Shown here: positions 1 to 57,118 of the stretch, piece after piece
How positions within the stretch are numbered: position 1 is the first letter of the stretch
Layout of the letters: every line of letters starts with the position of its first letter
Notes under the pieces: model-generated
What the model was told of the DNA's origin: nothing
Databases searched by the model: none
Seen by the model: only the letters and a program-made list of their open reading frames with translations
Assembly: GCA_002796305.1 (NCBI GenBank)
Contig: PCWZ01000049.1
Coordinates: forward strand, 1 to 57,118
Direction: 5' to 3'
Source: Deltaproteobacteria bacterium CG11_big_fil_rev_8_21_14_0_20_49_13
Lineage (GTDB): Bacteria; UBA10199; GCA-002796325; 1-14-0-20-49-13
DNA: 57,118 bases
Program-made: the position numbers and the translations under genes

Positions 1-396
1 CAGCGGGTTTACTATCCTTTCACCATCAACAAAGCGCCAACTGTAGGCATCGAACGAACCGAACTCTTCCTGAACCTTAAGAAATGCTCTGGCGTTCGAA
101 ACGGCGGCCCCAACTTTTAGACGATTTCTAATGATACCCGCGTCCTTAAGCAGACGTTCGATATGAATTGGTGTGAATCGCGCGACCTTTTCGGCGTTGA
201 AACCAGCGAACGCCTTGCGATATCCTTCGCGCCTTTTAAGTATAGTGAGCCAGCTAAGCCCCGCCTGTGCCCCTTCAAGCACTAAAAACTCGAATAGCTT
301 CTTATCGTCATGGACGGGGACTCCCCATTCCTTATCGTGATACTTGATATAAACAGGGTCTTTTTCGCACCACTGGCAACGCACAAGTTGTTTCAT
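1..396 (-). CDS. tag: DNA-3-methyladenine glycosylase I (Tag); C-terminus lies outside the window
   Basis: Own reverse-strand translation from the ATG at 396-394 gives MKQLVRCQWCEKDPVYIKYHDKEWGVPVHDDKKLFEFLVLEGAQAGLSWLTI... This carries Tag-family motifs (CxWC, YHDxEWG, EGxQAGLSW). It is absent from the ORF track because it is open at the window edge. Confidence 0.85.
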   Translation of the reverse strand, partial: MKQLVRCQWCEKDPVYIKYHDKEWGVPVHDDKKLFEFLVLEGAQAGLSWLTILKRREGYRKAFAGFNAEKVARFTPIHIERLLKDAGIIRNRLKVGAAVSNARAFLKVQEEFGSFDAYSWRFVDGERIVNPL

Positions 397-553
397 AGAA
401 TATGAGCTTCAATATCCCATCGCGCCAAAATTCCAAGTTTAAAATTGTGTGTACAGCAGGATCATGGCACTGCGTGCCATGGCTCGTAAGGTGGCATGCC
501 GCCCACCATCGCTTGCGCTCTGGTGCCGGCCGGCCTTTGGCTCCGCCCGGTAA

Positions 554-575
554 ACCAAATTAGAACCTGTTTTAT
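554..575 (+). repeat. 22-nt direct repeat, copy 1 (ACCAAATTAGAACCTGTTTTAT), upstream of the DUF4143 ATPase gene
   Basis: Matches 1956-1977 at 21 of 22 positions in the same orientation. Confidence 0.7.
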
Positions 576-651
576 AAATCAAAGCAACATTAACAATTTA
601 TAAAATACACTTTACAAATTGTAAAGCATGGTGTAACCTAGCCATATTCTT

Positions 652-1812
652 ATGAAAAACAGAATACTTGTAAGTACCATTTCAGCCCGATTATCGGAAA
701 AAGAACCCCTTATACAGGTGATCGTTGGCCCCAGGCAGGTAGGTAAAACAACGGCTCTTAAGGCAGCGATCGGAGAAAAGGCAATTTACGAGAGTGCGGA
801 CAATCCAACTCCAACACAGAGCAGTGCGATCGAGGAGTGGTGGAATCGGGCGCTAGAGAGCGAAGCCAAGATACTTGCCATAGACGAGGTCCAAAAGATA
901 TCAGCTTGGACAGAAGTTTTAAAAAAACTATGGGATAAAAAACCAGGGGCGCTTAAGGTCATAGTGACAGGGTCCTCGGCGTTATTAATTGAAAAAGGAC
1001 TTAGGGAATCCTTAGCTGGAAGATTTGAACTGATACGGGCCGAGCACTGGAACTATCAAGAATCAAAAAAAGTCTTTGATCTGTCGTTAAGCGAATTCAT
1101 AGAATTTGGCTGTTATCCTGGTTCCCTTCCAATACTAAGGAACGATATCAATCGCTGGGGCCAATACGTCATGGATTCGATTATTGAACCGGCGATCGGA
1201 AGAGACCTGCTGCAGTTATATCCTGTGGATCAACCAGCTCTGCTAAGACAGGTGTTTGGTGCGGCCATTTCACTTCCAGCCCAGGTCGTCAGCCTTCAAA
1301 AAGTTCAGGGACAACTGCATGGAAAGGGAACTCTTCCAACGATCCAACATTATCTAAGATTACTATCGGATGCTTTTTTAGTAAGTGGGGTAGAAAAATA
1401 TTCTAAATCTTTACTACGGATGAGAAAGAGCTCACCAAAGCTGATAATTCACGATAATGGGCTCATTCGGTGTTTTGAAAAACCCATAAACAAAAGGATC
1501 TCACCGGAAAAACTGGGACATTATTTTGAAAATTGTATCGGCGCGCGCTTTATCGAGGCTGGATGGAGCACTTATTATTGGAAAGATAGGGACGCCGAAG
1601 TTGATTTTATTGTTATTGGCCCAAATAATGAAAAATGGGCGGTGGAGGTAAAAAGTTCCAAGGTCAGTGAAAAAGAACTGAAAAGCCTTTTTAAGTTCTG
1701 TGAACTGCACGACGATTTTGAACCAGTCTTAGTTTCGCTGGTTGGACAGAGAGTCGATGGAATAAAATCATTGGCTGCTGAAGACGTATTATCCTTTAGC
1801 AGAAAATATTAG
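652..1812 (+). CDS. AAA+ ATPase with DUF4143-type C-terminal domain (COG1373-like)
   Basis: Walker A GPRQVGKTT and Walker B-like ILAIDEVQ. The overall layout is typical of AAA_14 + DUF4143 proteins. Confidence 0.8.
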   Translation: MKNRILVSTISARLSEKEPLIQVIVGPRQVGKTTALKAAIGEKAIYESADNPTPTQSSAIEEWWNRALESEAKILAIDEVQKISAWTEVLKKLWDKKPGALKVIVTGSSALLIEKGLRESLAGRFELIRAEHWNYQESKKVFDLSLSEFIEFGCYPGSLPILRNDINRWGQYVMDSIIEPAIGRDLLQLYPVDQPALLRQVFGAAISLPAQVVSLQKVQGQLHGKGTLPTIQHYLRLLSDAFLVSGVEKYSKSLLRMRKSSPKLIIHDNGLIRCFEKPINKRISPEKLGHYFENCIGARFIEAGWSTYYWKDRDAEVDFIVIGPNNEKWAVEVKSSKVSEKELKSLFKFCELHDDFEPVLVSLVGQRVDGIKSLAAEDVLSFSRKY

Positions 1813-1955
1813 TCAAGCGTTAGTCAAGCTATTAGTAAAGTGGCTGCCCTATCAACAAAAAAGCCCTCTGATATCGGGGGTTTTTAATATTTGCTCCGCT
1901 TCAGCCGAAGGCCGAGCCCCTCCAAAGTCTGGCAGGCGCATCTGGCGGAGGATAG

Positions 1956-1977
1956 ACCAAGTTAGAACCTGTTTTAT
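1956..1977 (+). repeat. 22-nt direct repeat, copy 2 (ACCAAGTTAGAACCTGTTTTAT), downstream of the DUF4143 ATPase gene
   Basis: 21 of 22 identity to 554-575, same orientation. The two copies bracket the ATPase gene. Confidence 0.7.
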
Positions 1978-2132
1978 GGGCCATGTGGCCTGATTTACCC
2001 CACCCCGCGGCTCACCAAATGTATTGTTTTGTAATCGCAAATTATGATACAAGGCGCTTTGGCCGCTAAACCTAAAATATAAGCACCGTCTCTTAACCTC
2101 TCTTGTCAAACATTCCCCAATCCTTTTTTGGG

Positions 2133-2224
2133 CTATACACTTGGCTCAAGTGACTTCATGAAAACATAATGATTTCAATGTGGCCACATAAAAAAATCTT
2201 AATCAACCTGAGCCAAGTGTATAG
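2133..2224. repeat. 16-bp perfect inverted repeat (CTATACACTTGGCTCA / TGAGCCAAGTGTATAG) with a 60-nt AT-rich spacer
   Basis: Arms at 2133-2148 and 2209-2224 read directly from the sequence. Both are flanked by TCC(C)TTTTTT runs. Confidence 0.5.
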
Positions 2225-2419
2225 GCCTATCCCTTTTTTTGACTAAATGACGAAATTACTTTTACAGGAGTCAATAATCGTCGGTTTTCAGGTGGCCGGT
2301 GACAGCCAAGCGCATAAGCACATAAATAAGTACGAAATTCCGGAAAAATGAATGTATCATTGTTCGGATTAACGAACAACTGTTTGCAACTTTCGTTAAT
2401 ATCATACGATTTTCTTTCT

Positions 2420-2435
2420 TGGCATGATTTTTGCT
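2420..2435 (+). promoter_or_regulatory. sigma-54 (-24/-12) promoter candidate TGGCATG-ATTT-TTGCT
   Basis: Fits TGGCACG-N4-TTGCW at all but one position. It lies immediately upstream of the ATG at 2448. A palindrome TTAACGAA-N15-TTCGTTAA sits at 2369-2399 just upstream. Confidence 0.55.
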
Positions 2436-2447
2436 GAGTGAAACGGC

Positions 2448-3707
2448 ATGAAGAAGGCTATGGTTGCTATTATCGTGTTCCAGATGGTTCTTCCATATCG
2501 TCTATTTGCAGGAGGGATTACAGCAGTCATTGTCCCGGTCAAAGACGGAGTTTCCGACGATTCAACAGAAGAGATCGCCAACCTTTTTATGGAGGCGCTC
2601 TCAAAAAATGACATAGAGGTCATCTCGAAGGAAAAATCCGAGGCGGTGCTTAGTTATTACGACACAGCAGACAGCATTTCCGTTTCGGATCTATCTTCAG
2701 AAGCCGTAAAACTGATTTCGAAGGCAAAGGAACATTATTATAATTTTGATAGCGATTCCGCTTATGCAGAGGTCTCTCGCGCAATAGAGCTACTCAAAGG
2801 TGAGTCGGGTCGGACGCTCAGGGACGCCTACGTTACGGCCGCTATTATAGACAGGGCCAATGCTGAAGGATACCTGAGGTCGGCCCTTAAGATAGATCCT
2901 TTTTATGCAATAGATAGAAAAACGTTTCCGCCATCAACGGTCGATGCGTTTGATAGGGCAAGGTCCGAGATGGAGCGCCTTCCCACGGGCGAGATCCGTA
3001 TCGATACGGACCCTAAAGTTTGCGAAGTTTATATCAACGGGGTCATCCGTGGAGTTACCCCATTGGTGGTCTCAGAGCTCCCCGAGGGTGAGTATAAGAT
3101 CTTAATTAAAACCAATAAATATAGGCCGGTTGAGCGAATCGCTGCCGTCAGATCCGACGAAACGATAAAGATAAAGGAAAAACTGTACTGGGCGTCCGAA
3201 ATAAAGAAGGAGGCGCCGATCAAGAACCTTCTTACGTCCCAAGACGTCGCTCGCTCGGAAATAACCGAAGGAGTGAGAGTTGCCGAGATTCTTAAGGTTT
3301 CAAAGACGATCCTCATAGATGTTGACGAAGAAGCAGGTGGAAACGGAGAGGTTGCGATCAGGATGGTAGATAGAAAATATAAGGCGGGTCACAATCCTAT
3401 CGTTATCAGTTATGACCAGTCAAAGGACAATCTGTCACAAAACTTAAATTTAGCCGCCGAGAGCCTTATCTCGCAGACAAAGGTAAATATCTTGAGCGAT
3501 CCCCAAAAATATCTCGACCCAGATGGCGTGGGTGAGCCGGTGCTCTTGGGAAAACGCAAAAAGGAGCTCACAAAATCACCGGCATTCTGGGCGGTTCTGG
3601 GCGGCGTAGTTGCTGCAGGAGCCGGCGGCGCCGCCGCGGCGGTCATGCTTGGCGGAGGAGGGGGAGATAGCGAAGGGGCAGGAAGCGTTAACGTGCAGTT
3701 TAAATGA
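2448..3707 (+). CDS. PEGA-domain envelope protein (signal peptide, C-terminal Gly/Ala-rich membrane anchor)
   Basis: PEGA-like segment CEVYINGVIRGVTPLVVSELPEGEYKILIKTNKY, N-terminal hydrophobic leader, C-terminal FWAVLGGVVAAGAGGAAAAVML. Confidence 0.7.
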   Translation: MKKAMVAIIVFQMVLPYRLFAGGITAVIVPVKDGVSDDSTEEIANLFMEALSKNDIEVISKEKSEAVLSYYDTADSISVSDLSSEAVKLISKAKEHYYNFDSDSAYAEVSRAIELLKGESGRTLRDAYVTAAIIDRANAEGYLRSALKIDPFYAIDRKTFPPSTVDAFDRARSEMERLPTGEIRIDTDPKVCEVYINGVIRGVTPLVVSELPEGEYKILIKTNKYRPVERIAAVRSDETIKIKEKLYWASEIKKEAPIKNLLTSQDVARSEITEGVRVAEILKVSKTILIDVDEEAGGNGEVAIRMVDRKYKAGHNPIVISYDQSKDNLSQNLNLAAESLISQTKVNILSDPQKYLDPDGVGEPVLLGKRKKELTKSPAFWAVLGGVVAAGAGGAAAAVMLGGGGGDSEGAGSVNVQFK

Positions 3708-4456
3708 GTCGCTTAAAGGGGTTTATTATGAGTAGCGTTATTTTATTATTTGCAATTTTAATGATCGCTTCATGCGGCGGCAATTCCGGCAGTTCCAATA
3801 GCTCAACATATAGTTCAAATAATACAGGGACGATCAAGGCGATCGTTACGGGTTCCAAATCATTTAATCCCAATATCTCTCACGGCAAGATCGTTAAGTA
3901 TAAGATAACGATAACTGGTGAAGGCATAGAAGCGCCTGTTGTGGCCGAGATTGACGGAACCGCCGATTCTGGAACCGTTGAGGGCGTGCCTTCGGGTGAT
4001 GAAAGGACCGTCAGGGTCGAGGCGATAAATCCGAACGAGCTTTCCATAAGAGACGGCGAAGTAAGCGGCGTTCACGTTTCGTCGGGTGAAACCGAAGATG
4101 TAGAAATAACCCTAGAGTCGGTTCCGGTCTTCGCCAATATTAAGAGCGGGGCGTCTATCCCGAACACTCGTTTTATTGTGAGGGTCTTTTCGGATCCTAA
4201 GGATCCGGTGATGGTAGAGGACGAGTTTGGCGGATCCATAGCGGCCATGACGGATGTTAGCACCTCCGGTATTGAAATATCTCCGAACGTTGTAACTGGT
4301 ATCGCGTCAATCTCACCCGCGCTCCTTTCTGTGGGAGAACACAGTCTCACCGCAAAAAATTATCGAACCAACCGCTCTTCTAATGTCATCGTGAGGATAA
4401 TCGACGGTACAAAGCAAAAAGGCGCGCCGTTCTTCAGTGTGAAGGAGAATTTATGA
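3704..4456 (+). CDS. Lipoprotein of unknown function (beta-sandwich-like)
   Basis: Lipobox LMIASC after a positively charged N-terminus. ATGA overlap with the upstream gene. An alternative start exists at 3728. Confidence 0.65.
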   Translation: MSRLKGFIMSSVILLFAILMIASCGGNSGSSNSSTYSSNNTGTIKAIVTGSKSFNPNISHGKIVKYKITITGEGIEAPVVAEIDGTADSGTVEGVPSGDERTVRVEAINPNELSIRDGEVSGVHVSSGETEDVEITLESVPVFANIKSGASIPNTRFIVRVFSDPKDPVMVEDEFGGSIAAMTDVSTSGIEISPNVVTGIASISPALLSVGEHSLTAKNYRTNRSSNVIVRIIDGTKQKGAPFFSVKENL

Positions 4457-6222
4457 ACAAGAACGCCATTGCGGTCGTGATGTCGGCACTTTTAATATCG
4501 TGCGGAGGCTCAAACGGCGATGATGAGCTCGCGGACGAGCCCGCCCCGACCGGAGATGAATCCGCGTATTCTGAATCGATACCGACGGCCACACCGGATG
4601 CGGATAACGATTCTGTGTCGGATGAGAACGATAATTGCGTCAACACGGCCAACACGGACCAACTTGATACCGACGCCGACGGGAATGGCGATGCCTGTGA
4701 GAACGACGATGATGACGACGGCCTCGATGATACAAAAGAACAGGAATTTGGAACAGATCCTAAAAATAAAGATACTGACTTCGATGGAATGATCGACGGT
4801 TTGGAGATCAAGAACGGAACCGATCCCCTAAGGCAGGATACCGATTCGGACGATTATAGCGATAGTAAAGATGTGTTTCCGCTTGACGCCAAAGAATGGA
4901 GAGATTCCGATAATGATGGCGTTGGCGACAATAGCGATAATTGTAAAAGCGTTTCAAATCCCGGTCAGGAAAATACCGACAAGACCTACTCTATGGAGGG
5001 TGTCAAGGCCCCGGACGGGGATCTTGTGACAGCCGACAATCTTGGGGACGCCTGCGACGACGACATCGACGGCGACGGTCTGCACATAACCTATCTTGAT
5101 GCGGGTAACGGAAACGATTCGAGCTCCGGCACGTTTGTGGAACCGGTGACCGGCGTTAAGCGCGCCATCGAGCTGGCAAAGGTCCGAGGAGATGACGTCT
5201 ATGCAGTAGCGGGTTTCTATGATGTCTCAGGAGCAGAATTTACCGACGGAGTCGATCTATACGGAGGGTTTTCGGCCGAATTTACACAAAGAAGCGTTCT
5301 TGACGATCTGCCGCAATTTAAAACGACGCTTGGTAGAAGCGACCTTCCGGCAACGCTTTATTTTAAAGATCTAGAAGGACAGGTTAAGATCGACGGTTTC
5401 TTTGTGGTAAATAATGGCGACGATGACAGTGTTGCCGGGATCATACCTGATACGGACGATCTTGGATGCGACACGGCGGCCGCCTATATTGAAAATAGTA
5501 AAATAGAGCTCACGAATAATGTCATTGAAGGTAATAATAAAAGCCCAAGGTCCTGCGGAGTGATCCTTGGAAAGAATGCCGAAGTCAAGCTCAACGCCAA
5601 TAAGATAAGCGGGGGCGGTTCAAATAAGGCGACGCTTTCAATAGGCGTTGCGATTGTTGAGGCCCTTGCCAAGATCTACAATAATATCATCGTTGCCGGC
5701 AACGGTGAACATGCAACGGGGATAAAACTGACTTATTCGAACGCAACTATCATCAACAACACCATCGATTCGTCATCGTATGCCAAAAGCCCGAAGGTCT
5801 CTTCCGGCATCTCATTTAACGGCGGATCGCCGAAGATAATTAATAATCTGGTCTATACCTCTCTCTCAAAGGACCAGGCGGTTCTTTGGTGCCTCGGGAA
5901 CGACATGTCCGGAGCTGAGCTGAAGAACAATCTTTTCACCACATTCCCCCAAACGGGGACGAACGCGGCGCTTATAGACTGTGACGGGGAGTTCACGCTC
6001 ACATCGGAATATATCGGCGGCGCCGGTCTTTTCGTTCCGGGAACGATCGTTGGCGAGAACCTTTCCTATGAAGGCGGCTTGGATGGGCTTGTGGGGCCAT
6101 CCTATTTCCCGATAAGCAACGCTCTCGTGGATTCAGGCCTTAATGTTGAAAACGAAACCGATCTATATGGGGATCCAAGGCCGAACGGATCCGCAACGGA
6201 TGTGGGGGCCATAGAGAAATGA
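4453..6222 (+). CDS. Lipoprotein with thrombospondin type-3-like Ca-binding repeats and a parallel beta-helix-like C-terminal region
   Basis: Lipobox LLISCGG. Repeated DxDxDGxGDxCxND motifs (DTDADGNGDACENDDDDDG, DSDNDGVGDNSDNC, DDDIDGDG). Repetitive NN(I/V)I..N segments typical of right-handed beta-helices. RBS AAGGAGAA. Confidence 0.7.
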   Translation: MNKNAIAVVMSALLISCGGSNGDDELADEPAPTGDESAYSESIPTATPDADNDSVSDENDNCVNTANTDQLDTDADGNGDACENDDDDDGLDDTKEQEFGTDPKNKDTDFDGMIDGLEIKNGTDPLRQDTDSDDYSDSKDVFPLDAKEWRDSDNDGVGDNSDNCKSVSNPGQENTDKTYSMEGVKAPDGDLVTADNLGDACDDDIDGDGLHITYLDAGNGNDSSSGTFVEPVTGVKRAIELAKVRGDDVYAVAGFYDVSGAEFTDGVDLYGGFSAEFTQRSVLDDLPQFKTTLGRSDLPATLYFKDLEGQVKIDGFFVVNNGDDDSVAGIIPDTDDLGCDTAAAYIENSKIELTNNVIEGNNKSPRSCGVILGKNAEVKLNANKISGGGSNKATLSIGVAIVEALAKIYNNIIVAGNGEHATGIKLTYSNATIINNTIDSSSYAKSPKVSSGISFNGGSPKIINNLVYTSLSKDQAVLWCLGNDMSGAELKNNLFTTFPQTGTNAALIDCDGEFTLTSEYIGGAGLFVPGTIVGENLSYEGGLDGLVGPSYFPISNALVDSGLNVENETDLYGDPRPNGSATDVGAIEK

Positions 6223-6662
6223 GAAAGCTGTCATTCATAGCGGCGGCGGTAGCTCTTGCAGGATGTGCGAAGAGCGGCATTAATGTCCCGTCTTCATATA
6301 TGGGGGAGAGTAAGAGAGAGGCGGCGGCTCCCCCTGTGACCCGAGTCTATTTTCCGTTCGCAAGCGACGTCATCCTTCCAGCCGTCGAAAAAGAGCTGGA
6401 CCAGAACGTGTCATGGCTAAAAAGGAACAATGGGATCTATATTATCTTAGAAGGCCACTGCGACGAGGTCGGTCCTAAAGAATACAATATGGAGCTTGGC
6501 GACAGGCGTGCGCGCACGGTCAAGGCGTATCTAATGGAGATGGGTGTTGATCCGGAGCGGGTCATCATGCTCGTGAGTTACGGCTCCGAAAGACCCTTGA
6601 ACCCGGGACATAAGGTCGAAGACCTTCGCGAAAATAGAAGGGCCGAATTCGTCACTAGATAA
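6219..6662 (+). CDS. pal: Peptidoglycan-associated lipoprotein (Pal, OmpA C-terminal-like domain)
   Basis: Lipobox LAGC. VYFPFASD...ILEGHCDEVGPKEYNMELGDRRARTVKAYL...SYGSERP...NRRAEF matches the Pal/OmpA_C pattern. Confidence 0.85.
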   Translation: MRKLSFIAAAVALAGCAKSGINVPSSYMGESKREAAAPPVTRVYFPFASDVILPAVEKELDQNVSWLKRNNGIYIILEGHCDEVGPKEYNMELGDRRARTVKAYLMEMGVDPERVIMLVSYGSERPLNPGHKVEDLRENRRAEFVTR

Positions 6663-6676
6663 AATTGGAGGATCTT

Positions 6677-8134
6677 ATGAAATATGCGTTCCTTGTTTTG
6701 TTCTCCCTTGCGGCGCTTTTTATTTCTCCCATTTCCGGGGCAGAAGAGACAAGGCAGATACCTCTTCTTCTTAATTATCAGAGCGCCCTTTTCGATGAGG
6801 GTGGAAATCTGATCCAGGATGGCAGTACCGACTTCAGTTTCAGGATCATAGATCATGAAGGCAACATTCTCTATGAAGAGAACCAGCAACTGGATGTCGC
6901 AGATGGGAGGGTGAGCGCAATGATTGGAAATGGGCTTAGTGGCGGCGGGGCGGCAACGGGAGGGGTCCCTTCCGATATATTCGACCCGAATGGCCGACGG
7001 TTCCTGCAGGTAGAGATACCCGGCCAAAAGCCGTACGATAAGCTCGAGATAGTCTCCGTTCCGTATTCCCTCTGGTCCGAAAAAGCCCTTGGGCTGACGG
7101 AAGGCTCTCTAAAAGGAGAGATGATAGGGGGCGGGGTGATACTAAAAAGCCATCTTAGCGACGAACTCATTTCTTACATTGAGGATAACGGCACCCTTGG
7201 AAATTTTGTTAATAGCGTTCAGGGTTCGACGGGCGCTTCCAAGGTAGGGGTAGGCTCGACGTTTATTTACTCAGGCTCAAGCACGGTTCAGGGAGTGCTG
7301 AAGGACCTCGATGTTGCGATAAAAAAACGGCAGGAAGAGGTCGATTGGACAAAGGGCGATTACACGGCAAAGATCACGGGCGAGGCCACGGCGAGACAGG
7401 GCGCTGATACGACGCTTCAGGCCGGTCTAAACAGCGAATCTCTGGCGCGGTCTGCGGCAGACACGACGCTTCAATCGAGCATAACGGCAGAGACAGGCGA
7501 AAGATCGGGCGCAGACGCAGTGCTTCAGGCCAGCATAGATGAGCACGGTTCCGCAACTTCAACGCACGGAGCATCCGGCAATATCGTCGGAACCGATAAT
7601 AATCAGTATCTTTATAACAAGATATTGGTCGCGCCAAAGATCATAAGCGGAGCCAATGGCAATCCTGACGTCGGCGCCCAATTCGATATCTCGGTTGATG
7701 AAGGAATGGTCGTGGACGGTAATTTGGTAGTGACAGGTTATATACAATCGAAATCTGTAAAGGCGTTGTCTACACCTTCTTTTAGCGCGCCATCAGGGAG
7801 TACAGCGGAGAGATACATCTATCCCATTACGCTGATCGAAGACGACGACGGCGAGAGAGATACGGACCTCTTTACGATAGCTGATCTCGGTTCCAAAAAA
7901 ATATGGCTTGAATGGTTCATCAATGGTGTCGATGGAGATGAATACATTGAAATGATGGGAACCGCCGCCCTGCCAAGTGACGGCGATGTTGTGAGAAGTC
8001 CGATGAAGTGGGACGCTGGAAAGGCAAAGCTTAATGTGAGCGGAAACACTGTCAGGCTCCGATATGATGTGACCGGCGATAACAGAACTTTCGATATCGG
8101 CGGTTTTTTTAAGATCACAAGGGCTTTAGAATAA
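6677..8134 (+). CDS. Secreted tail-fibre-like / trimeric-fibre-like surface protein
   Basis: ATG at 6677 follows GGAGGA (the ORF track begins at a TTG at 6665). Signal peptide MKYAFLVLFSLAALFISPISGA. The N-terminal NYQS.L.D..GN...F.I module is common in tail-fibre-domain proteins. Three 18-aa tandem repeats E..AR..AD..LQ..I. Confidence 0.6.
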   Translation: MKYAFLVLFSLAALFISPISGAEETRQIPLLLNYQSALFDEGGNLIQDGSTDFSFRIIDHEGNILYEENQQLDVADGRVSAMIGNGLSGGGAATGGVPSDIFDPNGRRFLQVEIPGQKPYDKLEIVSVPYSLWSEKALGLTEGSLKGEMIGGGVILKSHLSDELISYIEDNGTLGNFVNSVQGSTGASKVGVGSTFIYSGSSTVQGVLKDLDVAIKKRQEEVDWTKGDYTAKITGEATARQGADTTLQAGLNSESLARSAADTTLQSSITAETGERSGADAVLQASIDEHGSATSTHGASGNIVGTDNNQYLYNKILVAPKIISGANGNPDVGAQFDISVDEGMVVDGNLVVTGYIQSKSVKALSTPSFSAPSGSTAERYIYPITLIEDDDGERDTDLFTIADLGSKKIWLEWFINGVDGDEYIEMMGTAALPSDGDVVRSPMKWDAGKAKLNVSGNTVRLRYDVTGDNRTFDIGGFFKITRALE

Positions 8135-8180
8135 AGCTCGCAATGGTTTCTTAAAAGAGAAACTAAGAAAGGGGAAAGAT

Positions 8181-9251
8181 ATGAAAAAGAGGATGATAGC
8201 AGGCGTGGTGGCGATGCTGTTCTGCACGGCGCTTGTTGCCGCATGCGGTAGCGCTACTTCCGATGTAACAGGAGGAGGCGTCGATAGTCCCGCCGACACC
8301 GGCACCGAAGGCGTTGCCGATGCTGATATTGTTCAAACAGTGCAGGCGCCCGTTCCGGGATCAGTTAAGGATTTTTTCGATGGCATTTGCTCAGATTATC
8401 GGCCGGTGCCTATCAAAAAAGATGAAGATTTGGCCGGTCAGACAGCCGCCTACGACGAGATCGTGGCCGAAGAGGATTGGGGGGGAGAGATAGCGGAAGG
8501 AACAAAATTGTATGTCGGTAATATCAACGGCGCCGTATTTGTTTACGGTACGAACGATACAGATAAAGCGTCTTGGGGTGTGAGAAAATGGGCGCTTGCC
8601 GAGACCGGTGAAGATTCAAAAAAAGGCCTGGGCAATATCCAGATATCCGCAGGGACAAAGGCCGATGAGGCCCGGGTCGTAGCGAATCATCCCGACAGCA
8701 GTTATCCAGGCGTCAGATATCAGACCTGCGTTGTTGTTAATACCCCGAGCTCTTGGGCGCAGTCACTTAAGAACGTCGCCGGTGATGTCTTTGTTTTCGA
8801 TGTCATGGGTACAGTGAAGGTGTCGAATGGAAACGGCAATATTAATGTTGGAGACGCCGGGGGGAATTCGGTAGAGATAGAGAACCAAAGCGGTAATATT
8901 GTTGTTAGTGCGCGCCCTTCCTCCGCCGTTAGCGTTCTGAACGGTTCCGGCAACATCACCTATCATCTGCTTGAAAGCACACATCTCAAGAACGACAGCT
9001 CGCTTGACACAAAAAACGGGACGATAAAGCTTGTCTTTAACGCAGGGACCGGCGCCAAATTGGATGCCCTGGTTGATGCCGGCACGATAAGCGCGCCCGA
9101 TCTCCCGGCTCCGGAGGCGGTGGACGCCAACGGACAGCGTCTGGTCGCGGATGTGAACGGCGGCGGCGCAAAACTGACGGCTCATTCCGAGACCGGAACG
9201 ATCACGGTTGAGTTGTTGAAGCCGCAGACTGATGCTGGCGAAACGGAATAA
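8181..9251 (+). CDS. Lipoprotein with DUF4097-like (putative adhesin) beta-helical repeats
   Basis: Lipobox LVAACGS. Repeated GNGNINV / SGNIVV / SGNITY / NGTIKL / TGTITV strands. Confidence 0.65.
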   Translation: MKKRMIAGVVAMLFCTALVAACGSATSDVTGGGVDSPADTGTEGVADADIVQTVQAPVPGSVKDFFDGICSDYRPVPIKKDEDLAGQTAAYDEIVAEEDWGGEIAEGTKLYVGNINGAVFVYGTNDTDKASWGVRKWALAETGEDSKKGLGNIQISAGTKADEARVVANHPDSSYPGVRYQTCVVVNTPSSWAQSLKNVAGDVFVFDVMGTVKVSNGNGNINVGDAGGNSVEIENQSGNIVVSARPSSAVSVLNGSGNITYHLLESTHLKNDSSLDTKNGTIKLVFNAGTGAKLDALVDAGTISAPDLPAPEAVDANGQRLVADVNGGGAKLTAHSETGTITVELLKPQTDAGETE

Positions 9252-9256
9252 AGACC

Positions 9257-10639
9257 ATGCGCCTTCCGCACAAGTTCGGCAAATATATCCTAGAGCTAAA
9301 GATAGCTCAGGGAGGGATGGCGGAGATCTACAAAGCAAAGTATGTGGGCGAGGGAGGATTCGAAAAAACGGTTGCCGTTAAACGGATCCTTCCCGTCTGG
9401 TCGGACAGCAAAGATTTTATAACGATGCTTTGCGATGAGGCCAAGGCGTTGGTACAGCTTCAGCATCAAAATATCGTTCAGGTGTATGAGCTGGGCAGAG
9501 ATAAAGACGTATTCTACATATCTATGGAATATGTGGATGGCGTGGATGTTAGAAGGCTGTTCAAAGCGGTTCAAGATAGTTCAAAGGTTACCGAATGGCC
9601 GCTCAAACTCACCTGTTTTATCGTTTCAGAGGTATTGAAGGCCCTCGATTTTTCGCATAATAAAAATTCAGGGATAGTTCACCGTGATATCAGCCCTCAG
9701 AACATCCTTGTTTCATTCAGCGGAGAGGTAAAGGTCGCCGATTTTGGCATTGCCAAGGGCTTTCACAGATCATTTGAAACCACCGCGCAACAGGTGAAAG
9801 GAAAATATGCCTACATGTCCCCCGAACAGGCAGGAGGAAAAGCGGTTGATGCGCGTACCGATATTTATTCTGTAGGCGTTATATTTTATGAGCTTCTGAC
9901 CGGCCAAAGGCTTTATGACGCGCCCAACGACCTCATGACGATCGAAGAGGTAAAACGATCGTCACTGCCAAACGGTTGGGGCAGAGAGATGGACACCGAA
10001 CTTAGAGAAATTATTATAAAGTCGCTAAAAAAAGATGTTTCGGAAAGATATCAGACGGCCAGAGAATTTTTAGATGACATAAATAGATATATTGTGTCTC
10101 ACGGTCTTGTCACCAATAGCATCGAGCTCTCCGGCGTGCTTCGCGGGTATTTTAAAGAGAATATTAAGCAGGCGCCATCTTTAGCAGACGACAAAAGAAA
10201 TGAGACCAAGGCCTTGAGCGTTGTCTCAAGAACCCCTCCCGAAAAGAAGGCGCTTGGCCTAAGATATGTGTATTCTATCTTGTTCATCATCCTTTCGGGA
10301 CTCTTTTTTAGTTTCAGCCCCCATTCAATTCGTTACACACCAGAACCGGTCCGAACGACCCCTACGATAGAGGAGAAGAAGGCGATCCCGTCTTCCATGC
10401 CAGCGACCCTAAGCGTTCAGGCGCGACCGTGGGGATATGTTTACATCCCGGGGCTCGTTGAGAGGAGAGAGACGCCCGTTCGTTCGGTAAAGGTGAGGCC
10501 GGGCGATTATACGCTCAAGGTAAATTTTGAACCAGAGAACAAGTGGGTGGAGAAGAAGATAATATTGTCTGGCGGCGAAAAGACGGCGTGTATGGCGGAC
10601 TTTACCAAAGGCACAACGCTTACCTGCATATCTAAATGA
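9257..10639 (+). CDS. Transmembrane Ser/Thr protein kinase with PEGA-like extracytoplasmic C-terminal domain
   Basis: Gly-loop AQGGMAEIY, VAVK, HRDISPQNIL, DFGIAK and YMSPEQ. TM segment YVYSILFIILSGLFFSF. C-terminal ATLSVQARPWGYVYIPG...VRPGDYTLKV. Confidence 0.85.
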   Translation: MRLPHKFGKYILELKIAQGGMAEIYKAKYVGEGGFEKTVAVKRILPVWSDSKDFITMLCDEAKALVQLQHQNIVQVYELGRDKDVFYISMEYVDGVDVRRLFKAVQDSSKVTEWPLKLTCFIVSEVLKALDFSHNKNSGIVHRDISPQNILVSFSGEVKVADFGIAKGFHRSFETTAQQVKGKYAYMSPEQAGGKAVDARTDIYSVGVIFYELLTGQRLYDAPNDLMTIEEVKRSSLPNGWGREMDTELREIIIKSLKKDVSERYQTAREFLDDINRYIVSHGLVTNSIELSGVLRGYFKENIKQAPSLADDKRNETKALSVVSRTPPEKKALGLRYVYSILFIILSGLFFSFSPHSIRYTPEPVRTTPTIEEKKAIPSSMPATLSVQARPWGYVYIPGLVERRETPVRSVKVRPGDYTLKVNFEPENKWVEKKIILSGGEKTACMADFTKGTTLTCISK

Positions 10640-10640
10640 A

Positions 10641-11933
10641 TTATTTAAGCCATGGGCCCCAGTCGGGGAGCTGACCGCCGCCCTTGGACATCTTCACCTG
10701 GTTTGCACCGTCGGCCCGCATCATGTATATGCCGGCGCCTTCTTTTCTGGTAGAGCTGAAGACTATATAGCGGCCGTCGGGCGACCATCTTGGATGTTCG
10801 TTAGAACCGGAATCTATCGTTAGGCGCTGAATGTTACTGCCGTCGCTGTTCATCACGAATATGTCGAACGTTCCCGAGTCCTGTCCGCAGAACGTTATCT
10901 TTGTGCCGTCCGGGGAGATGTCCGGCGAATCATTATGAACACCTACAAAGGTCAACCTTGTGCCTAGTCCCCCTTCCGGAGTTGTTCTGAAGACGTGGAG
11001 TCTTCCGGGAAGGGTCGATGAATACACCATTGTCCCGCCGTCCTTAGAAAATCGCGGAGCAAGATTTATTCCGGAGTTGCTCGTTAGCTGTCTTTCCTTT
11101 CCGCCCCTTATGCTCTTTGTAAAGAGTTCAGTAGAATATCCGAGCGATGACGCGTAGTAGATCAAATTATTGGTGAGAAAGGCCGGCGTTATGTTCGTGT
11201 TCTTGTTGTTGGTCAACTGTCGCATGTTTCCGTTGCCAAGGTTCACGAAGAATATCTCGGGGTTCCCCTTTTTGTAAGAGGCAAAGGTCAGCATGCTACC
11301 GTCGGGCGACCATGAGGGACCTAAGTTTATAGATGAATCGGGCGTAACCCTGAAATTGTTCTCGCCGTCCACATCCATCACATAAATAGGTTTGTTACCC
11401 CTTCCGCTCATGGCGGTGTAGGCGATCTTTGTGTTGAATATCCCGCGTTTGCCCGTAAGCGCCTCCATTATATCGTCGGAAAATCTGTGAGCAACGGAAC
11501 GCAGGTTCTTTTCGTTGGATGTATATTGTTTTCCCACAAGAAGCTGGGCCGAGTAGGGGTCGAAGAGTTTCAACTGAACGGTATATTCCCCCCCCTTCCT
11601 CTTGATGGAGCCTTTCACAAGGCCGCCCGCCTCAAGAGCCGTCCATTTTGCAAAGTTTATAGTGTCTGATGTGAGAGCTTCGCTCGCGTCAAGAAAAGCG
11701 GAATCGGGGATAACCTGAAAATATCCAGAAATGGTCAGGTCGTTCTTTATTATATCGGGGACCTTTTCTGTAAGCTTTGAACCGCGCATTCCATCCAGCC
11801 CTACAAGTTCGGTAACTGCGATCGGGAAAAGTTTGTCCGAAGGCTGGTCGACGGGGATATAGATGCGGGCCCATGCAGAAGAAGCAAGAAGCAGGAGGCA
11901 AGAAGCAAGAAGTAGTGTCTTTTTCATGATCAA
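10641..11933 (-). CDS. tolB: Tol-Pal system beta-propeller protein TolB
   Basis: TolB N-terminal domain plus repeated P.WSPDG..i.F blades. Follows tolQ-tolR-tolA. Confidence 0.9.
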   Translation of the reverse strand: MIMKKTLLLASCLLLLASSAWARIYIPVDQPSDKLFPIAVTELVGLDGMRGSKLTEKVPDIIKNDLTISGYFQVIPDSAFLDASEALTSDTINFAKWTALEAGGLVKGSIKRKGGEYTVQLKLFDPYSAQLLVGKQYTSNEKNLRSVAHRFSDDIMEALTGKRGIFNTKIAYTAMSGRGNKPIYVMDVDGENNFRVTPDSSINLGPSWSPDGSMLTFASYKKGNPEIFFVNLGNGNMRQLTNNKNTNITPAFLTNNLIYYASSLGYSTELFTKSIRGGKERQLTSNSGINLAPRFSKDGGTMVYSSTLPGRLHVFRTTPEGGLGTRLTFVGVHNDSPDISPDGTKITFCGQDSGTFDIFVMNSDGSNIQRLTIDSGSNEHPRWSPDGRYIVFSSTRKEGAGIYMMRADGANQVKMSKGGGQLPDWGPWLK

Positions 11934-11940
11934 TGTTTCC

Positions 11941-12729
11941 TTATGGTTTTAATCTCGGATCGAATTCCACCAAAAATCCCTCATTGTATGCCTCCCATTT
12001 GAGCCTTTCGATAGGTTCGTCAAAAGGGGAGGCCCTTTGTATCGCGCGCACGCAGGAGGAGTCGAATGATGCGTCACCGGACCTACGTTCCCACTGGGTG
12101 GATATTACCTCGCCACCCTCATTTATCATGACTATCACCCGCGACTTCGGTCTTGTCCCCTCCGGCATCTCGCCGTACTTCATGGGGACTATCCACTCCT
12201 GAATTATCTTCGAGCGTATCATTGCCTGATACTTTACATATTCCGGGTCGTCAATAGGAACCCTTAAAGGCTCGTCGCTCGTCCCGTATTTGAACCCCTC
12301 ACCGCCATCCTTTAATTGGGCGGCCTCGGGTTGTATCACGCGCTTTTTCAAAAGTTTGTCTATCTTTGCAAGGGCGGCGCTCTCTTTTGACTTTTTCTTA
12401 ACCGGCCTTTTCTCTTTCTTTTTTTTCTTCTTGTCCTTATCCTTTTCCGGTTCCTTCATCGTCTTTTTGTCTATTTCAGCCTTCGGGTTCAAGAGATCTT
12501 TTTGTTCCTGAATGGTGCTTTTAGGAAGGGCCTCGGACTTTTTCATGCCGGTCCCTATATCTTCGGAGGTCCCGCGCGGAAGCTCAACCCATACCATTTG
12601 CAGGGGCTTATCAGAAAAAGTCCGCTTTATCGAAGGGACAACGCACAGGATTATTATCAGGACCAGATGCCCTATTGCGGAGTAGAATATCGGGCGGGAT
12701 ATGTTTGGGACGTCCTGACGCGTGTACAC
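11941..12729 (-). CDS. tolA: TolA-like protein (TonB-family C-terminal domain, Lys/Glu-rich linker)
   Basis: N-terminal TM segment, a KEPEKDKDKKKKKKEKRPVKKK linker and a TonB_C-like end. Its position between tolR and tolB supports the call. GTG start. Confidence 0.7.
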   Translation of the reverse strand: MYTRQDVPNISRPIFYSAIGHLVLIIILCVVPSIKRTFSDKPLQMVWVELPRGTSEDIGTGMKKSEALPKSTIQEQKDLLNPKAEIDKKTMKEPEKDKDKKKKKKEKRPVKKKSKESAALAKIDKLLKKRVIQPEAAQLKDGGEGFKYGTSDEPLRVPIDDPEYVKYQAMIRSKIIQEWIVPMKYGEMPEGTRPKSRVIVMINEGGEVISTQWERRSGDASFDSSCVRAIQRASPFDEPIERLKWEAYNEGFLVEFDPRLKP

Positions 12730-12739
12730 ATTTAACCCT

Positions 12740-13171
12740 TCAGTTTGGCTTTACATTCTCGGGCTGAGTTACCATTCCTATTCGCAGGATGCCAGCGCTC
12801 TTTGCCAGCGTCATGACCTTAACAACGTCGCCGTACATGATATCGGTATCGGCCCTGATGAAAAGGTCCTTTTTTTCTTTCGACTTGTAGACATCGCCAA
12901 GCTTCTTTTCAAGAAAGCCTATGGTCACCGGCGCGGGGTCGTCCCCCACGAAAATGTCGCCGTTCTTTCTCATGGTGAGTATTATGTCGGCCTTTTCCCT
13001 TGAAATAGAGGGCGCGGATGCCTGCGGCAGGTTGACATCTAGCCCCTGTTGCATAAGAGGCGCCGTTATCATGAATATGATAAGAAGCACGAGCAATATA
13101 TCGCAGAAAGGAATTACGTTGATCTCGGCCAGAGGTTTGTTCCGGCCGTTACCGTTGTGGTTGTTTGTCAT
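12740..13171 (-). CDS. tolR: Biopolymer transport protein TolR/ExbD
   Basis: ExbD/TolR pattern: INVIPFCDILLVLLIIFMIT TM segment and a periplasmic domain. Operon context. Confidence 0.85.
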   Translation of the reverse strand: MTNNHNGNGRNKPLAEINVIPFCDILLVLLIIFMITAPLMQQGLDVNLPQASAPSISREKADIILTMRKNGDIFVGDDPAPVTIGFLEKKLGDVYKSKEKKDLFIRADTDIMYGDVVKVMTLAKSAGILRIGMVTQPENVKPN

Positions 13172-13176
13172 AATAA

Positions 13177-13887
13177 TTATCTGAAATATTCCTTTTGTAT
13201 CCTGTTCATAAGATCGCTTGAGAACTGGTTGATGTCGCGGGTGAGAAGCCTTATCTTATTGACGAAAAAGTTGTAAAAAATAACCGCCGGGATTGCCGCG
13301 GCAAGGCCTATTGCAGTTGCGATCAAGGCTTCCGCAATGTGCGGGCCGATGACCGCTATAGAAGAAGAACCGCCGCTACCGAGCTTCCAGAACGCGTTAA
13401 GTATCCCCCACACCGTTCCGAAGAGGCCGATAAACGGCGCCGCGCTTGCCGTTGTTGCAAGGAACGGAACGTAATATTCGAGCTGCTCAACTTCCTCGTC
13501 TGTCGTTCTTGAAACGTCTCTTTGAATGTACTCCAGGTTCTTGGCGTTGTCGGGATCGCGAAGTGACGTTATGCCGGTCTTAAAAATGCTGAATACGGGG
13601 CTTTTCCTGAAGGAGCCTTTTGAGACGAGCGCTTCTATAGACTTTGCCTGCCAGAAAGAATAGAGAAACTGCTGTGTCCTCTTCTTGAACATCTTCAGCT
13701 GGCGCTGTTTCATTACGATAATAGCCCATGAAATGACCGAAAAGATCACTAAAATGAGCAGGGCACACTTAACTACGATGTCGGCCTGCCAGAAAAGGGC
13801 CAGAACGTGGTTGTTGGAGCCTATATCCGTTGTTTCGACCGTCGGTAGCGCGTCGGCGGCATAGGCAATTGCTGAAAAGAGTATCAT
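13177..13887 (-). CDS. tolQ: Tol-Pal proton channel protein TolQ (MotA/TolQ/ExbB family)
   Basis: MotA/ExbB signature region APFIGLFGTVWGILNAF...IAEALIATAIGLAAAIPAVIFYN. Confidence 0.85.
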   Translation of the reverse strand: MILFSAIAYAADALPTVETTDIGSNNHVLALFWQADIVVKCALLILVIFSVISWAIIVMKQRQLKMFKKRTQQFLYSFWQAKSIEALVSKGSFRKSPVFSIFKTGITSLRDPDNAKNLEYIQRDVSRTTDEEVEQLEYYVPFLATTASAAPFIGLFGTVWGILNAFWKLGSGGSSSIAVIGPHIAEALIATAIGLAAAIPAVIFYNFFVNKIRLLTRDINQFSSDLMNRIQKEYFR

Positions 13888-14027
13888 GATCGTTATTCCT
13901 CCGTTATTTTGTACAGCGGGTCCGGATAATCTAATAAAAAGGCTCGCATGTCAAGCCCCTCAAGGTCCCATTTAATTTTGCTTTGACTTGGGACCGGTTT
14001 TAAGGGTACTCACGCCCCGTAACGTTC

Positions 14028-14822
14028 ATGCACAGATCAATAGGCATATTCGATTCCGGGGTGGGGGGACTCACCGTTTTTTCTGCGGTGAGGAAGGCGC
14101 TTCCCCATGAATCTCTTATCTATTTAGGCGATACGGCACGCGTTCCATACGGGACAAAGTCGGCCGAAACGGTCATAAAATATTCGATACAAAACACCCA
14201 TTTTCTTGCGCAAAGGGGCATCAAGGCGCTCGTTGTCGCCTGCAATACATCTTCTGCGTACAGCCTTCCGTTCCTCAGGAAGGAGGTCGATGTCCCCGTG
14301 ATAGGCGTTATCGACCCGGGCGCAAGGGCGGCCCTTAGCGCCAGCAAGTCAAAGCGTATAGGCGTCATCGGCACACCGGCAACTATCAACAGCAATGCAT
14401 ATGCGCGGTCATTAAAAGAGCTCGATCCCGATGTTCTCGTGGTGAGTCAGGCGTGTCCGCTCTTTGTGCCACTCGTGGAAGAGGGCTGGCTCGATGGTGA
14501 TGTGACCGAATCGGTCGCAAGGACCTACTTAGATTCCTTCAAGAAGGAAAAGACAGACACCCTGATCCTTGGGTGCACCCACTATCCGTTTCTTAAAGGG
14601 GTCATTCAAAAGGTGGTAGGAGACGAGGTTACGTTGATCGATTCTGCCGAGGCGGCGGCCGAGGCCCTAAGGGTCGAGCTTGAGAAAGAAGGACTTCTTG
14701 TAGCGCCTAACGCAGAGGCGGAATATCATCTGTATGTGACCGACCTTCCCGCACGCTTTGAATCCGTTGCCATGAACTTTTTGGGAAGAAATATACCGGC
14801 GGTAAGAAGGATCGAACTATAA
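14028..14822 (+). CDS. murI: Glutamate racemase
   Basis: IGIFDSGVGGLTV, VVACNTSS and GCTHYP motifs. Confidence 0.9.
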   Translation: MHRSIGIFDSGVGGLTVFSAVRKALPHESLIYLGDTARVPYGTKSAETVIKYSIQNTHFLAQRGIKALVVACNTSSAYSLPFLRKEVDVPVIGVIDPGARAALSASKSKRIGVIGTPATINSNAYARSLKELDPDVLVVSQACPLFVPLVEEGWLDGDVTESVARTYLDSFKKEKTDTLILGCTHYPFLKGVIQKVVGDEVTLIDSAEAAAEALRVELEKEGLLVAPNAEAEYHLYVTDLPARFESVAMNFLGRNIPAVRRIEL

Positions 14823-14833
14823 TGTTGCGGGAG

Positions 14834-14900
14834 ATCCTTCGGCCCGAGGGCCTCAGGATGACCTTTTGCGAGGTCTCACAAAAGGTCTCACAAAAGGTCA
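14834..14900. repeat. Palindromic repeat ATCCTTCGGCCCGAGGGCCTCAGGATGAC followed by a 12-mer tandem (GGTCTCACAAAA x2.4)
   Basis: Read directly from the sequence. The hairpin core is related to 37201-37232. Confidence 0.7.
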
Positions 14901-14909
14901 GTTGCCAAT

Positions 14910-16226
14910 ATGAGAATAAGGTGTTATAAGAACTTTCGTATGACGCGAAAATTATTGTATTTTATCGTTGCCTTGGGGCTTTTGGTTTCGCAAAGGGCTT
15001 TTGCCTTATCTGAGAGCGGTTTCAAAAATCTTCACATCTTTTCCAAAATATTGAGCCAGGTCGAAAAGAACTACGTTGAAAATGTGAACGACACGGAACT
15101 TGTCCAGAACTCCATTCGCGGAATGCTTTCGGGTCTCGATCCACACACGGTTTACATGCCTCCGCAATCGTACAAGGAGCTTCGCACCGATACCGCAGGT
15201 AAGTTCGGCGGAGTTGGCGTTGAGGTCTGGGTAAGGGGAGGAATGCTCACGGTCGTGGCTCCTATAGAAGGCTCGCCGGCGGATAGGGCGGGACTTAAGA
15301 GCGGTGATAAGATAATCAGGATCGACGGTAAATCTACAAGGGACCTCGATCTTTCCCAGTCGATACTTCAGATGCGCGGTAATGTCGGTTCAAAGATGAC
15401 GATGACTATCCAGCGCGACGACCCCAAAAAGACATTCGATGTAACGATGACGCGTGAGGTGATAAAGGTTCCCAGTATCCGTTCCGAAGTTCTCGATAAG
15501 GAATACGGATATGTGAAGATCAGAAGTTTTCAGGAACGAACGGCAAAGGACCTGAAGAAGGAGCTGGATAAATTAAGAAAGAAGAACGCTCTTAAGGGCC
15601 TTATCATAGATATGCGCGATAACCCCGGCGGTCTTTTAGATCAGGCGGTAGAGGTGGTAGATATATTCATCAACAAGGGGGTTATCGTCACAACGGAGAG
15701 TCGCGGAAAAGAGATAGACAGAAGGGAGGCTCACGGTGTCGCCACCGAGGATATTTCTTATCCCATAATAATACTTGTCAACGGCGGTACCGCATCGGCA
15801 TCAGAGATTGTGGCCGGAGCCATGCAGGACCATCAGCGCGCGGTTGCGCTGGGGACGCAAACGTTCGGCAAGGGGAGCGTGCAAACGGTGATAGAGATGG
15901 ATGACGGAAGCGCACTCAAGCTTACCATCGCGCTCTATTTCACGCCAAAGGGCCGCTCTATCCAGGCCCAAGGCATCATGCCCGATATAATCGTAGAGGA
16001 TCAGCCCCCCGAGATTGCAAAAGATGAAAAGAGGGGGATACGTGAACGCGACCTTCCCGGTCACCTAGAGGTTCCGCCGGAACGTATTGATACGAGAGAA
16101 GGCGCCAAGCTCGTTACCAAGACCGGCAAATTAGACTATCAAAAGAAGGTGGCGCTCGATTATCTCAAGAGCTGGGAAATATTCAAGGCAGGCACCGCCC
16201 CCCTCTCAAGGCCATTACCAAAATGA
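14910..16226 (+). CDS. Carboxyl-terminal processing protease (S41 family, PDZ domain)
   Basis: PDZ segment (GSPADRAGLKSGDKIIRIDG), S41 core (GGTASASEIVAGA..., GTQTFGKGSVQ). An alternative ATG exists at 14940. Confidence 0.85.
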   Translation: MRIRCYKNFRMTRKLLYFIVALGLLVSQRAFALSESGFKNLHIFSKILSQVEKNYVENVNDTELVQNSIRGMLSGLDPHTVYMPPQSYKELRTDTAGKFGGVGVEVWVRGGMLTVVAPIEGSPADRAGLKSGDKIIRIDGKSTRDLDLSQSILQMRGNVGSKMTMTIQRDDPKKTFDVTMTREVIKVPSIRSEVLDKEYGYVKIRSFQERTAKDLKKELDKLRKKNALKGLIIDMRDNPGGLLDQAVEVVDIFINKGVIVTTESRGKEIDRREAHGVATEDISYPIIILVNGGTASASEIVAGAMQDHQRAVALGTQTFGKGSVQTVIEMDDGSALKLTIALYFTPKGRSIQAQGIMPDIIVEDQPPEIAKDEKRGIRERDLPGHLEVPPERIDTREGAKLVTKTGKLDYQKKVALDYLKSWEIFKAGTAPLSRPLPK

Positions 16227-16334
16227 TAAGGGTGAGTAACTCTGACGGGTAATATTTCACCCACCAGCATCAATTTTCAACTTTTCCCGTTAGATGATAT
16301 TTTCATAACCATTTAATTTATAAAACTCTTTTCA

Positions 16335-16362
16335 GATCACCGATTACCGATCACCGATTACT
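16335..16362. repeat. Heptamer tandem repeat (GATCACC GATTACC GATCACC GATTACT)
   Basis: Four 7-nt units directly upstream of the sigma-54 promoter candidate. Confidence 0.7.
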
Positions 16363-16367
16363 GAACA

Positions 16368-16383
16368 TGGCATGTCAATTGCA
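16368..16383 (+). promoter_or_regulatory. sigma-54 (-24/-12) promoter candidate TGGCATG-TCAA-TTGCA
   Basis: Near-consensus match to TGGCACG-N4-TTGCW. It ends about 25 nt upstream of the ATG at 16408, with SD GGGGGA at 16396-16401. Confidence 0.6.
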
Positions 16384-16407
16384 TAATCACTCCTTGGGGG
16401 AACGGTT

Positions 16408-18033
16408 ATGAAAAATATACGACTATTAATGGTGGTGGTTTTAGTGGCCTTTGGCGCCTCTCTGACGCTGTCGAGCACCTCTTTTTCAGGAGAGGGCAAG
16501 GGCTCGACCGTTCAGGCGGCTTCCGCTGTTCAGACGGCCGCCTGGGCTAAGGCAAAAAAAGGATTCTTCGAAAGCATAGCTGAATCTATAAAGGCGTTCA
16601 TCGACAGTATCGCCAGCGTTCCATCCAAAATCAAAATGGCGATGAAGGGAATAGGGGCCGAAGATCAGCAGGAGATGCAAAAGATAAGTAACGTCGAAAA
16701 TATAACCGCAAGCCTGGATGAAAGCGAGTTTCCTCAATCGCAAGGCCAAAAACCCGACCTTGCAGATAAACCAAAGGCGGAGTTTGGGGACGCTGAGAAG
16801 GACAATGCCGCGGCGAAGGCCCAAACTACAGAAGGTCAAGAAATGGACCCGGATGGTCTCTTGCAGCCCCAACCGATCAAAGATGGAACCGCCAACAAAG
16901 ATTACTTCCGCCTTAATGATGTTACAAGGTCCGAAGATTTTTCTCAAACGACCGTTGTATCTCGGGACGCTCCAGACGATATCGGAACTCAACCGGTTAA
17001 ACGGGTTGTAGCCGGACATTCATTCCCCGCCGTTTCGCAGCCAGAAGGAGATGCGGTTGTGGTTGCGGCGCCCAGGGAGGGGGCTGCCAGTTTTCAGGGC
17101 CAAAGAGATGCGGCAGACAATGAGCCTCTGTCTCCGGTGTTTCGGTCGCAGTCGAGTATAAGACCTGATGCCGCCGGCCAGACGTTATCAGCCGGTGCTC
17201 TAAGAGGGAGAACGGTCACGGAAGAAACATCGACGCTAGCGATACGGACGCGCGCGCAGGTGATAGCGACTCCGGGTTCGGTCCCTGCCAGGATCTTGGC
17301 TCCGGCCACAACCGGCGAAGAGCCGGGTCTTTGTGACGACGGTTTTGCGGCGAACGATTCGTTTCAGATAAGCTCCTCCGAAGGTCTCGATAATTTCATA
17401 TCGGTTACCGGCAAATATCTCCTTGTAAAGAATCTAGACGGCGGGCTTAATGCCGCATCTATTTGTAGCGGGCACGTTACACGCTGTCCCGCCTCATTGG
17501 ATCCCTGCGTCAGCGGTTTGCGGAACATTGTGAACGCCGCCGATGCCTGTAAAATATGTGTGGCCTCGCGAGTTGATAGAGAGGACGATCTTCCTCAGAC
17601 GCTCCCGTCGGTCGGTGAGAAGATGATATTCGCTTTCAAAGACACGGTCTATGTTACAAAGGAGAGCGAAAAGATCTTAGGTGATATTTTTGTGGATGAC
17701 GCCGGTAACGGAAGGGTGGATTTTTCAAGCATAGCCTACAAAATGACGCCCGGAGGAGTCAATATTTGTGGTGATTGCACGAGCGAATATTTCCTCACAA
17801 AGAGGGTCATCAACGATAGGGATGTAAGCGAATTGGATGTAACGTTCCTTTTAAAGTACGATGACAGGTCTGTTCATCCGTATCTTAGCGGTCTTATGGT
17901 TGAAGGAGACAACCCTTTTACCTACATCATAGCTCTTGCCGTTCACCGTCCGAACCAGCGGCAAAGCGTTTTTGATACCACAGCGTCCGTGCAGCTTTCT
18001 GATTACGTCCGTCCGGCCGCTCCTTCAAGATAA
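16408..18033 (+). CDS. Secreted protein of unknown function (acidic, disordered N-terminal half; Cys-rich C-terminal domain)
   Basis: Signal peptide MKNIRLLMVVVLVAFGASLTLS. I recognise no family. The C-terminal half carries 10 Cys. Confidence 0.6.
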   Translation: MKNIRLLMVVVLVAFGASLTLSSTSFSGEGKGSTVQAASAVQTAAWAKAKKGFFESIAESIKAFIDSIASVPSKIKMAMKGIGAEDQQEMQKISNVENITASLDESEFPQSQGQKPDLADKPKAEFGDAEKDNAAAKAQTTEGQEMDPDGLLQPQPIKDGTANKDYFRLNDVTRSEDFSQTTVVSRDAPDDIGTQPVKRVVAGHSFPAVSQPEGDAVVVAAPREGAASFQGQRDAADNEPLSPVFRSQSSIRPDAAGQTLSAGALRGRTVTEETSTLAIRTRAQVIATPGSVPARILAPATTGEEPGLCDDGFAANDSFQISSSEGLDNFISVTGKYLLVKNLDGGLNAASICSGHVTRCPASLDPCVSGLRNIVNAADACKICVASRVDREDDLPQTLPSVGEKMIFAFKDTVYVTKESEKILGDIFVDDAGNGRVDFSSIAYKMTPGGVNICGDCTSEYFLTKRVINDRDVSELDVTFLLKYDDRSVHPYLSGLMVEGDNPFTYIIALAVHRPNQRQSVFDTTASVQLSDYVRPAAPSR

Positions 18034-18228
18034 ATGGCCAATGCAGGGTTTTTGAAGGAAAATCAGCCGGTTTTTCTTGCGTTAAAAACCGCTTATTGCT
18101 AAGAGACACACAACTTTAAAGGTGAGCGAGAATCTGGCTTTGCCAGTTCGAGATCGAGGGGTTTGGGGGAAAACGGCGAGGTTTTGGGAGCTGGTCGCCC
18201 CCCCATCGTAATAGGAGGATTTGATCCA

Positions 18229-19269
18229 ATGAACAAACGTGTCGGGATACTCACTGGCGGCGGCGATTGTCCGGGGCTTAATGCCGTGATAAGAGCCGTG
18301 GTTTGGCGCGCGACCCAGTTCGGAGACAGGGTCATAGGACTTAAGAACGGATGGGCAGGCCTTCTTAACGCCGACACGATGCCTCTCGACAGAAAGATGG
18401 TTGGCGGCATCCTTTACCGCGGTGGCACGATACTTGGAACATCAAGGACAAATATCTTCAAGGAAGAATCAATAGCCGAGACGGCCATTAAAAATTTCAA
18501 AAAAATAGGCCTCGATGCCTTGGTAGCAGTAGGCGGAGAGGACACCTTGGGCGCAGCCTATAAGTTGGCCCAGCGGGGCATTAATGTTGTGGGCGTTCCA
18601 AAGACGATAGACAACGATCTTCCCGGGACGGATTTTACCTTTGGCTTCGACACGGCCATTTCAATAGCAACGGAGGCCATCGACAGACTTCACACGACCG
18701 CAGAATCTCACAACCGCGTCCTCGTGGTAGAGGTGATGGGGAGGCATGCGGGCTGGATAGCGACATATTCAGGACTTGCGGGCGGCGCCGATATCATTCT
18801 GGTGCCTGAACATCCGTTCAGGGTAGAAGATGTTTGCGAGGCGATAAGGCGCAGGCACGATGCCGGCAAGTTCTTCTCTATCGTCTGTATCGCCGAAGGC
18901 GCGCAGATGGTCACAAGGAAGGGTAAAGAGTCGGTACTTTCTTCAAAGGGGAAGGATGCGTTCGGGCATGTCCGCCTCGGCGGAATAGGTGCGGTGCTGG
19001 CGGAGAGGATAGAAGAGATCACCGGCTATGAAACGCGCGTTACGGTGCTTGGACATATACAGCGCGGCGGTACGCCAACGGCCCACGACCGCGTTCTTGC
19101 AACACGCTACGGAGTTGAGGCAATGGATTGTGTGCACGAACAAGACTTTGGTGTGATGGTGGCGCTACAAGGCTCGAAGATCGTTCGTATCCCTCTCAAG
19201 ACCGTTGCCAAGAAGATAAAGACGATAGACAAAGATTTATACGATCTTACCAAGGTCTTTCAATATTGA
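18229..19269 (+). CDS. pfp: 6-phosphofructokinase, group III, predicted pyrophosphate-dependent
   Basis: ATG at 18229 after AGGAGGA (the ORF track starts earlier, at 18163). GILTGGGDCPGLNAVIR, GGEDTLG, PKTIDNDL and MGRHAGW motifs. Asp and Lys sit at the positions equivalent to E. coli Gly104 and Gly124. Confidence 0.85.
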   Translation: MNKRVGILTGGGDCPGLNAVIRAVVWRATQFGDRVIGLKNGWAGLLNADTMPLDRKMVGGILYRGGTILGTSRTNIFKEESIAETAIKNFKKIGLDALVAVGGEDTLGAAYKLAQRGINVVGVPKTIDNDLPGTDFTFGFDTAISIATEAIDRLHTTAESHNRVLVVEVMGRHAGWIATYSGLAGGADIILVPEHPFRVEDVCEAIRRRHDAGKFFSIVCIAEGAQMVTRKGKESVLSSKGKDAFGHVRLGGIGAVLAERIEEITGYETRVTVLGHIQRGGTPTAHDRVLATRYGVEAMDCVHEQDFGVMVALQGSKIVRIPLKTVAKKIKTIDKDLYDLTKVFQY

Positions 19270-19563
19270 CCGAGTTAACCGATAAGATTTTTTATCTTTT
19301 CCAGCAATTCTTCCGGATCGGCAGAGAGATAGAACTGGCTATTGCAAAGGCCGCGCCAATCGCAATTTTCAGCGTGCCTGCTCTTGCGGAGTTTATTTAA
19401 TGGACGGCGGGCTGATGTAGGCAGGAATGCGGGGAGAGACACAAAACAAGAGTTTGAAGTCGCGCTCCGGGTATTTCCTCGCGCACCCACGAAACGTGAG
19501 TACCCGCGGTCGGTCGGAACAGCGGCTCCTTCGGAACCGAGTTCTCGTCCAGAGAACCTAAAA

Positions 19564-19606
19564 AGTCGAAAGGCCAGCTGTTTACACAGCCGGCCTTTCG
19601 ACTTTG
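19564..19606 (-). terminator. Intrinsic terminator downstream of the tRNA
   Basis: Minus strand reads AAAGTCGAAAGGCC-loop-GGCCTTTCGACTTTT (12-bp stem plus T-run). Confidence 0.65.
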
Positions 19607-19678
19607 TGGGCCTCGAGGGACTCGAACCCCCAGCCAACCGGTTATGAGCCGGTAGCTCTACCATTGAGCTAGAGGCCC
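19607..19678 (-). tRNA. tRNA with CAU anticodon (elongator Met, or Ile2/lysidine type)
   Basis: Manual cloverleaf: GGGCCTC/TA/GCTC-AATGGTA-GAGC/T/ACCGG-CTCATAA-CCGGT/TGGCT/GGGGG-TTCGAGT-CCCTC/GAGGCCC-A. G1-C72 is paired, so it is not an initiator. CCA is not encoded. Confidence 0.85.
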
Positions 19679-19911
19679 TATTTAAGATGGGGGGAACGAC
19701 CGGCTCGAAGACTCGCCGTTTCCCCCCAAGCCACTCGGCTCACCGCTGGCAAAGCCGGGCGGTTCGCCGCTTAACTATAATTTCAAACATTTATATTCAA
19801 AATTCTGCCCGCCAAAGCTCTAGTGGCGGGCGCTTCCTTAGAGGAAACCCATATATTATATGATGTCCTGTAGTCAACGTAAAATTAAACCGTTTAAAAA
19901 GTTTAAAAAGA

Positions 19912-19939
19912 TTGACAAATCCAAACCTTCAAGTAAATT
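19912..19939 (+). promoter_or_regulatory. sigma-70 promoter candidate (TTGACA-16 nt-TAAATT) for the peptide/rSAM cassette
   Basis: Perfect -35 box. The -10 box has T1, A2 and T6. It lies about 27 nt upstream of the ATG at 19966, with SD GGGAGGA in between. Confidence 0.55.
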
Positions 19940-19965
19940 AACGCCTCAACAAATCGGGAGGAAAA

Positions 19966-20118
19966 ATGGATAGAAAGAAAAAAGAAGATCTGTGCAAATG
20001 CGGTTGCGACCCCAAAGTAACGACCAAAAAGGACAAAAAGAACCAGAAATGGGTGAAGCCGGAGCTTACAGACGTGTCCGGACGTGTAATGGCACAGCCT
20101 TATATCAGATTTACCTAG
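19966..20118 (+). CDS. 50-aa precursor-like peptide with a PqqA-like C-terminal 22 residues
   Basis: Below the ORF-track size cutoff. Own translation: MDRKKKEDLCKCGCDPKVTTKKDKKNQKWVKPELTDVSGRVMAQPYIRFT. Strong SD GGGAGGA 4 nt upstream. Located directly upstream of the PqqD-like and radical SAM genes. Confidence 0.7.
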   Translation: MDRKKKEDLCKCGCDPKVTTKKDKKNQKWVKPELTDVSGRVMAQPYIRFT

Positions 20119-20153
20119 ATCTTAAACGCGGTGTGATGGATATCGTAACGTTT

Positions 20154-20196
20154 CAAGGGGGCGACGTTTATGACGATGCCCCTTTGTTTTATTTTA
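20154..20196 (+). terminator. Terminator/attenuator-like hairpin between the peptide gene and the pqqD-like gene
   Basis: CAAGGGGGC-15 nt loop-GCCCCTTTG (9 bp including one G-U pair), followed by TTTTATTTTA. Confidence 0.45.
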
Positions 20197-20245
20197 AAGC
20201 CCGCCTTCGCCATTAAAATGGCTACGGCGAGGCAAGGAGAAATCT

Positions 20246-20497
20246 ATGGAATTCAAAAAGAACGTTCAGGTGCGGAAAGAAAAGTTTGGAACGGTCATCT
20301 TTGAGACATTAAAAGAGAAGGTCTTTGTTACCAACGAAACCGGTGCTGAAATTATCGAGCGCCTCAAAGAGAAGAAGACGCCGGATGTCATTGTTAACGA
20401 ATTGGCGTCGCTTTACGGAGCATCTAAAGAAGCCATCGCTAATGATGTCAACTGTTTTATCGAAAACATGATCGATCAGGAGGTGTTAGCAAGATAA
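20246..20497 (+). CDS. PqqD-family protein (RiPP recognition element-type peptide chaperone)
   Basis: 83 aa. The pattern FGTVIFETLKEKVFVTNETGAEIIERLKEKKTPDVIVNELASLYG...ANDVNCFIENMIDQEVL is typical of PqqD/MftB-like proteins. Confidence 0.8.
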   Translation: MEFKKNVQVRKEKFGTVIFETLKEKVFVTNETGAEIIERLKEKKTPDVIVNELASLYGASKEAIANDVNCFIENMIDQEVLAR

Positions 20498-20528
20498 GTG
20501 TTCTAGTGCGTGGTTCGGAGAGCTCCGA

Positions 20529-20559
20529 CTAATCACTAATCACTGTTCACTAATCACTG
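20529..20559. repeat. Heptamer tandem repeat (CTAATCA CTAATCA CTGTTCA CTAATCA CTG)
   Basis: Read directly from the sequence. Lies between the pqqD-like and radical SAM genes. Confidence 0.7.
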
Positions 20560-20567
20560 TAGTAAAC

Positions 20568-21548
20568 ATGGAACCCACAAAGAACTTTAACACAACGCCC
20601 GGCATGGCCGGAGAGAATTTTGACGATTTCAAGGCGCCGCTGTTTCTTGCGTGGCAGATAAATTCCGTCTGCAACCTTGGATGCCTCCACTGTTGCGAAG
20701 AGGCCGGCCACCACATTCCGGGAGAGATGACAAGGGATCAAATTTTCACTTTCCTGCATCAGGTCCGCGAGATGGGGATCCCTTACGTTGCCATATCCGG
20801 CGGCGAGCCGCTTCTGCATCCCAACTTCTTCGAAGTGGCAGAGTTCATCCGCGAAGCCGGAATGAGCCTAAAGGTCGAGACCAACGGAGAGTTCATCGAC
20901 GACAAGGTCGTTGATCGTTTTGCCGCGCTCGATTTTAGGTCGGTCCAAATAAGCCTCGATGGCGCGACCGCCGCCACCCATGAGGTCCTGCGTTTAAAGG
21001 GTGACTGGAAAAAATCTTATACCGCCGTAAAAAAACTGGTGGAAAAGGGCGTGACAACGGAGATAGTATTCGTGCCGACAAGTTTTAATATCCATGAAGT
21101 GGGCGAGGCGATAGACATGGCCCATGACCTTGGCTGCTACGGATTTTATACAGGCAAGATAATGCGCATCGGGCGTGCCGCGCTTAACTGGGATAAGTTG
21201 AATCCTACCGAAGAACAATACAAGGCCTTCTTTAAGACCCTCGACGAAAAAACAAAACAATACGAGAACAAGATGAAGGTCTATTACTATCCGTACGATG
21301 TCATCGAAGAGCTCAAATATAGATTGGAAAAGCCATCGGCGAGCCTCTTGGTCGTTCCTAACGGCAATACTAAATTAATAGGGCCGCTTCCCTTTATCTG
21401 CGGCAATGTTAAGGAACAATCGCTTGCGGAAGTTTGGGAACGTTACAAAAAGGCGTGGCGCGAACCCAAGGTCATCGAATTCACAAAGAGGGTCATAAAG
21501 GATCCCAACCTCCTCGCCCAATCAAATAAATGGCAAAACGTATTTTAA
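20568..21548 (+). CDS. Radical SAM enzyme, PqqE/MftC-like peptide-modifying type, with a Cys-poor (truncated SPASM-like) C-terminus
   Basis: CNLGCLHC (CX3CX2C), ISGGEPLL, and a C-terminal PFICGNVKEQSLAEVW resembling the start of a SPASM/Twitch domain. No CX2CX5CX3C motif. Confidence 0.8.
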   Translation: MEPTKNFNTTPGMAGENFDDFKAPLFLAWQINSVCNLGCLHCCEEAGHHIPGEMTRDQIFTFLHQVREMGIPYVAISGGEPLLHPNFFEVAEFIREAGMSLKVETNGEFIDDKVVDRFAALDFRSVQISLDGATAATHEVLRLKGDWKKSYTAVKKLVEKGVTTEIVFVPTSFNIHEVGEAIDMAHDLGCYGFYTGKIMRIGRAALNWDKLNPTEEQYKAFFKTLDEKTKQYENKMKVYYYPYDVIEELKYRLEKPSASLLVVPNGNTKLIGPLPFICGNVKEQSLAEVWERYKKAWREPKVIEFTKRVIKDPNLLAQSNKWQNVF

Positions 21549-22393
21549 GGTTCGTCCGTTACCGTTTTCTGCTATTTGCAGGCCTTCTGCCATATTGCCT
21601 TGGCGCCGTCATTTCGAGGCATAGCGTTCAAGCGTTCGACCTTAAACTCTTTCTTATAGGCCTTGTCGGCATATTTTTTACGCTCGTCGGAGTAGAGGCC
21701 TTCAACGAGTATTTCGACTGGGTGCTGGGGACCGACAGGGTCTTTCAGTTGAACCCAAAGCCTGTCACAAAAAAAAAGTTCTATATAGGTGTTGGGGCCT
21801 TCTTTATAGCCCTTTTGTTCGCGGTATATCTTACATGGCAGGTTGGGGCCGGCATTGCCATTTTTGCCTTGGTCGGTTTTATTGCGGCGGCCGGTTATCT
21901 TGGTCCGCCACTACGGTTCACGTACCGAGGACTTGGCGAGATCGTCATCGCCATTTCGTATGGCCCCGCCATGGTGCTTGGTAGCTACTACCTGCAGACC
22001 GGCCGGATAGATCTGCTTCCGGTCGTTGCATCAGCGTTACCGGCCATCTTTTTATTCTTAATAGCGATAATGAACGAGGTGCCCGATTTTCTGCAGGATA
22101 GCCTTGTCGGCAAGAGGAATATATGCGTAAGGAGCGGCAGGGAAGGGACGGTAACCATATACGGCTTGATGTCGGTCGTTCTCTACATAACTTTGACGCT
22201 GATGGTAATTATTGATCTGTTGCCAAAGATCTCCCTTCTTATCTTGCTAACCATCCCTTTTATGTGGCGCAACTATTACACCGCCAGAACTATGCTGGAG
22301 GAGCCTCCGAATCTGTTCGGTGCTATACGCGGGACCCTGATAGTTTACATCGTTTCCATGGGCGTTCTTATTGTCTCTTACTTGCAAAATTAA
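21530..22393 (+). CDS. UbiA-superfamily (MenA-like) aromatic prenyltransferase, polytopic membrane protein
   Basis: NEYFDWVLGTD (compare MenA NDYFDxxxGxD) and NEVPDFLQDSLVGKRN (compare NNxRDxxxDxxxGKxT). About 8-9 hydrophobic helices. 19-nt overlap with the radical SAM gene. Confidence 0.8.
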   Translation: MAKRILRFVRYRFLLFAGLLPYCLGAVISRHSVQAFDLKLFLIGLVGIFFTLVGVEAFNEYFDWVLGTDRVFQLNPKPVTKKKFYIGVGAFFIALLFAVYLTWQVGAGIAIFALVGFIAAAGYLGPPLRFTYRGLGEIVIAISYGPAMVLGSYYLQTGRIDLLPVVASALPAIFLFLIAIMNEVPDFLQDSLVGKRNICVRSGREGTVTIYGLMSVVLYITLTLMVIIDLLPKISLLILLTIPFMWRNYYTARTMLEEPPNLFGAIRGTLIVYIVSMGVLIVSYLQN

Positions 22394-22406
22394 AATAAAT
22401 GCGGGG

Positions 22407-22435
22407 TTGACAATTTTATCCAGCCAGCATATATC
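22407..22435 (+). promoter_or_regulatory. sigma-70 promoter candidate (TTGACA-17 nt-TATATC)
   Basis: Read directly from the sequence. Lies 12 nt upstream of the GTG at 22447. Confidence 0.5.
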
Positions 22436-22446
22436 CCCCGCCAATT

Positions 22447-23181
22447 GTGACAGCCGATCTGAAAGGTCAATTAGCGTTACTCAAGACACTGCAGGACGTC
22501 GATGTCGTCCTCCACGATATAAACCGCCAGTTGGAAGCAATACCCCTTAAAATAGACGAAGTCGCCTCCGTTTTTCGTGCCGCCCAGGAAGAAATAATCA
22601 AAAAAGAGGCCTTAAAAGCCGAGATCGAGAAAAAGAAGAGAGTTGAGGAGCTTGAGATAGAGGCCCAGAATGCCCGCACCAAAGAACGCGAGTCAAAGCT
22701 CCATGCTATTAAAACTAATAAGGAATATCAGGCCGCCATCAAAGAGATAGCCGACGCCAAGCAGACCACAAAGGATCGTGAAGAGGCCATTTTTACTATG
22801 ATGGAGTCGATAGAGAAGATTTCTGAAGAAATCACGCAACTTTCTTTGGGAATAGCCGATAAAGAGAATGTCTTTAGGAAAAAGGAGACTGGGCTCAAGC
22901 AGGAAGAGGAGCTCTTAAAGCTCGAACGTGACGAAAAGCTGGCTTTGAGGGCCGAGGCCGAGAAGGGCGTGGATAAGAAGGTCCTTAGCGAATACCGCTT
23001 AATTCAGCATCGTTTTAGCGATGGGATGGCGCTGGCAATAAACGGTGTCTGCGGCGGGTGCAATAAAAGGATACCCCCTCAGGTCTTTATCGAGCTAATG
23101 AAGTGGAAAGAGCTCATCAGTTGCCCAAACTGCCGCAGGCTCCTTTTCTTTGAAGAAGCGCCCACGCAAGAAGAAGCTTAA
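22447..23181 (+). CDS. Coiled-coil C4 zinc-ribbon protein (COG1579 family)
   Basis: Long heptad-rich coiled coil, then CGGCNKRIPPQ...CPNCRRLL. GTG start. Confidence 0.75.
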   Translation: MTADLKGQLALLKTLQDVDVVLHDINRQLEAIPLKIDEVASVFRAAQEEIIKKEALKAEIEKKKRVEELEIEAQNARTKERESKLHAIKTNKEYQAAIKEIADAKQTTKDREEAIFTMMESIEKISEEITQLSLGIADKENVFRKKETGLKQEEELLKLERDEKLALRAEAEKGVDKKVLSEYRLIQHRFSDGMALAINGVCGGCNKRIPPQVFIELMKWKELISCPNCRRLLFFEEAPTQEEA

Positions 23182-23189
23182 GAAATAAT

Positions 23190-23217
23190 TTGTCTTGCAT
23201 TTTTGGCGTGGTATAAT
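23190..23217 (+). promoter_or_regulatory. sigma-70 promoter candidate (TTGTCT-16 nt-TGgTATAAT, extended -10)
   Basis: Perfect TATAAT at 23212-23217, preceded by TGG. The ATG at 23229 is only 11 nt downstream. Confidence 0.5.
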
Positions 23218-23228
23218 CGCGTACAATT

Positions 23229-23570
23229 ATGATCAACATTAAAACAATGCCAAAGGATGCGGCCGCCGAGATCTTGCGTTATCTCGCCGAACATGAAGAC
23301 CTTCATTCGCTCGAAAAGGTTACGGGTGAAGAACTGACCTCGGTAGAGGTGAAGGCCCTCTTGAGGGAGATAGCCGACCAGCTTACAATTGAAGCCGCCG
23401 CCGAGACAAAAGGGGCCTTCAACGTCAGGGGAGACAAGACCCTTTCAAAGAACGCCAAGAACGTCATTTCATGCCTTTCGCCAAGGGAAGAGAAGCGCTT
23501 CCTTTCGGCATTCGGGCTTATCGACCCCTCGACTTGCCGGCCCGACGACCGGCGCGCTCGGGACAGGTAA
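23229..23570 (+). CDS. Hypothetical protein
   Basis: 113-aa ORF in the same orientation as its neighbours. I recognise no family. A short LSPREEKRFLSAFGL segment is reminiscent of sigma region 4. Confidence 0.45.
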   Translation: MINIKTMPKDAAAEILRYLAEHEDLHSLEKVTGEELTSVEVKALLREIADQLTIEAAAETKGAFNVRGDKTLSKNAKNVISCLSPREEKRFLSAFGLIDPSTCRPDDRRARDR

Positions 23571-23580
23571 GAAGTGACCC

Positions 23581-23982
23581 GTGAAAAAACTGATAATAAA
23601 TAGCGATGGTGCCGCACGCGGCAACCCCGGACCCGCCGGTATCGGTGTAACGATAAAGGACGAAAAAGGGGCCATTGTAAGAGAGATAGCCGAGTATCTG
23701 GGCGAAACGACGAACAATCAGGCGGAATATAGGGCGCTCATCGCAGGGTTAAAGGCGGCCGTAGAGATGGGCGCCGAAGAGATAAGGGCTTTTGCCGATT
23801 CGGAGCTTATCGTCAAACAGATAAAGGGCCTTTACAAGGTGAAGAACGAAGGACTTAGGCCCCTTTTTGAAGAGGTCAAGGGGCTCTTGCGAAAATTCAA
23901 GAGCTGTAATATAACCTATGTGCCTCGCGAGATGAACAAAGAGGCAGATAAGCTCGCCAACAAGGCGATAGACGAAGCTTAA
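23581..23982 (+). CDS. rnhA: Ribonuclease HI-family protein
   Basis: SDGAARGNPGPAGIG (Asp), NNQAEYRAL (Glu), ADSELIV (Asp) and NKEADKLAN (Asp). GTG start. Confidence 0.8.
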   Translation: MKKLIINSDGAARGNPGPAGIGVTIKDEKGAIVREIAEYLGETTNNQAEYRALIAGLKAAVEMGAEEIRAFADSELIVKQIKGLYKVKNEGLRPLFEEVKGLLRKFKSCNITYVPREMNKEADKLANKAIDEA

Positions 23983-24000
23983 AGTAAAGATCTTTGAAAA

Positions 24001-24463
24001 ATGAACGGAGGGCCTTTTACGCGGTCGCCGTCCGCCTTTGGCGGATGGAGGAAAGTCCGGGCTTTAAAGAGCGCCGTAGCGGATAACGTCCGCCATCTCG
24101 ATGAAAATCGGGAGAGGAACAGTGCCACAGAGACGAGTCTTGTCCGGGGACACACACTTAATTCAAGAAGTGTGAATTAATTGTGTGTCCCCGGATGAGG
24201 GTGAAACGAGGTAAACTCTACGGAAAGCAAGGCCAAGCAGGGACACGGGTTGCTCGCCCGTCCGATCCGGCAACGGAGAGGACAATCCCGGGTAGGCCGC
24301 TACTATCTTTATCAGTAACCGCCTTTGCCGCAAGGCTTTGAGCGAGTCAAGCGCTAGCGTTGGTAAAGATGACGAGATGCGAGGCAACTTTGCACCCCAG
24401 ATGAATGATCGCACCCCGGAAGGGGATACAGAACCCGGCTTATTAAAGGCCTTCCGTTCATTT
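24001..24463 (+). ncRNA. rnpB: RNase P RNA, bacterial type A
   Basis: GGAGGAAAGTCCGGGC (P4 5' strand), CAGTGCCACAGAGAC, GGGTGAAACGAGGTAA, and ACAGAACCCGGCTTA (P4 3' strand). P1 pairs ATGAACGGAGGGCCTTT with AAAGGCCTTCCGTTCAT. T-run after the 3' end. Confidence 0.9.
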
Positions 24464-24473
24464 TTATCTTATT

Positions 24474-25112
24474 TTAAAACGAGTAGGTCAATCCAACCTT
24501 CACAGGTATCTGTATGATCGGCGTTGTCGAGCTGTCCGAAAGGTCGTTGTCGTTGAGAAAAAGAATTATCTTTACCGGGACCTCTACCATTAGCGAGAGG
24601 TTCGTCACGTTTGGCGAACCGGCCATCGCATATTCCATCAAGGTGTATTTAAAACCAAATGCCGCACCGAAATCGGGGCCAAGCGACGCCGACTGGTTCG
24701 CAACCTTTCCTTCTGTCATGTAGTTAAAGCCTGCCAGCGCTCCCACGTATGGGTCGAACTTTCTGTCGGGATCTAAGAAGTGAAAGTTTACCTGCATATC
24801 ACCGTTTATAAGATTTACCCACTCTGAACTATTGAGCTTTAGCATTCCCCAGTTGGCCGAAAGGGCTAGACCGAGCCAGTCGGGTCGTTCAAACTCGTAC
24901 CCGCCCATGAGGAAGGCGCCGAAGTTGGGCCAGAACTTGATCGATGAACCGGGATCGGGCGCTATCACGCTCTGGTCCTTCCATGTGAACATTACCGGCT
25001 GCTGATAGCCGCCGCCGATATAGAAGCCTTCGGTGCGGGCGTGCGCGGAAGAGGTCAGGAGGCAAGAAGCAAGAAACAGGATGCAGGACACAGAAAATAC
25101 TATTTTTTTCAT
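24474..25112 (-). CDS. Small outer-membrane beta-barrel protein
   Basis: Start taken at the ATG at 25112 (MKKIVFSVSCILFLASCLLTSSAHA signal peptide). Alternating aromatic beta-strand pattern. C-terminal ...GLTYSF. Confidence 0.7.
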   Translation of the reverse strand: MKKIVFSVSCILFLASCLLTSSAHARTEGFYIGGGYQQPVMFTWKDQSVIAPDPGSSIKFWPNFGAFLMGGYEFERPDWLGLALSANWGMLKLNSSEWVNLINGDMQVNFHFLDPDRKFDPYVGALAGFNYMTEGKVANQSASLGPDFGAAFGFKYTLMEYAMAGSPNVTNLSLMVEVPVKIILFLNDNDLSDSSTTPIIQIPVKVGLTYSF

Positions 25113-25164
25113 ATGAACTCCGCAGATTAGATGCCGGAGACTGGAATCCGGAGGCTGGAGAACT

Positions 25165-25857
25165 TTATCTTTTTCCTGCCTCTTGCTTCCTGCTTCCTGC
25201 ATCGAAAATAAACAAACTGTCACCCAATCCCGAATCCAACCTCGTATTATCAAACACATAAGTGGAAATATTTCCAGACTTATTATGTATCGTCATCGTT
25301 TTGAGGATATTGTCGGGTCCGAACTCGCAATCGAGCCATTTGTACTGCGGGCTCTTTCCCTTGGGAGTTAGCTTTAGATATGTGTTTCCCTTTTTGGGGG
25401 TATTCACCTTCCGCTCGGCTACCGTAAAGAGCTCCTTCATTTCCGAGAACCCGTTCAGGAACTCAAGCGCCTCTTTGGGGATGGTCTCGCCGCCCACCTT
25501 GTAGGTCTCTACCTGTTCGAGTTCCTTGTCTATTATCCAGAGTTTCTTGCCGTTACTTATATAGCGCTTAGGATGTTCGCCGGTATATTCGATAAATAGT
25601 TTTCCAGGCCTTTTCATCATAAAAACGCCCGGCTCTTTTATTGTGGAATCGAGCACCTCAACGTAGGTCGACTGCGTGAAATTGGCGGTCATGTCCCTTA
25701 TGGAAGAATAGGTGGATTGGATCCCGTCGACCGAAGCGGCGTTCGCGTAGTTCGAAATGACCAATGTCCAAATCCCAATGAAGAATGAAATTACAATGAC
25801 ACAATGTCCAATCCGTTCATGCCATTGGGATTTGAATTTTGGATATTTATTTGTCAT
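25165..25857 (-). CDS. lolA: Outer-membrane lipoprotein carrier protein LolA
   Basis: LolA pattern (FTQ...G.F..KRPGK....Y......I.NGKKLW.ID.ELEQV). Conserved ftsK-lolA order. The N-terminus and the C-terminal tail are encoded by repeat elements. Confidence 0.8.
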   Translation of the reverse strand: MTNKYPKFKSQWHERIGHCVIVISFFIGIWTLVISNYANAASVDGIQSTYSSIRDMTANFTQSTYVEVLDSTIKEPGVFMMKRPGKLFIEYTGEHPKRYISNGKKLWIIDKELEQVETYKVGGETIPKEALEFLNGFSEMKELFTVAERKVNTPKKGNTYLKLTPKGKSPQYKWLDCEFGPDNILKTMTIHNKSGNISTYVFDNTRLDSGLGDSLFIFDAGSRKQEAGKR

Positions 25858-25873
25858 TTGGATTTGGTCATTG
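25755..25873. repeat. Palindromic CAATGACC / GGTCATTGG-type element, family 2, copy X
   Basis: Shares CCAATGTCCAAA(T/A)CCCAATGA(A/C)GAATGAA and the inverted GTCATTGG arm with 31475-31583. Confidence 0.7.
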
Positions 25874-25886
25874 GATATTTCTTCAG

Positions 25887-28289
25887 CTATTCTCTCTCCT
25901 GCGAAAGGCCGCTGACAAGCACTGTTCTTGGCTTTGCTCCGTCGGCGGGACCGACAACGCCTTCCAACTCCATCTTCTCTATTAGCCGCGCTGCCCGGTT
26001 GTAGCCTATGCGGAAACGCCTTTGTATCATTGAGATGGAGGCCTGCTTTGTTTCAGAAACGAGCTTTACCGCTATGTCATAGAGCTCATCATATTCCCCT
26101 TCTTCGCCCATGGGAAGCCCGTCCTCGCCAACGTTCCTCTCTTCAACTATCGATTCGTCGTAGGCGGGCTTTCCCTGTTCCTTGATGTGGTTTATTATCC
26201 TTGTTATCTCGACCTCGGTGATAAGGGCTCCGTGCAACCTCATGATATCAGATGAGTTGGGCGGCATGAAGAGCATGTCGCCCATGCCAAGGAGTTTTTC
26301 GGCGCCTACCGTGTCAATGATGGTGCGCGAATCGTGCTGGCCGGAAACCTTGAACGACATACGCGCCGGGAAGTTCGCCTTGATGAGCCCCGTGATAACG
26401 TCGACGCTCGGGCGCTGGGTAGCGAGTATCAAGTGAATGCCGGCCGCGCGCGCCATCTGGGCTAGGCGCGTGATCGACTCTTCCATATCTTTAGATGCCA
26501 CCATCATAAGATCGGCAAGTTCGTCTATCACGATCATGATATAGGGGAGCTTGCCCAAATGGCAGATGGCCTCCCTGTTCGCCGCCTGCACCCTTGCCGC
26601 CTCTTCAACGGACATGAGCTTAATACTGCCCTTGTCTATTTTTTCGTTATATCCGGCGATATTTCTGACCCCTGCGTCCGCCAGGATATTATAGCGTCTC
26701 TCCATTTCGCGCACGGCCCACTGGAGCGCCAGCACCGCCTTGCGCGGTTTTGTGACGACAGGGAGGAGGAGATGGGGGATCCCGTCGTAAATAGGGAGCT
26801 CGAGCATCTTGGGGTCGATAAGTATCATCCGCACTTCTTCGGGAGTTGCCTTGTAGAGCGTGCTCACTATCATCGTGTTGACAGCCACGCTCTTTCCACT
26901 GCCGGTGGCGCCGGCCACAAGGAGATGGGGCATCTTTGTGAGGTCGGTTATCACAGGATGTCCTTCGATGTTCTTGCCGAGCGCAAACGTTATCTTGGAG
27001 CTAGAGCGCCTGAATTTGCCGTCGCTTATAACGTCCTTGAGCCAGACAATCTCGCGCTCGATGTTGGGTATCTCGATTCCTATGGCCGCCTTGCCGGGAA
27101 GATGGGCAACGATACGAACGCTTCGCCCGCCCATTGTGACGGAGAGGTCGTCTTCAAGATTCACTATCTTGCCGACCTTTACTCCGGGTGCGGGTTCGAA
27201 CTCGTACATCGTGATGACGGGCCCGGGGTGGATCTCCGTGACCCTTCCTTCAACTCCGTAATCCTTGAGTTTTAGCTCCAGAAGCACCGAGTTTTTCTTG
27301 AGGTTCTCTTCGTCGATGGCGACTATCTTCTGTTCCGACGAATCAAGGAGAGACGTCGGCGGGAAGGTGTAATCCTTGCTCATCCTTGCAAGCTCCAGCT
27401 GGCTGTCGCGCGCCTTTGAAGGCTTTGAGTCGGCGCGTTCGAATATCTTCGGGCCGTCTGCGTCGTATTCGCTCGATTCAGATTGGGGCGCCATGGGGGA
27501 AGTTACCGCGGTCTCTATCTTTTTGGATGGCCTTTCGGCGGAGGATGTTAGTCCCGGAATGGCGACCCCGGAGCCCCTTTTTACAGCCTCTTTTTTGATG
27601 ATGTTTATCTTAACTTTTTTGCGCTTTTTAAAGTTCCCGATACAGTCGGCTATTGCATCTTTCCATAGGGGTAGTGTTTTAAAGGCCCACTTTTTTGTCC
27701 TCTCGAAGTAGATTATGATAAGCCCCAAGAGCCATGAACCGATCACAACCGTTATCTTTTGAACACCCTTGGCTATCTCCACCACCGACATGTGGGTTGC
27801 GTAAAGGGCTGTGAGCGTAACGAGAGTGAAAGCGACGATATATGCGCCGGCCTTGCCCAGCCAGTTCTGCATCAAGGTGCCAAAAAGCGCTCCGAGAAAA
27901 CCGCCGGCCTCAATGGGCTGACCGTGGATATGGACCATCTCGAACTTTAAATGAAAGAGCGCAGCGCCGGAGACGAGAAGCATGGCGTAGCTCACAGCCT
28001 CTTTCCAGTTAAGGTTTATCGTCCTTCCCCAGAACTGCAGGAAGCTTACAAGGAAAAGGACCGAGCAGAGGAAGTAGGCGCTGACGCCGAAGATGTTGAA
28101 AAGTATATCGGCGGTATACGCCCCCACAAAACCGCCTAAGTTGTTTATATGTTTAACGTTAGATGTTACGTTCAGCGCCGGGTCCGCCGGGTCGTAAGAA
28201 AGGAGGCAGAGGGCAAAAAAAATGCCCAGCGCCAGAAAGAATACACCAAAAATCTCGCCCTTAACCGTTCTCTTTTTATCTTTGGCCAT
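25887..28289 (-). CDS. ftsK: DNA translocase FtsK/SpoIIIE
   Basis: N-terminal TM helices, a linker, an ATPase core (LLVAGATGSGKS, IIVIDELADLM) and a C-terminal gamma winged-helix domain. Confidence 0.92.
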   Translation of the reverse strand: MAKDKKRTVKGEIFGVFFLALGIFFALCLLSYDPADPALNVTSNVKHINNLGGFVGAYTADILFNIFGVSAYFLCSVLFLVSFLQFWGRTINLNWKEAVSYAMLLVSGAALFHLKFEMVHIHGQPIEAGGFLGALFGTLMQNWLGKAGAYIVAFTLVTLTALYATHMSVVEIAKGVQKITVVIGSWLLGLIIIYFERTKKWAFKTLPLWKDAIADCIGNFKKRKKVKINIIKKEAVKRGSGVAIPGLTSSAERPSKKIETAVTSPMAPQSESSEYDADGPKIFERADSKPSKARDSQLELARMSKDYTFPPTSLLDSSEQKIVAIDEENLKKNSVLLELKLKDYGVEGRVTEIHPGPVITMYEFEPAPGVKVGKIVNLEDDLSVTMGGRSVRIVAHLPGKAAIGIEIPNIEREIVWLKDVISDGKFRRSSSKITFALGKNIEGHPVITDLTKMPHLLVAGATGSGKSVAVNTMIVSTLYKATPEEVRMILIDPKMLELPIYDGIPHLLLPVVTKPRKAVLALQWAVREMERRYNILADAGVRNIAGYNEKIDKGSIKLMSVEEAARVQAANREAICHLGKLPYIMIVIDELADLMMVASKDMEESITRLAQMARAAGIHLILATQRPSVDVITGLIKANFPARMSFKVSGQHDSRTIIDTVGAEKLLGMGDMLFMPPNSSDIMRLHGALITEVEITRIINHIKEQGKPAYDESIVEERNVGEDGLPMGEEGEYDELYDIAVKLVSETKQASISMIQRRFRIGYNRAARLIEKMELEGVVGPADGAKPRTVLVSGLSQERE

Positions 28290-28292
28290 AGA

Positions 28293-29105
28293 CTAGTTCT
28301 CGATAAGCCCCGTGAATATAGCAACAAGCTCGGGATCGAACTCTTTTCCCGCCCCTTTTTTAAGCTCGTTTAAAGCCTGATCGAGCGGAAACGCGGTCCT
28401 GTAATCCTGAGCTGTTATCATTGCGTCCCAGCTTTCTGCAAGATGAATTATTCTGGAGGCGACAGGTATATGCGTGCCCTGCATGTGGTCAGGGTAGCCG
28501 TTCCCGTCAAAATGTTCGTGGTGGTGGAGTATCGTGTTGATCTCGCGGACAGAATTCGTGGCGATGAGCCCGAAGTCCACAAGGACGCGGTCGCCTATTT
28601 CGTGGCCGTATTTGGAGTTTATCTTTCGAAGCGAGTCTATTCCCACATAAAGGAGAGTTAACGGATAGCCATATCTTATCGCCTTTTTTGTCTCGCGGGC
28701 GAGCGTTTCCAGCAAGAATTTCTGGTTGTATAGTCCGGTAAGTTCGTCCTTTATCGAGACCTCTTTTAACTCTTGAGTGAGTTTTTTTCGTTCAAGAATG
28801 TCTTTTACAGCTCTTGCTATAGCATATGACGAAACTTCATTTTCTGTAATAAAATCAAGGTGTTGTTTAGCGTATTCGTCTGCCTTTTCGATGGGGACAA
28901 CGCCTAAGAATGGGAGGTCTGTCTTGATCTTGAACTCGTCATCGGCGATGATTATGTCGAGGTCTTTAAAATTGTGGATCTCTTCGGGAGATGCGGTCTG
29001 CGAGGCGGTCAATTTGGGGAATGCGTGCCTCAAAATGGATGCAAGTGGTACTATCGCATTCTGTTTCTTTGTGATATAAAGGATCGAGAGCGAATTCTTG
29101 GACAT
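28293..29105 (-). CDS. Chimeric degenerate signalling protein: REC-like N-terminus + N-terminal half of GGDEF + C-terminal half of HD-GYP
   Basis: DELTGLYNQKFL...YVGIDSLRKINSKYGHEIGDRVL (GGDEF first half, no GGDEF motif) runs directly into HHHEHFDGNGYPDHMQGTHIPVASRIIHLAESWDAM (HD-GYP second half, no HD motif). Confidence 0.7.
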   Translation of the reverse strand: MSKNSLSILYITKKQNAIVPLASILRHAFPKLTASQTASPEEIHNFKDLDIIIADDEFKIKTDLPFLGVVPIEKADEYAKQHLDFITENEVSSYAIARAVKDILERKKLTQELKEVSIKDELTGLYNQKFLLETLARETKKAIRYGYPLTLLYVGIDSLRKINSKYGHEIGDRVLVDFGLIATNSVREINTILHHHEHFDGNGYPDHMQGTHIPVASRIIHLAESWDAMITAQDYRTAFPLDQALNELKKGAGKEFDPELVAIFTGLIEN

Positions 29106-29144
29106 CTTGCGTATAATAATAACACGAGATGAGAGGTTGATGCA

Positions 29145-30164
29145 ATGTTAAAGAAAAAGGGAACAGGAAACAGGAGGCATGAAGCAGGGAGCAAGAACGG
29201 TTTTATCCTGCTTCTTGCTTCATGCCTCCTGTTTCTCTTCTCATCCCACGCAAGGGCCGACGTAATCTCCGAGACGCTTTTGGGCGAAGAGCTCATGTTC
29301 GAGCGCAATTACCCGGCCGCGCTCGAGCTATTTTCGATCATCGAGAAAGAATATCCGGATTCACCCTGCGGCACGTTTGGCCAACTGGCAACGCTGCAGA
29401 TAATGATGTTCGAGAACCTGGATTTCAGGTTCAAAGATCAATACGTTGAAGCGGAGAAAAGGTTCGAAAGGGTTGCTTATAAGACCATTAACAACAACCC
29501 AACCACGTGGGACCTTTTTATTTTGGGCGCCGGTTACGGGATGAAGGGATTCTATTTTGCCAGAGAGGGAAAATGGTTCAGGGCGGTAGGGAGCGCAGTT
29601 CGCGCCACACAGCTCTTAAAAAGGGCGCAGTTCATAGACAAGACGTTCGTCGATTCGGACCTTGGAATAGGAATGTACAATTATTGGAGATCGGTCCTCA
29701 CAAAAGGGCTCCGGTTTTTGCCATTTTTCGGCGACCACACAGCAGAGGGGATAGCGGCGGTTGAGAACGTTATCGAGAACGGTAAATATGGCAAGACCCT
29801 GGCGGAGGCCAATATGGCCTTTATGCTTGCCCGCGAAAAGAGGTACGACGAGGCCAGAAAGATCCTAACTCTCTTCCTTATGAAATACCCCAATAACATC
29901 ATTTTGCGCCAACTCTCGGGCGATATCTATATCGACACGAAAAAGTACGACAAGGCGGCCGAAGAATATAAGTTAATATATAAAATCGATCCGGAGATGA
30001 CCAGGGCCATTTTTCGCCTGGGAAGGATCTATCAAAAGGCCGGGAAGAATGAAGAATCTCTTAAATACTATCAACAGTATCTTGCCACTGGTCCCGAAAA
30101 GGACTGGGAAAAAGCCACAAAGGCCTTTATGGCACAGCTCACCCCAAAAACCTCTTTACGATAG
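29145..30164 (+). CDS. TPR-repeat protein, secreted
   Basis: Signal peptide ILLLASCLLFLFSSHA. TPR-like helices toward the C-terminus. Confidence 0.7.
   Translation: MLKKKGTGNRRHEAGSKNGFILLLASCLLFLFSSHARADVISETLLGEELMFERNYPAALELFSIIEKEYPDSPCGTFGQLATLQIMMFENLDFRFKDQYVEAEKRFERVAYKTINNNPTTWDLFILGAGYGMKGFYFAREGKWFRAVGSAVRATQLLKRAQFIDKTFVDSDLGIGMYNYWRSVLTKGLRFLPFFGDHTAEGIAAVENVIENGKYGKTLAEANMAFMLAREKRYDEARKILTLFLMKYPNNIILRQLSGDIYIDTKKYDKAAEEYKLIYKIDPEMTRAIFRLGRIYQKAGKNEESLKYYQQYLATGPEKDWEKATKAFMAQLTPKTSLR
29166..29235. repeat. Inverted pair of the GAAGCAGGAGGCAAGAAG-type purine-rich element
   Basis: GGAAACAGGAGGCATGAAGC ... GCTTCATGCCTCCTGTTTC forms a roughly 19-bp stem inside the 5' end of the TPR gene. 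Confidence 0.7.
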
Positions 30165-30196
30165 CGAGATAGTGGTGTAGCACGAATAGTATAGAT

Positions 30197-31327
30197 ATGG
30201 GTATAACCATAGTCCATAAAAGCGGCTCGAAAAAAATGGGGTCTGGCTCAAAAAAGGCGCTCATTCTTGCCGGCGGGGCTGTGACCGGCGCCTCCTTTAT
30301 GTCCGGCGGCCTTAAGGCCCTGAACGATTATCTGGACGGTTTTACGGTCACCGATTTCGACACCTATGTTGGGATAAGCGCCGGAAGTTTGCTGGCCGCA
30401 CCTCTTGCCGGCGGTATCGGTCCCGAAGAGATGTTAAAGAGCCTCGATGGCACCTCGGCGCAATTCAGCAAGTTCTCCGCATGGCATTTTTACTGGCCCA
30501 ACATGATGGAGATAATCACGAAACCCCTGACATTTGCCAAGAAGTTCTTTTCCGACAAATCGCCACCATCTCTTTACGAGATACTTCCCTCGGGTCTTTT
30601 TGATAATTCGCCGGTCGAGCATTACATAAGAAAGAACATAGAGAACAACAAGCTTACCAACAGCTTTAAGACAACGCTGAAGGTGGGAGGCAAACACCTC
30701 TACATTGTTGCATCTTCTTTGGATGGTGGCAAGCGTGTTGTCTTCGGGCCCGATGAGAACGCAAGCGTTCCCATTTCAAGGGCGATACAGGCATCCACCG
30801 CTGTGCCGGGATTTTATAAGCCGGTAAGGATAAACGGTGTGGACCATGTAGACGGCGGCGTTCAGGATACCGCATCGATAGACATTGCCGTCAAAAAGGG
30901 GGCCGACCTCATTGTTTGCTACAACCCCTTCAGGCCGCACACAAGGGAAGGCAAGGCCGCGGGCGAAGGGATAATGACCGTTCTGAACCAGATATTCAGG
31001 ACCTTCTTTCACAACAGGCTTCACATGGCGCTCGACAAATACAGGGATGACAAGAGCTTTAAGGGCGACATTATTCTCATTGAACCAAAGGATGACGACA
31101 AGGCTTTCTTTGATCTTAACCCGCTCCTCTATTCAAACCGTGTAAAGGCGGCGTGCTTAGGGTTCGAATCGGTCACCAATTCCATCAACGATAAATATAG
31201 CGGGATCGCTAAAGTGCTTTCGGTGCATGGGATAAAGATGACAAAGAAGAAAATAGGAAAAGAGCTGGACCGGCTTCGAACGGCAGATGAAGATATGGAG
31301 AAATTAAGGGGAATTTTGGAGAAATGA
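30197..31327 (+). CDS. Patatin-like phospholipase
   Basis: GGAVTGASF oxyanion loop, GISAGS (GxSxG) and DGGV (Asp of the dyad). Confidence 0.85.
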   Translation: MGITIVHKSGSKKMGSGSKKALILAGGAVTGASFMSGGLKALNDYLDGFTVTDFDTYVGISAGSLLAAPLAGGIGPEEMLKSLDGTSAQFSKFSAWHFYWPNMMEIITKPLTFAKKFFSDKSPPSLYEILPSGLFDNSPVEHYIRKNIENNKLTNSFKTTLKVGGKHLYIVASSLDGGKRVVFGPDENASVPISRAIQASTAVPGFYKPVRINGVDHVDGGVQDTASIDIAVKKGADLIVCYNPFRPHTREGKAAGEGIMTVLNQIFRTFFHNRLHMALDKYRDDKSFKGDIILIEPKDDDKAFFDLNPLLYSNRVKAACLGFESVTNSINDKYSGIAKVLSVHGIKMTKKKIGKELDRLRTADEDMEKLRGILEK

Positions 31328-31332
31328 CCAAT

Positions 31333-31474
31333 GGGCACCTCTATAAACTACTCACGCTGTCATTGCGAGCCCCGAAGGGGCGCGGCAATCCCCCATAAAC
31401 ACTTGATTTATGGAGATTGCTTCGTCGCTGGACGCTCCTCGCAATGACATAACAATGGGTTTATAGAGGTGCCC
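31333..31474 (+). mobile_element. 142-bp MITE-like palindromic element, family 1, copy A
   Basis: Terminal inverted repeats GGGCACCTCTATAAAC / GTTTATAGAGGTGCCC. Internal arms GTCATTGCGAG / CTCGCAATGAC. Reverse complement of 47006-47147 with one mismatch. Confidence 0.8.
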
Positions 31475-31583
31475 CAATGTCCAAAACCCAATGACGAATG
31501 AATATTCAATGACTCAAATCTCAGTTGATTCATTTGATTCATTGGAATTTGTGATTTTATTCGTCATTGGAGCTTGGTCATTG
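31475..31583. repeat. Palindromic CAATGACC / GGTCATTG-type element, family 2, copy Y
   Basis: See 25755-25873. It abuts MITE copy A and overlaps the annotated start of xseA. Confidence 0.7.
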
Positions 31584-32866
31584 ATGCTTTTATAACTGTG
31601 GAGCAACAAACCCTGGACTTTAATGAAATAGTGAGCCCTCCGGCAAAGGCCGAAGTCTCGGCGCCGGTATCCGTCGAGAATAAGGCGCCGCGCATCTTCA
31701 CCGTGAGCGAGCTTGTGGGGGGAGTACGTCAGCTTCTTGAAAGGAACTTCAATAATATCTGGGTCGCAGGCGAGGTCTCAAATTTCAGGATATCTCCGTC
31801 AGGTCACACATACTTCGTGCTCAAAGATGAAAAGGCGGTGATCAAGTGCGCTCTCTTTAAGGGGCACGCCTCCAAGATAAAGTTCCAGATAAAGGACGGG
31901 ATAGAGATCATCTGCCGCGGGAACCTTTCCATCTATGAAAAGGGCGGCGACTTCAATCTTATCGTCGATTATTGCGAGCCTAAAGGTGTCGGTGCGCTGC
32001 AACTTGCCTTTGAACAGCTAAAAGAAAAATTATTTAAAGAGGGTCTTTTCGATCCAAAACATAAGAAGCCTCTTCCATTCCTTCCAAAGAAGATAGGAAT
32101 AGTTACTTCACCCACCGGCGCCGCCATTCGCGATATTCTGAACGTCCTTTCAAGGAGATATCCGGGTATCGAGGTCCTTTTATATCCCGTGCGAGTCCAG
32201 GGCGACGGTGCGGCTCCTGAAATAGCACAGGCGACCATCTATTTTAATACGCGCGACGATATTGACGTGATGATCATGGGCCGCGGGGGCGGTTCTCTTG
32301 AAGACCTTTGGGCGTTCAACGAAGAGGTCGTTGCAAGGGCCGTATTTGCCTCCAGAATACCCGTTATAAGCGCCGTGGGCCACGAGATAGATTTCACCAT
32401 CTCGGATTTTGTTGCTGACAAGCGCGCCCCAACACCATCGGCCGCCGCCGAGATAGCCGTTCCAAAGAAGGACGACCTCTTAAAATTCCTGAAAGACAAA
32501 CATCAGCAGCTTCTAAGGGCGCTTTCAGTATGTCTTGATATAAAGATCAAGTTATTCTCTCAGACCGCTTCTCACCTAAAACCCCCGACAGCGAGATTTC
32601 CGGACCTCATCATCCGGATAGATTCTTTGAGGGAGCGGCTTAATAACGTGGCATCCGTACTACTGGCCCGGCTTGACGCCTCGTTCAGAAAGCTGGCCGC
32701 GGAACTGAACCATCTCTCTCCGCTATCCGTGCTCTCAAAGGGTTACAGCGTTGTTACAAAGAAGGGGTCGGTCGTTAACGATGCCGCAATTCTTAAAAAA
32801 GGGGACAGCGTTCATGTGCGCTTCTTTAAGGGGGGCGCGTCGGCAAAGATCGACAAAATAAATTAA
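31574..32866 (+). CDS. xseA: Exodeoxyribonuclease VII large subunit
   Basis: OB-fold N-terminus (IWVAGEVSNF...SGHTYFVLKD) and the Exonuc_VII_L core. The start codon is uncertain: the TTG at 31574 lies inside a repeat, and an in-frame GTG lies a few codons downstream. Confidence 0.85.
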   Translation: MVIDAFITVEQQTLDFNEIVSPPAKAEVSAPVSVENKAPRIFTVSELVGGVRQLLERNFNNIWVAGEVSNFRISPSGHTYFVLKDEKAVIKCALFKGHASKIKFQIKDGIEIICRGNLSIYEKGGDFNLIVDYCEPKGVGALQLAFEQLKEKLFKEGLFDPKHKKPLPFLPKKIGIVTSPTGAAIRDILNVLSRRYPGIEVLLYPVRVQGDGAAPEIAQATIYFNTRDDIDVMIMGRGGGSLEDLWAFNEEVVARAVFASRIPVISAVGHEIDFTISDFVADKRAPTPSAAAEIAVPKKDDLLKFLKDKHQQLLRALSVCLDIKIKLFSQTASHLKPPTARFPDLIIRIDSLRERLNNVASVLLARLDASFRKLAAELNHLSPLSVLSKGYSVVTKKGSVVNDAAILKKGDSVHVRFFKGGASAKIDKIN

Positions 32867-32867
32867 A

Positions 32868-33524
32868 ATGGTAACTCACGAGCTTCGAACGCCAATATTC
32901 ATAATAAAAGAAGGGATCGACCAAGTAACAGAGGGGATGCATGGTGATCTGAAGGAAGAACAGAAAAAGATACTGGGAATGGCCGGTGGAAATGCAAAGA
33001 GGCTGGCGCTCATCGTTAATGACCTGCTTGACATATCCAAGATAGAGGCCGGGAAATTCGATATCAAAAAGAAAGATGACGACATCGTGGCCGCCGTGAA
33101 CGAGATCGTTCACGGATTTGAAAGTGTTGCAAAAGAAAAGAGACTTGAGCTCAGGAAGAGCTATCCTTCAAAGGAAACAAGACTCTCCTTCGATAAGCTC
33201 AGAATAGAACAGGTTTTGACAAATCTCTTGAGTAATGCCATTAAGTTCACCGCCAAGGGTTTTGTCGAGGTAGGCCTTGCGGATAAGGGCGACATGATCG
33301 AGTTATATGTTGCAGACTCCGGCCACGGCATGACCAAAGAGGAGATGCCTAAGCTCTTCAACAAATTTGAACAGCTTGGCCACGGGGCAGAAGGCGGAGA
33401 AAAGGGAACGGGCCTGGGGCTCGCCATAACAAAGGGAATAGTTGAGCTTCATGGCGGCAAGATAAGGGTTGAAAGCATTGCAGGAAAAGGGAGTAAGTTC
33501 ATGTTCACATTACCAAGGAGCTAA
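32868..33524 (+). CDS. Sensor-less histidine kinase core (N-terminally truncated HisKA + HATPase_c)
   Basis: Begins MVTHELRTPI (H-box at residue 5). N-box LLSNAIKF, G1 DSGHGM, and G2 GTGLGLAI. An in-frame stop lies 9 nt upstream of the ATG. Confidence 0.8.
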   Translation: MVTHELRTPIFIIKEGIDQVTEGMHGDLKEEQKKILGMAGGNAKRLALIVNDLLDISKIEAGKFDIKKKDDDIVAAVNEIVHGFESVAKEKRLELRKSYPSKETRLSFDKLRIEQVLTNLLSNAIKFTAKGFVEVGLADKGDMIELYVADSGHGMTKEEMPKLFNKFEQLGHGAEGGEKGTGLGLAITKGIVELHGGKIRVESIAGKGSKFMFTLPRS

Positions 33525-33526
33525 AT

Positions 33527-33766
33527 ATGGCGCCCGAAAAAGAGACATTTGAAAGATCGCTTTCAAAACTGGAAGAGGTCGTTAGACATCTTGAAAAGGG
33601 AGATCTTTCGCTTGACGATTCGCTCAAGACGTTCGAAGAGGGGATAAAGTGGTCGAGGATGTGTGAATCTAAACTAAAAGAGGCCAAGGGGAAAGTGGAG
33701 ATGCTTATGAAGACAGAAGGCGGCGAGCTGAAGGCGGCACCGTTCAAATCGGAGGAGAACGCCTAA
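33527..33766 (+). CDS. xseB: Exodeoxyribonuclease VII small subunit
   Basis: FERSLSKLEEVVRHLEKGDLSLDDSLKTFEEGIKWSRMCESKL is the canonical XseB pattern. Confidence 0.88.
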   Translation: MAPEKETFERSLSKLEEVVRHLEKGDLSLDDSLKTFEEGIKWSRMCESKLKEAKGKVEMLMKTEGGELKAAPFKSEENA

Positions 33767-33770
33767 TTCT

Positions 33771-34649
33771 ATGGATCTCAAAAAATATCTGTCAGAAAAG
33801 AAGACGTTGGTTGACAAGGCCATTGAAGAGTATTTTTCAAAAGAGTGCGGCGCCTCGCCAAAATTGAAAGAGGCGATGCTTTATAGCCTTCGCGCCGGCG
33901 GAAAGAGGCTACGTCCCGTACTTGTGATGGCCGCATGCGAGGCGTGCGGCGGCAAGGCCGCCGATTCAACGCCGGCGGCTCTGGCCCTTGAGATGATACA
34001 CACCTTCTCACTTGTTCACGACGACCTGCCTGCAATGGACGACGATGATCTAAGGCGCGGTCAGCCGACCAGTCACAAGAAGTTCGGCGGGGCAACGGCC
34101 ATCTTGGCGGGCGATGCGCTCCTTGCGGAGGCGTTTTCGTGCCTTTCGTCGTGCGTCGTGCGTTGTGCGTCATGCGTCCAGATCATAAATGATATCGCTA
34201 ATGCGACAGGTGCCCGGGGTATGACAGGAGGTCAGGAGCTGGACCTCGAGGCCGAAGGAAAGAAGGTCTCTTACGAAGAACTTAAGAACATCCATAAACT
34301 AAAGACCGGAGCATTGATCGAAGTTTCTATTACAAGCGGCGCTAAAGTAGCCGGCGCCAAAGACGATAAACTTTCAACTCTTAAGAAATATGGAGAGGCG
34401 ATAGGACTTGCCTTTCAGATAACCGACGACATCCTTGATGTAGAAGGGACGACGGAACAGCTGGGAAAGCCCGCAAAGAGCGATATAGAGAACGAAAAAG
34501 CTACCTATCCCGCGATATTAGGAATAGAAAAATCCAAAAAACTTGCTAAAGATCTTGTGGATAAGGCCTACTCTGCCCTCGCCGGATTTGATTCAAGGGC
34601 CGATCCTTTGCGCGATATTGCCCGCTACATACTTACCCGTAAGAGTTGA
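33771..34649 (+). CDS. ispA: Farnesyl-diphosphate synthase (polyprenyl synthetase family)
   Basis: First DDLPAMDDDDLRRG and second FQITDDILD Asp-rich motifs. xseB-ispA synteny. Confidence 0.9.
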   Translation: MDLKKYLSEKKTLVDKAIEEYFSKECGASPKLKEAMLYSLRAGGKRLRPVLVMAACEACGGKAADSTPAALALEMIHTFSLVHDDLPAMDDDDLRRGQPTSHKKFGGATAILAGDALLAEAFSCLSSCVVRCASCVQIINDIANATGARGMTGGQELDLEAEGKKVSYEELKNIHKLKTGALIEVSITSGAKVAGAKDDKLSTLKKYGEAIGLAFQITDDILDVEGTTEQLGKPAKSDIENEKATYPAILGIEKSKKLAKDLVDKAYSALAGFDSRADPLRDIARYILTRKS

Positions 34650-34897
34650 CGGGCGCCTTTTAAACGTCCTTCCATGACCTTATAACGCAGTCTTTGTAAC
34701 TGAAGGTTTCGCTCCCGCCGTAAAAGCATTCTCCCAGAGGGGGGCGCCTATTGCGTTTTTCTGAAGTTCAATGAAATGTTCGACATTTTTTTAACATTGA
34801 TGGTAAACGGGCGAGCGAAAAACCTTATACAGGCACCCATATAGTACAGTTTAATTGACTTGAACGATAATTATGTTACTAGTGCATCGTCAATAAT

Positions 34898-35941
34898 ATG
34901 CCTCAAACCTACAAAAATGCCGGCGTAGATATCGATGCCGGCGACCATTTTATCGACCTAATAGCGCCGGCCGCAAAATCGACCTACAGGAAAGAGGTTT
35001 TGGGAGGCGTTGGCCCCTTTGCCGCAAGCTTCGCCATTGACCTCAAAAAATATAAGGAGCCGGTTCTTGTAAGCTCGACCGACGGGGTCGGAACAAAGCT
35101 CAAGGTGGCGATAGATTTAGGCAGATACGACACTATAGGCCAAGACCTCGTTGCCATGTGCGTTAACGACCTTATCTGTTGCGGCGCGGAACCCCTTTTC
35201 TTCCTAGACTACTTTGCAATGGGGGTGCTCAAGCCAAAAGATCATGCTCCGGTCATCGAGGGGATCGCCCGCGCCTGCAAATATTGCAATTGCTCTTTGA
35301 TAGGCGGCGAAACTGCGGAGATGCCCGGGATGTATCACGGAAAAGACTTCGACCTCGCTGGTTTTTCAGTGGGCGTTGTAGACAAGGAGATGGCGATAGA
35401 CGGAAGCAAGGTAAAAGAAGGTGACGTTCTGATAGGCGTCGCCAGCTCCGGCGCCCACAGCAACGGTTATTCTCTGGTAAGAAAGGTAATCGCTGATTCA
35501 CGCCTTAAATGGACCGATAAGTTCGAAGGAAAGACGCTCGCCGATCTCGTTCTTGAACCGACCAAACTATATCCACCGCTCGTCCTCCGCCTCCTTTCGA
35601 ATCACGAATCACGAATCACGAATCACGGCATTAAGGCCATAGCCCACATAACCGGAGGCGGGCTTGATGGTAACGTCCCGCGCGTGGTCCCTGAAGACCT
35701 CACAGCGATCATCAAGATCGACGCGTGGAAAAGACCTCTTATCTTCAGGCTCCTTCAGGAAAAGGGAAATGTTGCCGAAGAAGAGATGCGGCGCGTTTTT
35801 AATCTAGGAATAGGGCTTGTGCTTGCGGTCGACAAAAATTCTGCCGATGAGATCCAAAAGAGCATCGAAAAGTTCGGAGAGAGGTGCTATAAACTAGGTC
35901 ATATTGAAAAAAGGAAAGATAAAGAGATAATTTTTATCTAA
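34898..35941 (+). CDS. purM: Phosphoribosylformylglycinamidine cyclo-ligase (AIR synthetase)
   Basis: YKNAGVDIDAGD, DGVGTKL, DYFA and AHITGGG. Contains an in-frame heptamer-repeat segment. Confidence 0.92.
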   Translation: MPQTYKNAGVDIDAGDHFIDLIAPAAKSTYRKEVLGGVGPFAASFAIDLKKYKEPVLVSSTDGVGTKLKVAIDLGRYDTIGQDLVAMCVNDLICCGAEPLFFLDYFAMGVLKPKDHAPVIEGIARACKYCNCSLIGGETAEMPGMYHGKDFDLAGFSVGVVDKEMAIDGSKVKEGDVLIGVASSGAHSNGYSLVRKVIADSRLKWTDKFEGKTLADLVLEPTKLYPPLVLRLLSNHESRITNHGIKAIAHITGGGLDGNVPRVVPEDLTAIIKIDAWKRPLIFRLLQEKGNVAEEEMRRVFNLGIGLVLAVDKNSADEIQKSIEKFGERCYKLGHIEKRKDKEIIFI

Positions 35942-35943
35942 CT

Positions 35944-36555
35944 ATGGCAAAATTACCGATAGCTGTCCTTGTTTCCGGTTCAGGCTCGAACCTTCAGGCG
36001 ATAATCGACGCCTCACAGAACGGTTCGCTAAACGCCGAAATCAGGGTAGTTATAAGCAATAGACCGGACGCGTTTGCGATGACACGCTGCGAAAAACATG
36101 GCATTACGTCGGTCGTTCATGAAGGGAAGGCCTACCCCACAAAAAACGTGTTCGAAAATGCGATCATCAAGACGATAAAAGATTCCGGTGCTGAGCTTAT
36201 CTGCCTCGCCGGCTTCATGAAGATTTTATCACCTGCCTTCATCAAGACCTTCGGCGGTAAGATCCTGAACATCCACCCCGCCCTTCTTCCGAGTTTCCCG
36301 GGACTTCACGGGCAAAAGCAGGCGCTTAACCACGGTGTCAAGATCGCCGGATGCACGGTTCACTTCGTGGATGATGGGGTAGACGCCGGTCCAATAATCC
36401 TTCAGGCGGCGGTGCCCGTCGAGAACAACGACACAGAAGAAACTCTTTCAGCTCGCATTCTAAAGGAAGAACACAAGCTCTACCCAAAGGCCATAGAGCT
36501 TTTTGCCGATAAAAAATTAAAGATCCAGGGCCGAAGAGTGTTGATAAGTGAGTGA
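35944..36555 (+). CDS. purN: Phosphoribosylglycinamide formyltransferase
   Basis: VLVSGSGSNLQAIID, NIHPALLPSF and GCTVHFV. Confidence 0.92.
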   Translation: MAKLPIAVLVSGSGSNLQAIIDASQNGSLNAEIRVVISNRPDAFAMTRCEKHGITSVVHEGKAYPTKNVFENAIIKTIKDSGAELICLAGFMKILSPAFIKTFGGKILNIHPALLPSFPGLHGQKQALNHGVKIAGCTVHFVDDGVDAGPIILQAAVPVENNDTEETLSARILKEEHKLYPKAIELFADKKLKIQGRRVLISE

Positions 36556-36624
36556 TTCTGTTATATACAACGCTTGAACCGCCTTTGAGCAACCTTTGAT
36601 CCACTTTTTTAGAGGAGATAAGCC

Positions 36625-37191
36625 ATGAACAAACTCTTAGCGCTTGTAACTGTCCTGATCGTTGTCACAGCTTCCGCATCCACCAGAGCCGAGAATTTTT
36701 CTGTCGGAGCGGGGCCAACAGGCAGCATCTACGTAGTCGATGCTGCCCCTGAGCTTCAACCCGGTATCGGCGGCCATGTATTCTTTGACTACAGATGGAG
36801 CCCTCAGATCTCCACACAGTTCACGTTCATGGTCACAACACAGAACGGTCAGGGTATCTCGAATGGCGTGGACGATTTCTTGTTCTTTGGCCTGCCTTCT
36901 GTTGATATCAAATATTATGTCCTTTCCAGCGAATCGCACTGGGACCCTTACATCATGGGGGGTGTCGGCTTTTACATGTTAAGCAAGGCTTCTAAGAGCG
37001 GTAACGCGCCTGCGGCCGGCTTCGGCGCCGATGCAGGCCTTGGGCTCGATTATTATTTCACCGAAAAATGGTCGGTAGGCGCCAACGCCCAGTTCAGGAG
37101 CATCGGCCTCATAACAAGCACCACCGGCAACAATAACGGCACCGCAATTTTCCCGTTCACAATGAACGGATATGCAGCCATTCATTTTTGA
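36625..37191 (+). CDS. Small outer-membrane beta-barrel protein
   Basis: Signal peptide MNKLLALVTVLIVVTASAS. Alternating strands. C-terminal ...YAAIHF. Confidence 0.7.
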   Translation: MNKLLALVTVLIVVTASASTRAENFSVGAGPTGSIYVVDAAPELQPGIGGHVFFDYRWSPQISTQFTFMVTTQNGQGISNGVDDFLFFGLPSVDIKYYVLSSESHWDPYIMGGVGFYMLSKASKSGNAPAAGFGADAGLGLDYYFTEKWSVGANAQFRSIGLITSTTGNNNGTAIFPFTMNGYAAIHF

Positions 37192-37200
37192 TAACTGTCT

Positions 37201-37232
37201 GTCATCCTTCGGGCTCACGCCCTCAGGATGAC
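37201..37232. repeat. Hairpin repeat GTCATCCTTCGGGCTCACGCCCTCAGGATGAC between convergent genes (possible bidirectional terminator)
   Basis: Read directly from the sequence. Same core as 14834-14862. Confidence 0.65.
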
Positions 37233-37390
37233 CCGACCATTGGATAGATATAGTTCCGGCACCGCGCGGGCGGCCACCGTCCGCGCTCATTGACCCTGGC
37301 CCCCCTATGGTCGATCAACAAAATGGGGATGATGAACGCCGTTCACAAAGAGATCGAACGCCTCGACACCTATCAGGGAAATTTTTTCGA

Positions 37391-37885
37391 TCACTCCTGA
37401 GGGAATATCTCAAAACCGGCGCCCATAGAACTTGCGAAGAATTTAAGGGCCCTGAAACCATCCAGTTTCACAGAGTCCTTGAAGAGAAGGTCCACTATCT
37501 TTGTTTCGCCCACCTGTATCATCATGGGATATTCGAGTTCCTGCCGGAGCTTTTCGGGAATGGCCAGATAGGTATCTGGGCTGACCGTACGAAGGTCGAT
37601 GATGGGGTCATGCTTCTTTCCCCTTATATCGACAAGCTGCCATTCATCGTAACGGCTGTCGAGTTGCATGATGTTTATGGAATTGTTGACTATGGCTACC
37701 GAAAGTATCTTGAATCCCGGGATGATATTGTCCGTCTCAGAGCTATAGTCCGCATCCAACCCCAGTCCTAAGGACGGAACGCTCGTTCCGCCGGCGACCT
37801 TCATGTAGCTCTTCTTCCTTGCCAAGGCGCTCGAAGCGGTAAATATGAACGCCAATGACACTAAAAGAATGACAGCTCTCCTCAT
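37391..37885 (-). CDS. Secreted protein of unknown function, last gene of the peptide-transporter operon
   Basis: Signal peptide MRRAVILLVSLAFIFTASSALA. ATGA overlap with the upstream ATPase gene. Confidence 0.6.
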   Translation of the reverse strand: MRRAVILLVSLAFIFTASSALARKKSYMKVAGGTSVPSLGLGLDADYSSETDNIIPGFKILSVAIVNNSINIMQLDSRYDEWQLVDIRGKKHDPIIDLRTVSPDTYLAIPEKLRQELEYPMMIQVGETKIVDLLFKDSVKLDGFRALKFFASSMGAGFEIFPQE

Positions 37886-38817
37886 AATATATTCCTCACT
37901 TTTTGCGTGAAATAGCAGGCGGCCTGCCTCTTATCTGCCTTGGATTCTAACACAGGCGCGTCTTTCATGCAAACATCTTCCTTGTAGCGGCATCTTGGGT
38001 TGAATGCACACCCTTTTGGAAGATCGATAGGCGATGGCACGTCACCCTCAAGGATTATCCTCTTCTTCTTGATCTTTGGGTCCGGAAGAGGAACAGCCGA
38101 GAGAAGCGCTTCGGTGTAAGGGTGAAGCGGTTCCTTTATGAATTTGGCGTCCATTAATTCAACTATCTTTCCAAGATACATAACGGCGACCCTTGAGCAT
38201 AATTTGGAAATTACCCGGAGGTCGTGCGAAATGAAAAGATAGGCCATTTTGTACCGTGCCTGCAGGTCCTTCAAAAGTTCCAGAATATCCGCCTGCACGG
38301 CAACATCAAGCGAAGAGACGGGCTCGTCGGCAACTATGAGCCTTGGCCTTGTGGAGATCGCGCGGGCAATGCAAATCCTCTGGCGCTGACCGCCGGAGAA
38401 TTCATGCGGATATCTTTGGGCGAATTCTTCGTTAAGGCCCGCTTCTTTTAGAAGTTCGCCGGCCTTTTTAAAACGCTCGTTCTTTTTGATCAACTTATTG
38501 ATGATGAGCGGCTCTGTTACGATATTGCCTACGCACATGCGCGGATTTAGCGATGAGTACGGGTCCTGAAAAACGATCTGACGTTCTTTTGAAGAACCGC
38601 CGAAGACTACCGTTCCCGAATCCGGTTTGTAAAGCCCGACCGCTATCCTGCCGAGCGTCGATTTCCCGCAACCGGACTCTCCCACAAGGCCCAGAGTCTC
38701 GCCCTCTTTAATGAAGAGCGAAACGTCACTAAGCGCATGGACAAAATCCCTTCCGCCGCCAAAAAAACCTCTTTTAACGGGAAACCTCTTAACTATGTTC
38801 TTAAGTTCAAGTAGCAT
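37882..38817 (-). CDS. Peptide/nickel ABC transporter ATP-binding protein (OppF/DppF-like)
   Basis: GESGCGKST, LSGGQRQR and IVADEP, plus the C-terminal oligopeptide-type extension (CAFNPRC...C). Confidence 0.88.
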   Translation of the reverse strand: MLLELKNIVKRFPVKRGFFGGGRDFVHALSDVSLFIKEGETLGLVGESGCGKSTLGRIAVGLYKPDSGTVVFGGSSKERQIVFQDPYSSLNPRMCVGNIVTEPLIINKLIKKNERFKKAGELLKEAGLNEEFAQRYPHEFSGGQRQRICIARAISTRPRLIVADEPVSSLDVAVQADILELLKDLQARYKMAYLFISHDLRVISKLCSRVAVMYLGKIVELMDAKFIKEPLHPYTEALLSAVPLPDPKIKKKRIILEGDVPSPIDLPKGCAFNPRCRYKEDVCMKDAPVLESKADKRQAACYFTQKVRNIL

Positions 38818-38819
38818 TG

Positions 38820-39605
38820 TTAAAGAACCGGCACCGTAGCCAGTAATTTCTTTGTATAGTCATCCTTGGGTCTCTCGAAAACATCCCCCACTTTTCCCGA
38901 TTCGACCACGCGGCCGTCGTGCATCACATAGACCCTGTGGGCGACCTGCGCCACTATTCCAAAATCGTGCGTAATGAATATCACCGCCATCCCCAACTTT
39001 ACCTGAAGGGAAGCTATGAGCTCCAATATCTGAGCCTGAATGGTCACGTCGAGCGCTGTCGTCGGTTCATCTGCAATAAGAATATCAGGTTTTGAGGCAA
39101 GCGCCATCGCTATCATCACGCGCTGGCGCATCCCTCCGGAAAGTTCGTTAGGATAGGCCTTCATCTTCTTCACGGGATCAGGAATGCCTACCATAGATAA
39201 AAGTTCGGCCGTCCTTCCGGGCGCCGCTCTGTTGTCAAAGGTCTTGTCGTGGGTCAATATCGCCTCCGATATCTGGTTCTCTATTGTAAAGACGGGATTA
39301 AGCGCGGTCATCGGCTCCTGAAATATCATCGAGATCTTACCACCCCTGACCTTTCTAAGCTCGCTTGCGGGAAGCTTTACAAGATCGATACCGTTGTACG
39401 ATATCTCGCCGGAAACGATCTTCCCGGGCTCGGGGACGAGTTTTAATATGGAAAGGGCAAGTATCGTCTTACCGCTCCCGCTTCCGCCGACCACCGCAAC
39501 AATTTCGCCCCTCTCCAGGGAAAGATCCACGCCATCCACCGCCTTGACAAGACCGGCCTCGGTATCGAAATAAGTGCGTAAGTTCTTTATATCAAGTAAC
39601 GTCAT
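38820..39605 (-). CDS. Peptide/nickel ABC transporter ATP-binding protein (OppD/DppD-like)
   Basis: [16 protein letters not shown] and [11 protein letters not shown]. Confidence 0.88.
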
Positions 39606-40438
39606 CTCATCCTCGGATCTATCGCATCTCTAAGGCCTTCACCCAAGAGGTTATAGGCGGTTATGGTCAAAAATATCGCAAGGCCCGGCGTTATCGTAAG
39701 CCACCAGGCCACATCCATATATTCCCTTGATTCAGAAAGTATCCCGCCCCAGCTGGATACGTAAGGCGGTACTCCGAAACCTAAAAAGCTCAAAGACGAT
39801 TCCACAAGTATCGCCGCCGCAACACCGAATGATGCGCTCACGAGCACCGGTGCAAGTGAGTTTGGGAGGAGATGCCTGAAGATTATCCTGAAATCGCTTG
39901 CACCGCTCGCCTTTGCCGCCGAGACAAAATCGACCGATTTGAGCCTTAAGAACTCTCCCCTGATAAGCCTTGCAACTCCGGTCCAGCCGGTAAGACCTAT
40001 CACGATCATTATATTGTAGATGCTGGGTCCCACGAACGCCAGAATAGCAAGTATGAGGAAGAACGTGGGGAAACAGATGACGACCTCGATAAGACGCGAA
40101 AGTGCGATATCTATCCAGCCGCCGTAATACCCGGCTATCGCCCCAAGGATTATGCCTATGGTAATATAGATGGAAACCGCAACAAATCCCACGGAGAGAG
40201 AAATTCTGGCGCCGAAGACTATCCTTGAAAATACGTCGCGGCCCTGATCATCGGTACCGAAGAGATGCGCAAGGCTCGGGGCTTTGAGCACCGAATCAAG
40301 GTCGTAGGCGTTCGGATTGTACGGAGCGATCATGGGGGCAAAGATGGCGACGATAAAAAGAAGGACAATAACAGCAAGACCCGTCAGGGCCAGCTTGTTC
40401 CTCTTCAATTGATGCCAGACCATTGCCCAATATGACAT
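39602..40438 (-). CDS. Peptide ABC transporter permease (OppC/DppC-like)
   Basis: BPD_transp_1 core with an EAA-like loop (AAKASGASDFRIIFRHLLPN). Confidence 0.85.
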   Translation of the reverse strand: MSYWAMVWHQLKRNKLALTGLAVIVLLFIVAIFAPMIAPYNPNAYDLDSVLKAPSLAHLFGTDDQGRDVFSRIVFGARISLSVGFVAVSIYITIGIILGAIAGYYGGWIDIALSRLIEVVICFPTFFLILAILAFVGPSIYNIMIVIGLTGWTGVARLIRGEFLRLKSVDFVSAAKASGASDFRIIFRHLLPNSLAPVLVSASFGVAAAILVESSLSFLGFGVPPYVSSWGGILSESREYMDVAWWLTITPGLAIFLTITAYNLLGEGLRDAIDPRMR

Positions 40439-40439
40439 A

Positions 40440-41441
40440 TCATTTACCTTCGAAACTGATCCTCGGATCTACGACCACATACATGATATCCGCTATCAAT
40501 ATACTTATCAGCGTCAGTGATGCATCTATCGCCGCTATCGCCATTATGGTCGGATAGTCGCGAGCAAGCACCGACTCAAAAGAGAGCCTCCCCATTCCTG
40601 GGATAGAGAATATCTGTTCTATTATAACGCTTCCGCCCAGGAGCGCCGGAAGCAGCGTGCTCATAAGGGTCAAAAGCGGTATCATGGCATTACGAAGCGC
40701 ATGTTTCCCGATGACCGTCAGTTCAGAAAGTCCCTTCGCACGCGCTGTTCTTATATAATCCTGCCTTATCACCTCTAAAATAGACGCCCTTGAAAATCGC
40801 GAAAGAAAAGCAAGCCCGCCGTAGACAAGACACGTGACCGGCAGGACAAGGTGCCAGGCTATGTTGCCGACAAGTCCGTACCATGGAAGCGACTCTGCAC
40901 CATCTGACATAAAACCTACTATCGGGAACCAGTTGAAATAATCACCGCCCCCCAAAAAGACTATCAAAAGCGTCGCCACCCAGAAAGAGGGGAGCGAATA
41001 AAGAACGAACAAAGAAAATGTTGTAAGTTTATCCATGAGACTTTTGGGATGAAGCGCCGAGAATATACCCAAAGGTATGGATATTATGTATATGATGAAT
41101 ATCGAGATAATGTTCAGCGTAAGCGTTATCGGAAGTGTCTCGACTATCTTGTCCATCACCGGCCTGTGGTCCTTGAAGGAATCGCCAAAATCGAGCGTGA
41201 ACATCCTTTTCATCCACAGGCCGTACTGAACATGAAGCGGCTTATCCAGGCCATAGAGCTTTTTGGTCTCGGCGATGACCGTTTTTGCGAACGCCTCGGT
41301 CTTAAGTCCGGGGCCGCCCGTCTGCATCTTTAGAGATACCGGATCACCGGGCGCCAGCTGAATGATGGCGAACGTGATTATGGTGATCCCGATGAAGGTC
41401 GGGACGATCAAAAGCAGTCTTTTGGCAATATAGCTCAGCAT
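40440..41441 (-). CDS. Peptide ABC transporter permease (OppB/DppB-like)
   Basis: MLSYIAKRLLLIVPTF... N-terminus and the loop YIRTARAKGLSELTVIGKHALRNA. Confidence 0.85.
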   Translation of the reverse strand: MLSYIAKRLLLIVPTFIGITIITFAIIQLAPGDPVSLKMQTGGPGLKTEAFAKTVIAETKKLYGLDKPLHVQYGLWMKRMFTLDFGDSFKDHRPVMDKIVETLPITLTLNIISIFIIYIISIPLGIFSALHPKSLMDKLTTFSLFVLYSLPSFWVATLLIVFLGGGDYFNWFPIVGFMSDGAESLPWYGLVGNIAWHLVLPVTCLVYGGLAFLSRFSRASILEVIRQDYIRTARAKGLSELTVIGKHALRNAMIPLLTLMSTLLPALLGGSVIIEQIFSIPGMGRLSFESVLARDYPTIMAIAAIDASLTLISILIADIMYVVVDPRISFEGK

Positions 41442-41486
41442 TCTTCCAACACCCTTCTAGCCTCCTGCTTCTTGCTTCTCCACGGG

Positions 41487-43115
41487 TTACTCACTTACCA
41501 CCGTGGTATCTATTCCCCACTCCCTTATATCAACCCCAACCTTATATAATTTAACATTTGTGAAACGTTTTGAATAGGCAAGAAGTGTCGCCGGATTGAA
41601 CAGAAAAGTGTAAGGTTGCTCAATATGGAGGATCATCTGCAGCCTCTTGTAAAGTTCATCCCGCTTCTCTTTGTCGAACTCCACGCGTATCGCCTCTATC
41701 ACCTCATCGGCCTCTTTATTGGAAAACCCTACATAATTGGAGCCGTCCTCTATCTGCGACGAATGCCACAGCTGATAAGGGTCGTTCTCAAAGGGGACCG
41801 ACCACGCAAGCGTTATCGCGTCAAATGAGCGTTCGTCTATCACCTTTATCAGGGCGTTGAACTCGAGCCCCTTCATGTTCATAACGATGCCTGTCTTTGA
41901 GAGATCTTCTCTAAGCATTGTCCCGATCCTCGACGCAGAAACAGAAGAGGCCACATAACAGTAATCGAACTTGAAGGGGATGCCGTCCTTGTCGCGAATA
42001 CCATCGCCGTCGTGATCGATCCAGCCGGCCTCGTCCAAAAGCTTGGCAGCGGCCTTGGGATCAAAAGGGTCGGGTTTTATATTGTGACCATAAGAATCGC
42101 TGAAATAATATTGAGGCCCCTCAACGACAATGCCAAGGCCGAAGGATAGTTTTTCGAGGATCTTCTGCTTATCTATCATCATCGACATGGCACGCCTTAC
42201 GCGGGCATCGCTAAAAAAGGGTTTTTTGATGTTCCAGCCGATATACGAATATTGCGGGAGGTAATATTTGACCTTATTAAATCGAGCGTTAAAGGCCCTG
42301 GAGCCTGTAGAGCGCTCCCACTGAATGGCACGAAGCTCTGCCATATCTATCTCGCCTTTTTTGAGTTGCTGTAACGGGACGGTCGAATCCTCTATTATCT
42401 GAAAGACAAGGCCTTTGAGCTCCGGCGGCTTCTTCCAGTAGGACCCGTTGCTCTCCAGAACTATCTTTCGTTTGGTCTTCCATTCTTTAAAAATGTAGGG
42501 GCCCGTTCCGATCGGATTACGATTGGCGGGATGTTTGTTAAAATCGGTCCCGTCGTCAAAGATATGTTTTGGGACTATTGATATCCCGCCGCAGACAAGG
42601 AGCCCCCTGAAATATGGTTTTTTATATACGAACTTGACCGAATGGTCAGAGAGTTTTTCTACATTTTCAATGTCACCAAGCCCTGCCCTGTATACCGCGG
42701 CATCCACTTTTGGGTCCATTATCACGCTGTACGAGTAGATAATATCGTCCGCCGTGAACGGGTAGCCATCCTGCCACTTGACGTCCTTTCTTAGATTAAA
42801 CGTGTAGGTATGATGGTCCTCTGAAACCTCCCAGCTCTCCGCAAGGAGAGGCTTGTATTCAAGCGTTTCATTATCGAGGTCCAAAAGCGTTTCATAGATA
42901 TATCCTAGCACCTGATAGGCGTTGGAATCGGTCGCAAGTATGGGGTTCAAGATCCCGGGTTCGGAATTGATCTGCATGATAAGGACGCCGGGGTCCTTGG
43001 CCACCTTAAAAGTGCAGGATAAGATTAAGATCAAAGCGAACAATACTGTTCGGGCAAGGCCGCTCAAAACGGGGCGAAGTCGAGAACCGAGTTTGTTTCG
43101 CTCTAAAAGATTCAT
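41487..43115 (-). CDS. ABC transporter substrate-binding protein, family 5 (peptide/nickel)
   Basis: SBP_bac_5 pattern (LLESWEVSEDHHTYTFNLRKDVKWQDG, GTGPYIFKEW). Confidence 0.85.
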   Translation of the reverse strand: MNLLERNKLGSRLRPVLSGLARTVLFALILILSCTFKVAKDPGVLIMQINSEPGILNPILATDSNAYQVLGYIYETLLDLDNETLEYKPLLAESWEVSEDHHTYTFNLRKDVKWQDGYPFTADDIIYSYSVIMDPKVDAAVYRAGLGDIENVEKLSDHSVKFVYKKPYFRGLLVCGGISIVPKHIFDDGTDFNKHPANRNPIGTGPYIFKEWKTKRKIVLESNGSYWKKPPELKGLVFQIIEDSTVPLQQLKKGEIDMAELRAIQWERSTGSRAFNARFNKVKYYLPQYSYIGWNIKKPFFSDARVRRAMSMMIDKQKILEKLSFGLGIVVEGPQYYFSDSYGHNIKPDPFDPKAAAKLLDEAGWIDHDGDGIRDKDGIPFKFDYCYVASSVSASRIGTMLREDLSKTGIVMNMKGLEFNALIKVIDERSFDAITLAWSVPFENDPYQLWHSSQIEDGSNYVGFSNKEADEVIEAIRVEFDKEKRDELYKRLQMILHIEQPYTFLFNPATLLAYSKRFTNVKLYKVGVDIREWGIDTTVVSE

Positions 43116-43840
43116 TCCGCTTTTATCTCTTTATACTTTATCTCCATCAAAAGTTTGGGGTTTTCGAACCTTATGACCACGTGCCTTGGAAATCTTTTGT
43201 TGCCTATCTTCACAAAATCGTCGAAGTCGGCCTCGAGCATCACCCTCTTCTTATCAGGGCCGGTGAACCTTGTATAGACCAGCGGGTTCGCCGTATCGGT
43301 CTCGACCTCCATTTCATCTACCGGTCCTCTCAAAAAATATGAGCCTCCGCTTGAGTGGAACTCCTTTGAAACCTGCGCGCCGCCCTTTTCCAGATAAGGC
43401 CGACCGATAAGAAGATTAGAGAACGTCATCGGGTCCAGGCTGACATTTCCGACAAGCGGAAGAATAATGTTTCCTTCGTTAAAAGGGACCTTCTTGCCCG
43501 TAAGCGGCAACTCTAGATACCCGTCCGGCCCCTTAGCATTTATAGTGGCCACAACGTCGGAAAGTCTTTCGAGGGCGTCTATCCTTAAGCTATCGGGCGA
43601 ACGGATGGAGATGGTGACGTTACTCGCCCATTTAATATCGCCCTTTTCGGCAACGACATAGGCAAGGGCATGAAATGACCTTAGATCGGATGACATAGTT
43701 ATCGCCGTTTTAGGTTCGCGTTTGGCGCAGGCGGAGAGTAACAGAAAGCATAGAATCAGAAATAAGAGGCCGAAAGCTGAAAACCGGAAAGATTTAATCC
43801 TGCTTCCTGCCTCCTGCTTCTTTCTTCCTCTTCTCAGCAC
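43112..43840 (-). CDS. Lipoprotein of unknown function (possibly LolB/DUF4292-like fold)
   Basis: Lipobox LLLSAC. The N-terminal RKKQEAGSRIKS is encoded by the purine-rich repeat. Overlaps both neighbouring genes. Confidence 0.55.
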   Translation of the reverse strand: MLRRGRKKQEAGSRIKSFRFSAFGLLFLILCFLLLSACAKREPKTAITMSSDLRSFHALAYVVAEKGDIKWASNVTISIRSPDSLRIDALERLSDVVATINAKGPDGYLELPLTGKKVPFNEGNIILPLVGNVSLDPMTFSNLLIGRPYLEKGGAQVSKEFHSSGGSYFLRGPVDEMEVETDTANPLVYTRFTGPDKKRVMLEADFDDFVKIGNKRFPRHVVIRFENPKLLMEIKYKEIKAE

Positions 43841-45522
43841 CCTCCCACCTCGCAGATCTTCGCCTTTATCCTTTCAACATCTTCAGGCCTTGCGTCCTTC
43901 TTGCCGTTCAATATGTTCAATATCCTTTTATAGACAACAAGCGCCTGTCTATTATCGTTCCTGGCCTTGTCAACGTCACCAAGATGCTCGAGCACCGTGA
44001 ACTCTTTCGGGAGAAGCCTTGCCGCCTGTGTAAGTATCTCGTGGGCCTTGGTAAGATCGCCCTTCTTGAAGTAAAGCCATCCAAGGCTGTCTAGAATATA
44101 GCCGTCGTTCGGCTTTAGCGAGGCGGCGTCCTGCAACATGTTCTCGGCCTCTTCCAGATTCTCTCCCGTCTCAACATAAGTATAGCCGACATAATTAAGC
44201 GCGTTGGCGTTCTTTGGATTTATCTCGATCACCTTTAGCATCGTCTCAACCGCGTTATCAATATCCTCCGCCTTGTCGTATGAGACGGCCAAGGCAAAGG
44301 CCAGCTTTTCATTATCCGGAAGCTCAGACACCCCCTCCTTCAGAACATCAATTGTCTTTTTCATCTTCTGGTCGGGCTCAAGAAGCGCCGCCATGTAAAG
44401 ATAAAGATCGGGCTCGTCCTTCCTTTCCTTGATTGCAGACTCTATGGCCCGCACCGCCTCCGCATGGTTCTTGTGCAAAACATGGTACTGGGCCATATTT
44501 ATTCGGGCGTCCTTGTAGAAGTTTGATTTCACCGGGACCATATTGAAGTGTTCTATTGCTTTATCGGTGTCCCCGGACTCGGCATAGATAACGCCTAGGT
44601 AATATCTTATCTTGTCCGATTCGGGGTTCGCCTCAAGAACGCTTTCGAACTTTGCGGCCGCTTTTTTGAAATCGCCCAGTTCATAATATACAAGCGCGAT
44701 CTTCAGCTGGATAGATATGTCCTCCGGATCGATCTCTTCTATCTCAAGTAGCTTCTTAAGTGCCTTCTTTGTATCCTTTTTATCAAGATAGATCTGGGCA
44801 ATGGCGGACTGGATCTGGAGGTTGTCCGGTTCCGACTCAAGGACCTTCTGATAATTGGCTATCGCCTTATCGTACTGTTTCAAAAAGGTCCCATAGATGA
44901 GGCCTAAATAAAAATAAGGGACCGTTGACTCAGGGTCGGCCTTTGCAAGCCTTTGCATGGTAACCGCCGACTCATTATACCTCTTCATGGCAATATACTC
45001 TCTGGAGAGCTGCGTGTAGGCCTCCGCCTCCAGAGGATAATCTCTTATAATTCTCTCTAAAACGTCTACCGCCTCTGCATGTTGTTCCTGGATAGAATAG
45101 AGCTTTGCGAGCAGGAGTCGTGCCTGAACCAGTTTTGGAGAGAGTTCAAGCGCCTTTTCAGTGGCCACAACGGCGGCCTCAAGATGCTTTTGGTCCGCCG
45201 CATCTATTGCTATCTCATAGTAGAGATAACCGTAATCCGGATACTTATTTATGACGAGCTCCATCTCTTTTCTGGCCGCGTCATATTGGCCTTTTAGGGC
45301 CAACTCCTCCGCGTTCAAGAAGTGCATATAAACTTCTGCGGACTCTTTTTCGTCGAGGGTCTCTTTGTGGATACCGTCGGTCACCTTAACAGCGTATCGC
45401 TTGCCTCCGTGGGCGCAGGAGAAAAGAAGCAGGAAGCAGGAAGCAAGAAGCAAGAAGTATGATAGAATTTTTCCGGCCTTCTGCGCCTGATTTCCCCTAA
45501 CATTTCTCATACTTGCGTACAT
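43834..45522 (-). CDS. TPR-repeat lipoprotein/secreted protein
   Basis: Signal peptide with lipobox-like YFLLLASCFLLLFSCA. More than 10 TPR units. Confidence 0.75.
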   Translation of the reverse strand: MYASMRNVRGNQAQKAGKILSYFLLLASCFLLLFSCAHGGKRYAVKVTDGIHKETLDEKESAEVYMHFLNAEELALKGQYDAARKEMELVINKYPDYGYLYYEIAIDAADQKHLEAAVVATEKALELSPKLVQARLLLAKLYSIQEQHAEAVDVLERIIRDYPLEAEAYTQLSREYIAMKRYNESAVTMQRLAKADPESTVPYFYLGLIYGTFLKQYDKAIANYQKVLESEPDNLQIQSAIAQIYLDKKDTKKALKKLLEIEEIDPEDISIQLKIALVYYELGDFKKAAAKFESVLEANPESDKIRYYLGVIYAESGDTDKAIEHFNMVPVKSNFYKDARINMAQYHVLHKNHAEAVRAIESAIKERKDEPDLYLYMAALLEPDQKMKKTIDVLKEGVSELPDNEKLAFALAVSYDKAEDIDNAVETMLKVIEINPKNANALNYVGYTYVETGENLEEAENMLQDAASLKPNDGYILDSLGWLYFKKGDLTKAHEILTQAARLLPKEFTVLEHLGDVDKARNDNRQALVVYKRILNILNGKKDARPEDVERIKAKICEVGGC

Positions 45523-45523
45523 A

Positions 45524-46258
45524 TCACCTCTTCACCCACCAGGCAAGAAATTCCACGTTCCCATCGGCGCCGGTTATGGGGGATCTTGTCAAACCATTTT
45601 TCACCCACTTTAAACCGTCTGCGGCCTCCATGACCTTATTTACACACTCCTCTCTCACCTTTTCATCCCTGACTATTCCACCTTTTCCCACCTTGCCTTT
45701 GCCCGCCTCAAACTGCGGCTTTATGAGAGCGATGATGTCACCGTCGTTTTGGAGCAATCTATCAACATGCGGCAGGACCTTTTCGAGCGAGACGAAGGAA
45801 ACGTCGATCACGGCCACTCCCAACTTGTTCAACCTGCCAACTTGTTCAACTTTCCTTATATTCGTCTTCTCCATCACCACCACGCGCGGATCATTTCTTA
45901 ATTTCCAATCGAGCTGGTTATAACCGACATCGATGGCATAGACCTTTGCCGCACCGTTCTGAAGTAGGCAGTCGGTGAATCCTCCTGTAGATGCCCCGAC
46001 ATCCACGCAGACCCTGTCTTTAACATCTATCTTGAACTCTTTTAGAGCATGAGCAAGCTTCACTCCTCCGCGCCCGACATAGGGATGGTCCTGGCCTGTG
46101 ATCCTGATAACGGCCTCTTCATTTACAAACTGTCCCGATTTTGTGACAGGGACCTCGTTCACAAGGACACATCCGGCCATAATAAGGCTCTGGGCCTTCT
46201 CGCGCGACCGAATAAGGCCTTTTTCGAAGAGGAGCTTGTCTATTCTGATCTTTTTCAT
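45524..46258 (-). CDS. tlyA: TlyA-family rRNA 2'-O-methyltransferase (S4 + FtsJ domains)
   Basis: KIRIDKLLFEKGLIRSREKAQ (S4), VGRGG.KL and DVGASTGGFTDCLLQNGA. Confidence 0.88.
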   Translation of the reverse strand: MKKIRIDKLLFEKGLIRSREKAQSLIMAGCVLVNEVPVTKSGQFVNEEAVIRITGQDHPYVGRGGVKLAHALKEFKIDVKDRVCVDVGASTGGFTDCLLQNGAAKVYAIDVGYNQLDWKLRNDPRVVVMEKTNIRKVEQVGRLNKLGVAVIDVSFVSLEKVLPHVDRLLQNDGDIIALIKPQFEAGKGKVGKGGIVRDEKVREECVNKVMEAADGLKWVKNGLTRSPITGADGNVEFLAWWVKR

Positions 46259-46541
46259 GAACTCTGACCCCGGTTCAAATATAGGCAGGTTTTAATGAAA
46301 GTATCAACGCCAAGATTCTTGTACCACAACCGCCCGAAACAGCGTTTACTTAACTGAAACCGCTACTGCCCGGTTAAATTGGGAATAGCGAGAGTTGGGA
46401 TGATATAGCTTTGACGCGTCTTTCCTTTTCACTCTCCGTTGATCACATAAAATCATCACATATGGTCTCGCATATGCAGGCACTTTTGAACATCAGTGAA
46501 TTACGGACGAAATTTAGGGATTTGGAACATCTATTAATACG

Positions 46542-46624
46542 GGGCGCCTCTAAAAACCTGTTTGTTCTGTCATTGCGAGCCCCGAAGGGGCGCGGCAATC
46601 TCTAAGCAAACACTTGATTTATGG
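46542..46624 (+). mobile_element. MITE family 1, diverged left half (copy B)
   Basis: GGGCGCCTCTAAAAAC...CTGTCATTGCGAGCCCCGAAGGGGCGCGGCAATC...AACACTTGATTTATGG aligns to the left half of copy A. Confidence 0.7.
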
Positions 46625-47004
46625 CCCTTCCGGTGTTCAGGATTGAAATGGTCTATCTGGACATCATTTCCCAGCAGATAAACAGGGTGAAGATGGTGCA
46701 CGGTCATTTTTATCTGGTCGTAGCCAAGCCTCTTTCACCGGAGAGCGATAAAAAGGCCCATTCCGCAGAGCTCAGCCGTATCGAATCAGGGCTTAAAGAT
46801 GTATTTGGCGAAAAGGCGGTCGTCTTCAAATATGGCTCCAGATTAGTGATAGCCGTACTTGACAGCGATCTTAGGAACACTGAACCCTTTATGGACGCGC
46901 TTGATAAGAAGAAAGAGGAAGGGTTCCAAGTGGAGATCATCTCCTATCCACAAGATGGCATAACATCGGAAGAACTTATGGAAAGGGTGCTCGCCAGATA
47001 TTGA
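46621..47004 (+). CDS. Hypothetical protein; resembles the second half of a degenerate GGDEF domain
   Basis: VFKYGSRLVIAVLDSD...ISYPQDGITSEELMERV resembles (R)YGGDEF...yP.dG...eeLl. The ATG is part of the MITE half-copy. Confidence 0.4.
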   Translation: MALPVFRIEMVYLDIISQQINRVKMVHGHFYLVVAKPLSPESDKKAHSAELSRIESGLKDVFGEKAVVFKYGSRLVIAVLDSDLRNTEPFMDALDKKKEEGFQVEIISYPQDGITSEELMERVLARY

Positions 47005-47005
47005 A

Positions 47006-47147
47006 GGGCACCTCTATAAACCCATTGTTATGTCATTGCGAGGAGCGTCCAGCGACGAAGCAATCTCCATAAATCAAGTGTTTATGGGGGATTGCCGCGC
47101 CCCTTCGGGGCTCGCAATGACAGCGTGAGTAGTTTATAGAAGTGCCC
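47006..47147 (-). mobile_element. 142-bp MITE-like element, family 1, copy C (inverted relative to copy A)
   Basis: The reverse complement equals 31333-31474 apart from one mismatch in the terminal repeat. Confidence 0.8.
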
Positions 47148-48182
47148 TGAAGGTATTATGGAAAGAAAAGTGAACACGAAGAACAAATATGTCATCCCCG
47201 CGAAAGCGGGAATCCAGCCGTTCTCAAGGCCGTAGCGTTCAAGAAGCGAGCACGCAGTTTCATATTCTTCCGTTGTCAGGCGGCGATTTATGACGGGATC
47301 TTCTGCCGCCTTGTGGGCCGGGAAATATTGGCTCATGAAACTAATGTGGGTCTTTGGTGATATTTCTTCGGATATGAACTTAAGCACCTCTTCTGTCCCT
47401 GAAAGCTTGCCGGGTAGAATTAAGTGCCTGATAATAAGCCCTTGTTTGGCGATTCCGTTTTCGTCGAGCTTAAGACCGCCCACCTGACGATACATTTCTT
47501 TAACGGACAAGCGGACGACATCCCAATAATTTGCGGCAGATGAATAGTGTTCGGCAATATCATTAGACGAATATTTAATGTCCGGCATGTAAATATCGAC
47601 CACACCGTCAAGTAGCCGCAACGACTCCATGCCGTCGTATCCGTTCGAATTCCAGACGATGGGGAGATTCATGTGCCCGCTTCTCGACTCCGCTTCGCTT
47701 CGCTCGAAAACTATGCTGCTCGAGCGACCCTGCCGCACAGCAGGGGAGTAGAGAACCGATCTCCTGTTTAGCTTTGCAAGATAAAACCCCGCCAGAAATT
47801 GTGGTACTACATGTGAACCGGTAACTATATTGATATTGTGACAGCCGCGCGCCGAAAGAGATAACATCATCTCCGCAAGCACCAACGGCCCCGCATCGCT
47901 CCCGTTGCCTAACCAGCTTATGGGATAGTTCTGACAGAATTTGCATTTAAGGTTGCATGATCCGAAAAATATCGTCCCGCTCCCCCTTGTCCCTGATATC
48001 GGCGGCTCTTCGCCGGCATGGACGTTGTGACTTGCGACCTTTGCCGTCTTCCCCGTGTGGCAAACGCCCGTTTTCCCCTGAATGCGATCGACCCCACAAT
48101 TTCTAGGGCATAATTTACAAGAACGAAGCGCCGTGTAGGCCAAACCAACCCTTTCTCGTAACTGATCTGAAGAAATGAGCAT
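47082..48182 (-). CDS. Radical SAM protein, PflX-like (COG1313, pyruvate formate-lyase activase homologue)
   Basis: Start taken at the ATG at 48182, because the ORF-track start at 48380 overlaps the OPT gene. CKLCPRNCGVDR...GVC, EEPPISGTRGSGTIFFGSCNLKCKFCQNYPIS. The C-terminal tail runs into repeat elements. Confidence 0.75.
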   Translation of the reverse strand: MLISSDQLRERVGLAYTALRSCKLCPRNCGVDRIQGKTGVCHTGKTAKVASHNVHAGEEPPISGTRGSGTIFFGSCNLKCKFCQNYPISWLGNGSDAGPLVLAEMMLSLSARGCHNINIVTGSHVVPQFLAGFYLAKLNRRSVLYSPAVRQGRSSSIVFERSEAESRSGHMNLPIVWNSNGYDGMESLRLLDGVVDIYMPDIKYSSNDIAEHYSSAANYWDVVRLSVKEMYRQVGGLKLDENGIAKQGLIIRHLILPGKLSGTEEVLKFISEEISPKTHISFMSQYFPAHKAAEDPVINRRLTTEEYETACSLLERYGLENGWIPAFAGMTYLFFVFTFLSIIPSGHFYKLLTLSLRAPKGRGNPP

Positions 48183-48186
48183 ATAG

Positions 48187-48273
48187 CCAGCAAATCTAGC
48201 AAGGCCAGCAAGGCTAGCAATGGGGAAGTTTTTAACCTTGCTTGCATTGCTGGCTTGAAGCCTTGCTGGCCTT
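48187..48273. repeat. Imperfect long palindrome built from 9-mer units (CYAGCAARG)
   Basis: AAGGCCAGCAAGGCT (48201-48215) pairs with AGCCTTGCTGGCCTT (48259-48273). Inner AGCAATG pairs with CATTGCT. Confidence 0.6.
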
Positions 48274-48282
48274 ATGACATTG

Positions 48283-50295
48283 TTATTTTTTAACTCTTCT
48301 GGCATCCCAGAACATATAGTAACAAAGGAGCATGACCATCCCAAGTCCCAGCCAGTTTCCCCAATATCCGTCGTTGGCAAGGTCGGGCAGGATATGCAAG
48401 TTCTTCTCCTGCTCTATCCATCTGATAAGCGCTGTCACAACGCCTATTAAGGCGCCGCCGGCAACAAGACCGGACGAGACAAGAGTTCCCCTCTCAGTAT
48501 ATCTTGCCTCTAATACTTCGTCCTTCTTTGCCGTCTTTCCAACAAGCCATGAGACCGTTGCTCCAACCAAAAGCGGAAAGTTGATCTCAAGCGGCAGATA
48601 GAGACCGAGGCCGACCGCCAAGGGGGCAACCCCAAGCATTTCCATTAATACGGCTATCACCGCGCCCACCGCATATAGGAACCACGGTGCGCCTGTAGAC
48701 ATAAAGCTTCCGATAACGGCCGCCATTGCGTTGGCCTGAGGTGCCGGCAGAGGATGCGGATGTTCCGGAGACGGGGCGTATCCATAGACCTTTGCGAGAA
48801 GGACCATGATAGATGCCGTGACCGCGGCGGCGATTACCGAGCCAAATATGTTCGCGATCTGAACCTTCTTAGGTGTCGCGCCGAACCAATATGATATTTT
48901 AAGTTGCGTTATTAAAGAACCCGACATCGAAAGCGCCGTGCAGACAACGCCTCCTACAAGCAACGCCGCCACCATCCCCTCTTTGCCCGTCACCCCGGCC
49001 TTTGCCATTACAATGATGGTAATAAGAAGAGTAAGCATTGTCATGCCCGAAATGGGCGTCGTACTTATCGTCGCTATCGCGTAGGCCGAGACGCTGTTGA
49101 AGAGGAAGGTTAAGAGGAACGTGGAAACAAGGCCTATAGAAGCAAGAACGAACGGGTTGGATTGCCCGGTCAGGACCGAATATCTGAAATAGCACCATAT
49201 GACAATAAGGTCTACTATGGTCAGGAAAAGGACAAGCGTCATGGGAATGTCGCGCTCGGTCCTTTCAGCTACGCGTTCACCGCCATGCTTGGACCTTGAT
49301 CTTATAACATCGCCCAGGCCCTCAACCGTCGACTTGTATATGATGGGGATGAACTTGATGATGGCCAGTATCCCCGCCATGAATATTGAACCGATACCTA
49401 TCATCCTTGCGTATTTGGAATATATGTCACCGGCGCTCATTGCGGCAAAGGTGGTCCCGCCGCCAAGATCGCCGAAATAGGCTATCATGGGGACCAGCAC
49501 GAACGACGAAAGGATACCGCCGGTCGCCATCATTAAAGTATATCTGATACCTATAATGTAGCCCATTGCGGTTATCGCAGCCCCTGTGCTATTCGAAAAT
49601 ACAACCTTGAACTTGTTCGTAAGTATAGAGCAAGAACCTATTATGTCGGTCGAAAATGTCTCGCGCCATGCCCTGAGCGATACACAGAAAAGGTCATAAA
49701 CTCCACCGATCAACATTGTATAGACCAGAACAAGCGCGTCGCGTCCGCCTTTTCTGCCGGCCACGAGTATCTCTGCCGTGGCGGTCGCTTCGGGGAACGG
49801 GAACTTACCATGCATGTCGGCCACAAAATATCTGCGAAGAGGTATCAATAGCATCACGCCAAGGACAGAACCCAAGAAAGGGATCAGAAACAGCTGAAAT
49901 GTATTTGTATATTGGTCGAGCCCCATGACATATAGGGCCGGCAGAACAAAGACCGCGCCGCCGGTTATTATGCCTGAGGTTGAGCCGATGGCTATTATCA
50001 TCACGTTCTCGAGCAACGTGTTCCGGCGTTTGAACATGTAAGAAATGCCTACAGAAAGTATCGCGATAGGTATCGCCGCCTCGAGCCCCGTTCCTATCTT
50101 AAGCGTCAGATATGCAATGGCCGCAGAAAAGATAATGCACATTATGATGCCCAAGAACACCGATCTGAACGTTACTTCCGCAACATCGTCGCCGCTTTTG
50201 ATCATCGGCACATATTTTTCGCCCGGCTTCAACTCGCGCCGCGCATTCTCGGGCAACCCAACATGTTCTTCAGCCATACTAACCCCCGTTATCAA
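48283..50295 (-). CDS. OPT-family oligopeptide transporter
   Basis: 670 aa with about 16 hydrophobic helices. The N-terminal ELKPGEKYVP...EVTFRSV segment is typical of bacterial OPT proteins. Confidence 0.8.
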   Translation of the reverse strand: MITGVSMAEEHVGLPENARRELKPGEKYVPMIKSGDDVAEVTFRSVFLGIIMCIIFSAAIAYLTLKIGTGLEAAIPIAILSVGISYMFKRRNTLLENVMIIAIGSTSGIITGGAVFVLPALYVMGLDQYTNTFQLFLIPFLGSVLGVMLLIPLRRYFVADMHGKFPFPEATATAEILVAGRKGGRDALVLVYTMLIGGVYDLFCVSLRAWRETFSTDIIGSCSILTNKFKVVFSNSTGAAITAMGYIIGIRYTLMMATGGILSSFVLVPMIAYFGDLGGGTTFAAMSAGDIYSKYARMIGIGSIFMAGILAIIKFIPIIYKSTVEGLGDVIRSRSKHGGERVAERTERDIPMTLVLFLTIVDLIVIWCYFRYSVLTGQSNPFVLASIGLVSTFLLTFLFNSVSAYAIATISTTPISGMTMLTLLITIIVMAKAGVTGKEGMVAALLVGGVVCTALSMSGSLITQLKISYWFGATPKKVQIANIFGSVIAAAVTASIMVLLAKVYGYAPSPEHPHPLPAPQANAMAAVIGSFMSTGAPWFLYAVGAVIAVLMEMLGVAPLAVGLGLYLPLEINFPLLVGATVSWLVGKTAKKDEVLEARYTERGTLVSSGLVAGGALIGVVTALIRWIEQEKNLHILPDLANDGYWGNWLGLGMVMLLCYYMFWDARRVKK

Positions 50296-50369
50296 GTTTA
50301 CAGGTTAGCAAATCCCCAGGTTAAAACCTGCCAACCTGCCAACAAACTTGCTATCCTTTTTTAAAAGAT

Positions 50370-50399
50370 TTGACAAGTACGTTATTGCGGGGCTAATCA
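50370..50399 (+). promoter_or_regulatory. sigma-70 promoter candidate (TTGACA-18 nt-TAATCA)
   Basis: Read directly from the sequence. It ends 8 nt before the ATG at 50408. Confidence 0.35.
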
Positions 50400-50407
50400 T
50401 CCATTCC

Positions 50408-50788
50408 ATGAAACCGATAAATACAGAAAAAGCCCCCAAGGCCGTAGGTCCTTATTCGCAGGCGATAAAGACGGGAAATCTTATTTTCTGCTCCGGTCAG
50501 ATACCCATCGACCCGACAACGAACGAGCTAAAGCTATTTGAAGGCGATGTGGCCGCTCAAACCACCTTAGCGCTTTCAAATCTGAAGGCCGTTCTGGCGT
50601 CCCAGGGTCTGACCCTTTCGAATGTCGTGAAAACGGGCGTTTTTCTTGCGGATATGAACGATTTTGCCAAGATGAACGAGGTCTATGCGAAAGAATTCGG
50701 CGAACACAAACCTGCGCGCGCCTGCATCCAGGCGGCAAGGCTCCCCAAAGATGTCCGGGTCGAGATCGAAGCGATAGCAGAAATCTAA
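50408..50788 (+). CDS. ridA: RidA/YjgF-family reactive enamine/imine deaminase
   Basis: [33 protein letters not shown]...[22 protein letters not shown]. The start is moved to the ATG at 50408. Confidence 0.88.
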
Positions 50789-50802
50789 AGCATATTTATT
50801 GA

Positions 50803-52206
<1,404 letters not shown>

Positions 52207-52209
52207 AAA

Positions 52210-54567
52210 TTATCTTAATACCGCGTTTGGGTGGTCTACGGCGAATGAATTGCCGCCGTTCATTGTAGATATGGCGGTGTATGTCTTCTGCAGGAGTTGA
52301 ACGGCGAACGCGACGTTGTGAATACCTACGCTCCCGTCATTAGCTATCAAATTATGATCAAAGACCGCCCTCCTCACGTCAATAGGGCTTGCGTTCTGTT
52401 TAGCCTGCGAGGCGTAGGTAAGACCGGCGACCGTTATCGTTCCGTCGGCAGCCTGCGTTGTGCCCGCGGCGACGTTCACTGTGTCTATGGATTTAATCTT
52501 ATTGGTAAGGGCAAGTAGCAACCCCTTGTTCTCGTCCTGGATGCCGCCAATAGTTCCATTACCATCATAATCGGCGCGCGCGGTTCGGTTAAGGGAGGTC
52601 AAGCCTGTATGACACGGCGTACATGTGGCGGTAAACTCGTTCCCGCCACTAGACATCGCCCACGTGTGCCCGCCAAGCGTCCTATATCCGGCCTCTTCTG
52701 CGGTTGGGGCGGTCCCCATGTGACAGGTCACACATTTATTATTTTCGCTTGATTTTGATGCGTCGCCGGAGCCGTTCGCCAGCGTGAACAGGCTCGATGA
52801 ATGGAATGAATTCTCTGTGAGCGTAAAATCGTATGAACTGTTCGAGAAATGCGTGACGGCGCCAAGGCCTTCCAGCACAAAGGACTGCGGATTATGATGG
52901 ATCTGGCGGAAATACTGCGTTGCAAGCTGATCTATCGTTTCGCATGCCACATCGGCTGTACCGTCACCGTTGGAATCGCAGTCTATCTCGCCCTTGACAT
53001 AATAGCCATCATGACATGTGTAACAGACCGCCGCCTCGCCGGCATCTACCTGTGTCCCTGCATCATCTAACATTGTAACAACACCTTTGCGCCGCAACTG
53101 TGTTGAGTTGTTGCCGCTTACGGAAGGGAGCCCCGTCATCGGATCGGCCGCCGTGGAATGTGGGTCGTGACATGCCTGGCAGCTGACACCGACATCGTTA
53201 GATGTCTGGGCGGTGACCGTGTCGCCTTCGACATATTGAATAAACCCGGCCGTTGTATGACAACGGGCACACCCGGCGCCGGGCCACGAGGACAGGCGAT
53301 ATCTACCGGCGTTGTTCTTTATGCCCGTTTCATTATGTGCCGCAACCTTCCATTCCGCCTCTTGTGAATGGCATTTGCCGCAGATACCTGAATCCCATTT
53401 GCTAAAGGCAATTCGCGAGGCGTCACCATTATGATCGGCGCCGGGGCCATGACAATTTTCACACTGCACATTAGTTAAGGGTGCAAGTGTCGGATTATCA
53501 CTTATGAACTGATCCCATGTGGTCCCGGTAGAAGGAAAACTGTAACCGGCGTCCGTTACAAGGTCATCGAAACCGCCGTTAACCGCCGTCGCCGCCGTGT
53601 CATATCCCACCGTATGGCATTCCCAGCAATATGGTTGCGGGGCCTTTGACTTATAAGAGCCTGTCGCCTTCTGGAAGATAACGGAATGGCCGGTCTCCTC
53701 CCATTCGGACGTGGTGTCGGGTTCTTCCGTCCCATTATGGCAGGCCCCGCACTGGCCGACGCTTTCGTCAGGTGTTGTTCCATCTATCGTTCCCGCCCCG
53801 ACATATGTGCTCGCAGTGACCGTGATCGCGCCGTTCGTGGCGGCTGATACTGATGTGTAAGCTATCGTATAGACACCATCGATATCGGGTGTAAAATTGG
53901 GGATCTCAAGCGCCGAATTAAGATTTCCGGTGTCTTCAAATATCGCCGAAGACCCTGCCGCAGGCGTGAGTGTCCATGTCCAGTCGGTAACAGCTGTGCT
54001 TGCCGTGCTTGAGTTGGCTTTGAGTGAGGGGCCGGCAAGATAGACCTTTTCACCGACACCGACATTTGTAAGACCGGTGGTGGTCCTTATTTCGTTGCCG
54101 GCATCAAAAAGATAGACCGTAAATGTCGTGATGCCGGAATTATTATTTGCGTCTGTCGCCGTCAGTCGAAATATCAATACCGCATCATCGCGTGATACCG
54201 GCAGCGCCTGCCAGCGATACTGATCTGATGCATTTAAAATCGCCGGCATTGCGGGTGCGCCGAACGTGAACGTCTGTGATACGGCGTCACCTGCAACCGT
54301 AACCGCCGGACCCGATATCTGCTCCCATTCATATCCTGTTATAGCGCTACCATCTGCAGTACTGCTCGTCGCGCCTGAAAGTATCAGGCCGGCGGCACTG
54401 AAATTTGCCTTGTAGGCCGCTTGTGAGTGATAGGTGAACGTGTCGATACCGGTGCTGGCGGTTATCGCCGCGGTCACGTTGTTTGCCGGAGTCTCGCTCC
54501 CGGATGAACATGCACAAAAGAACGCCAATTGCAGAACAAAGATCGCTAAAATAATTCTTTTGAACAT
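52210..54567 (-). CDS. Large nonahaem c-type cytochrome lipoprotein with N-terminal Ig/PKD-like domains
   Basis: Nine CxxCH motifs (CGACH, CWECH, CENCH, CGKCH, CARCH, CQACH, CYTCH, CVTCH, CTPCH). Leader MFKRIILAIFVLQLAFFCAC. The start at 54567 forms TGATG coupling with the upstream stop (the ORF-track start is 54594). Confidence 0.8.
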   Translation of the reverse strand: MFKRIILAIFVLQLAFFCACSSGSETPANNVTAAITASTGIDTFTYHSQAAYKANFSAAGLILSGATSSTADGSAITGYEWEQISGPAVTVAGDAVSQTFTFGAPAMPAILNASDQYRWQALPVSRDDAVLIFRLTATDANNNSGITTFTVYLFDAGNEIRTTTGLTNVGVGEKVYLAGPSLKANSSTASTAVTDWTWTLTPAAGSSAIFEDTGNLNSALEIPNFTPDIDGVYTIAYTSVSAATNGAITVTASTYVGAGTIDGTTPDESVGQCGACHNGTEEPDTTSEWEETGHSVIFQKATGSYKSKAPQPYCWECHTVGYDTAATAVNGGFDDLVTDAGYSFPSTGTTWDQFISDNPTLAPLTNVQCENCHGPGADHNGDASRIAFSKWDSGICGKCHSQEAEWKVAAHNETGIKNNAGRYRLSSWPGAGCARCHTTAGFIQYVEGDTVTAQTSNDVGVSCQACHDPHSTAADPMTGLPSVSGNNSTQLRRKGVVTMLDDAGTQVDAGEAAVCYTCHDGYYVKGEIDCDSNGDGTADVACETIDQLATQYFRQIHHNPQSFVLEGLGAVTHFSNSSYDFTLTENSFHSSSLFTLANGSGDASKSSENNKCVTCHMGTAPTAEEAGYRTLGGHTWAMSSGGNEFTATCTPCHTGLTSLNRTARADYDGNGTIGGIQDENKGLLLALTNKIKSIDTVNVAAGTTQAADGTITVAGLTYASQAKQNASPIDVRRAVFDHNLIANDGSVGIHNVAFAVQLLQKTYTAISTMNGGNSFAVDHPNAVLR

Positions 54568-54866
54568 CACTCTACCCCATTGGTGCCGTGACAAGAGGCA
54601 CAGCTGGAAAGCCCTTCTGTCTCCGTCATATGTCTTATCGCGGCAAGATTTAGACCTGTGCCGGTGCGGTCGTTCTGGTGGATATTATCTAGGTTGTGGC
54701 AGTCAAAGCAGGTGGATTTCCCCCAACCCGTCGTGTGCTCTGCCTGAGTTAAGAGTAGCCCTGCATCCGTTCCGGCAAGGTCGCCGTAGTCCTCGCCCTG
54801 AATGGTTTCCTGACTCCCGCAACCGGCGAGCATTACAAAAAGGGCTATGAACATAAATATCTTCAT
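54567..54866 (-). CDS. Small dihaem c-type cytochrome lipoprotein
   Basis: Lipobox MLAGCGS. CFDCH and CASCH motifs. Confidence 0.75.
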   Translation of the reverse strand: MKIFMFIALFVMLAGCGSQETIQGEDYGDLAGTDAGLLLTQAEHTTGWGKSTCFDCHNLDNIHQNDRTGTGLNLAAIRHMTETEGLSSCASCHGTNGVE

Positions 54867-54872
54867 AATGAC

Positions 54873-55214
54873 CTAGCGCGGATTTGAATGGCAATCCCTG
54901 CAGAAAACGATCTTGTGACACTGATCGCACTTTCTGGGGTTCGCCCGCGCCTCGACCGAATGATAGAACATGTAATTTCTTTTGTGCACCCTCTGCTGGA
55001 TGCTGTCCCTTCTCTCGTGACAGTCTATGCAGAACCACGGCTTGTGACACGACCTGCAAGAAGACGATTCTATCTTGGCTGTTGACTGATGCATCTGGGC
55101 CCAGCCGGCATCGTGAGATTCCGGCATGCCGGCGCTCTTTTCGGGATCGAGCGCAAACGCCGCACTGCAGACAAAAGACGCCAAGAATATCAACACTATT
55201 TTTTTATATCTCAT
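54873..55214 (-). CDS. Small periplasmic tetrahaem c-type cytochrome (paired CxxCH motifs)
   Basis: Signal peptide, then CRSCH-x4-CIDCH and CDQCH-x4-CRDCH. Confidence 0.75.
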   Translation of the reverse strand: MRYKKIVLIFLASFVCSAAFALDPEKSAGMPESHDAGWAQMHQSTAKIESSSCRSCHKPWFCIDCHERRDSIQQRVHKRNYMFYHSVEARANPRKCDQCHKIVFCRDCHSNPR

Positions 55215-56511
55215 GGAACCGCCTGTCTATCCTTTTGCTTCTTTTGTTCGGGGTGTAGTCGCTGCTCGTCAGGCCTATCTCAAGGTCCACCGTAAGTCTT
55301 GCGTCTCTGTTGAACCATTGGTTGTGGTTCAACTCTCCGCCCAGAGAAAGCTTGCTTATCTTATTGAACCAGTAGGCGACCCCTCCCACAAGACTTGTTG
55401 CCGTGTCGCTCTGTCCGGTTATCTTCTTATAATTAGAGAGGTCAAAGTCCAGATACCCTGCCCATTTTTCGCGATATCTTGCATCCAGCGCCAGGTATCC
55501 GCCATAGACATGACCGCCGTAGCTCTTCAGATAATAGAACTTCGCAAGGGTTGAAAGTTTTGCCCGCTCAAAATAGTTGTCGACGCCGAGATCAAAGAGA
55601 TAACCATTCTTTGGATTAAGGTTCCTTGGAGTATATCTCAGACAAGAAAGATCTTCAAAGATGTGAAGGTTCTTCATTATCTTGACCCTTGCGTTCGCGC
55701 TCCCTTCCATGATCCTTCCGGTAAAATAGTCCGCAAAGATCGTCTCGTATGCGGAGCTCCTGCTCACGTTGTAGTAGTTGCCGTCGAACGCCAGCGCTAA
55801 CCGCCAGTGCGGATATAGTTGCAGACCAAGGGTCCCGGTATCTACGACCTTTCCCGCGACATCACCTTCAATGTTGCCGTAGAGGTTCGGCGTTGCCCAT
55901 GCATCGCTGAACCTGTGCGAGGCATCAAGCCCCAAAAATATCGTATCGTTCCAGCCCCAATCGCTTACCACGGCATCTGCCTTGCGCCATCTTGCGGCAA
56001 ATCTTGCGGAGGTGTCTTTTACGTTTTGAAGATTAACGGCGGTCCCTACGAGAAGACCTTCCTCGCCTTGAGTGACATTTCCCTCTTCATAATAATGATT
56101 TCCGCCGGCATATACCGAAAAGTTAAGATATCCGCTATCAGGCGTGACCGAGAGCTTGAGGCCGTCGAGAAGGGCAACGTCAAAGGCCTCGGAGAGCCAC
56201 TGCCTGCCCCCCTCTATCTTAAGTGATTCAACCGGTTCGATGTACAGGACCGCCTGATAGAGGTCGAACTGATAAGAATCCCTTTCGTCATTTATAAAAA
56301 CTTTAAAATCAGTTTGAAATGAGGATTCTACCGGCAGTTTTGAGAGGCCAAGGCTAAAATATTGGTTTGTCGGCGCCTCATAACCGACAAATCGGCCCTT
56401 TTTTACCTGAGAAAGATTTCTGTAGCTAAAGTCCCATCCGGCAAAGGCTTGAATAGGATAGACGAGAAGAACTAAAAGCGCAACGAGTGCAACGTTTCTT
56501 TTATCCCCCAT
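55204..56511 (-). CDS. Outer-membrane beta-barrel (porin-like) protein heading the cytochrome cluster
   Basis: ATG at 56511 (the ORF track starts at a TTG at 56523). Signal peptide VALVALLVLLVYPIQAFA. Many alternating aromatic/hydrophobic strands (YLFDLGVDNYF, GGYLALDARY, LVGGVAYWF). Confidence 0.65.
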   Translation of the reverse strand: MGDKRNVALVALLVLLVYPIQAFAGWDFSYRNLSQVKKGRFVGYEAPTNQYFSLGLSKLPVESSFQTDFKVFINDERDSYQFDLYQAVLYIEPVESLKIEGGRQWLSEAFDVALLDGLKLSVTPDSGYLNFSVYAGGNHYYEEGNVTQGEEGLLVGTAVNLQNVKDTSARFAARWRKADAVVSDWGWNDTIFLGLDASHRFSDAWATPNLYGNIEGDVAGKVVDTGTLGLQLYPHWRLALAFDGNYYNVSRSSAYETIFADYFTGRIMEGSANARVKIMKNLHIFEDLSCLRYTPRNLNPKNGYLFDLGVDNYFERAKLSTLAKFYYLKSYGGHVYGGYLALDARYREKWAGYLDFDLSNYKKITGQSDTATSLVGGVAYWFNKISKLSLGGELNHNQWFNRDARLTVDLEIGLTSSDYTPNKRSKRIDRRFHEI

Positions 56512-56564
56512 TAGGGACAACAATTAACATTATATTTTCGATAAGTCAATAAATGTGAGGGGCT

Positions 56565-56924
56565 TCACGATTTTTTCCCGTGTTCTGCTGTGATAATGGT
56601 CGTGATACCGCCGCGGACAAAGAACTTCGCCTCAACCTCCATCCAGCGCGGTGCGGTTGCGCCAACCAGATCCGAAAGAATCCTGTTCGTCGCCGCTTCA
56701 TGAAAGGCCCCTTCGTTTCTGTAGGACCATAAGTAGAGTTTAAGCGATTTAAGTTCGAAACATATCTTGTCCGGGATATATTTTATCGTGATATTGGCAA
56801 AATCGGGCTGTCCGGTCTTTGGACAAAGGCAGGTAAATTCAGGGCATTCACATGTAATAACGTAGTTTCTGCCGGGCTCCGGGTTCGGGAACGTTTCTAT
56901 CATTTTATTGGGTGTTGTGTTCAT
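56565..56924 (-). CDS. queF: NADPH-dependent 7-cyano-7-deazaguanine reductase (type I QueF)
   Basis: [48 protein letters not shown] is the QueF motif. Confidence 0.9.
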
Positions 56925-57118
56925 ATTCGGACTCTTTGCTATACCAGTAGAGATGCCTTAGTAAAGCCATTTTTAAAGTTATTTTGGAACACGGAACAGA
57001 CATCGTATCCCCCTTATAAAGAGAGGCTCTTCGCGGATTTGAGTGGGTCATTTGCGGGACAAGATGGCGGGAAGAAGCGATTAGACGTGAATCGTCTGTT
57101 TATAAACTGAAGAAGAAA

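Follow-up and report, generated by a model that had tools for sequence, protein, structure and literature searches.

PQQ is made from a small ribosomal precursor, PqqA, which has a conserved Tyr-containing core and a Glu-X3-Tyr motif, and its pathway uses PqqD, a chaperone that stands alone, together with PqqE, a radical SAM enzyme. Mycofactocin, a redox cofactor that also comes from a peptide, follows the same logic of peptide, PqqD-like chaperone and radical SAM enzyme. Its precursor, MftA, has an invariant C-terminal core and ends in CGVY, the pathway includes glycosylation, and the hosts are Actinobacteria. Lasso leaders carry a YxxPxL motif, and lasso pathways include a cyclase and a B2 protease. 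The B1 proteins of these pathways bind the leader with nanomolar affinity (PMC5067487). In GeoRSP, a small PqqD-family protein (TIGR04302) is paired with a short radical SAM protein of about 325 aa (TIGR04303), which is a SPASM protein, and a UbiA gene is missing. On the side of prenylation, MenA and UBIAD1 act on quinone head groups. Among RiPPs, the cyanobactin and ComX types of pathway use soluble prenyltransferases of the ABBA or ComQ type and have hypervariable cores. A soluble prenyltransferase and hypervariable cores are likewise found in the prenylated lanthipeptides (PMC12715784).

The locus described here lies in a 57,118-nt window, the whole stretch of DNA that was analysed, from Deltaproteobacteria bacterium CG11_big_fil_rev_8_21_14_0_20_49_13. 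Four plus-strand genes form a cassette at 19966-22393; their products are a 50-aa peptide, an 83-aa PqqD-type protein, a 326-aa radical SAM enzyme (rSAM) and a 287-aa UbiA-superfamily protein (Table 1). The four open reading frames that the first-pass annotation had marked were all present at the positions it gave. The 19-nt overlap that it reported between the end of the rSAM gene and the beginning of the UbiA gene was also correct, and an overlap occurred in many other loci. The promoter that it assigned to the cassette fared less well. The TTGACA-16-TAAATT sequence is there, but the call is weak, as two promoter-like sites were observed against 3.4 expected from shuffled sequence, with no enrichment. 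At 22407, where a next promoter candidate had been suggested, TTGACA is present with a poor -10 hexamer, and no promoter was called. The region from 20116 to 20250 folded with -48 kcal/mol (z = -3.8), and none of 200 shuffles was equally stable. The hairpin and U-run found there are a candidate partial terminator or attenuator and recall the hairpin of pqqA operons. The hairpin was not kept in loci whose peptide and pqqD genes adjoin directly.

Table 1. Features of the cassette, in coordinates of the window
Feature	Position	Strand	Basis
Promoter-like site TTGACA-16-TAAATT	19912-19939	+	10/12 consensus positions matched; candidate only
Shine-Dalgarno sequence GGGAGG	19956-19961	+	Read from sequence, 4 nt 5' of the peptide ATG
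Precursor peptide gene	19966-20118	+	ORF, 50 aa: MDRKKKEDLCKCGCDPKVTTKKDKKNQKWVKPELTDVSGRVMAQPYIRFT, then stop codon; homologues beside the cassette elsewhere
Leader motif W-x-[KT]-P-x-[LM]-E-[DE]-V-S (WVKPELTDVS in the window)	20050-20079	+	Column conservation
Invariant core M-A-Q-P-Y-I-R-F-T and stop codon	20089-20118	+	71 distinct DNA versions compared
GC-rich hairpin (20154-20186), then U-run UUUUAUUUU	20154-20195	+	Folding compared with shuffles
PqqD-family RiPP recognition element (RRE; peptide chaperone), 83 aa	20246-20497	+	Pfam PqqD
Radical SAM enzyme, 326 aa	20568-21548	+	Pfam Radical_SAM 1.7e-23; C35-x3-C39-x2-C42
UbiA-superfamily MenA/UBIAD1-like integral-membrane prenyltransferase, 287 aa	21530-22393	+	Pfam UbiA 3.9e-20

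About 170 loci in more than 10 phyla carried the same gene set. Counted at species level, 80 genome loci held all four genes together, as did additional assemblies, again across more than 10 phyla. The hosts were anaerobic candidate phyla and soil Proteobacteria. Two gene orders were seen. Type 1, to which the cassette in the window belongs, is peptide-D-rSAM-UbiA, and type 2 is D-rSAM1-UbiA-rSAM2-peptide-rSAM3; Rhodopila globiformis is a cultured carrier of type 2. A reciprocal metagenome search with the back-translated core alone recovered the cassette enzymes at 77 of 80 matches. Because it is conserved, the cassette is more than a chance arrangement, and the comparison of sequences marks it as a real, selected unit. 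NCBIfam and Pfam hold no curated family or name for it, and all equivalog cut-offs were missed. The first-pass annotation knew of no described system with this gene combination, and our literature search found no paper describing the pathway.

Homologues of the precursor stood beside the cassette at about 75 genome loci and 77 metagenome loci. Next to homologous rSAM/UbiA pairs, the small ORF was conserved wherever the flanking DNA sufficed. The databases hold 110 such proteins, every one named 'hypothetical' and every one ending in VMAQPYIRFT. Over 71 distinct DNA versions, the nine codons of MAQPYIRFT showed zero amino-acid changes. The codons themselves varied freely, and all synonymous codons were used (six for Arg; four each for Thr, Pro and Ala). 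As read from these codon comparisons, purifying selection at the protein level shows that the small ORF is translated. We know of no PqqA-like precursor as invariant as this nine-residue core. The N-terminus of the leader was variable and the WxxPxLEDVS motif was conserved (W in 70/71, P in 71/71, L in 58/71, V and S in 71/71 each). The PqqD/RRE protein probably docks at this motif. Neither a signal peptide nor a transmembrane segment was found in the peptide, which is basic. With modifying enzymes beside a short precursor gene whose leader varies while its core is conserved, the locus has the generic form of a RiPP system.

The 83-aa protein matched Pfam PqqD clearly (E = 1.2e-11; 45.2 bits, cut-off 23.4), and a PqqD-like RRE was found in both cassette types. 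In the rSAM, C35, C39, C42 and the GGEP motif (G78-G79-E80-P81) were invariant in 48 sequences, and the only conserved cysteines were these three, C43 and C278, the last being a single conserved Cys in the C-terminal part of the type-1 enzyme. The AF2 model (pLDDT 88) had a SPASM/twitch-like C-terminal fold, and Foldseek matched it to SkfB (1e-17, TM 0.70), SuiB (5e-15) and PqqE (4e-14), with anSME at rank 33 (2.5e-10). Among solved structures, the RiPP maturases SkfB, SuiB and PqqE are thus the nearest to the enzyme. The match to Pfam SPASM was sub-threshold (0.025; 15.3 bits, cut-off 21.5), and the SPASM/twitch auxiliary-cluster cysteines were absent from the type-1 rSAM and from all three type-2 paralogues. 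The enzyme is therefore PqqE/MftC-like only in its N-terminal core and fold; of the first-pass assignment, the CX3CX2C radical SAM part stands and 'PqqE-type' was overstated. Every cross-linking RiPP maturase of the clan that has been characterised carries auxiliary Fe-S clusters, an observation that counts against the reading preferred below. Non-RiPP clades were considered and rejected, the scores for AhbD (121, cut-off 500), NirJ (116, cut-off 515), MoaA (64, cut-off 325) and BlsE (60, cut-off 400) all being far too low.

The polytopic UbiA-superfamily assignment of the fourth gene was borne out by its Pfam match and by at least five strongly hydrophobic segments. Across 79 orthologues, conservation of the Asp-rich motifs NEYFD..G.DR and N..PD..QD.LVGK.N was 95% or higher, and the enzyme has N-x3-D-x5-D and D-x3-D motifs of the MenA type. 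From these conserved motifs and those of the rSAM, both cassette enzymes look functional. The best matches were MenA models and, in the PDB, human UBIAD1; as these nearest relatives prenylate quinone head groups, we counted the similarity in favour of a quinone-like product. However, the protein scored below every MenA equivalog cut-off (48.2 against 102 for TIGR00751; 93 against 277 for PRK06080, whose variants have cut-offs from 264 to 555), and it was always coupled to the peptide/rSAM module. It forms a discrete subfamily, with 30 of 1.84 billion representatives matching at E<=1e-30 and about 30 clusters at 50% identity. The hydroxylase, oxidase, methyltransferase and protease needed for a classical quinone head group are all absent from the cassette, an observation that counts against a quinone-like product.

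By these sequence criteria the cassette is neither PQQ nor mycofactocin, whose logic its core resembles according to the first-pass annotation: none of the features diagnostic of either was found, and the genes needed to complete either pathway did not occur among the annotated genes of the window or at related loci. The cassette shares with PQQ the precursor with a Tyr-containing core, the stand-alone chaperone, a PqqE-clan rSAM and a level of conservation typical of a cofactor. In contrast to PqqA, its peptide lacks the Glu-X3-Tyr motif and has Met42 four residues before Tyr46 in the core VMAQPYIRFT. The PqqE (TIGR02109) and PqqD (TIGR03859) equivalogs scored 77.3 bits against 381 and 32.3 bits against 46, and the SPASM cysteines of PqqE are missing. 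No Pfam domains of pqqB, pqqC or pqqF/G were found among the annotated window genes or the called genes of related loci. One family, of about 412 aa, that kept appearing among the neighbours is a class I/II aminotransferase (PF00155) and so neither PqqB nor PqqC. Since an integral-membrane UbiA is added to the PQQ-like core, a lipid-bound rather than a soluble product would be expected.

With mycofactocin the cassette shares the three-part logic and the invariant C-terminal core, and MftC (TIGR03962) was the top-scoring NCBIfam model for the rSAM. Its 135.4 bits, however, fell short of the cut-off of 265, with an alignment covering only the N-terminal 210 residues, and MftB (TIGR03967) reached 18.6 against 33. 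The cassette peptide ends in PYIRFT instead of CGVY, mftD, mftE and mftF were absent from the annotated window genes and from related loci, prenylation would take the place of glycosylation, and the hosts are not Actinobacteria. Among NCBIfam models, the 83-aa protein matched the lasso PqqD chaperone best (2e-9), followed by PqqD (6.8e-8), all below cut-off, and the leader motif WxxPxL resembles that of lasso leaders. The lasso score was nevertheless 37.6 against 70, and the cassette has no lasso cyclase or B2 protease. The pairing with a small PqqD-family protein recalls GeoRSP, to whose rSAM the cassette enzyme aligned almost from end to end (residues 22-292), but the GeoRSP scores were 100.6 against 400 and 14.9 against 100. 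The prenylated RiPPs share a ribosomal peptide and, if our reading is correct, an isoprenoid group; unlike theirs, the cassette enzyme is a membrane-embedded UbiA-superfamily protein, and the cassette core does not vary.

Within the window, housekeeping and not respiratory genes surrounded the cassette, and no quinone-dependent complex adjoined it there or in many type-2 loci. In 27 loci, with both types represented, the cassette adjoined a gene for a polyprenyl-diphosphate synthase of the long-chain type, and in about 15 type-1 loci the genes immediately upstream were nqrA-F. In loci L042 and L046, the cassette was inserted into the nqr operon, flanked by nqrE and nqrF at distances of about 10 nt. 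Fer4_11, NrfD and molybdopterin oxidoreductase genes were nearby in five to nine loci. Succinate dehydrogenase/fumarate reductase CAB genes abutted the cassette in four proteobacterial loci, which also held DctPQM, NiFe-hydrogenase and 2-oxoacid:ferredoxin oxidoreductase genes. These neighbourhoods gave independent support to the membrane-anchored, quinone-like or lipidated product proposed in the first-pass annotation. Of the findings that it had named as refuting its idea (an rSAM of a known non-RiPP clade, a small ORF that is not conserved, a standard PQQ or mycofactocin pathway), none was made in the sequences covered. The respiratory and quinone link suggested in this way is guilt by association, seen in other lineages that are phylogenetically related to one another. 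Among the loci compared, neither men nor mqn genes were linked to the cassette UbiA, and there was no recurrent transporter, immunity or protease gene. The rSAM was 60-70% identical across phyla within type 1. Because of this identity, the housekeeping neighbours in the window, the lack of an export signal and the lack of transporter, immunity and protease genes, the cassette appears to behave as a cofactor pathway, not as an antibiotic pathway.

Based on these observations, we give a probability of roughly 0.6 to the reading that the cassette is one operon of an undescribed, widespread RiPP-type pathway. From a ribosomal peptide, this pathway would make a product that is prenylated and bound to the membrane, in all likelihood a lipid-soluble, quinone-like redox cofactor serving quinone-dependent respiratory complexes. 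The product chemistry that we infer would begin with the basic 50-aa precursor made in the cytoplasm. Because this is how the PqqD/RRE family works, the PqqD-type protein would bind the WxxPxLEDVS leader and hand the MAQPYIRFT core to the rSAM. The rSAM would then remodel the core, with a 5'-deoxyadenosyl radical removing one of its hydrogens. The invariant Tyr and/or Phe could be cross-linked through a C-C or C-X bond, or could be rearranged, in this O2-free step, and in type 2 the work would be split among the three paralogous enzymes. On the cytoplasmic side of the membrane, the translationally coupled UbiA would prenylate the aromatic group so modified, and in many genomes the polyprenyl chain may come from the adjacent polyprenyl-diphosphate synthase. 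Trimming of the peptide by housekeeping peptidases is a speculative last step.

The nine residues of the core are wholly invariant, and therefore most of the peptide may stay in the product, which would then be a lipopeptide and not a small quinone. In such a scheme, the rSAM would epimerise or cross-link MAQPYIRFT, and UbiA would lipidate the Tyr or another residue. The largely intact, non-redox product would be anchored in the inner leaflet and would assist membrane complexes such as Nqr in their structure, assembly or regulation. An invariant core would fit a retained product that docks on a conserved partner protein, as would the cassettes embedded inside nqr operons, and protease, oxidase and hydroxylase genes are not recurrent. 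The rSAM lacks auxiliary-cluster cysteines yet conserves the single non-cluster C43 and C278. Radical SAM peptide epimerases have the same pattern, with one conserved C-terminal Cys, and in YydG and PoyD a Cys is the hydrogen donor. We nonetheless consider this scheme unlikely. To our knowledge, no UbiA-superfamily enzyme acts on peptides; the genes linked to the cassette include several quinone-dependent complexes (Nqr, NrfD-type and Frd/Sdh) and a polyprenyl-diphosphate synthase, not one complex, and the window and many type-2 loci have no such complex adjoining.

The product is probably not simply 'the' quinone of its hosts, because the type-2 hosts, as Proteobacteria, are normally ubiquinone producers, with UQ, MK and RQ all documented in R. 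globiformis, and because one Brocadiaceae locus has a second, separate UbiA that is more MenA-like. An O2-independent route to a known isoprenoid quinone, such as one whose head group is of the (demethyl)menaquinone type, would use the peptide as substrate or scaffold and UbiA as the MenA equivalent; it seems improbable, and the Brocadiaceae locus also counts against it. We see no plausible way of making a naphthoquinone from MAQPYIRFT, no MenG/UbiE-type methyltransferase was linked to the cassette among the loci compared, and UbiA, in a subfamily of its own, is far below the MenA cut-offs. In favour of such a route are the nearness of UbiA to the MenA models and UBIAD1, the JGI label of its orthologues (DHNA octaprenyltransferase) and the adjacency of fumarate reductase, which fits a low-potential quinone. 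Rhodopila globiformis also contains MK-9, unusual for an alphaproteobacterium, beside UQ-9 and RQ-9/10 (PMC12542754), and MQ has been placed at the QA site (PMC9640540).

It is very improbable that the cassette makes an ordinary specialised metabolite, that is, a secreted, lipidated antimicrobial or signalling peptide. Prenylated RiPPs such as the cyanobactins and ComX do exist, and precursor, RRE and rSAM form an architecture typical of RiPP natural-product clusters. However, each locus had one precursor copy, with no core diversity over the genome and metagenome loci, and a core identical over more than 10 phyla beside so conserved an rSAM is unlike arms-race metabolites. A leader-cleavage protease, an exporter and an immunity gene are absent, and the contexts are housekeeping or respiratory. 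Least credible, and disfavoured although the enzyme assignments are all homology-based, is that the genes are mere neighbours, with UbiA a divergent MenA, the rSAM and PqqD-type proteins maturing something else and the small ORF incidental, since the linkage survives two gene orders and dozens of lineages, the rSAM and UbiA frames overlap, the core-only reciprocal search returns the enzymes and the UbiA subfamily is small and discrete.

We therefore return to the prenylated, quinone-like redox cofactor as the preferred reading. No pathway of this kind has been described, and if the reading is true, a ribosomally encoded peptide would be the source of a membrane cofactor.

The four co-directional ORFs that the first-pass annotation placed within 19912-22393 were present exactly as described, and the claimed absence of pqqB/C/F and mftD/E/F domains from the window was borne out. 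They encode a small peptide, a PqqD-type protein, a radical SAM enzyme (rSAM) and a UbiA prenyltransferase. A promoter had also been proposed for this cassette (TTGACA-16-TAAATT). The site was present, but such -35/-10 pairs were no more frequent than in shuffled sequence, and this weak signal was therefore not used as support. The neighbors of the cassette were housekeeping genes, with tolB/exbBD, murI, a CtpB-like protease, PFK and a tRNA-Met on one side, and a Zn-ribbon protein, RNase H, RNase P RNA, LolA and FtsK beyond the cassette. The window also encodes a multihaem cytochrome, which suggests that the organism respires; a radical-SAM-like ORF near it was weak (Pfam 1.6e-5, under the cut-off). 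A polyprenyl synthase adjoining xseB and xseA, the classic ispA arrangement, was the sole isoprenoid-chain enzyme of the window and did not lie beside the cassette.

Coordinates of features in the window and in other loci (L numbers are handles of genome or metagenome loci carrying the cassette or relatives of the peptide)
Feature	Source	Position	Strand	Remarks
Peptide ORF	window	19966-20118	+	50 aa, MDRKKKEDLCKCGCDPKVTTKKDKKNQKWVKPELTDVSGRVMAQPYIRFT; GGGAGG ribosome-binding site 4 nt upstream
PqqD-type ORF	window	20246-20497	+	83 aa; Pfam PqqD 1.2e-11
rSAM ORF	window	20568-21548	+	326 aa; Pfam Radical_SAM 1.7e-23
UbiA ORF	window	21530-22393	+	287 aa; Pfam UbiA 3.9e-20; ATG overlaps rSAM stop by 19 nt
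C-x-C-x-C motif (CKCGC)	window	19993-20007		peptide residues 10-14
GC-rich hairpin, then UUUUAUUUU	window	20154-20195	+	between precursor gene and pqqD
Palindrome TCGGAG-AG-CTCCGA	window	20514-20527		just upstream of the TAATCAC(T) copies
TAATCAC(T), three copies	window	20530, 20537, 20551	+	in the 70-nt gap from pqqD stop to rSAM start
ORF, 129 aa	window	19275-19664	-	overlaps tRNA gene; probably spurious
tRNA-Met(CAT)	window	19606-19678	-	
RNase P RNA, class A	window	24009-24457	+	153 bits
Polyprenyl synthase	window	33771-34649	+	292 aa
Radical-SAM-like ORF	window	47082-48380	-	
OPT oligopeptide transporter	window	48283-50295	-	
Multihaem cytochrome	window	52210-54594	-	794 aa; MtrC/c7/c554-like domains
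Type-2 cassette, complete	L092 (NHRY01000224)	8668-13023		Rhodopila globiformis
Precursor gene, no cassette enzymes on examined DNA	L171	1074-1217		
Precursor gene, no cassette enzymes on examined DNA	L135	912-1067		
nqr-type operon	L042	4112-13484		
nqr-type operon	L046	4154-13489		
nqr-type operon	L024	3161-13270		
nqr-type operon	L005	2076-11296		
~150-aa protein after nqrF	L046	13034-13489		
~150-aa protein after nqrF	L042	13032-13484		
~150-aa protein after nqrF	L024	8720-9154		
~150-aa protein after nqrF	L011			
~150-aa protein after nqrF	L036			
Second UbiA gene	L043	7572-8759		Brocadiaceae contig; beside mobB

The peptide ended in VMAQPYIRFT* in every locus with enough DNA, and the loci where it was not detected were mostly short contigs ending close to the cassette. 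In a set of 71 distinct DNA versions, compared over their last 22 codons, not one amino-acid change occurred in the nine terminal residues (MAQPYIRFT, the core), while every synonymous codon was used, including six for Arg and four each for Thr, Pro and Ala. An invariant core with varying codons is direct sequence-level evidence that the peptide is translated and under very strong selection as a protein. Upstream of the core lies a WxxPxLEDVS motif with nearly invariant W, P, V and S; the N-terminal leader varies freely. All 110 of the 110 database copies shared the same end and were named 'hypothetical protein'. Scanning metagenomes with the back-translated core alone gave at least 120 hits, mostly from soils, and 77 of the 80 loci examined carried PqqD, rSAM or UbiA homologues. 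The three exceptions were a locus whose DNA ended just past the peptide gene, one with an IS-like ORF next after the peptide gene (L135), and one orphan copy on a high-GC contig with a slightly divergent leader (L171, ..IDEVTERVMAQPYIRFT).

Homologues of the rSAM with 60-70% identity occurred in Planctomycetota, Omnitrophota and other phyla. In three such loci the called genes were again a small ORF, PqqD, rSAM and UbiA, and the small ORFs shared the ending ...EDVS..[VI]MAQPYIRFT. When one genome per GTDB species was scanned, 127 species proved to have an rSAM relative, and analysis of the best 80 of these 127 revealed two cassette types. Type-1 loci share the gene order of the window, and their rSAM has 56-92% identity with the window enzyme; the hosts are Elusimicrobiota, Planctomycetota (including Brocadiaceae, Phycisphaerae and Pirellulales), Omnitrophota, Aminicenantia, Calditrichaceae, Lentisphaerae and Hydrogenedentota. 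The closest genome was a groundwater Elusimicrobia MAG (rSAM identity 92%). Type 2 has the order PqqD-rSAM1-UbiA-rSAM2-peptide-rSAM3, with rSAM 41-47% identical to that of the window, and occurs in high-GC Elusimicrobiota, Burkholderiales, Steroidobacteraceae, Acidocella and Rhodopila. Its three rSAM paralogues differ from one another about as much as they do from the type-1 enzyme (36-44%), and none of the three carries the SPASM cysteines. The cultured purple bacterium Rhodopila globiformis has a complete three-rSAM cassette. The comparison of loci thus demonstrated persistent genetic coupling of all four cassette genes.

The stretch 20116-20250, with the hairpin behind the precursor gene, had a folding energy of -48 kcal/mol (z = -3.8). 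The hairpin could be a partial terminator giving surplus precursor transcript, and it is missing from loci whose peptide and pqqD genes abut. Ahead of the rSAM ATG in the window there was no obvious Shine-Dalgarno sequence. In the otherwise variable leader, cysteine motifs were noted in the window and in L007, L008 and L042: C-x-C-x-C in the Elusimicrobia lineage and C...CSC in one Planctomycetaceae locus. Most other leaders lack the motif, which may serve in metal binding or in redox chemistry.

NCBIfam and Pfam scans of the four cassette proteins returned no equivalog above its cut-off, and the peptide was without any match. The rSAM scored 135 bits with MftC (cut-off 265), 121 with AhbD (500), 116 with NirJ (515) and 77 with PqqE (381). 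The PqqD-like protein reached 32 bits with PqqD (46) and 19 with MftB (33), and the UbiA protein 93 bits with MenA models (277) and 48 with MenA TIGR00751 (102). These sub-cut-off scores ruled out PQQ, mycofactocin, AhbD/NirJ and MenA membership. The solved structures nearest to the rSAM by sequence were SkfB, BlsE and PqqE, and its AlphaFold model (pLDDT 88) was closest to the RiPP maturases SkfB, SuiB and PqqE. The only conserved cysteines in 48 orthologues were C35, C39 and C42 of the SAM cluster, C43 and C278, so the enzyme has a SPASM/twitch-like fold without auxiliary-cluster ligands. The earlier description as a PqqE/MftC-type enzyme therefore holds for the RiPP-maturase-clan fold but not for a canonical SPASM enzyme, as the SPASM hit was also sub-threshold (Pfam, 0.025). 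The solved structure nearest to the UbiA protein by sequence was human UBIAD1. Its subfamily is small and discrete, with only 30 of 1.84 billion representatives at E<=1e-30 and a continuum of weaker UbiA-family matches behind those 30, and both Asp-rich catalytic motifs are kept. The PqqD-like protein is of the RRE (RiPP recognition element) type. Judged from these sequences, the rSAM of the RiPP-maturase clan and the MenA/UBIAD1-like prenyltransferase both look catalytically intact. Two apparent rSAM-UbiA fusion ORFs were rejected as artefacts (a run of N in L069, an internal deletion or misassembly in L075). So were x5 and x14, antisense 'families' from high-GC loci, whose spurious ORFs overlap the genes for rSAM and UbiA.

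We clustered the neighboring ORFs and annotated the recurrent families. A polyprenyl-diphosphate synthase, best matching heptaprenyl, solanesyl and octaprenyl synthases, was present in 27 loci of both types, and an nqr-type operon lay directly upstream in ~15 type-1 loci. NqrB and NqrC of this operon exceeded their NCBIfam cut-offs, and NqrF reached 293.5 vs 295. In L042 and L046, nqrE and nqrF flank the cassette; all lie on one strand, and the gaps measure ~10 nt. The A subunit in L042, L046, L024 and L005 has an RnfC-like C-terminal 2x[4Fe-4S] region, and these operons appear to encode an unusual Nqr/Rnf hybrid complex. The conserved ~150-aa protein that always follows nqrF beside the cassette had no Pfam or NCBIfam match; it may assist either the Nqr-like complex or the pathway as an accessory factor. 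Other recurrent neighbors were a response regulator paired with a membrane histidine kinase, and Fer4_11/NrfD/molybdopterin oxidoreductase sets accompanied by genes for Moco biosynthesis and molybdate transport. Four proteobacterial type-2 loci have the C, A and B subunits of a succinate dehydrogenase/fumarate reductase directly against the cassette, and a C4-dicarboxylate TRAP transporter, a 2-oxoacid:ferredoxin oxidoreductase or a NiFe hydrogenase lies near. The respiratory and isoprenoid neighbors all make, reduce or oxidise membrane quinones. By our rough estimate, the chance of a polyprenyl-diphosphate synthase or nqr operon within 10 kb of a random gene is ~1%, so the linkages are far above expectation, counted over loci that are not phylogenetically independent.

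Two further arrangements were noted. In type-2 Elusimicrobia (L058, L062, L070, L084 and L086), an alpha-oxoamine-synthase-like aminotransferase (PF00155, ~412 aa) and a polyprenyl-diphosphate synthase stand upstream of PqqD and may be a pathway extension. The second UbiA gene of L043, ~3.4 kb downstream of the cassette UbiA, is more MenA-like (PRK05951 157 bits; TIGR00751 91 vs 102).

Like PQQ and mycofactocin, the cassette combines a precursor, a PqqD-type protein and an rSAM with conservation of cofactor grade. Unlike them, it failed in every defining feature tested, and thus it is a member of neither. To our knowledge, these two are the only peptide-derived cofactors with a PqqD plus radical SAM core, and both are soluble. 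A RiPP module joined by a UbiA-superfamily enzyme appears to be without precedent. In the openly accessible papers searched, no description of the system was found: none paired PqqD with UbiA or contained the core motif, and 'UbiA' and 'RiPP' occurred together in a single paper, incidentally. Searches on quinones derived from peptides, on nqr together with PqqD, on NQR in anammox bacteria and on rSAM combined with UbiA found no description of it either. We consider it probable, at roughly 80-85%, that the cassette encodes a genuine, undescribed peptide-modifying-and-prenylating pathway. Apart from the SPASM assignment and the promoters, the first-pass interpretation is supported overall.

In the proposed mechanism, the PqqD-type protein would bind the WxxPxL leader motif, which resembles the YxxPxL leader motif of lasso peptides. 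Leader binding by PqqD-like B1 proteins has been documented (PMC5067487). The rSAM would then remodel the invariant core, whose aromatic residues are Tyr46 and Phe49, via hydrogen abstraction, and the UbiA protein would attach a polyprenyl chain at the cytoplasmic face of the membrane. The product would be a lipid-soluble cofactor working with respiratory complexes; the full statement including this role seems somewhat better than an even bet. More tentatively, the product may be a ribosomally encoded membrane electron carrier: radical chemistry that needs no oxygen would cut its head group out of MAQPYIRFT, and a polyprenyl chain would then be added. Its users would be Nqr-type, NrfD-type and fumarate-reductase complexes, both in soil Proteobacteria and in candidate phyla of anaerobes (Elusimicrobiota, Omnitrophota, and Planctomycetota including anammox relatives).

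A lipopeptide product, or an rSAM acting as an epimerase, would agree with the invariance of all nine core residues and with an enzyme that lacks auxiliary clusters yet keeps single conserved cysteines; we regard this as unlikely. An alternative route to an already known quinone has a low probability. Rhodopila globiformis contains MK-9 besides UQ-9 and RQ-9/10 (PMC12542754), with MQ at the QA site (PMC9640540), together with its complete type-2 cassette, but we could draw no plausible path from the core peptide to a naphthoquinone; literature statements on missing menaquinone genes in the carrier phyla were not found. The invariant core, the lack of a detectable export signal in the peptide and the lack of recurrent transporter, immunity or protease genes near the cassette argue against an antibiotic-type RiPP.

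As a peptide-modifying-and-prenylating pathway, the cassette would be the third such cofactor family and the first handed to a membrane prenyltransferase. It would extend UbiA-superfamily chemistry to peptide-derived acceptors and give the PqqE clan a branch working without auxiliary Fe-S clusters. The nine-residue core is an exact search key for annotating genomes, and the pathway is directly testable, with a cultured photosynthetic carrier in Rhodopila globiformis and just four genes in the type-1 cassette. Should the product turn out to be a respiratory carrier, it would form a category of its own, a hitherto unknown class of isoprenoid (quinone-like) cofactor. If it is a redox lipid, it would be a new entry on the short list of respiratory quinones, and could explain how Nqr, polysulfide/NrfD-type reductases and fumarate reductase are fed in certain soil Proteobacteria and in anaerobic phyla about which little is understood.

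Follow-up and report, generated by a model that had tools for sequence, protein, structure and literature searches.

The 50-codon frame that had been predicted to encode a PqqA-like peptide heads a set of four genes on the forward strand of the window, that is, of the whole stretch of 57,118 nucleotides that was analysed (Table 1). It is followed by genes for a PqqD-family protein, a radical SAM enzyme and a UbiA-superfamily prenyltransferase, the last two of which overlap by 19 nt. Both the frame at 19966-20118(+) and the translation given in the original prediction were exact on re-translation. The promoter-like site sits about 27 nt 5' of the peptide ATG, and a purine-rich GGAGG-like site is likewise present in three other loci (L004, L006 and L007). 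The Rfam scan around the peptide gene returned no riboswitch or known RNA besides a tRNA-Met upstream and an RNase P RNA downstream. In the window the cassette stands alone; a downstream Zn-ribbon CdsZ-like gene, a 113-aa ORF and RNase HI were considered as members and rejected, as none of them recurs in other loci.

Table 1. Features of the peptide locus, with positions in the window
Feature	Position	Strand	Basis or remark
Sigma-70-like promoter-like site, TTGACA-16 nt-TAAATT	19912..19939	+	Consensus scan, 10/12 positions matched; consensus match only
Ribosome-binding site GGGAGG	19956..19961	+	Read off the sequence; 4 nt ahead of the peptide ATG
Precursor peptide gene, 50 aa + stop	19966..20118	+	Translation MDRKKKEDLCKCGCDPKVTTKKDKKNQKWVKPELTDVSGRVMAQPYIRFT, then stop
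Variable N-terminal extension, residues 1-28	19966..20049	+	Lys-rich here, bears CKCGC; unconserved in the family alignment
Leader recognition motif W29-V-K-P-E-L-T-D-V-S38	20050..20079	+	Family consensus W-x-x-P-x-h-E/T-D-V-S
Invariant core V41-M-A-Q-P-Y-I-R-F-T50	20086..20115	+	Presumably acted on by radical SAM enzyme and prenyltransferase
G+C-rich hairpin, then UUUGUUUUAUUUU	20154..20195	+	Separates the peptide gene from pqqD; resembles a terminator or attenuator
PqqD-family peptide chaperone (RiPP recognition element), 83 aa	20246..20497	+	Pfam PF05402, E = 1.2e-11, over the gathering score
Radical SAM enzyme, 326 aa	20568..21548	+	Pfam PF04055; PqqE/SkfB/SuiB-like fold
UbiA-superfamily membrane prenyltransferase, 287 aa, MenA/UBIAD1-like	21530..22393	+	Pfam PF01040, 72.6 bits vs 34.2

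Pfam and NCBIfam scans of the peptide gave no match at E <= 0.01, and matches to DUF2973 and ArgoL2 above that value were dismissed as noise. The peptide had been called unannotated, which is correct for the ORF track used at the time but not for the public record, where an identical protein (P0001) is found among the gene calls and relatives are deposited under the name 'hypothetical protein'. About 180 distinct relatives are known, and a GTDB search seeded with the pattern VMAQPYIR found one encoded in 282 species genomes; homologues numbered 110 in a word-indexed search and 103 in an index-free HMM search. The hosts include Elusimicrobia, Omnitrophota, Planctomycetota, Lentisphaerae, Acidobacteriota and Betaproteobacteria, among others, while a tblastn search of a plasmid collection with the peptide gave zero matches.

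At its C-terminus the family shows practically no variation over ten residues, [V/I]MAQPYIRFT; they were found in 85 of 85 loci, and their third codon positions are saturated. Over the last 22 codons of 80 distinct nucleotide versions the summed entropy was 7.1, 6.9 and 28.9 at codon positions 1, 2 and 3, respectively, and in the same set the invariant Ala, Pro and Thr residues use all four codons and Arg all six. Core residues that are fixed over saturated third codon positions indicate that the frame is translated and under strong selection, and judged by this codon pattern the ORF is a real gene. The same follows from the comparison of synonymous and non-synonymous changes on which the original prediction had been made to depend, since the substitution pattern is synonymous only, and from the existence of approximately 180 homologues. 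As the core had served as seed in both large searches for the peptide, its invariance could have been circular, and it was therefore cross-checked with the index-free HMM search and with look-ups blind to the peptide; the core was still invariant in the former and in all four look-ups that began from the radical SAM or UbiA protein, and the rare variants IRFS, VTAQ and IVLRPYIRFT appeared in the index-free search only.

Outside the core, W29, P32, V37 and S38 are invariant in the family alignment, and L34 and D36 are at least 90% conserved. The stretch from the Trp to the C-terminus comprises 22 residues in 181 of 182 members, and Met42 is kept in nearly all of them, with Glu at that position in none. 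The part N-terminal to the leader is variable, with a median K+R content of 28%. An invariant core beside such a variable N-terminus suggests conservation of the kind expected for a cofactor rather than an antibiotic. Of the W-x-K-P-x-x-T-D leader that had been proposed, W-x-x-P-x-h-x-D is kept, but the Lys occurs in 72% of 182 members and is replaced by Thr in Betaproteobacteria, and the Thr preceding the Asp is specific to the clade of the present peptide, the position being Glu elsewhere. The CKCGC motif of the N-terminal extension is present as described but not conserved, at least two cysteines being found in the N-terminal part of 22 of 182 members (12%), and a functional metal site at this motif was rejected on this ground. 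Too much weight was thus given earlier to CKCGC and to the Lys and Thr of the leader.

The PqqA sequence against which the comparison had been made proved essentially right when set beside an annotated Paraburkholderia pqqA. In a gapless alignment the Tyr at position 18 and the 22-residue length from Trp to C-terminus are the same as in PqqA, with 6-7 identities in 22 positions (p = 0.002 against composition-matched shuffles). The replacement of the PqqA Glu by Met was also confirmed: E-x-x-x-Y, which contains the pair cross-linked by PqqE (PMC10906245), is absent, and the core reads M-A-Q-P-Y. Alignment to the PqqA family had been suggested as a check. By profile-profile comparison (hhalign) the family aligns with PqqA in the leader only (kW~KPtLEDVS, 11 columns, P = 2.6e-4, probability 42%), but the family fails the Pfam (PF08042) and NCBIfam PqqA models, the former of which matches 1 of 50 members (E = 0.16). 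No match to pqqB or pqqC was obtained by tblastn with Paraburkholderia PqqB and PqqC queries in 88 loci and the window (E <= 1e-3). At the sequence level the resemblance to PqqA is real, and it is confined to the leader, the Trp-to-C-terminus length and the position of the Tyr.

To judge from the company it keeps, the peptide is the precursor of a widespread four-gene cassette of peptide, PqqD chaperone, radical SAM enzyme and MenA-like prenyltransferase. The set is constant across phyla and was recovered in each of the four look-ups mentioned above, and the link of peptide, radical SAM enzyme and PqqD is equally constant. This supports the central claim of the original prediction, namely that of a translated, PqqA-like precursor which is barred from canonical PQQ chemistry and served by neighbouring radical SAM and PqqD-like genes. 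That account overlooked the UbiA/MenA-like fourth gene, the absence of SPASM cysteines and the embedding of the cassette in respiratory operons. Conserved gene order, a PqqD-type element, a maturase and a leader/core peptide, by which radical-SAM/RRE RiPPs are recognised as a general class, are all present. At the same time no NCBIfam model meets its cut-off for any of the four proteins, and no description of the cassette was found in the full-text literature that is open without subscription; the cassette matches no curated model or searchable paper and hence appears to be an undescribed system.

The gene for the PqqD protein is present in nearly all loci, and the protein scores below all NCBIfam equivalog cut-offs (32 vs 46 for the PqqD of PQQ synthesis, 18.6 vs 33 for MftB). 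The best NCBIfam model for the radical SAM enzyme is MftC, at 135 bits against a cut-off of 265, with PqqE at 77 against 381. Among 140 members of its family only C35, C39 and C42 of the CX3CX2C motif are invariant, and neither a Pfam match to a SPASM domain nor a conserved C-terminal set of cysteines was found. Aligned with real PqqE, the enzyme has 27% identity over residues 24-290, and the PqqE SPASM cysteines (positions 250-342) have no counterparts. The AF2 model (pLDDT 87) has SkfB, SuiB and PqqE as its top Foldseek matches, which puts the enzyme among the RiPP maturases by fold, and the predicted fold of the C-terminal region is still SPASM- or twitch-like despite the missing cysteines. 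Each cassette has one to three such PqqE-like enzymes, all of them devoid of the SPASM auxiliary-cluster cysteines; of the four paralogue groups, three retain a single conserved Cys (C278). In one locus (L009) the gene between ubiA and the peptide gene is a third radical SAM paralogue by tblastn; a 306-aa ORF at the same place was rejected as a shadow frame with no Pfam match.

The UbiA gene is found in nearly all complete loci. Its protein is best matched by the NCBIfam MenA model (93 bits vs a cut-off of 277) and lies under every MenA/UbiA equivalog cut-off. Both Asp-rich motifs are retained, with N59, E60, D63 and D69 as well as N182, D186 and D190 invariant, and the AF2 model (pLDDT 90.6) has UBIAD1 as its top Foldseek match (TM 0.73), the fold also matching DGGGPS and UbiA homologues. 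Motifs and predicted fold together suggest a competent MenA/UBIAD1-like prenyltransferase.

Between the peptide gene and pqqD, the RNA fold of 20119-20245 has a z of -3.7. A hairpin with U-tract was present in 36 of 83 loci vs 8 controls, and that of the window is conserved in L007 and can be aligned to the 5' end of the radical SAM gene which follows the peptide in the other cassette architecture (type B). The overlapping ORF of 74 aa at 19992-20216, which had been noted in another frame, exists but is not conserved: of 80 relatives, 22 have stops in its frame over the last 22 codons, and 3' of the peptide stop the relatives' DNA cannot be aligned. It was rejected as a true gene on this ground. 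Its C-terminal part (...GGDVYDDAPLF...) is a relic of, or a look-alike for, the N-terminus of the radical SAM enzyme inside the hairpin that follows the peptide gene.

In 41 of 85 loci the cassette lies beside or inside quinone-linked respiratory operons or together with a long-chain polyprenyl synthase; about half of the loci, the window included, have no respiratory or prenyl-synthase neighbour. An IspB-like polyprenyl synthase gene, on the same strand and usually adjacent, was found in 15 of the 85, with heptaprenyl, solanesyl and octaprenyl synthases as best models. Genes of nqr type occur in 11 loci: the cassette is situated between nqrE and nqrF in L018, L040 and L027+L037, and in L092 and L093 comes immediately after an Nqr/Rnf-like operon. 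The frdAB genes, found in 17 loci and directly upstream of pqqD in Betaproteobacteria, exceed the NCBIfam fumarate reductase cut-offs (1042 vs 663 and 417 vs 264) and are preceded by a membrane anchor gene (frdCAB). Other neighbours are nuoL/M, a NapC/NirT-type cytochrome and NarGHJ-like genes. Part of this common synteny may stem from shared ancestry within Planctomycetota or Casimicrobiaceae and not from independent association.

The reading towards which we lean, slightly, is that of a RiPP-type pathway to a prenylated, Tyr-derived redox molecule of the membrane, whose product and chemistry we infer. The sequence shows the peptide to be translated from its own ribosome-binding site, with a promoter-like site of its own, and the U-tract hairpin beyond its stop codon probably keeps the precursor transcript more abundant than that of the enzymes. 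By analogy with PqqA, PqqD and PqqE, the PqqD protein would bind W-x-x-P-x-h-E/T-D-V-S and offer VMAQPYIRFT to the radical SAM enzyme; the leader is probably the PqqD-binding segment, as is the case for the binding of PqqA to PqqD (PMC10906245), and the fixed 17-residue spacing of Trp and Tyr may act as a ruler. The radical SAM enzyme, for which a single canonical [4Fe-4S] site and neither SPASM nor twitch clusters are predicted, could abstract a hydrogen atom within M42-Y46 and modify the region of Tyr46; this chemistry cannot be the Glu-Tyr cross-link of PqqE. Similar to the prenylation of 4-hydroxybenzoate or naphthoate, the MenA/UBIAD1-like enzyme would then add a long polyprenyl chain to the activated ring, the chain being presumably supplied in many genomes by the adjacent IspB-like synthase. 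As the neighbourhoods suggest, the lipid-anchored, Tyr-derived product may be a quinone-like membrane electron carrier or a bound cofactor, with Nqr/Rnf-like complexes, Wolinella-type fumarate reductases and other quinone-dependent enzymes that share operons with the cassette in other lineages as its likely partners.

It is tempting to go further and to propose a third, ribosomal-peptide route to a membrane isoprenoid electron carrier, in which Tyr46 of the invariant decapeptide is remodelled by a radical SAM enzyme devoid of auxiliary clusters and then polyprenylated by a MenA-like one to give a new, probably low-potential, lipoquinone-like cofactor; many uncultured anaerobic lineages would employ it in their hybrid Nqr/Rnf-like complexes and Wolinella-type fumarate reductases. 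This we regard as possible rather than probable.

Several considerations count against the favoured reading. Every chemical step has been deduced, and an unrelated small molecule could serve as the prenyl acceptor. The loci that lack a respiratory or prenyl-synthase neighbour and the possible common descent of part of the synteny belong here as well. Quinone, PQQ and mycofactocin pathways need steps of the protease, methyltransferase or hydroxylase type; no such gene recurs in the cassette loci, so that a free quinone head group is not obviously within reach of the cassette genes alone. Many of the hosts (Planctomycetota, Betaproteobacteria) can be expected to synthesise menaquinone or ubiquinone in any case, and RiPP radical SAM enzymes normally depend on auxiliary clusters for oxidative cross-linking; the cassette enzyme has none.

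A prenylated lipopeptide without redox role is an alternative that we find rather unlikely. The radical SAM enzyme would modify the peptide, for instance by epimerisation or a cross-link, and the UbiA protein would prenylate Tyr46 as a membrane anchor, the product serving as a small structural subunit, an assembly factor or a regulator of respiratory complexes. The four-gene set and its insertion inside nqr-like operons fit such a product, as do the missing protease and ring-tailoring genes and a radical SAM enzyme which, like enzymes of redox-neutral reactions, is without auxiliary clusters and in three of four paralogue groups keeps the lone C278. However, an invariant core with differing partners (Nqr-like, Frd, Nar-like or none) suits a diffusible common cofactor better, and the prenyltransferase is nearest to the quinone-forming MenA and UBIAD1.

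The latter resemblance may also be read in another way, if two functions merely share an operon; we consider this improbable and place it after the lipopeptide. Peptide, PqqD and radical SAM enzyme would make a soluble cofactor like PQQ or mycofactocin, which is in line with the radical SAM enzyme scoring highest with MftC among the NCBIfam models, and the UbiA protein would be an ordinary quinone prenyltransferase (an analogue of MenA or MqnP) with a chorismate-derived ring as its substrate, in agreement with its best matches to MenA models and UBIAD1 and the automatic annotation of relatives as DHNA octaprenyltransferase. Yet its score is far under the MenA cut-off, its gene is missing from hardly any complete locus and overlaps or adjoins that of the radical SAM enzyme, and neither men, mqn or ubi genes nor tailoring genes of the PqqB/C or MftD/E type are recurrent neighbours.

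A secreted, prenylated signal or antimicrobial RiPP resembling ComX (as in ComQXPA-like systems), sensed by the histidine kinase and response regulator that lie downstream in some loci, is very improbable. Such a pair occurs near the cassette in about 10-12 loci, and the 15 loci with an adjoining polyprenyl synthase gene could also be taken in its favour; the pair is mostly the synteny of one lineage, though, pheromones and bacteriocins diversify whereas the core stays the same from phylum to phylum, neither an exporter nor an immunity gene nor a leader protease is a recurrent neighbour, and ComQ is an enzyme of the polyprenyl-synthase type and not of the UbiA type. That the peptide is a true PqqA in a divergent yet genuine PQQ pathway agrees with its leader motif, Trp-Tyr spacing and length and with the adjoining PqqD-family and PqqE-like proteins, but is already effectively refuted by the lack of E-x-x-x-Y, the failure of the Pfam PqqA model, the absence of pqqB and pqqC from all 88 loci, the missing SPASM cysteines and the unmet PqqD and PqqE equivalog cut-offs.

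To our knowledge, PQQ and mycofactocin are the only established pathways to peptide-derived redox cofactors, and both have soluble products. The cassette is set apart from them by the lack of auxiliary clusters, a membrane MenA-like prenyltransferase that is always attached and its embedding in respiratory operons in several phyla. Should the product indeed be a prenylated redox molecule, it would represent a new class of membrane electron carrier, and respiratory-chain reconstruction would be altered in Elusimicrobia, Omnitrophota, Planctomycetota (including an anammox-family MAG), Lentisphaerae and soil Betaproteobacteria; if the third route to an isoprenoid carrier is correct, the PQQ/mycofactocin class would gain its first lipid-soluble member. 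Even on the most conservative reading this would be, as far as we know, the first RiPP system to use a UbiA-type prenyltransferase, and it would also mean new radical SAM chemistry on an invariant substrate. With only four genes, the cassette is directly testable by heterologous expression.

It is of interest to compare the cassette with known systems. The PQQ system likewise opens with a small precursor gene, behind which lie those of a discrete PqqD-family chaperone and a radical SAM enzyme of the PqqE kind; the W-x-(K)-P-x-h-x-D leader can be aligned, and the 22 residues from Trp to the end, the Tyr at position 18 and a cofactor-like invariance of the core are common to both. The cassette differs in having MAQPY where PqqA has E-x-x-x-Y, in a variable N-terminal extension of 20-30 residues, in a radical SAM enzyme without SPASM cysteines, of which some lineages have three paralogues, in the UbiA prenyltransferase as an obligatory fourth gene and in the absence of pqqB, pqqC and pqqF. 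Mycofactocin is likewise a peptide-derived redox cofactor, made with a PqqD-like protein and a radical SAM enzyme acting on a C-terminal core that contains Tyr, but MftA ends in GVY and the present peptide in IRFT, MftD, MftE and MftF genes are not part of the cassette, the MftC match covers the core domain only and, like that to MftB, stays below the cut-off, and the tailoring step is glycosylation there and, as proposed, prenylation here.

The prenyltransferase has the fold and both Asp-rich motifs of MenA, UBIAD1 and UbiA, and its gene is often next to those of a long-chain polyprenyl diphosphate synthase and of quinone-dependent respiratory enzymes; in contrast to them, its first motif is N-E-x-x-D and not N-D-x-x-D, and it is always tied to a ribosomal peptide, PqqD and a radical SAM enzyme instead of men, mqn or ubi genes. 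Prenylated RiPPs such as the cyanobactins (PagF) and ComX (ComQ) also combine a ribosomal peptide with prenyl transfer, for which Tyr is a plausible acceptor, but do so with soluble enzymes of the ABBA fold or the polyprenyl-synthase-like type, short donors and hypervariable cores, whereas the cassette has an integral-membrane UbiA protein and an invariant core.

Translation of the peptide ORF gave exactly the 50-residue product of the original prediction, and a word-indexed search returned 110 small homologues (44-73 aa), unnamed or 'hypothetical', in MAGs of several phyla. A further, index-free HMM search, covering 1.84 billion representatives, gave 103 matches, about 95 of them small peptides, and 282 genomes proved to encode a relative when GTDB was scanned with one genome per species. 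The C-terminal end W-x-x-P-x-h-E/T-D/E-V-S-x-x-[V/I]-M-A-Q-P-Y-I-R-F-T-stop was present in 85/85 loci first fetched, and the few variants of the core [V/I]MAQPYIRFT in the index-free search were IRFS, VTAQ, IVLRPYIRFT and two frameshifted reads. Because the core had served as seed in both large peptide searches, circularity was checked with the index-free search, which was able to recover core variants, and with four look-ups that began with the radical SAM or UbiA protein; in each of these four, an upstream 41-46-aa gene ended in [V/I]MAQPYIRFT.

The reading frame proved to be conserved in relatives, with a synonymous-only pattern. Among 80 distinct nucleotide versions, entropy over the last 22 codons summed to 7.1, 6.9 and 28.9 at codon positions 1, 2 and 3, and residues were constant despite the four codons of Ala, Pro and Thr and the six of Arg. 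Compared with locus L007, its nearest relative, the window shows only synonymous differences in the 22 C-terminal codons, and the alignment breaks down directly 3' of the stop codon. These patterns show that the peptide gene is translated and under strong selection. The invariance of the core across phyla points to a cofactor, not to an antibiotic or pheromone. The otherwise variable N-terminal extension has recurring Cys-rich patches (CKCGC, CCCCKSG, CSC, CGCGC) in about 12% of members, which belong to different lineages, as in the window (19990-20005), loci L018 and L027 and homologue P0027.

Since the tRNA-Met gene ending at 19678 is on the opposite strand, the peptide gene appears to begin a new transcription unit. 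A G+C-rich hairpin (about 19802-19832) lies between this tRNA gene and the promoter, and a 129-aa ORF overlapping the tRNA gene (19275-19664, minus strand) is probably spurious. In the window the flanks of the four-gene cassette are housekeeping genes. The polyprenyl synthetase of the window, 11 kb from the cassette, is probably the housekeeping IspA and showed no match at E <= 1e-10 to the IspB-like synthases linked to the cassette; a histidine kinase gene lies between it and the exonuclease VII gene.

Features of the window around the peptide gene
Feature	Position	Strand	Remarks
tRNA-Met (CAT)	19606-19678	-	5' of peptide gene
Promoter-like site TTGACA-16-TAAATT	19912-19939	+	5' of peptide gene
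Ribosome-binding site GGGAGG	19956-19961	+	4 nt 5' of peptide ATG
Peptide ORF	19966-20118	+	50 codons, ATG start
G+C-rich hairpin and U-tract	20154-20195		3' of peptide gene; z = -3.7
PqqD-family gene	20246-20497	+	3' of peptide gene
Radical SAM gene	20568-21548	+	3' of PqqD-family gene
UbiA-family prenyltransferase gene	21530-22393	+	19-nt overlap with radical SAM gene
CdsZ-like Zn-ribbon gene	22447-23181		5' of RNase P RNA
113-aa ORF, uncharacterised	23229-23570		5' of RNase P RNA
RNase HI-like gene	23581-23982		5' of RNase P RNA
Bacterial RNase P RNA class A	24009-24457	+	153 bits
Polyprenyl synthetase gene	33771-34649	+	about 0.9 kb downstream of exonuclease VII large-subunit gene

The reference PqqA, from an annotated pqqA adjoining pqqBCDE in Paraburkholderia, and the window peptide both have 22 residues from Trp to the end and a Tyr at position 18, as had been proposed; aligned without gaps they have 6-7 identities (W, K, P, T, D, Y, and I in some; shuffle p = 0.002). 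The distance of 22 holds in 181 of 182 distinct family members. The family fails the curated PqqA models, and a profile-profile comparison aligns the leader alone (family kW~KPtLEDVS, P = 2.6e-4), which argues that PqqA and the family have this leader in common. The proposed W-x-K-P-x-x-T-D motif was borne out for the window peptide, whose leader aligns with PqqA, but K occurs in 72% of members and T before D in this clade only; the CKCGC motif is likewise present in the window but is not a family feature, at least two Cys being found in 12% of members. The family has Met, again as proposed, at the position of the Glu that is cross-linked in PQQ chemistry (PMC10906245), and neither pqqB nor pqqC accompanies it in the loci examined. 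The peptide thus resembles PqqA in its probable presentation to its enzyme, and not in the product formed from it.

Constant companions of the peptide are PqqD, a radical SAM enzyme lacking auxiliary clusters, and a MenA-like prenyltransferase. The PqqD-family protein scores above the Pfam gathering score and below every NCBIfam equivalog cut-off. The radical SAM enzyme carries CX3CX2C; its best models (MftC, AhbD, NirJ, sactipeptide maturases and PqqE) all fall far below their cut-offs, and its AF2 model (pLDDT 87) is nearest to the RiPP maturases SkfB, SuiB and PqqE. It is 27% identical to PqqE over residues 24-290 but has no counterpart to any SPASM cysteine of PqqE, and among 140 aligned family members no cysteines are invariant except the three that belong to the SAM cluster. 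At E <= 1e-30 this family has at least 1565 proteins, none named more specifically than 'radical SAM protein'. The UbiA protein keeps both Asp-rich motifs (N59, E60, D63, D69 and N182, D186, D190); the models that come nearest to it are those of MenA, at 93 bits (cut-off 277), and in structure it is nearest to UBIAD1 (TM 0.73). Its relatives are named merely 'prenyltransferase' or auto-annotated as DHNA octaprenyltransferase.

The same core is found in two architectures. Type A, that of the window (peptide, pqqD, radical SAM, ubiA), occurs in Elusimicrobia, Omnitrophota, Planctomycetota, Lentisphaerae, Acidobacteriota, Thermodesulfobacteriota and others. Type B (pqqD, radical SAM 1, ubiA, radical SAM 3, peptide, radical SAM 2) occurs in soil Betaproteobacteria and some Elusimicrobia (L009, L025, L033 and about 35 other loci), and its three radical SAM paralogues have 36-45% mutual identity, intact CX3CX2C and no SPASM cysteines. 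Locus L075 has two paralogues. Over its first ~15 codons, the radical SAM gene 3' of the peptide in type B can be aligned to the window hairpin and U-tract (window 20154-20216 compared with L009 6169-6215 and further loci of this type), which explains the spurious 74-aa ORF (19992-20216): in its frame the hairpin reads ...GGDVYDDAPLF..., the N-terminal motif of the type B enzyme. By this alignment GGDVYDDAPLFYF, in the same frame, is a relic of the radical SAM D-x-Y-x-A-P-L-F N-terminus. The ORF, already disfavoured in the original prediction, was rejected as a real gene, its frame showing no conservation in the 80 nucleotide versions. The alignment suggests that type A lost the peptide-adjacent radical SAM gene, of which the 5' hairpin was retained to act as terminator or attenuator. 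In type B a terminator-like hairpin is located inside the start of the radical SAM gene.

Flanking genes differ between loci, so that the unit is the four genes. The cassette is repeatedly embedded in operons of membrane respiratory enzymes and adjoins a polyprenyl synthase: quinone-linked or prenyl-donor genes lie within 6 kb in 41 of the 85 loci, about half being without informative neighbours. An IspB-like long-chain polyprenyl synthase is found in 15 loci (on the same strand and mostly in contact with ubiA or pqqD), nqr-like genes in 11 (Planctomycetota, Omnitrophota and Lentisphaerae), frdAB in 17 (directly upstream of pqqD in Betaproteobacteria), and nuoL/M and a NapC/NirT-type cytochrome in two each. 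L018, L040 and L027+L037 have the order ispB-like, nqrA-E, peptide, pqqD, radical SAM, ubiA, nqrF, and NqrB and NqrC of the nqr-like loci exceed NCBIfam cut-offs. So do the fumarate reductase flavoprotein (1042 against 663) and Fe-S subunit (417 against 264), with a membrane anchor gene 5' of frdAB. Three further cases came from the peptide-blind look-ups: in L092 an Nqr/Rnf-like operon is accompanied by an ispB-like gene and an NrfD-type molybdoenzyme, in L093 a NuoEFG-like module goes with an Rnf-like operon, and L094 has a NarGHJ-like cluster.

L018, L040, L092 and L093 are hybrid Nqr/Rnf-like operons with the cassette attached. The A subunit has RnfC_N, Complex1_51K and 4Fe-4S domains in L092, and 4Fe-4S and NQRA domains in L040; NqrF is also present in L018, L040 and L092, and in L093, with Rnf-like subunits, the NuoE/F/G-like module replaces it. 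A 23S_rRNA_IVP (four-helix-bundle) gene lies between the cassette radical SAM gene and ubiA in L092 (9992-10363). A degraded-looking cassette in L063 (5300-6700), adjoining frdCAB, has only radical SAM fragments and no ubiA match.

We propose that PqqD binds the W...DVS segment, that the radical SAM enzyme would modify the M42-Y46 region, with Tyr46 as the likely focus, and that the UbiA enzyme may polyprenylate the aromatic system left by this step, the end product presumably being a membrane redox molecule. The absence of protease or ring-tailoring genes from the cassette is a weakness of this reading, as is the lack of informative neighbours in half of the loci. The Betaproteobacterial tie to a Wolinella-type fumarate reductase is suggestive: fumarate reduction requires a low-potential quinone, which ubiquinone-only bacteria lack. 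A Crp/FNR-type regulator in one type B Betaproteobacterial frdAB locus (L029, 6825-8003), and 2-oxoacid:ferredoxin oxidoreductase subunits near the cassette in six loci (L025, L057, L060, L065, L069, L071), are consistent with an anaerobic module.

None of the four proteins reaches the cut-off of any NCBIfam model (June 2026 release), and no description of the system was found in the searchable literature; that the cassette makes a membrane electron carrier of a categorically new type is less likely than not, but the chance of it is substantial. By membership tests the cassette falls outside PqqA/PQQ, mycofactocin, the SPASM/twitch enzymes and the MenA equivalog, and within the general RRE-dependent RiPP class and the UbiA superfamily. 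It follows the same logic as the PQQ and mycofactocin systems, with a precursor, PqqD and a radical SAM enzyme, to which it adds a MenA-like step.

Follow-up and report, generated by a model that had tools for sequence, protein, structure and literature searches.

A candidate porin-cytochrome electron conduit combining a 22-strand barrel, two small cytochromes and an OcwA-like nonahaem lipoprotein

Three components are taken to mark an outer-membrane electron conduit: a barrel embedded in the outer membrane, a multihaem cytochrome in the periplasm, and lipoproteins that carry redox centres (PMC6148476). The principle common to MtrCAB of Shewanella and to MtoAB/PioAB is a barrel-sheathed cytochrome touched by a surface lipoprotein cytochrome; MtrB forms 26 strands from about 700 residues, and MtrA is a decahaem protein. 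The ombB-omaB-omcB modules of Geobacter run from barrel to periplasmic cytochrome to lipoprotein cytochrome, ExtABCD includes two lipoprotein cytochromes, and in both the Pcc and Ext systems a swapped surface cytochrome beside a stable barrel/periplasmic pair has been described. Gram-positive bacteria display multihaem reductases directly at the cell surface, among them OcwA of Thermincola potens (PDB 6I5B) and OmhA of Carboxydothermus ferrireducens (6QVM), and phylogenetic work had already pointed to nine-haem OcwA relatives among Gram-negative bacteria.

The locus described here lies in a 57,118-nucleotide deltaproteobacterial contig (PCWZ01000049.1), analysed over its whole length and referred to below as the window; the source MAGs derive from groundwater and aquifers. 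Four co-directional minus-strand genes, overlapping or nearly abutting, run from 56511 to 52210. Their products are a barrel (435 aa), a tetrahaem cytochrome (113 aa) and two lipoproteins, one dihaem (99 aa) and one nonahaem (785 aa). The barrel and tetrahaem genes overlap by 11 nt, the tetrahaem and dihaem genes are separated by 6 nt, and the dihaem and nonahaem genes are coupled through TGATG. Across the four proteins (1432 aa) 15 CxxCH motifs were observed where about 0.003 would be expected by chance, and none occurs in the 49 remaining long ORFs of the window. Every element of the cluster as first described (genes, sizes, haem counts, motif total, overlap and TGATG) is present in the sequence. 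With the three defining elements united in one operon-like unit, the four genes seem likely to encode a porin-cytochrome electron conduit across the outer membrane. This reading, proposed in the initial annotation, gains support from these elements, the 22-strand barrel and the OcwA-like cytochrome described below, while the function itself we infer. The resemblance to ombB-omaB-omcB drawn at the same time holds for gene order and logic, and is an analogy standing apart from any comparison with the OmbB sequence.

The barrel gene (55204-56511, minus strand) encodes 435 residues from an ATG, or 439 from an alternative TTG start at 56523. A signal peptide (residues 1-24, ending in QAFA before G) precedes the barrel itself (residues 25-415, nt 55267-56439) and a basic, conserved C-terminal tail (residues 416-435). 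An AlphaFold2 model built on a 60-sequence alignment confidently predicted 22 strands (pLDDT 91, pTM 0.82) and a barrel about 40 A wide from C-alpha to C-alpha, not the small barrel of 8-12 strands that the initial annotation had weighed against its own proposal. This places the protein below MtrB in strands and length and in the size class of the Geobacter barrels, for which 18-22 (Pcc), 18 (ExtB) and 21 strands (ExtE and ExtI) are predicted. The nearest folds found with Foldseek were the 24-strand usher pores FimD and PapC, followed by AlgE and porins; the usher TM-scores of about 0.5, obtained with a predicted model, reflect barrel size and not homology. In keeping with the earlier failure to recognise a close family, no sequence relative was found in Pfam, NCBIfam or the PDB, and neither the MtrB_PioB models nor the MtrB chain in the PDB gave a match. 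An exhaustive HMM search put the size of the family at only 135 representative clusters. The 20 members sampled all came from uncultured MAGs and were unnamed or called "hypothetical protein", with none (0/20) from Desulfuromonadales. The parts of the putative conduit belong to families unnamed and unstudied so far, and it is best read as a candidate member of a new porin-cytochrome family, as judged against curated models and named proteins.

Immediately downstream, the tetrahaem cytochrome c (54873-55214, minus strand; ORF and motifs) carries a Sec-type signal peptide ending in AAFA before L, leaving a predicted periplasmic protein of about 92 residues with two CxxCH-x4-CxxCH pairs. The four CxxCH motifs together with H34, H42, H77 and H85 are invariant in every barrel-adjacent cytochrome aligned, whether it has 4, 7 or 9 haems, and the four haems are probably bis-His ligated. 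The periplasmic cytochromes of Geobacter are richer in haem (8 in OmaB, 12 in ExtA and ExtG), as is MtrA; periplasmic Pcc components described so far have 5-14 haems, and the lower count of four speaks against a conduit. The dihaem lipoprotein (54567-54866, minus strand; 99 aa) combines two CxxCH motifs with a canonical L-A-G-C16 lipobox. Its lipid-anchor cysteine and haem motifs are kept across the alignment, and it is further marked by GEDYGDL, H44-x2-GW, NIH63 and a C-terminal CxxCHGxNG. No relative was found in the PDB, and Geobacter conduits have no described counterpart of this protein of about 100 residues.

The nonahaem lipoprotein (52210-54567, minus strand; 785 aa from an ATG, nine CxxCH) starts with a signal peptide and lipobox read from the sequence (residues 1-20, nt 54508-54567, AFFCAC20/SSGS). 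The F-C-A-C20 site is lipobox-like, and orthologs have canonical LAGC, AVSC or LSAC at the same place. Two PKD/Ig-like domains (about residues 30-260, nt 53788-54480) separate the lipid anchor from the haem core; the initial annotation had proposed them, and they are borne out at profile level by matches to KIAA0319L PKD (E = 6e-6) and to collagenase PKD domains; the Pfam K319L-like_PKD match to residues 63-151 was weak and below cut-off. The nine-haem core (residues 266-670, nt 52558-53772) has CxxCH at residues 273, 314, 369, 396, 433, 463, 515, 612 and 649, of which eight are fully invariant among 42 homologs; for haem 2 only H318 is listed, and it is nearly invariant. The C-terminal region (residues 671-785, nt 52213-52557) contains conserved DYDGxG and DGSxGIHN motifs with invariant H750 and N751 and, by HMMER and local alignment, is the counterpart of the helical C-terminus of OcwA and NrfA, HMMER domain 6 spanning OcwA residues 447-499.

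The protein has more than 754 homologs, and profile comparison with the PDB gave OcwA (E = 3.6e-24), OmhA (4.4e-18) and NrfA (1.7e-10). Judged by these similarities, the protein belongs to the NrfA/c554/MccA superfamily, and its nearest solved relatives are OcwA and OmhA, Fe(III) reductases of the cell surface, with NrfA more distant. It is colinear with OcwA for haems 1, 3-4 and 5-9, including IHH557-558 and CVTCHM, while haem 2 is anchored ambiguously; shared features are nine haem motifs, a CxxCH-M at haem 8, an HH pair after haem 7 and a C-terminal DGSxGxHN. It differs from OcwA in being a diderm lipoprotein with two added PKD-like domains, in an insertion of about 100 residues between haems 7 and 8, in lacking the first HH pair (H281/H282 of OcwA) at the aligned site, and in its genetic coupling to a barrel and small cytochromes. 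Nor does it resemble the Geobacter surface cytochrome OmcB or belong to the MtrC/OmcA family: TIGR03507 was unmatched, and PF22113 gave only a generic domain-level match of 49 bits. The likeness to OcwA had escaped the initial annotation.

Twelve non-redundant barrel modules were compared, with barrel identities of 24-100%. In 12/12 the next gene downstream of the barrel encodes a cytochrome with the invariant tetrahaem core, and in 10 of them the dihaem lipoprotein comes after it; the barrel family as a whole co-occurs with cytochromes, and this co-evolution supports the conduit reading. The same four-gene order is kept in relatives at 42-52% barrel identity, while the large cytochrome varies among modules (9-haem OcwA-like; 10-haem, 734-783 aa; 7-haem, 400 aa; 15-16-haem, 632 aa). 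The conserved core consists of barrel, tetrahaem and dihaem lipoprotein, with an interchangeable large surface cytochrome, as in the Pcc and Ext systems. This three-part core was likewise new relative to the earlier description.

These results are consistent with a model in which the 22-strand barrel would act as a sheath and the tetrahaem cytochrome would enter its lumen from the periplasmic side. The dihaem lipoprotein would dock at the barrel, bring the number of haems in the chain to six, a span of about 50 A that would suffice to cross the membrane, and pass electrons to the lipid-anchored, PKD-stalked nonahaem protein on the cell surface. The latter may reduce an acceptor unable to enter the cell (Fe(III)/Mn(IV) minerals, humic matter or a partner cell), with electrons supplied by a quinol oxidoreductase of the inner membrane whose genes would lie elsewhere in the genome. 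Complex formation, the lumenal position of the tetrahaem, the membrane side of each lipoprotein, flow direction and substrate are what we infer in this model; if correct, the cluster would amount to a compact electrical wire whose parts are one large pore, a pair of tiny haem proteins and a sizeable haem protein at the surface. Counting against it, no gene for an inner-membrane quinol oxidoreductase, for a further cytochrome or for an evident lipoprotein surface-export machinery lies in the window, and in one relative (L007) a 60%-identical nonahaem homolog occurs alone, without a barrel.

Net flow is preferably read as outward, as in respiration, and nothing in the sequence fixes its direction. 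The same complex might run inward: it would oxidise Fe(II), Mn(II), a partner cell or a reduced mineral outside the cell and deliver the electrons through periplasmic carriers and a bc-type complex to a terminal oxidase, as in MtoAB and PioAB. Such conduits are reversible in principle (MtrCAB versus MtoAB/PioAB), the solitary homolog in L007 adjoins cytochrome bd oxidase genes, and a groundwater habitat would suit this direction as well as the conduit reading in general. Gene neighbourhoods in relatives are respiratory, which speaks for a conduit, and bear on both directions. In two relatives (L005 and L008) the four genes lead straight into genes for a membrane tetrahaem protein, a TAT 4Fe-4S protein and NrfD, and L008 adds a fusion of 11-haem and cytochrome b561 parts as well as Rieske/cytochrome b genes, the last favouring inward flow. 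NrfD/Fer4 modules occur in L010 and L023, with a further multihaem cytochrome in L010, and Ccm maturation genes lie near the modules in L009, L018 and L023. However, the NrfCD-type and CbcL-like modules that, besides Rieske/cytochrome b, adjoin the cluster in close relatives resemble the quinol-oxidising modules of metal reducers, OcwA and OmhA, the nearest characterised relatives of the surface cytochrome, reduce Fe(III), and carbon-fixation or Cyc2-type genes are absent nearby. Inward flow is considered unlikely.

It is more doubtful that the barrel conducts an oxyanion or another small solute, serving a periplasm-facing, tethered reductase chain in which the nonahaem protein is an enzyme acting on, for example, nitrite, hydroxylamine, sulfur species, selenite or tellurite. 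The superfamily of the nonahaem protein is compatible with this, and Geobacter ExtI has been linked to selenite/tellurite reduction. In vitro OcwA, two of whose haems have open coordination, reduces nitrite and hydroxylamine, so the nonahaem protein may have a catalytic role, and the HH pair tied to the second open haem of OcwA is kept. However, the CxxCK active-site motif of NrfA was not found in the nonahaem sequence, which, with OcwA and OmhA closer than NrfA, speaks against the soluble periplasmic enzyme considered at the outset, and the nitrite kcat of OcwA is very slow at only 1 per minute. Moreover, 22 strands lie far above solute porins (16-18), a solute channel would hardly account for a barrel strictly paired, family-wide, with a minimal tetrahaem core, and surface display is indicated by the PKD stalks and by the surface-marking T9SS sorting domains found on distant homologs of the nonahaem core.

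Very improbable is a barrel that serves mainly as a translocon or anchor, exporting and holding the lipoprotein cytochromes while electrons cross elsewhere: its top structural matches are protein-translocating pores, its basic tail is conserved and no machinery for exporting lipoproteins to the surface is recognisable in the window, but the usher similarity is one of size, the 435-aa barrel lacks the usher plug and periplasmic domains, and its invariant partner, the tetrahaem, is periplasmic and not a lipoprotein and so needs no export.

With an electron conduit as the preferred reading, a parallel among uncultured diderms is EET1-EET4, sequence-divergent porin-MHC clusters of peat Acidobacteriota and Verrucomicrobiota (bioRxiv 10.64898/2026.05.27.727921). 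The available text of that preprint contains no description of a tetrahaem plus dihaem-lipoprotein core, and the protein beside a Limisphaerales nonahaem homolog was unrelated to the barrel family (hhalign probability 0.2%). The EET1-EET4 clusters belong to other lineages and their barrels differ too, as far as compared; as presented in the available text, they are likewise syntenic porin-cytochrome clusters unrelated to Mtr/Omc, some of them with OcwA-like surface cytochromes.

The region between positions 52210 and 56523 contains four co-directional open reading frames on the minus strand, and the sizes, overlaps and motifs reported for them in the initial annotation were all recovered. The first gene (55204-56511, minus strand) encodes an outer-membrane barrel of 435 residues counted from the ATG, with a signal peptide ending at QAFA-G and without Cys-rich motifs. 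It is followed on the same strand by a tetrahaem cytochrome gene (54873-55214) that overlaps the barrel gene by 11 nt and encodes 113 residues, with a signal peptide ending at AAFA-L and four CxxCH motifs arranged as two CxxCH-x4-CxxCH pairs. The third gene (54567-54866, minus strand) encodes a 99-residue dihaem lipoprotein with the lipobox L-A-G-C16 and two CxxCH motifs, and the fourth (52210-54567, minus strand), joined to the preceding stop through a TGATG overlap, a 785-residue nonahaem lipoprotein with the lipobox-like sequence F-C-A-C20 and nine CxxCH motifs. The 15 CxxCH motifs originally claimed were counted among the 1432 encoded residues, compared with ~0.003 expected by chance; no CxxCH motif was present in the window's 49 other long open reading frames.

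The cluster is flanked by housekeeping genes, and its G+C content is not distinctive: queF lies upstream, and on the downstream side are a convergent gene for a beta-eliminating lyase and the genes for RidA and an OPT transporter. Rfam returned no match inside or beside the cluster, no terminator-like sites were found near the operon ends, and a sigma-70 consensus scan gave no match in the 53-nt gap between queF and the barrel gene (56512-56564), where TTGACT and TATAAT are spaced by just 9 nt. Transcription of the operon may start upstream of or inside queF (read-through) or may use a different type of promoter.

Structure prediction of the barrel with AF2 and an alignment of 60 sequences gave a model with a pLDDT of 91 and a pTM of 0.82, in which 22 antiparallel strands span residues 25-415; this model replaced a run with seven sequences (pLDDT 49) that left the middle third unmodelled. 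The predicted protein is therefore not the small barrel of 8-12 strands that the initial annotation had named as evidence against its own reading. Assuming standard geometry (n = 22, assumed shear number ~24), the C-alpha diameter of the barrel would be ~40 A. TonB-dependent receptors, which accommodate a plug domain of ~150 residues in their lumen, belong to this size class. Foldseek comparison of the model with the PDB returned outer-membrane barrels exclusively, led by the 24-strand FimD/PapC usher pores (TM ~0.5-0.56) and followed by the 18-strand AlgE, OccK and MOMP and then by 16-strand porins; MtrB was not among the top 50 matches. Following the last strand, residues 416-435 (55207-55266, minus strand) form a basic tail, YTPxKRSKRxxRRFHEI, which is a helix predicted at low confidence, is conserved only within the closest clade and is encoded by a stretch that runs into the beginning of the tetrahaem gene. 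This tail could touch either the cytochrome or the peptidoglycan.

Neither the barrel nor 60 of its relatives matched Pfam, NCBIfam or the sequences of the PDB, in agreement with the earlier remark that no close family could be recognised. Searching 5.8 billion proteins through a word index yielded only seven barrel clusters (42-100% identity), and when 1.84 billion representatives were searched exhaustively with an HMM, 135 clusters were obtained (87 at E <= 1e-10), nearly all of them 400-450 aa long. All 20 sampled members derived from metagenomes, in assembled or raw form; wherever a source gave a name it was "hypothetical protein", and organism labels, where given, read Deltaproteobacteria, Bdellovibrionales/Pseudobdellovibrionaceae or just "bacterium". 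A pattern-based scan of 185,579 GTDB species representatives, tuned to close relatives of the barrel, confirmed two loci, both in Deltaproteobacteria-labelled groundwater MAGs. The two deep barrel alignments (A3 and A4) were without a conserved stretch of 7-10 residues; a tighter alignment (A5) gave seven metagenome loci, and a protein search with profile A3 gave seven proteins. On one short public metagenome contig (L011, positions 1-1214; JGI contig Ga0065180_10059849), a stretch 100% identical to the window barrel's C-terminal part was accompanied by tetrahaem and (cut) dihaem open reading frames scoring the same as those of the window, which indicates that the same organism or strain was sampled independently.

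To describe the modules in relatives, genomic contexts were fetched for barrels across the family, every fetched locus was scanned with HMMs for the four components, and the non-redundant barrel modules whose downstream sequence was long enough were counted (n = 12). A multihaem cytochrome with the same tetrahaem core lay immediately 3′ of the barrel gene in all 12 modules, usually overlapping the barrel stop, and a dihaem lipoprotein of ~100 aa came next in 10 of them. Detections outside the sets used for HMM building were made at loci L010, L014, L016, L017, L018, L019 and L020 for the tetrahaem core, and at L014, L016, L017 and L018 for the dihaem lipoprotein. Alignment of the periplasmic partners identified the window's 113-aa protein as the minimal version: relatives with seven haems carry an extra N-terminal c7-type triheme domain, whose PDB matches are to the Geobacter dodecahaem protein 3ov0, and one relative with nine haems carries an extra C-terminal extension. 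Invariant in all aligned partners were the four CxxCH motifs, H34, H42, H77, H85 and an RR/AR-x2-P signature, so that the four CxxCH motifs and four further invariant histidines give exactly the number of ligands that four bis-His haems require. The dihaem lipoprotein family conserves the lipid-anchor Cys, H-x2-GW, NIH and a C-terminal CxxCHGxNG; no solved relative was found in the PDB.

Two of the dihaem lipoprotein loci showed peculiarities. The ortholog at L008 (5854-6204) has CFDCR instead of CFDCH at its first haem site, which is either a lost haem ligand or a sequencing error. At L018 (7582-7911), a dihaem-lipoprotein open reading frame detected 3′ of a 7-haem cytochrome (HMM E = 1e-31) was absent from the called genes, and gene callers may miss small conduit components.

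The large cytochrome was not conserved with the barrel. OcwA-like nonahaem proteins were confined to the closest clade (the window, the P0007 type, L005 and L008), and the large cytochromes encoded elsewhere had 10 haems in 734-783 aa, seven haems in 400 aa or 15-16 haems in 632 aa. Moreover, a nonahaem homolog at L007 (8001-10352; 60% identical) stands alone, with barrel and small cytochromes absent within 8 kb, and its neighbours are CBS-domain genes, cytochrome bd oxidase genes and a PhoU/Pst phosphate cluster; the surface cytochrome is thus not always encoded with the conduit core. Barrels beside more distant nonahaem homologs were remote relatives of the barrel family (hhalign probability 94% for L009 and 89% for L023); a 637-aa protein beside a nonahaem homolog from Limisphaerales was found by hhalign comparison to be unrelated. 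The barrel, the minimal tetrahaem cytochrome and the dihaem lipoprotein are a co-evolving core, found so far only in uncultured, mostly groundwater lineages.

Two paralogous conduit modules were present on a single contig, L004. Between them sit a PqqD-like gene and a radical-SAM/UbiA pair (8227-10082). The window has a corresponding pair (20568-22393, plus strand), in which a radical-SAM gene overlaps one for a UbiA-family prenyltransferase, and the N-termini of the two pairs are near-identical. It is possible that this pair is linked to the conduit, for example through modification of a cofactor or quinone.

More than 754 homologs of the nonahaem protein were detectable, and its orthologs carry canonical lipoboxes. 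Close homologs (58-68% identity, ~780 aa) come from Deltaproteobacteria-labelled MAGs, and a second tier (39-47% identity, 850-1000 aa) has additional PKD-like domains. In Calditrichaeota, KSB1, Rhodothermales and Latescibacteria, distant homologs (~30% identity) often carry a fused T9SS sorting domain, which implies display at the cell surface. Among 42 aligned homologs, eight of the nine haem motifs were fully invariant; the exception was haem 2, for which only H318 is listed, as nearly invariant.

When the nonahaem-family profile was compared with the PDB, the best scores were obtained for OcwA (6I5B, E = 3.6e-24) and OmhA (6QVM, E = 4.4e-18; both assignments from Table 1 of PMC9250108), followed by NrfA (2J7A, E = 1.7e-10) and MccA (4RKM, E = 1e-6). 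OcwA, which has nine haems, is the terminal Fe(III) reductase at the cell surface of the Gram-positive Thermincola potens and acts weakly on nitrite and hydroxylamine; its counterpart in Carboxydothermus, OmhA, has 11 haems. Gavrilov et al. had noted that the subclade containing OcwA consists of nonahaem proteins of Gram-negative bacteria. In local alignments, OcwA haems 1, 3-4, 5-6 and 7-9 mapped colinearly onto the window protein (haem 7-9 fragment, score 85 vs 46 ± 7 for shuffles), and the haem-2 fragment had no unambiguous anchor. Both proteins share a CxxCH-M motif, a VHH/IHH pair past haem 7 and a C-terminal DGSxGxHN. The IHH of the window protein (557-558) aligns with the VHH of OcwA (H380/H381, near the open haem of the C-terminal module), and H557 is nearly invariant among the 42 homologs; in sequence alignment, DGSxGIHNxxxAVQLL falls on OcwA residues 447-499, and a C-terminal helical bundle may be present. 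In contrast, the first HH pair of OcwA (H281/H282, near the open haem of the N-terminal module) is absent from the aligned site, which reads CGKCH-SQEAEW and whose only His is the haem-4 ligand; a structural equivalent may lie elsewhere in the protein. The window protein further differs from OcwA in having a lipoprotein signal, two PKD-like domains and an insertion of ~100 residues between haems 7 and 8.

By these comparisons, the nonahaem protein is a member of the NrfA-c554-MccA multihaem superfamily that is closest to OcwA and OmhA, and its kinship with NrfA and MccA is real at the superfamily level. Assignment as an NrfA nitrite reductase was rejected, since the protein is without CxxCK, scores 11.5 bits against the PRK11125 cut-off of 595 and is much closer to OcwA and OmhA. 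With CxxCK absent, it is also not clearly a soluble periplasmic enzyme, the other outcome that the initial annotation had named as speaking against a conduit. Two further features of the protein look like calcium-binding or disulfide-stabilised loops: a Cys pair flanking an Asp-rich loop (CDSNGDGTADVAC) in the insertion (residues ~517-622; window 52700-53020, minus strand), and a DYDGxG motif past haem 9 (residues 666-671), in which D666 and G671 are invariant and Y667, D668 and G669 nearly so among the 42 homologs.

At L005 (barrel identity to that of the window, 52%) and L008 (51%), the four genes lead directly into a respiratory module comprising a 148-aa membrane-anchored tetrahaem cytochrome, a 4Fe-4S protein with a TAT signal and a membrane protein of the NrfD family. 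L008 additionally encodes Rieske and cytochrome b proteins, together with a protein in which a divergent c-type cytochrome with 11 haems is fused to a cytochrome b561 domain, an architecture that resembles Geobacter CbcL. NrfD, Fer4 and multihaem genes accompany the distant but true family barrel of L010 (24% identity), NrfD and Fer4 genes lie on the strand opposite the 447-aa remote barrel relative of L023, and cytochrome c maturation genes are found near L009, L018 and L023. None of these respiratory-module or cytochrome c maturation genes is present in the window, and genes for the inner-membrane half must therefore lie outside it.

Jimenez Otero et al. (2018, PMC6148476) define outer-membrane conduits as a functional class with three elements, and the window encodes each of them: an integral outer-membrane beta-sheet protein (the modelled 22-strand barrel), a multihaem periplasmic cytochrome (the 113-aa protein, with a Sec-type signal, four CxxCH motifs and no lipobox) and lipoprotein cytochromes (the 99-aa protein, with the lipobox LAGC and two haems, and the 785-aa protein, with the lipobox-like FCAC and nine haems, the latter putatively surface-oriented). 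By analogy, the four-gene system would work like the Pcc/Ext conduits of Geobacter and the Mtr conduit of Shewanella, and the initial reading as an outer-membrane porin-cytochrome conduit is supported. Its sequence features support a conduit with a previously uncharacterised core, capped here by an OcwA-type surface cytochrome.

In the proposed mechanism, the tetrahaem core would sit in the lumen of the 22-strand barrel, the dihaem lipoprotein would lengthen the haem chain to six, and the OcwA-like lipoprotein, which a PKD stalk would keep at a distance from the membrane, would be the terminal surface oxidoreductase. The ten haems of MtrA extend over ~80 A. On this scale four haems would cover ~30-35 A and six ~50 A, which would explain why the dihaem protein is kept with the barrel while larger surface cytochromes vary. 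Net electron flow would, on the favoured reading, be outward, because both characterised relatives, OcwA and OmhA, reduce Fe(III) and because modules neighbouring the conduit in other loci resemble quinol oxidisers; inward flow through the same complex is a serious alternative.

Kinship with known conduits was considered at the level of the individual components. As in the window's family, Geobacter Pcc/Ext clusters are reported to conserve the barrel and periplasmic partner and to exchange the surface cytochrome freely. However, the periplasmic partner of Pcc systems has 5-14 haems (Shi et al. 2014), compared with only four in the window and seven or nine in more distant family members, and no isolates or Desulfuromonadales were among the 20 sampled barrel-family members. 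Close kinship of the barrel with the Geobacter porins OmbB (GSU2739), ExtB (GSU2644) and ExtE (GSU2726) as well as ExtI (GSU2939) is argued against indirectly, by the make-up of the sampled family and by the absence of a curated-model match. Membership of the MtrCAB/MtoAB/PioAB group fails on barrel family, strand number and cytochrome families alike: the MtrB/PioB models (PF11854, TIGR03509; 26 strands) matched none of 60 barrel-family members, a PDB sequence search with the 22-strand barrel did not return MtrB, the MtrA/DmsE model TIGR03508 gave the nonahaem protein 33.5 bits (cut-off 192), and the MtrC/OmcA model TIGR03507 gave the dihaem lipoprotein 16 bits (cut-off 209) and did not match the nonahaem protein. 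The Desulfovibrio ferrophilus clusters DFE_0448-0451 and 0461-0465 were dismissed as a match, being porin-free and encoding NHL beta-propeller proteins. The general idea of divergent conduits is already in the literature, since a 2026 preprint (bioRxiv 10.64898/2026.05.27.727921) describes four further sequence-divergent porin-MHC architectures from peat Acidobacteriota and Verrucomicrobiota, some with OcwA-like cytochromes.

A more ambitious and rather doubtful proposal is that the barrel, tetrahaem core and dihaem lipoprotein constitute an independently evolved minimal wire across the outer membrane, its six haems spread across two very small proteins, with the lipoprotein as a universal adaptor for varied surface cytochromes. 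If true, this would add another independent conduit origin to those of Mtr, Pcc/Ext and Cyc2, and no smaller conduit would be known. One of the exchangeable cytochromes is the OcwA type, which to our knowledge had been characterised only on Gram-positive cell surfaces.

Outer-membrane electron conduits govern iron, manganese and humic redox cycling by aquifer microbes and provide a parts list for bioelectronic engineering. We know of a solved structure for the Mtr complex alone and of genetics for only a few Geobacter systems. The system described here is very compact (a barrel of ~410 residues with cytochromes of ~92 and ~84 aa) and should suit structure determination and heterologous expression. 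The genetic tie of OcwA-type surface reductases, known from Gram-positive bacteria, to a diderm conduit bears on the movement of cytochromes between envelope types. The components of the system also supply ready-made HMM markers for an uncultured lineage of groundwater, one that present models for annotating iron genes would probably overlook, because the barrel matches no Pfam or NCBIfam model. Another conduit family is in itself no surprise to a specialist; the three-part core, kept under a modular rule in which the surface cytochrome is swapped, and the link to OcwA are specific, testable and useful.

Elsewhere in the window, Rfam identified a bacterial class A RNase P RNA (24009-24457, plus strand; 153 bits), and a tRNA-Met (CAT) gene lies at 19606-19678 on the minus strand; no RNA families beyond these two were found by Rfam across the whole window. 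A run of genes on the plus strand (2448-10639) encodes secreted proteins and lipoproteins, including PEGA-domain and thrombospondin type 3 repeat proteins, and is followed by an open reading frame whose N-terminus resembles a Ser/Thr protein kinase.
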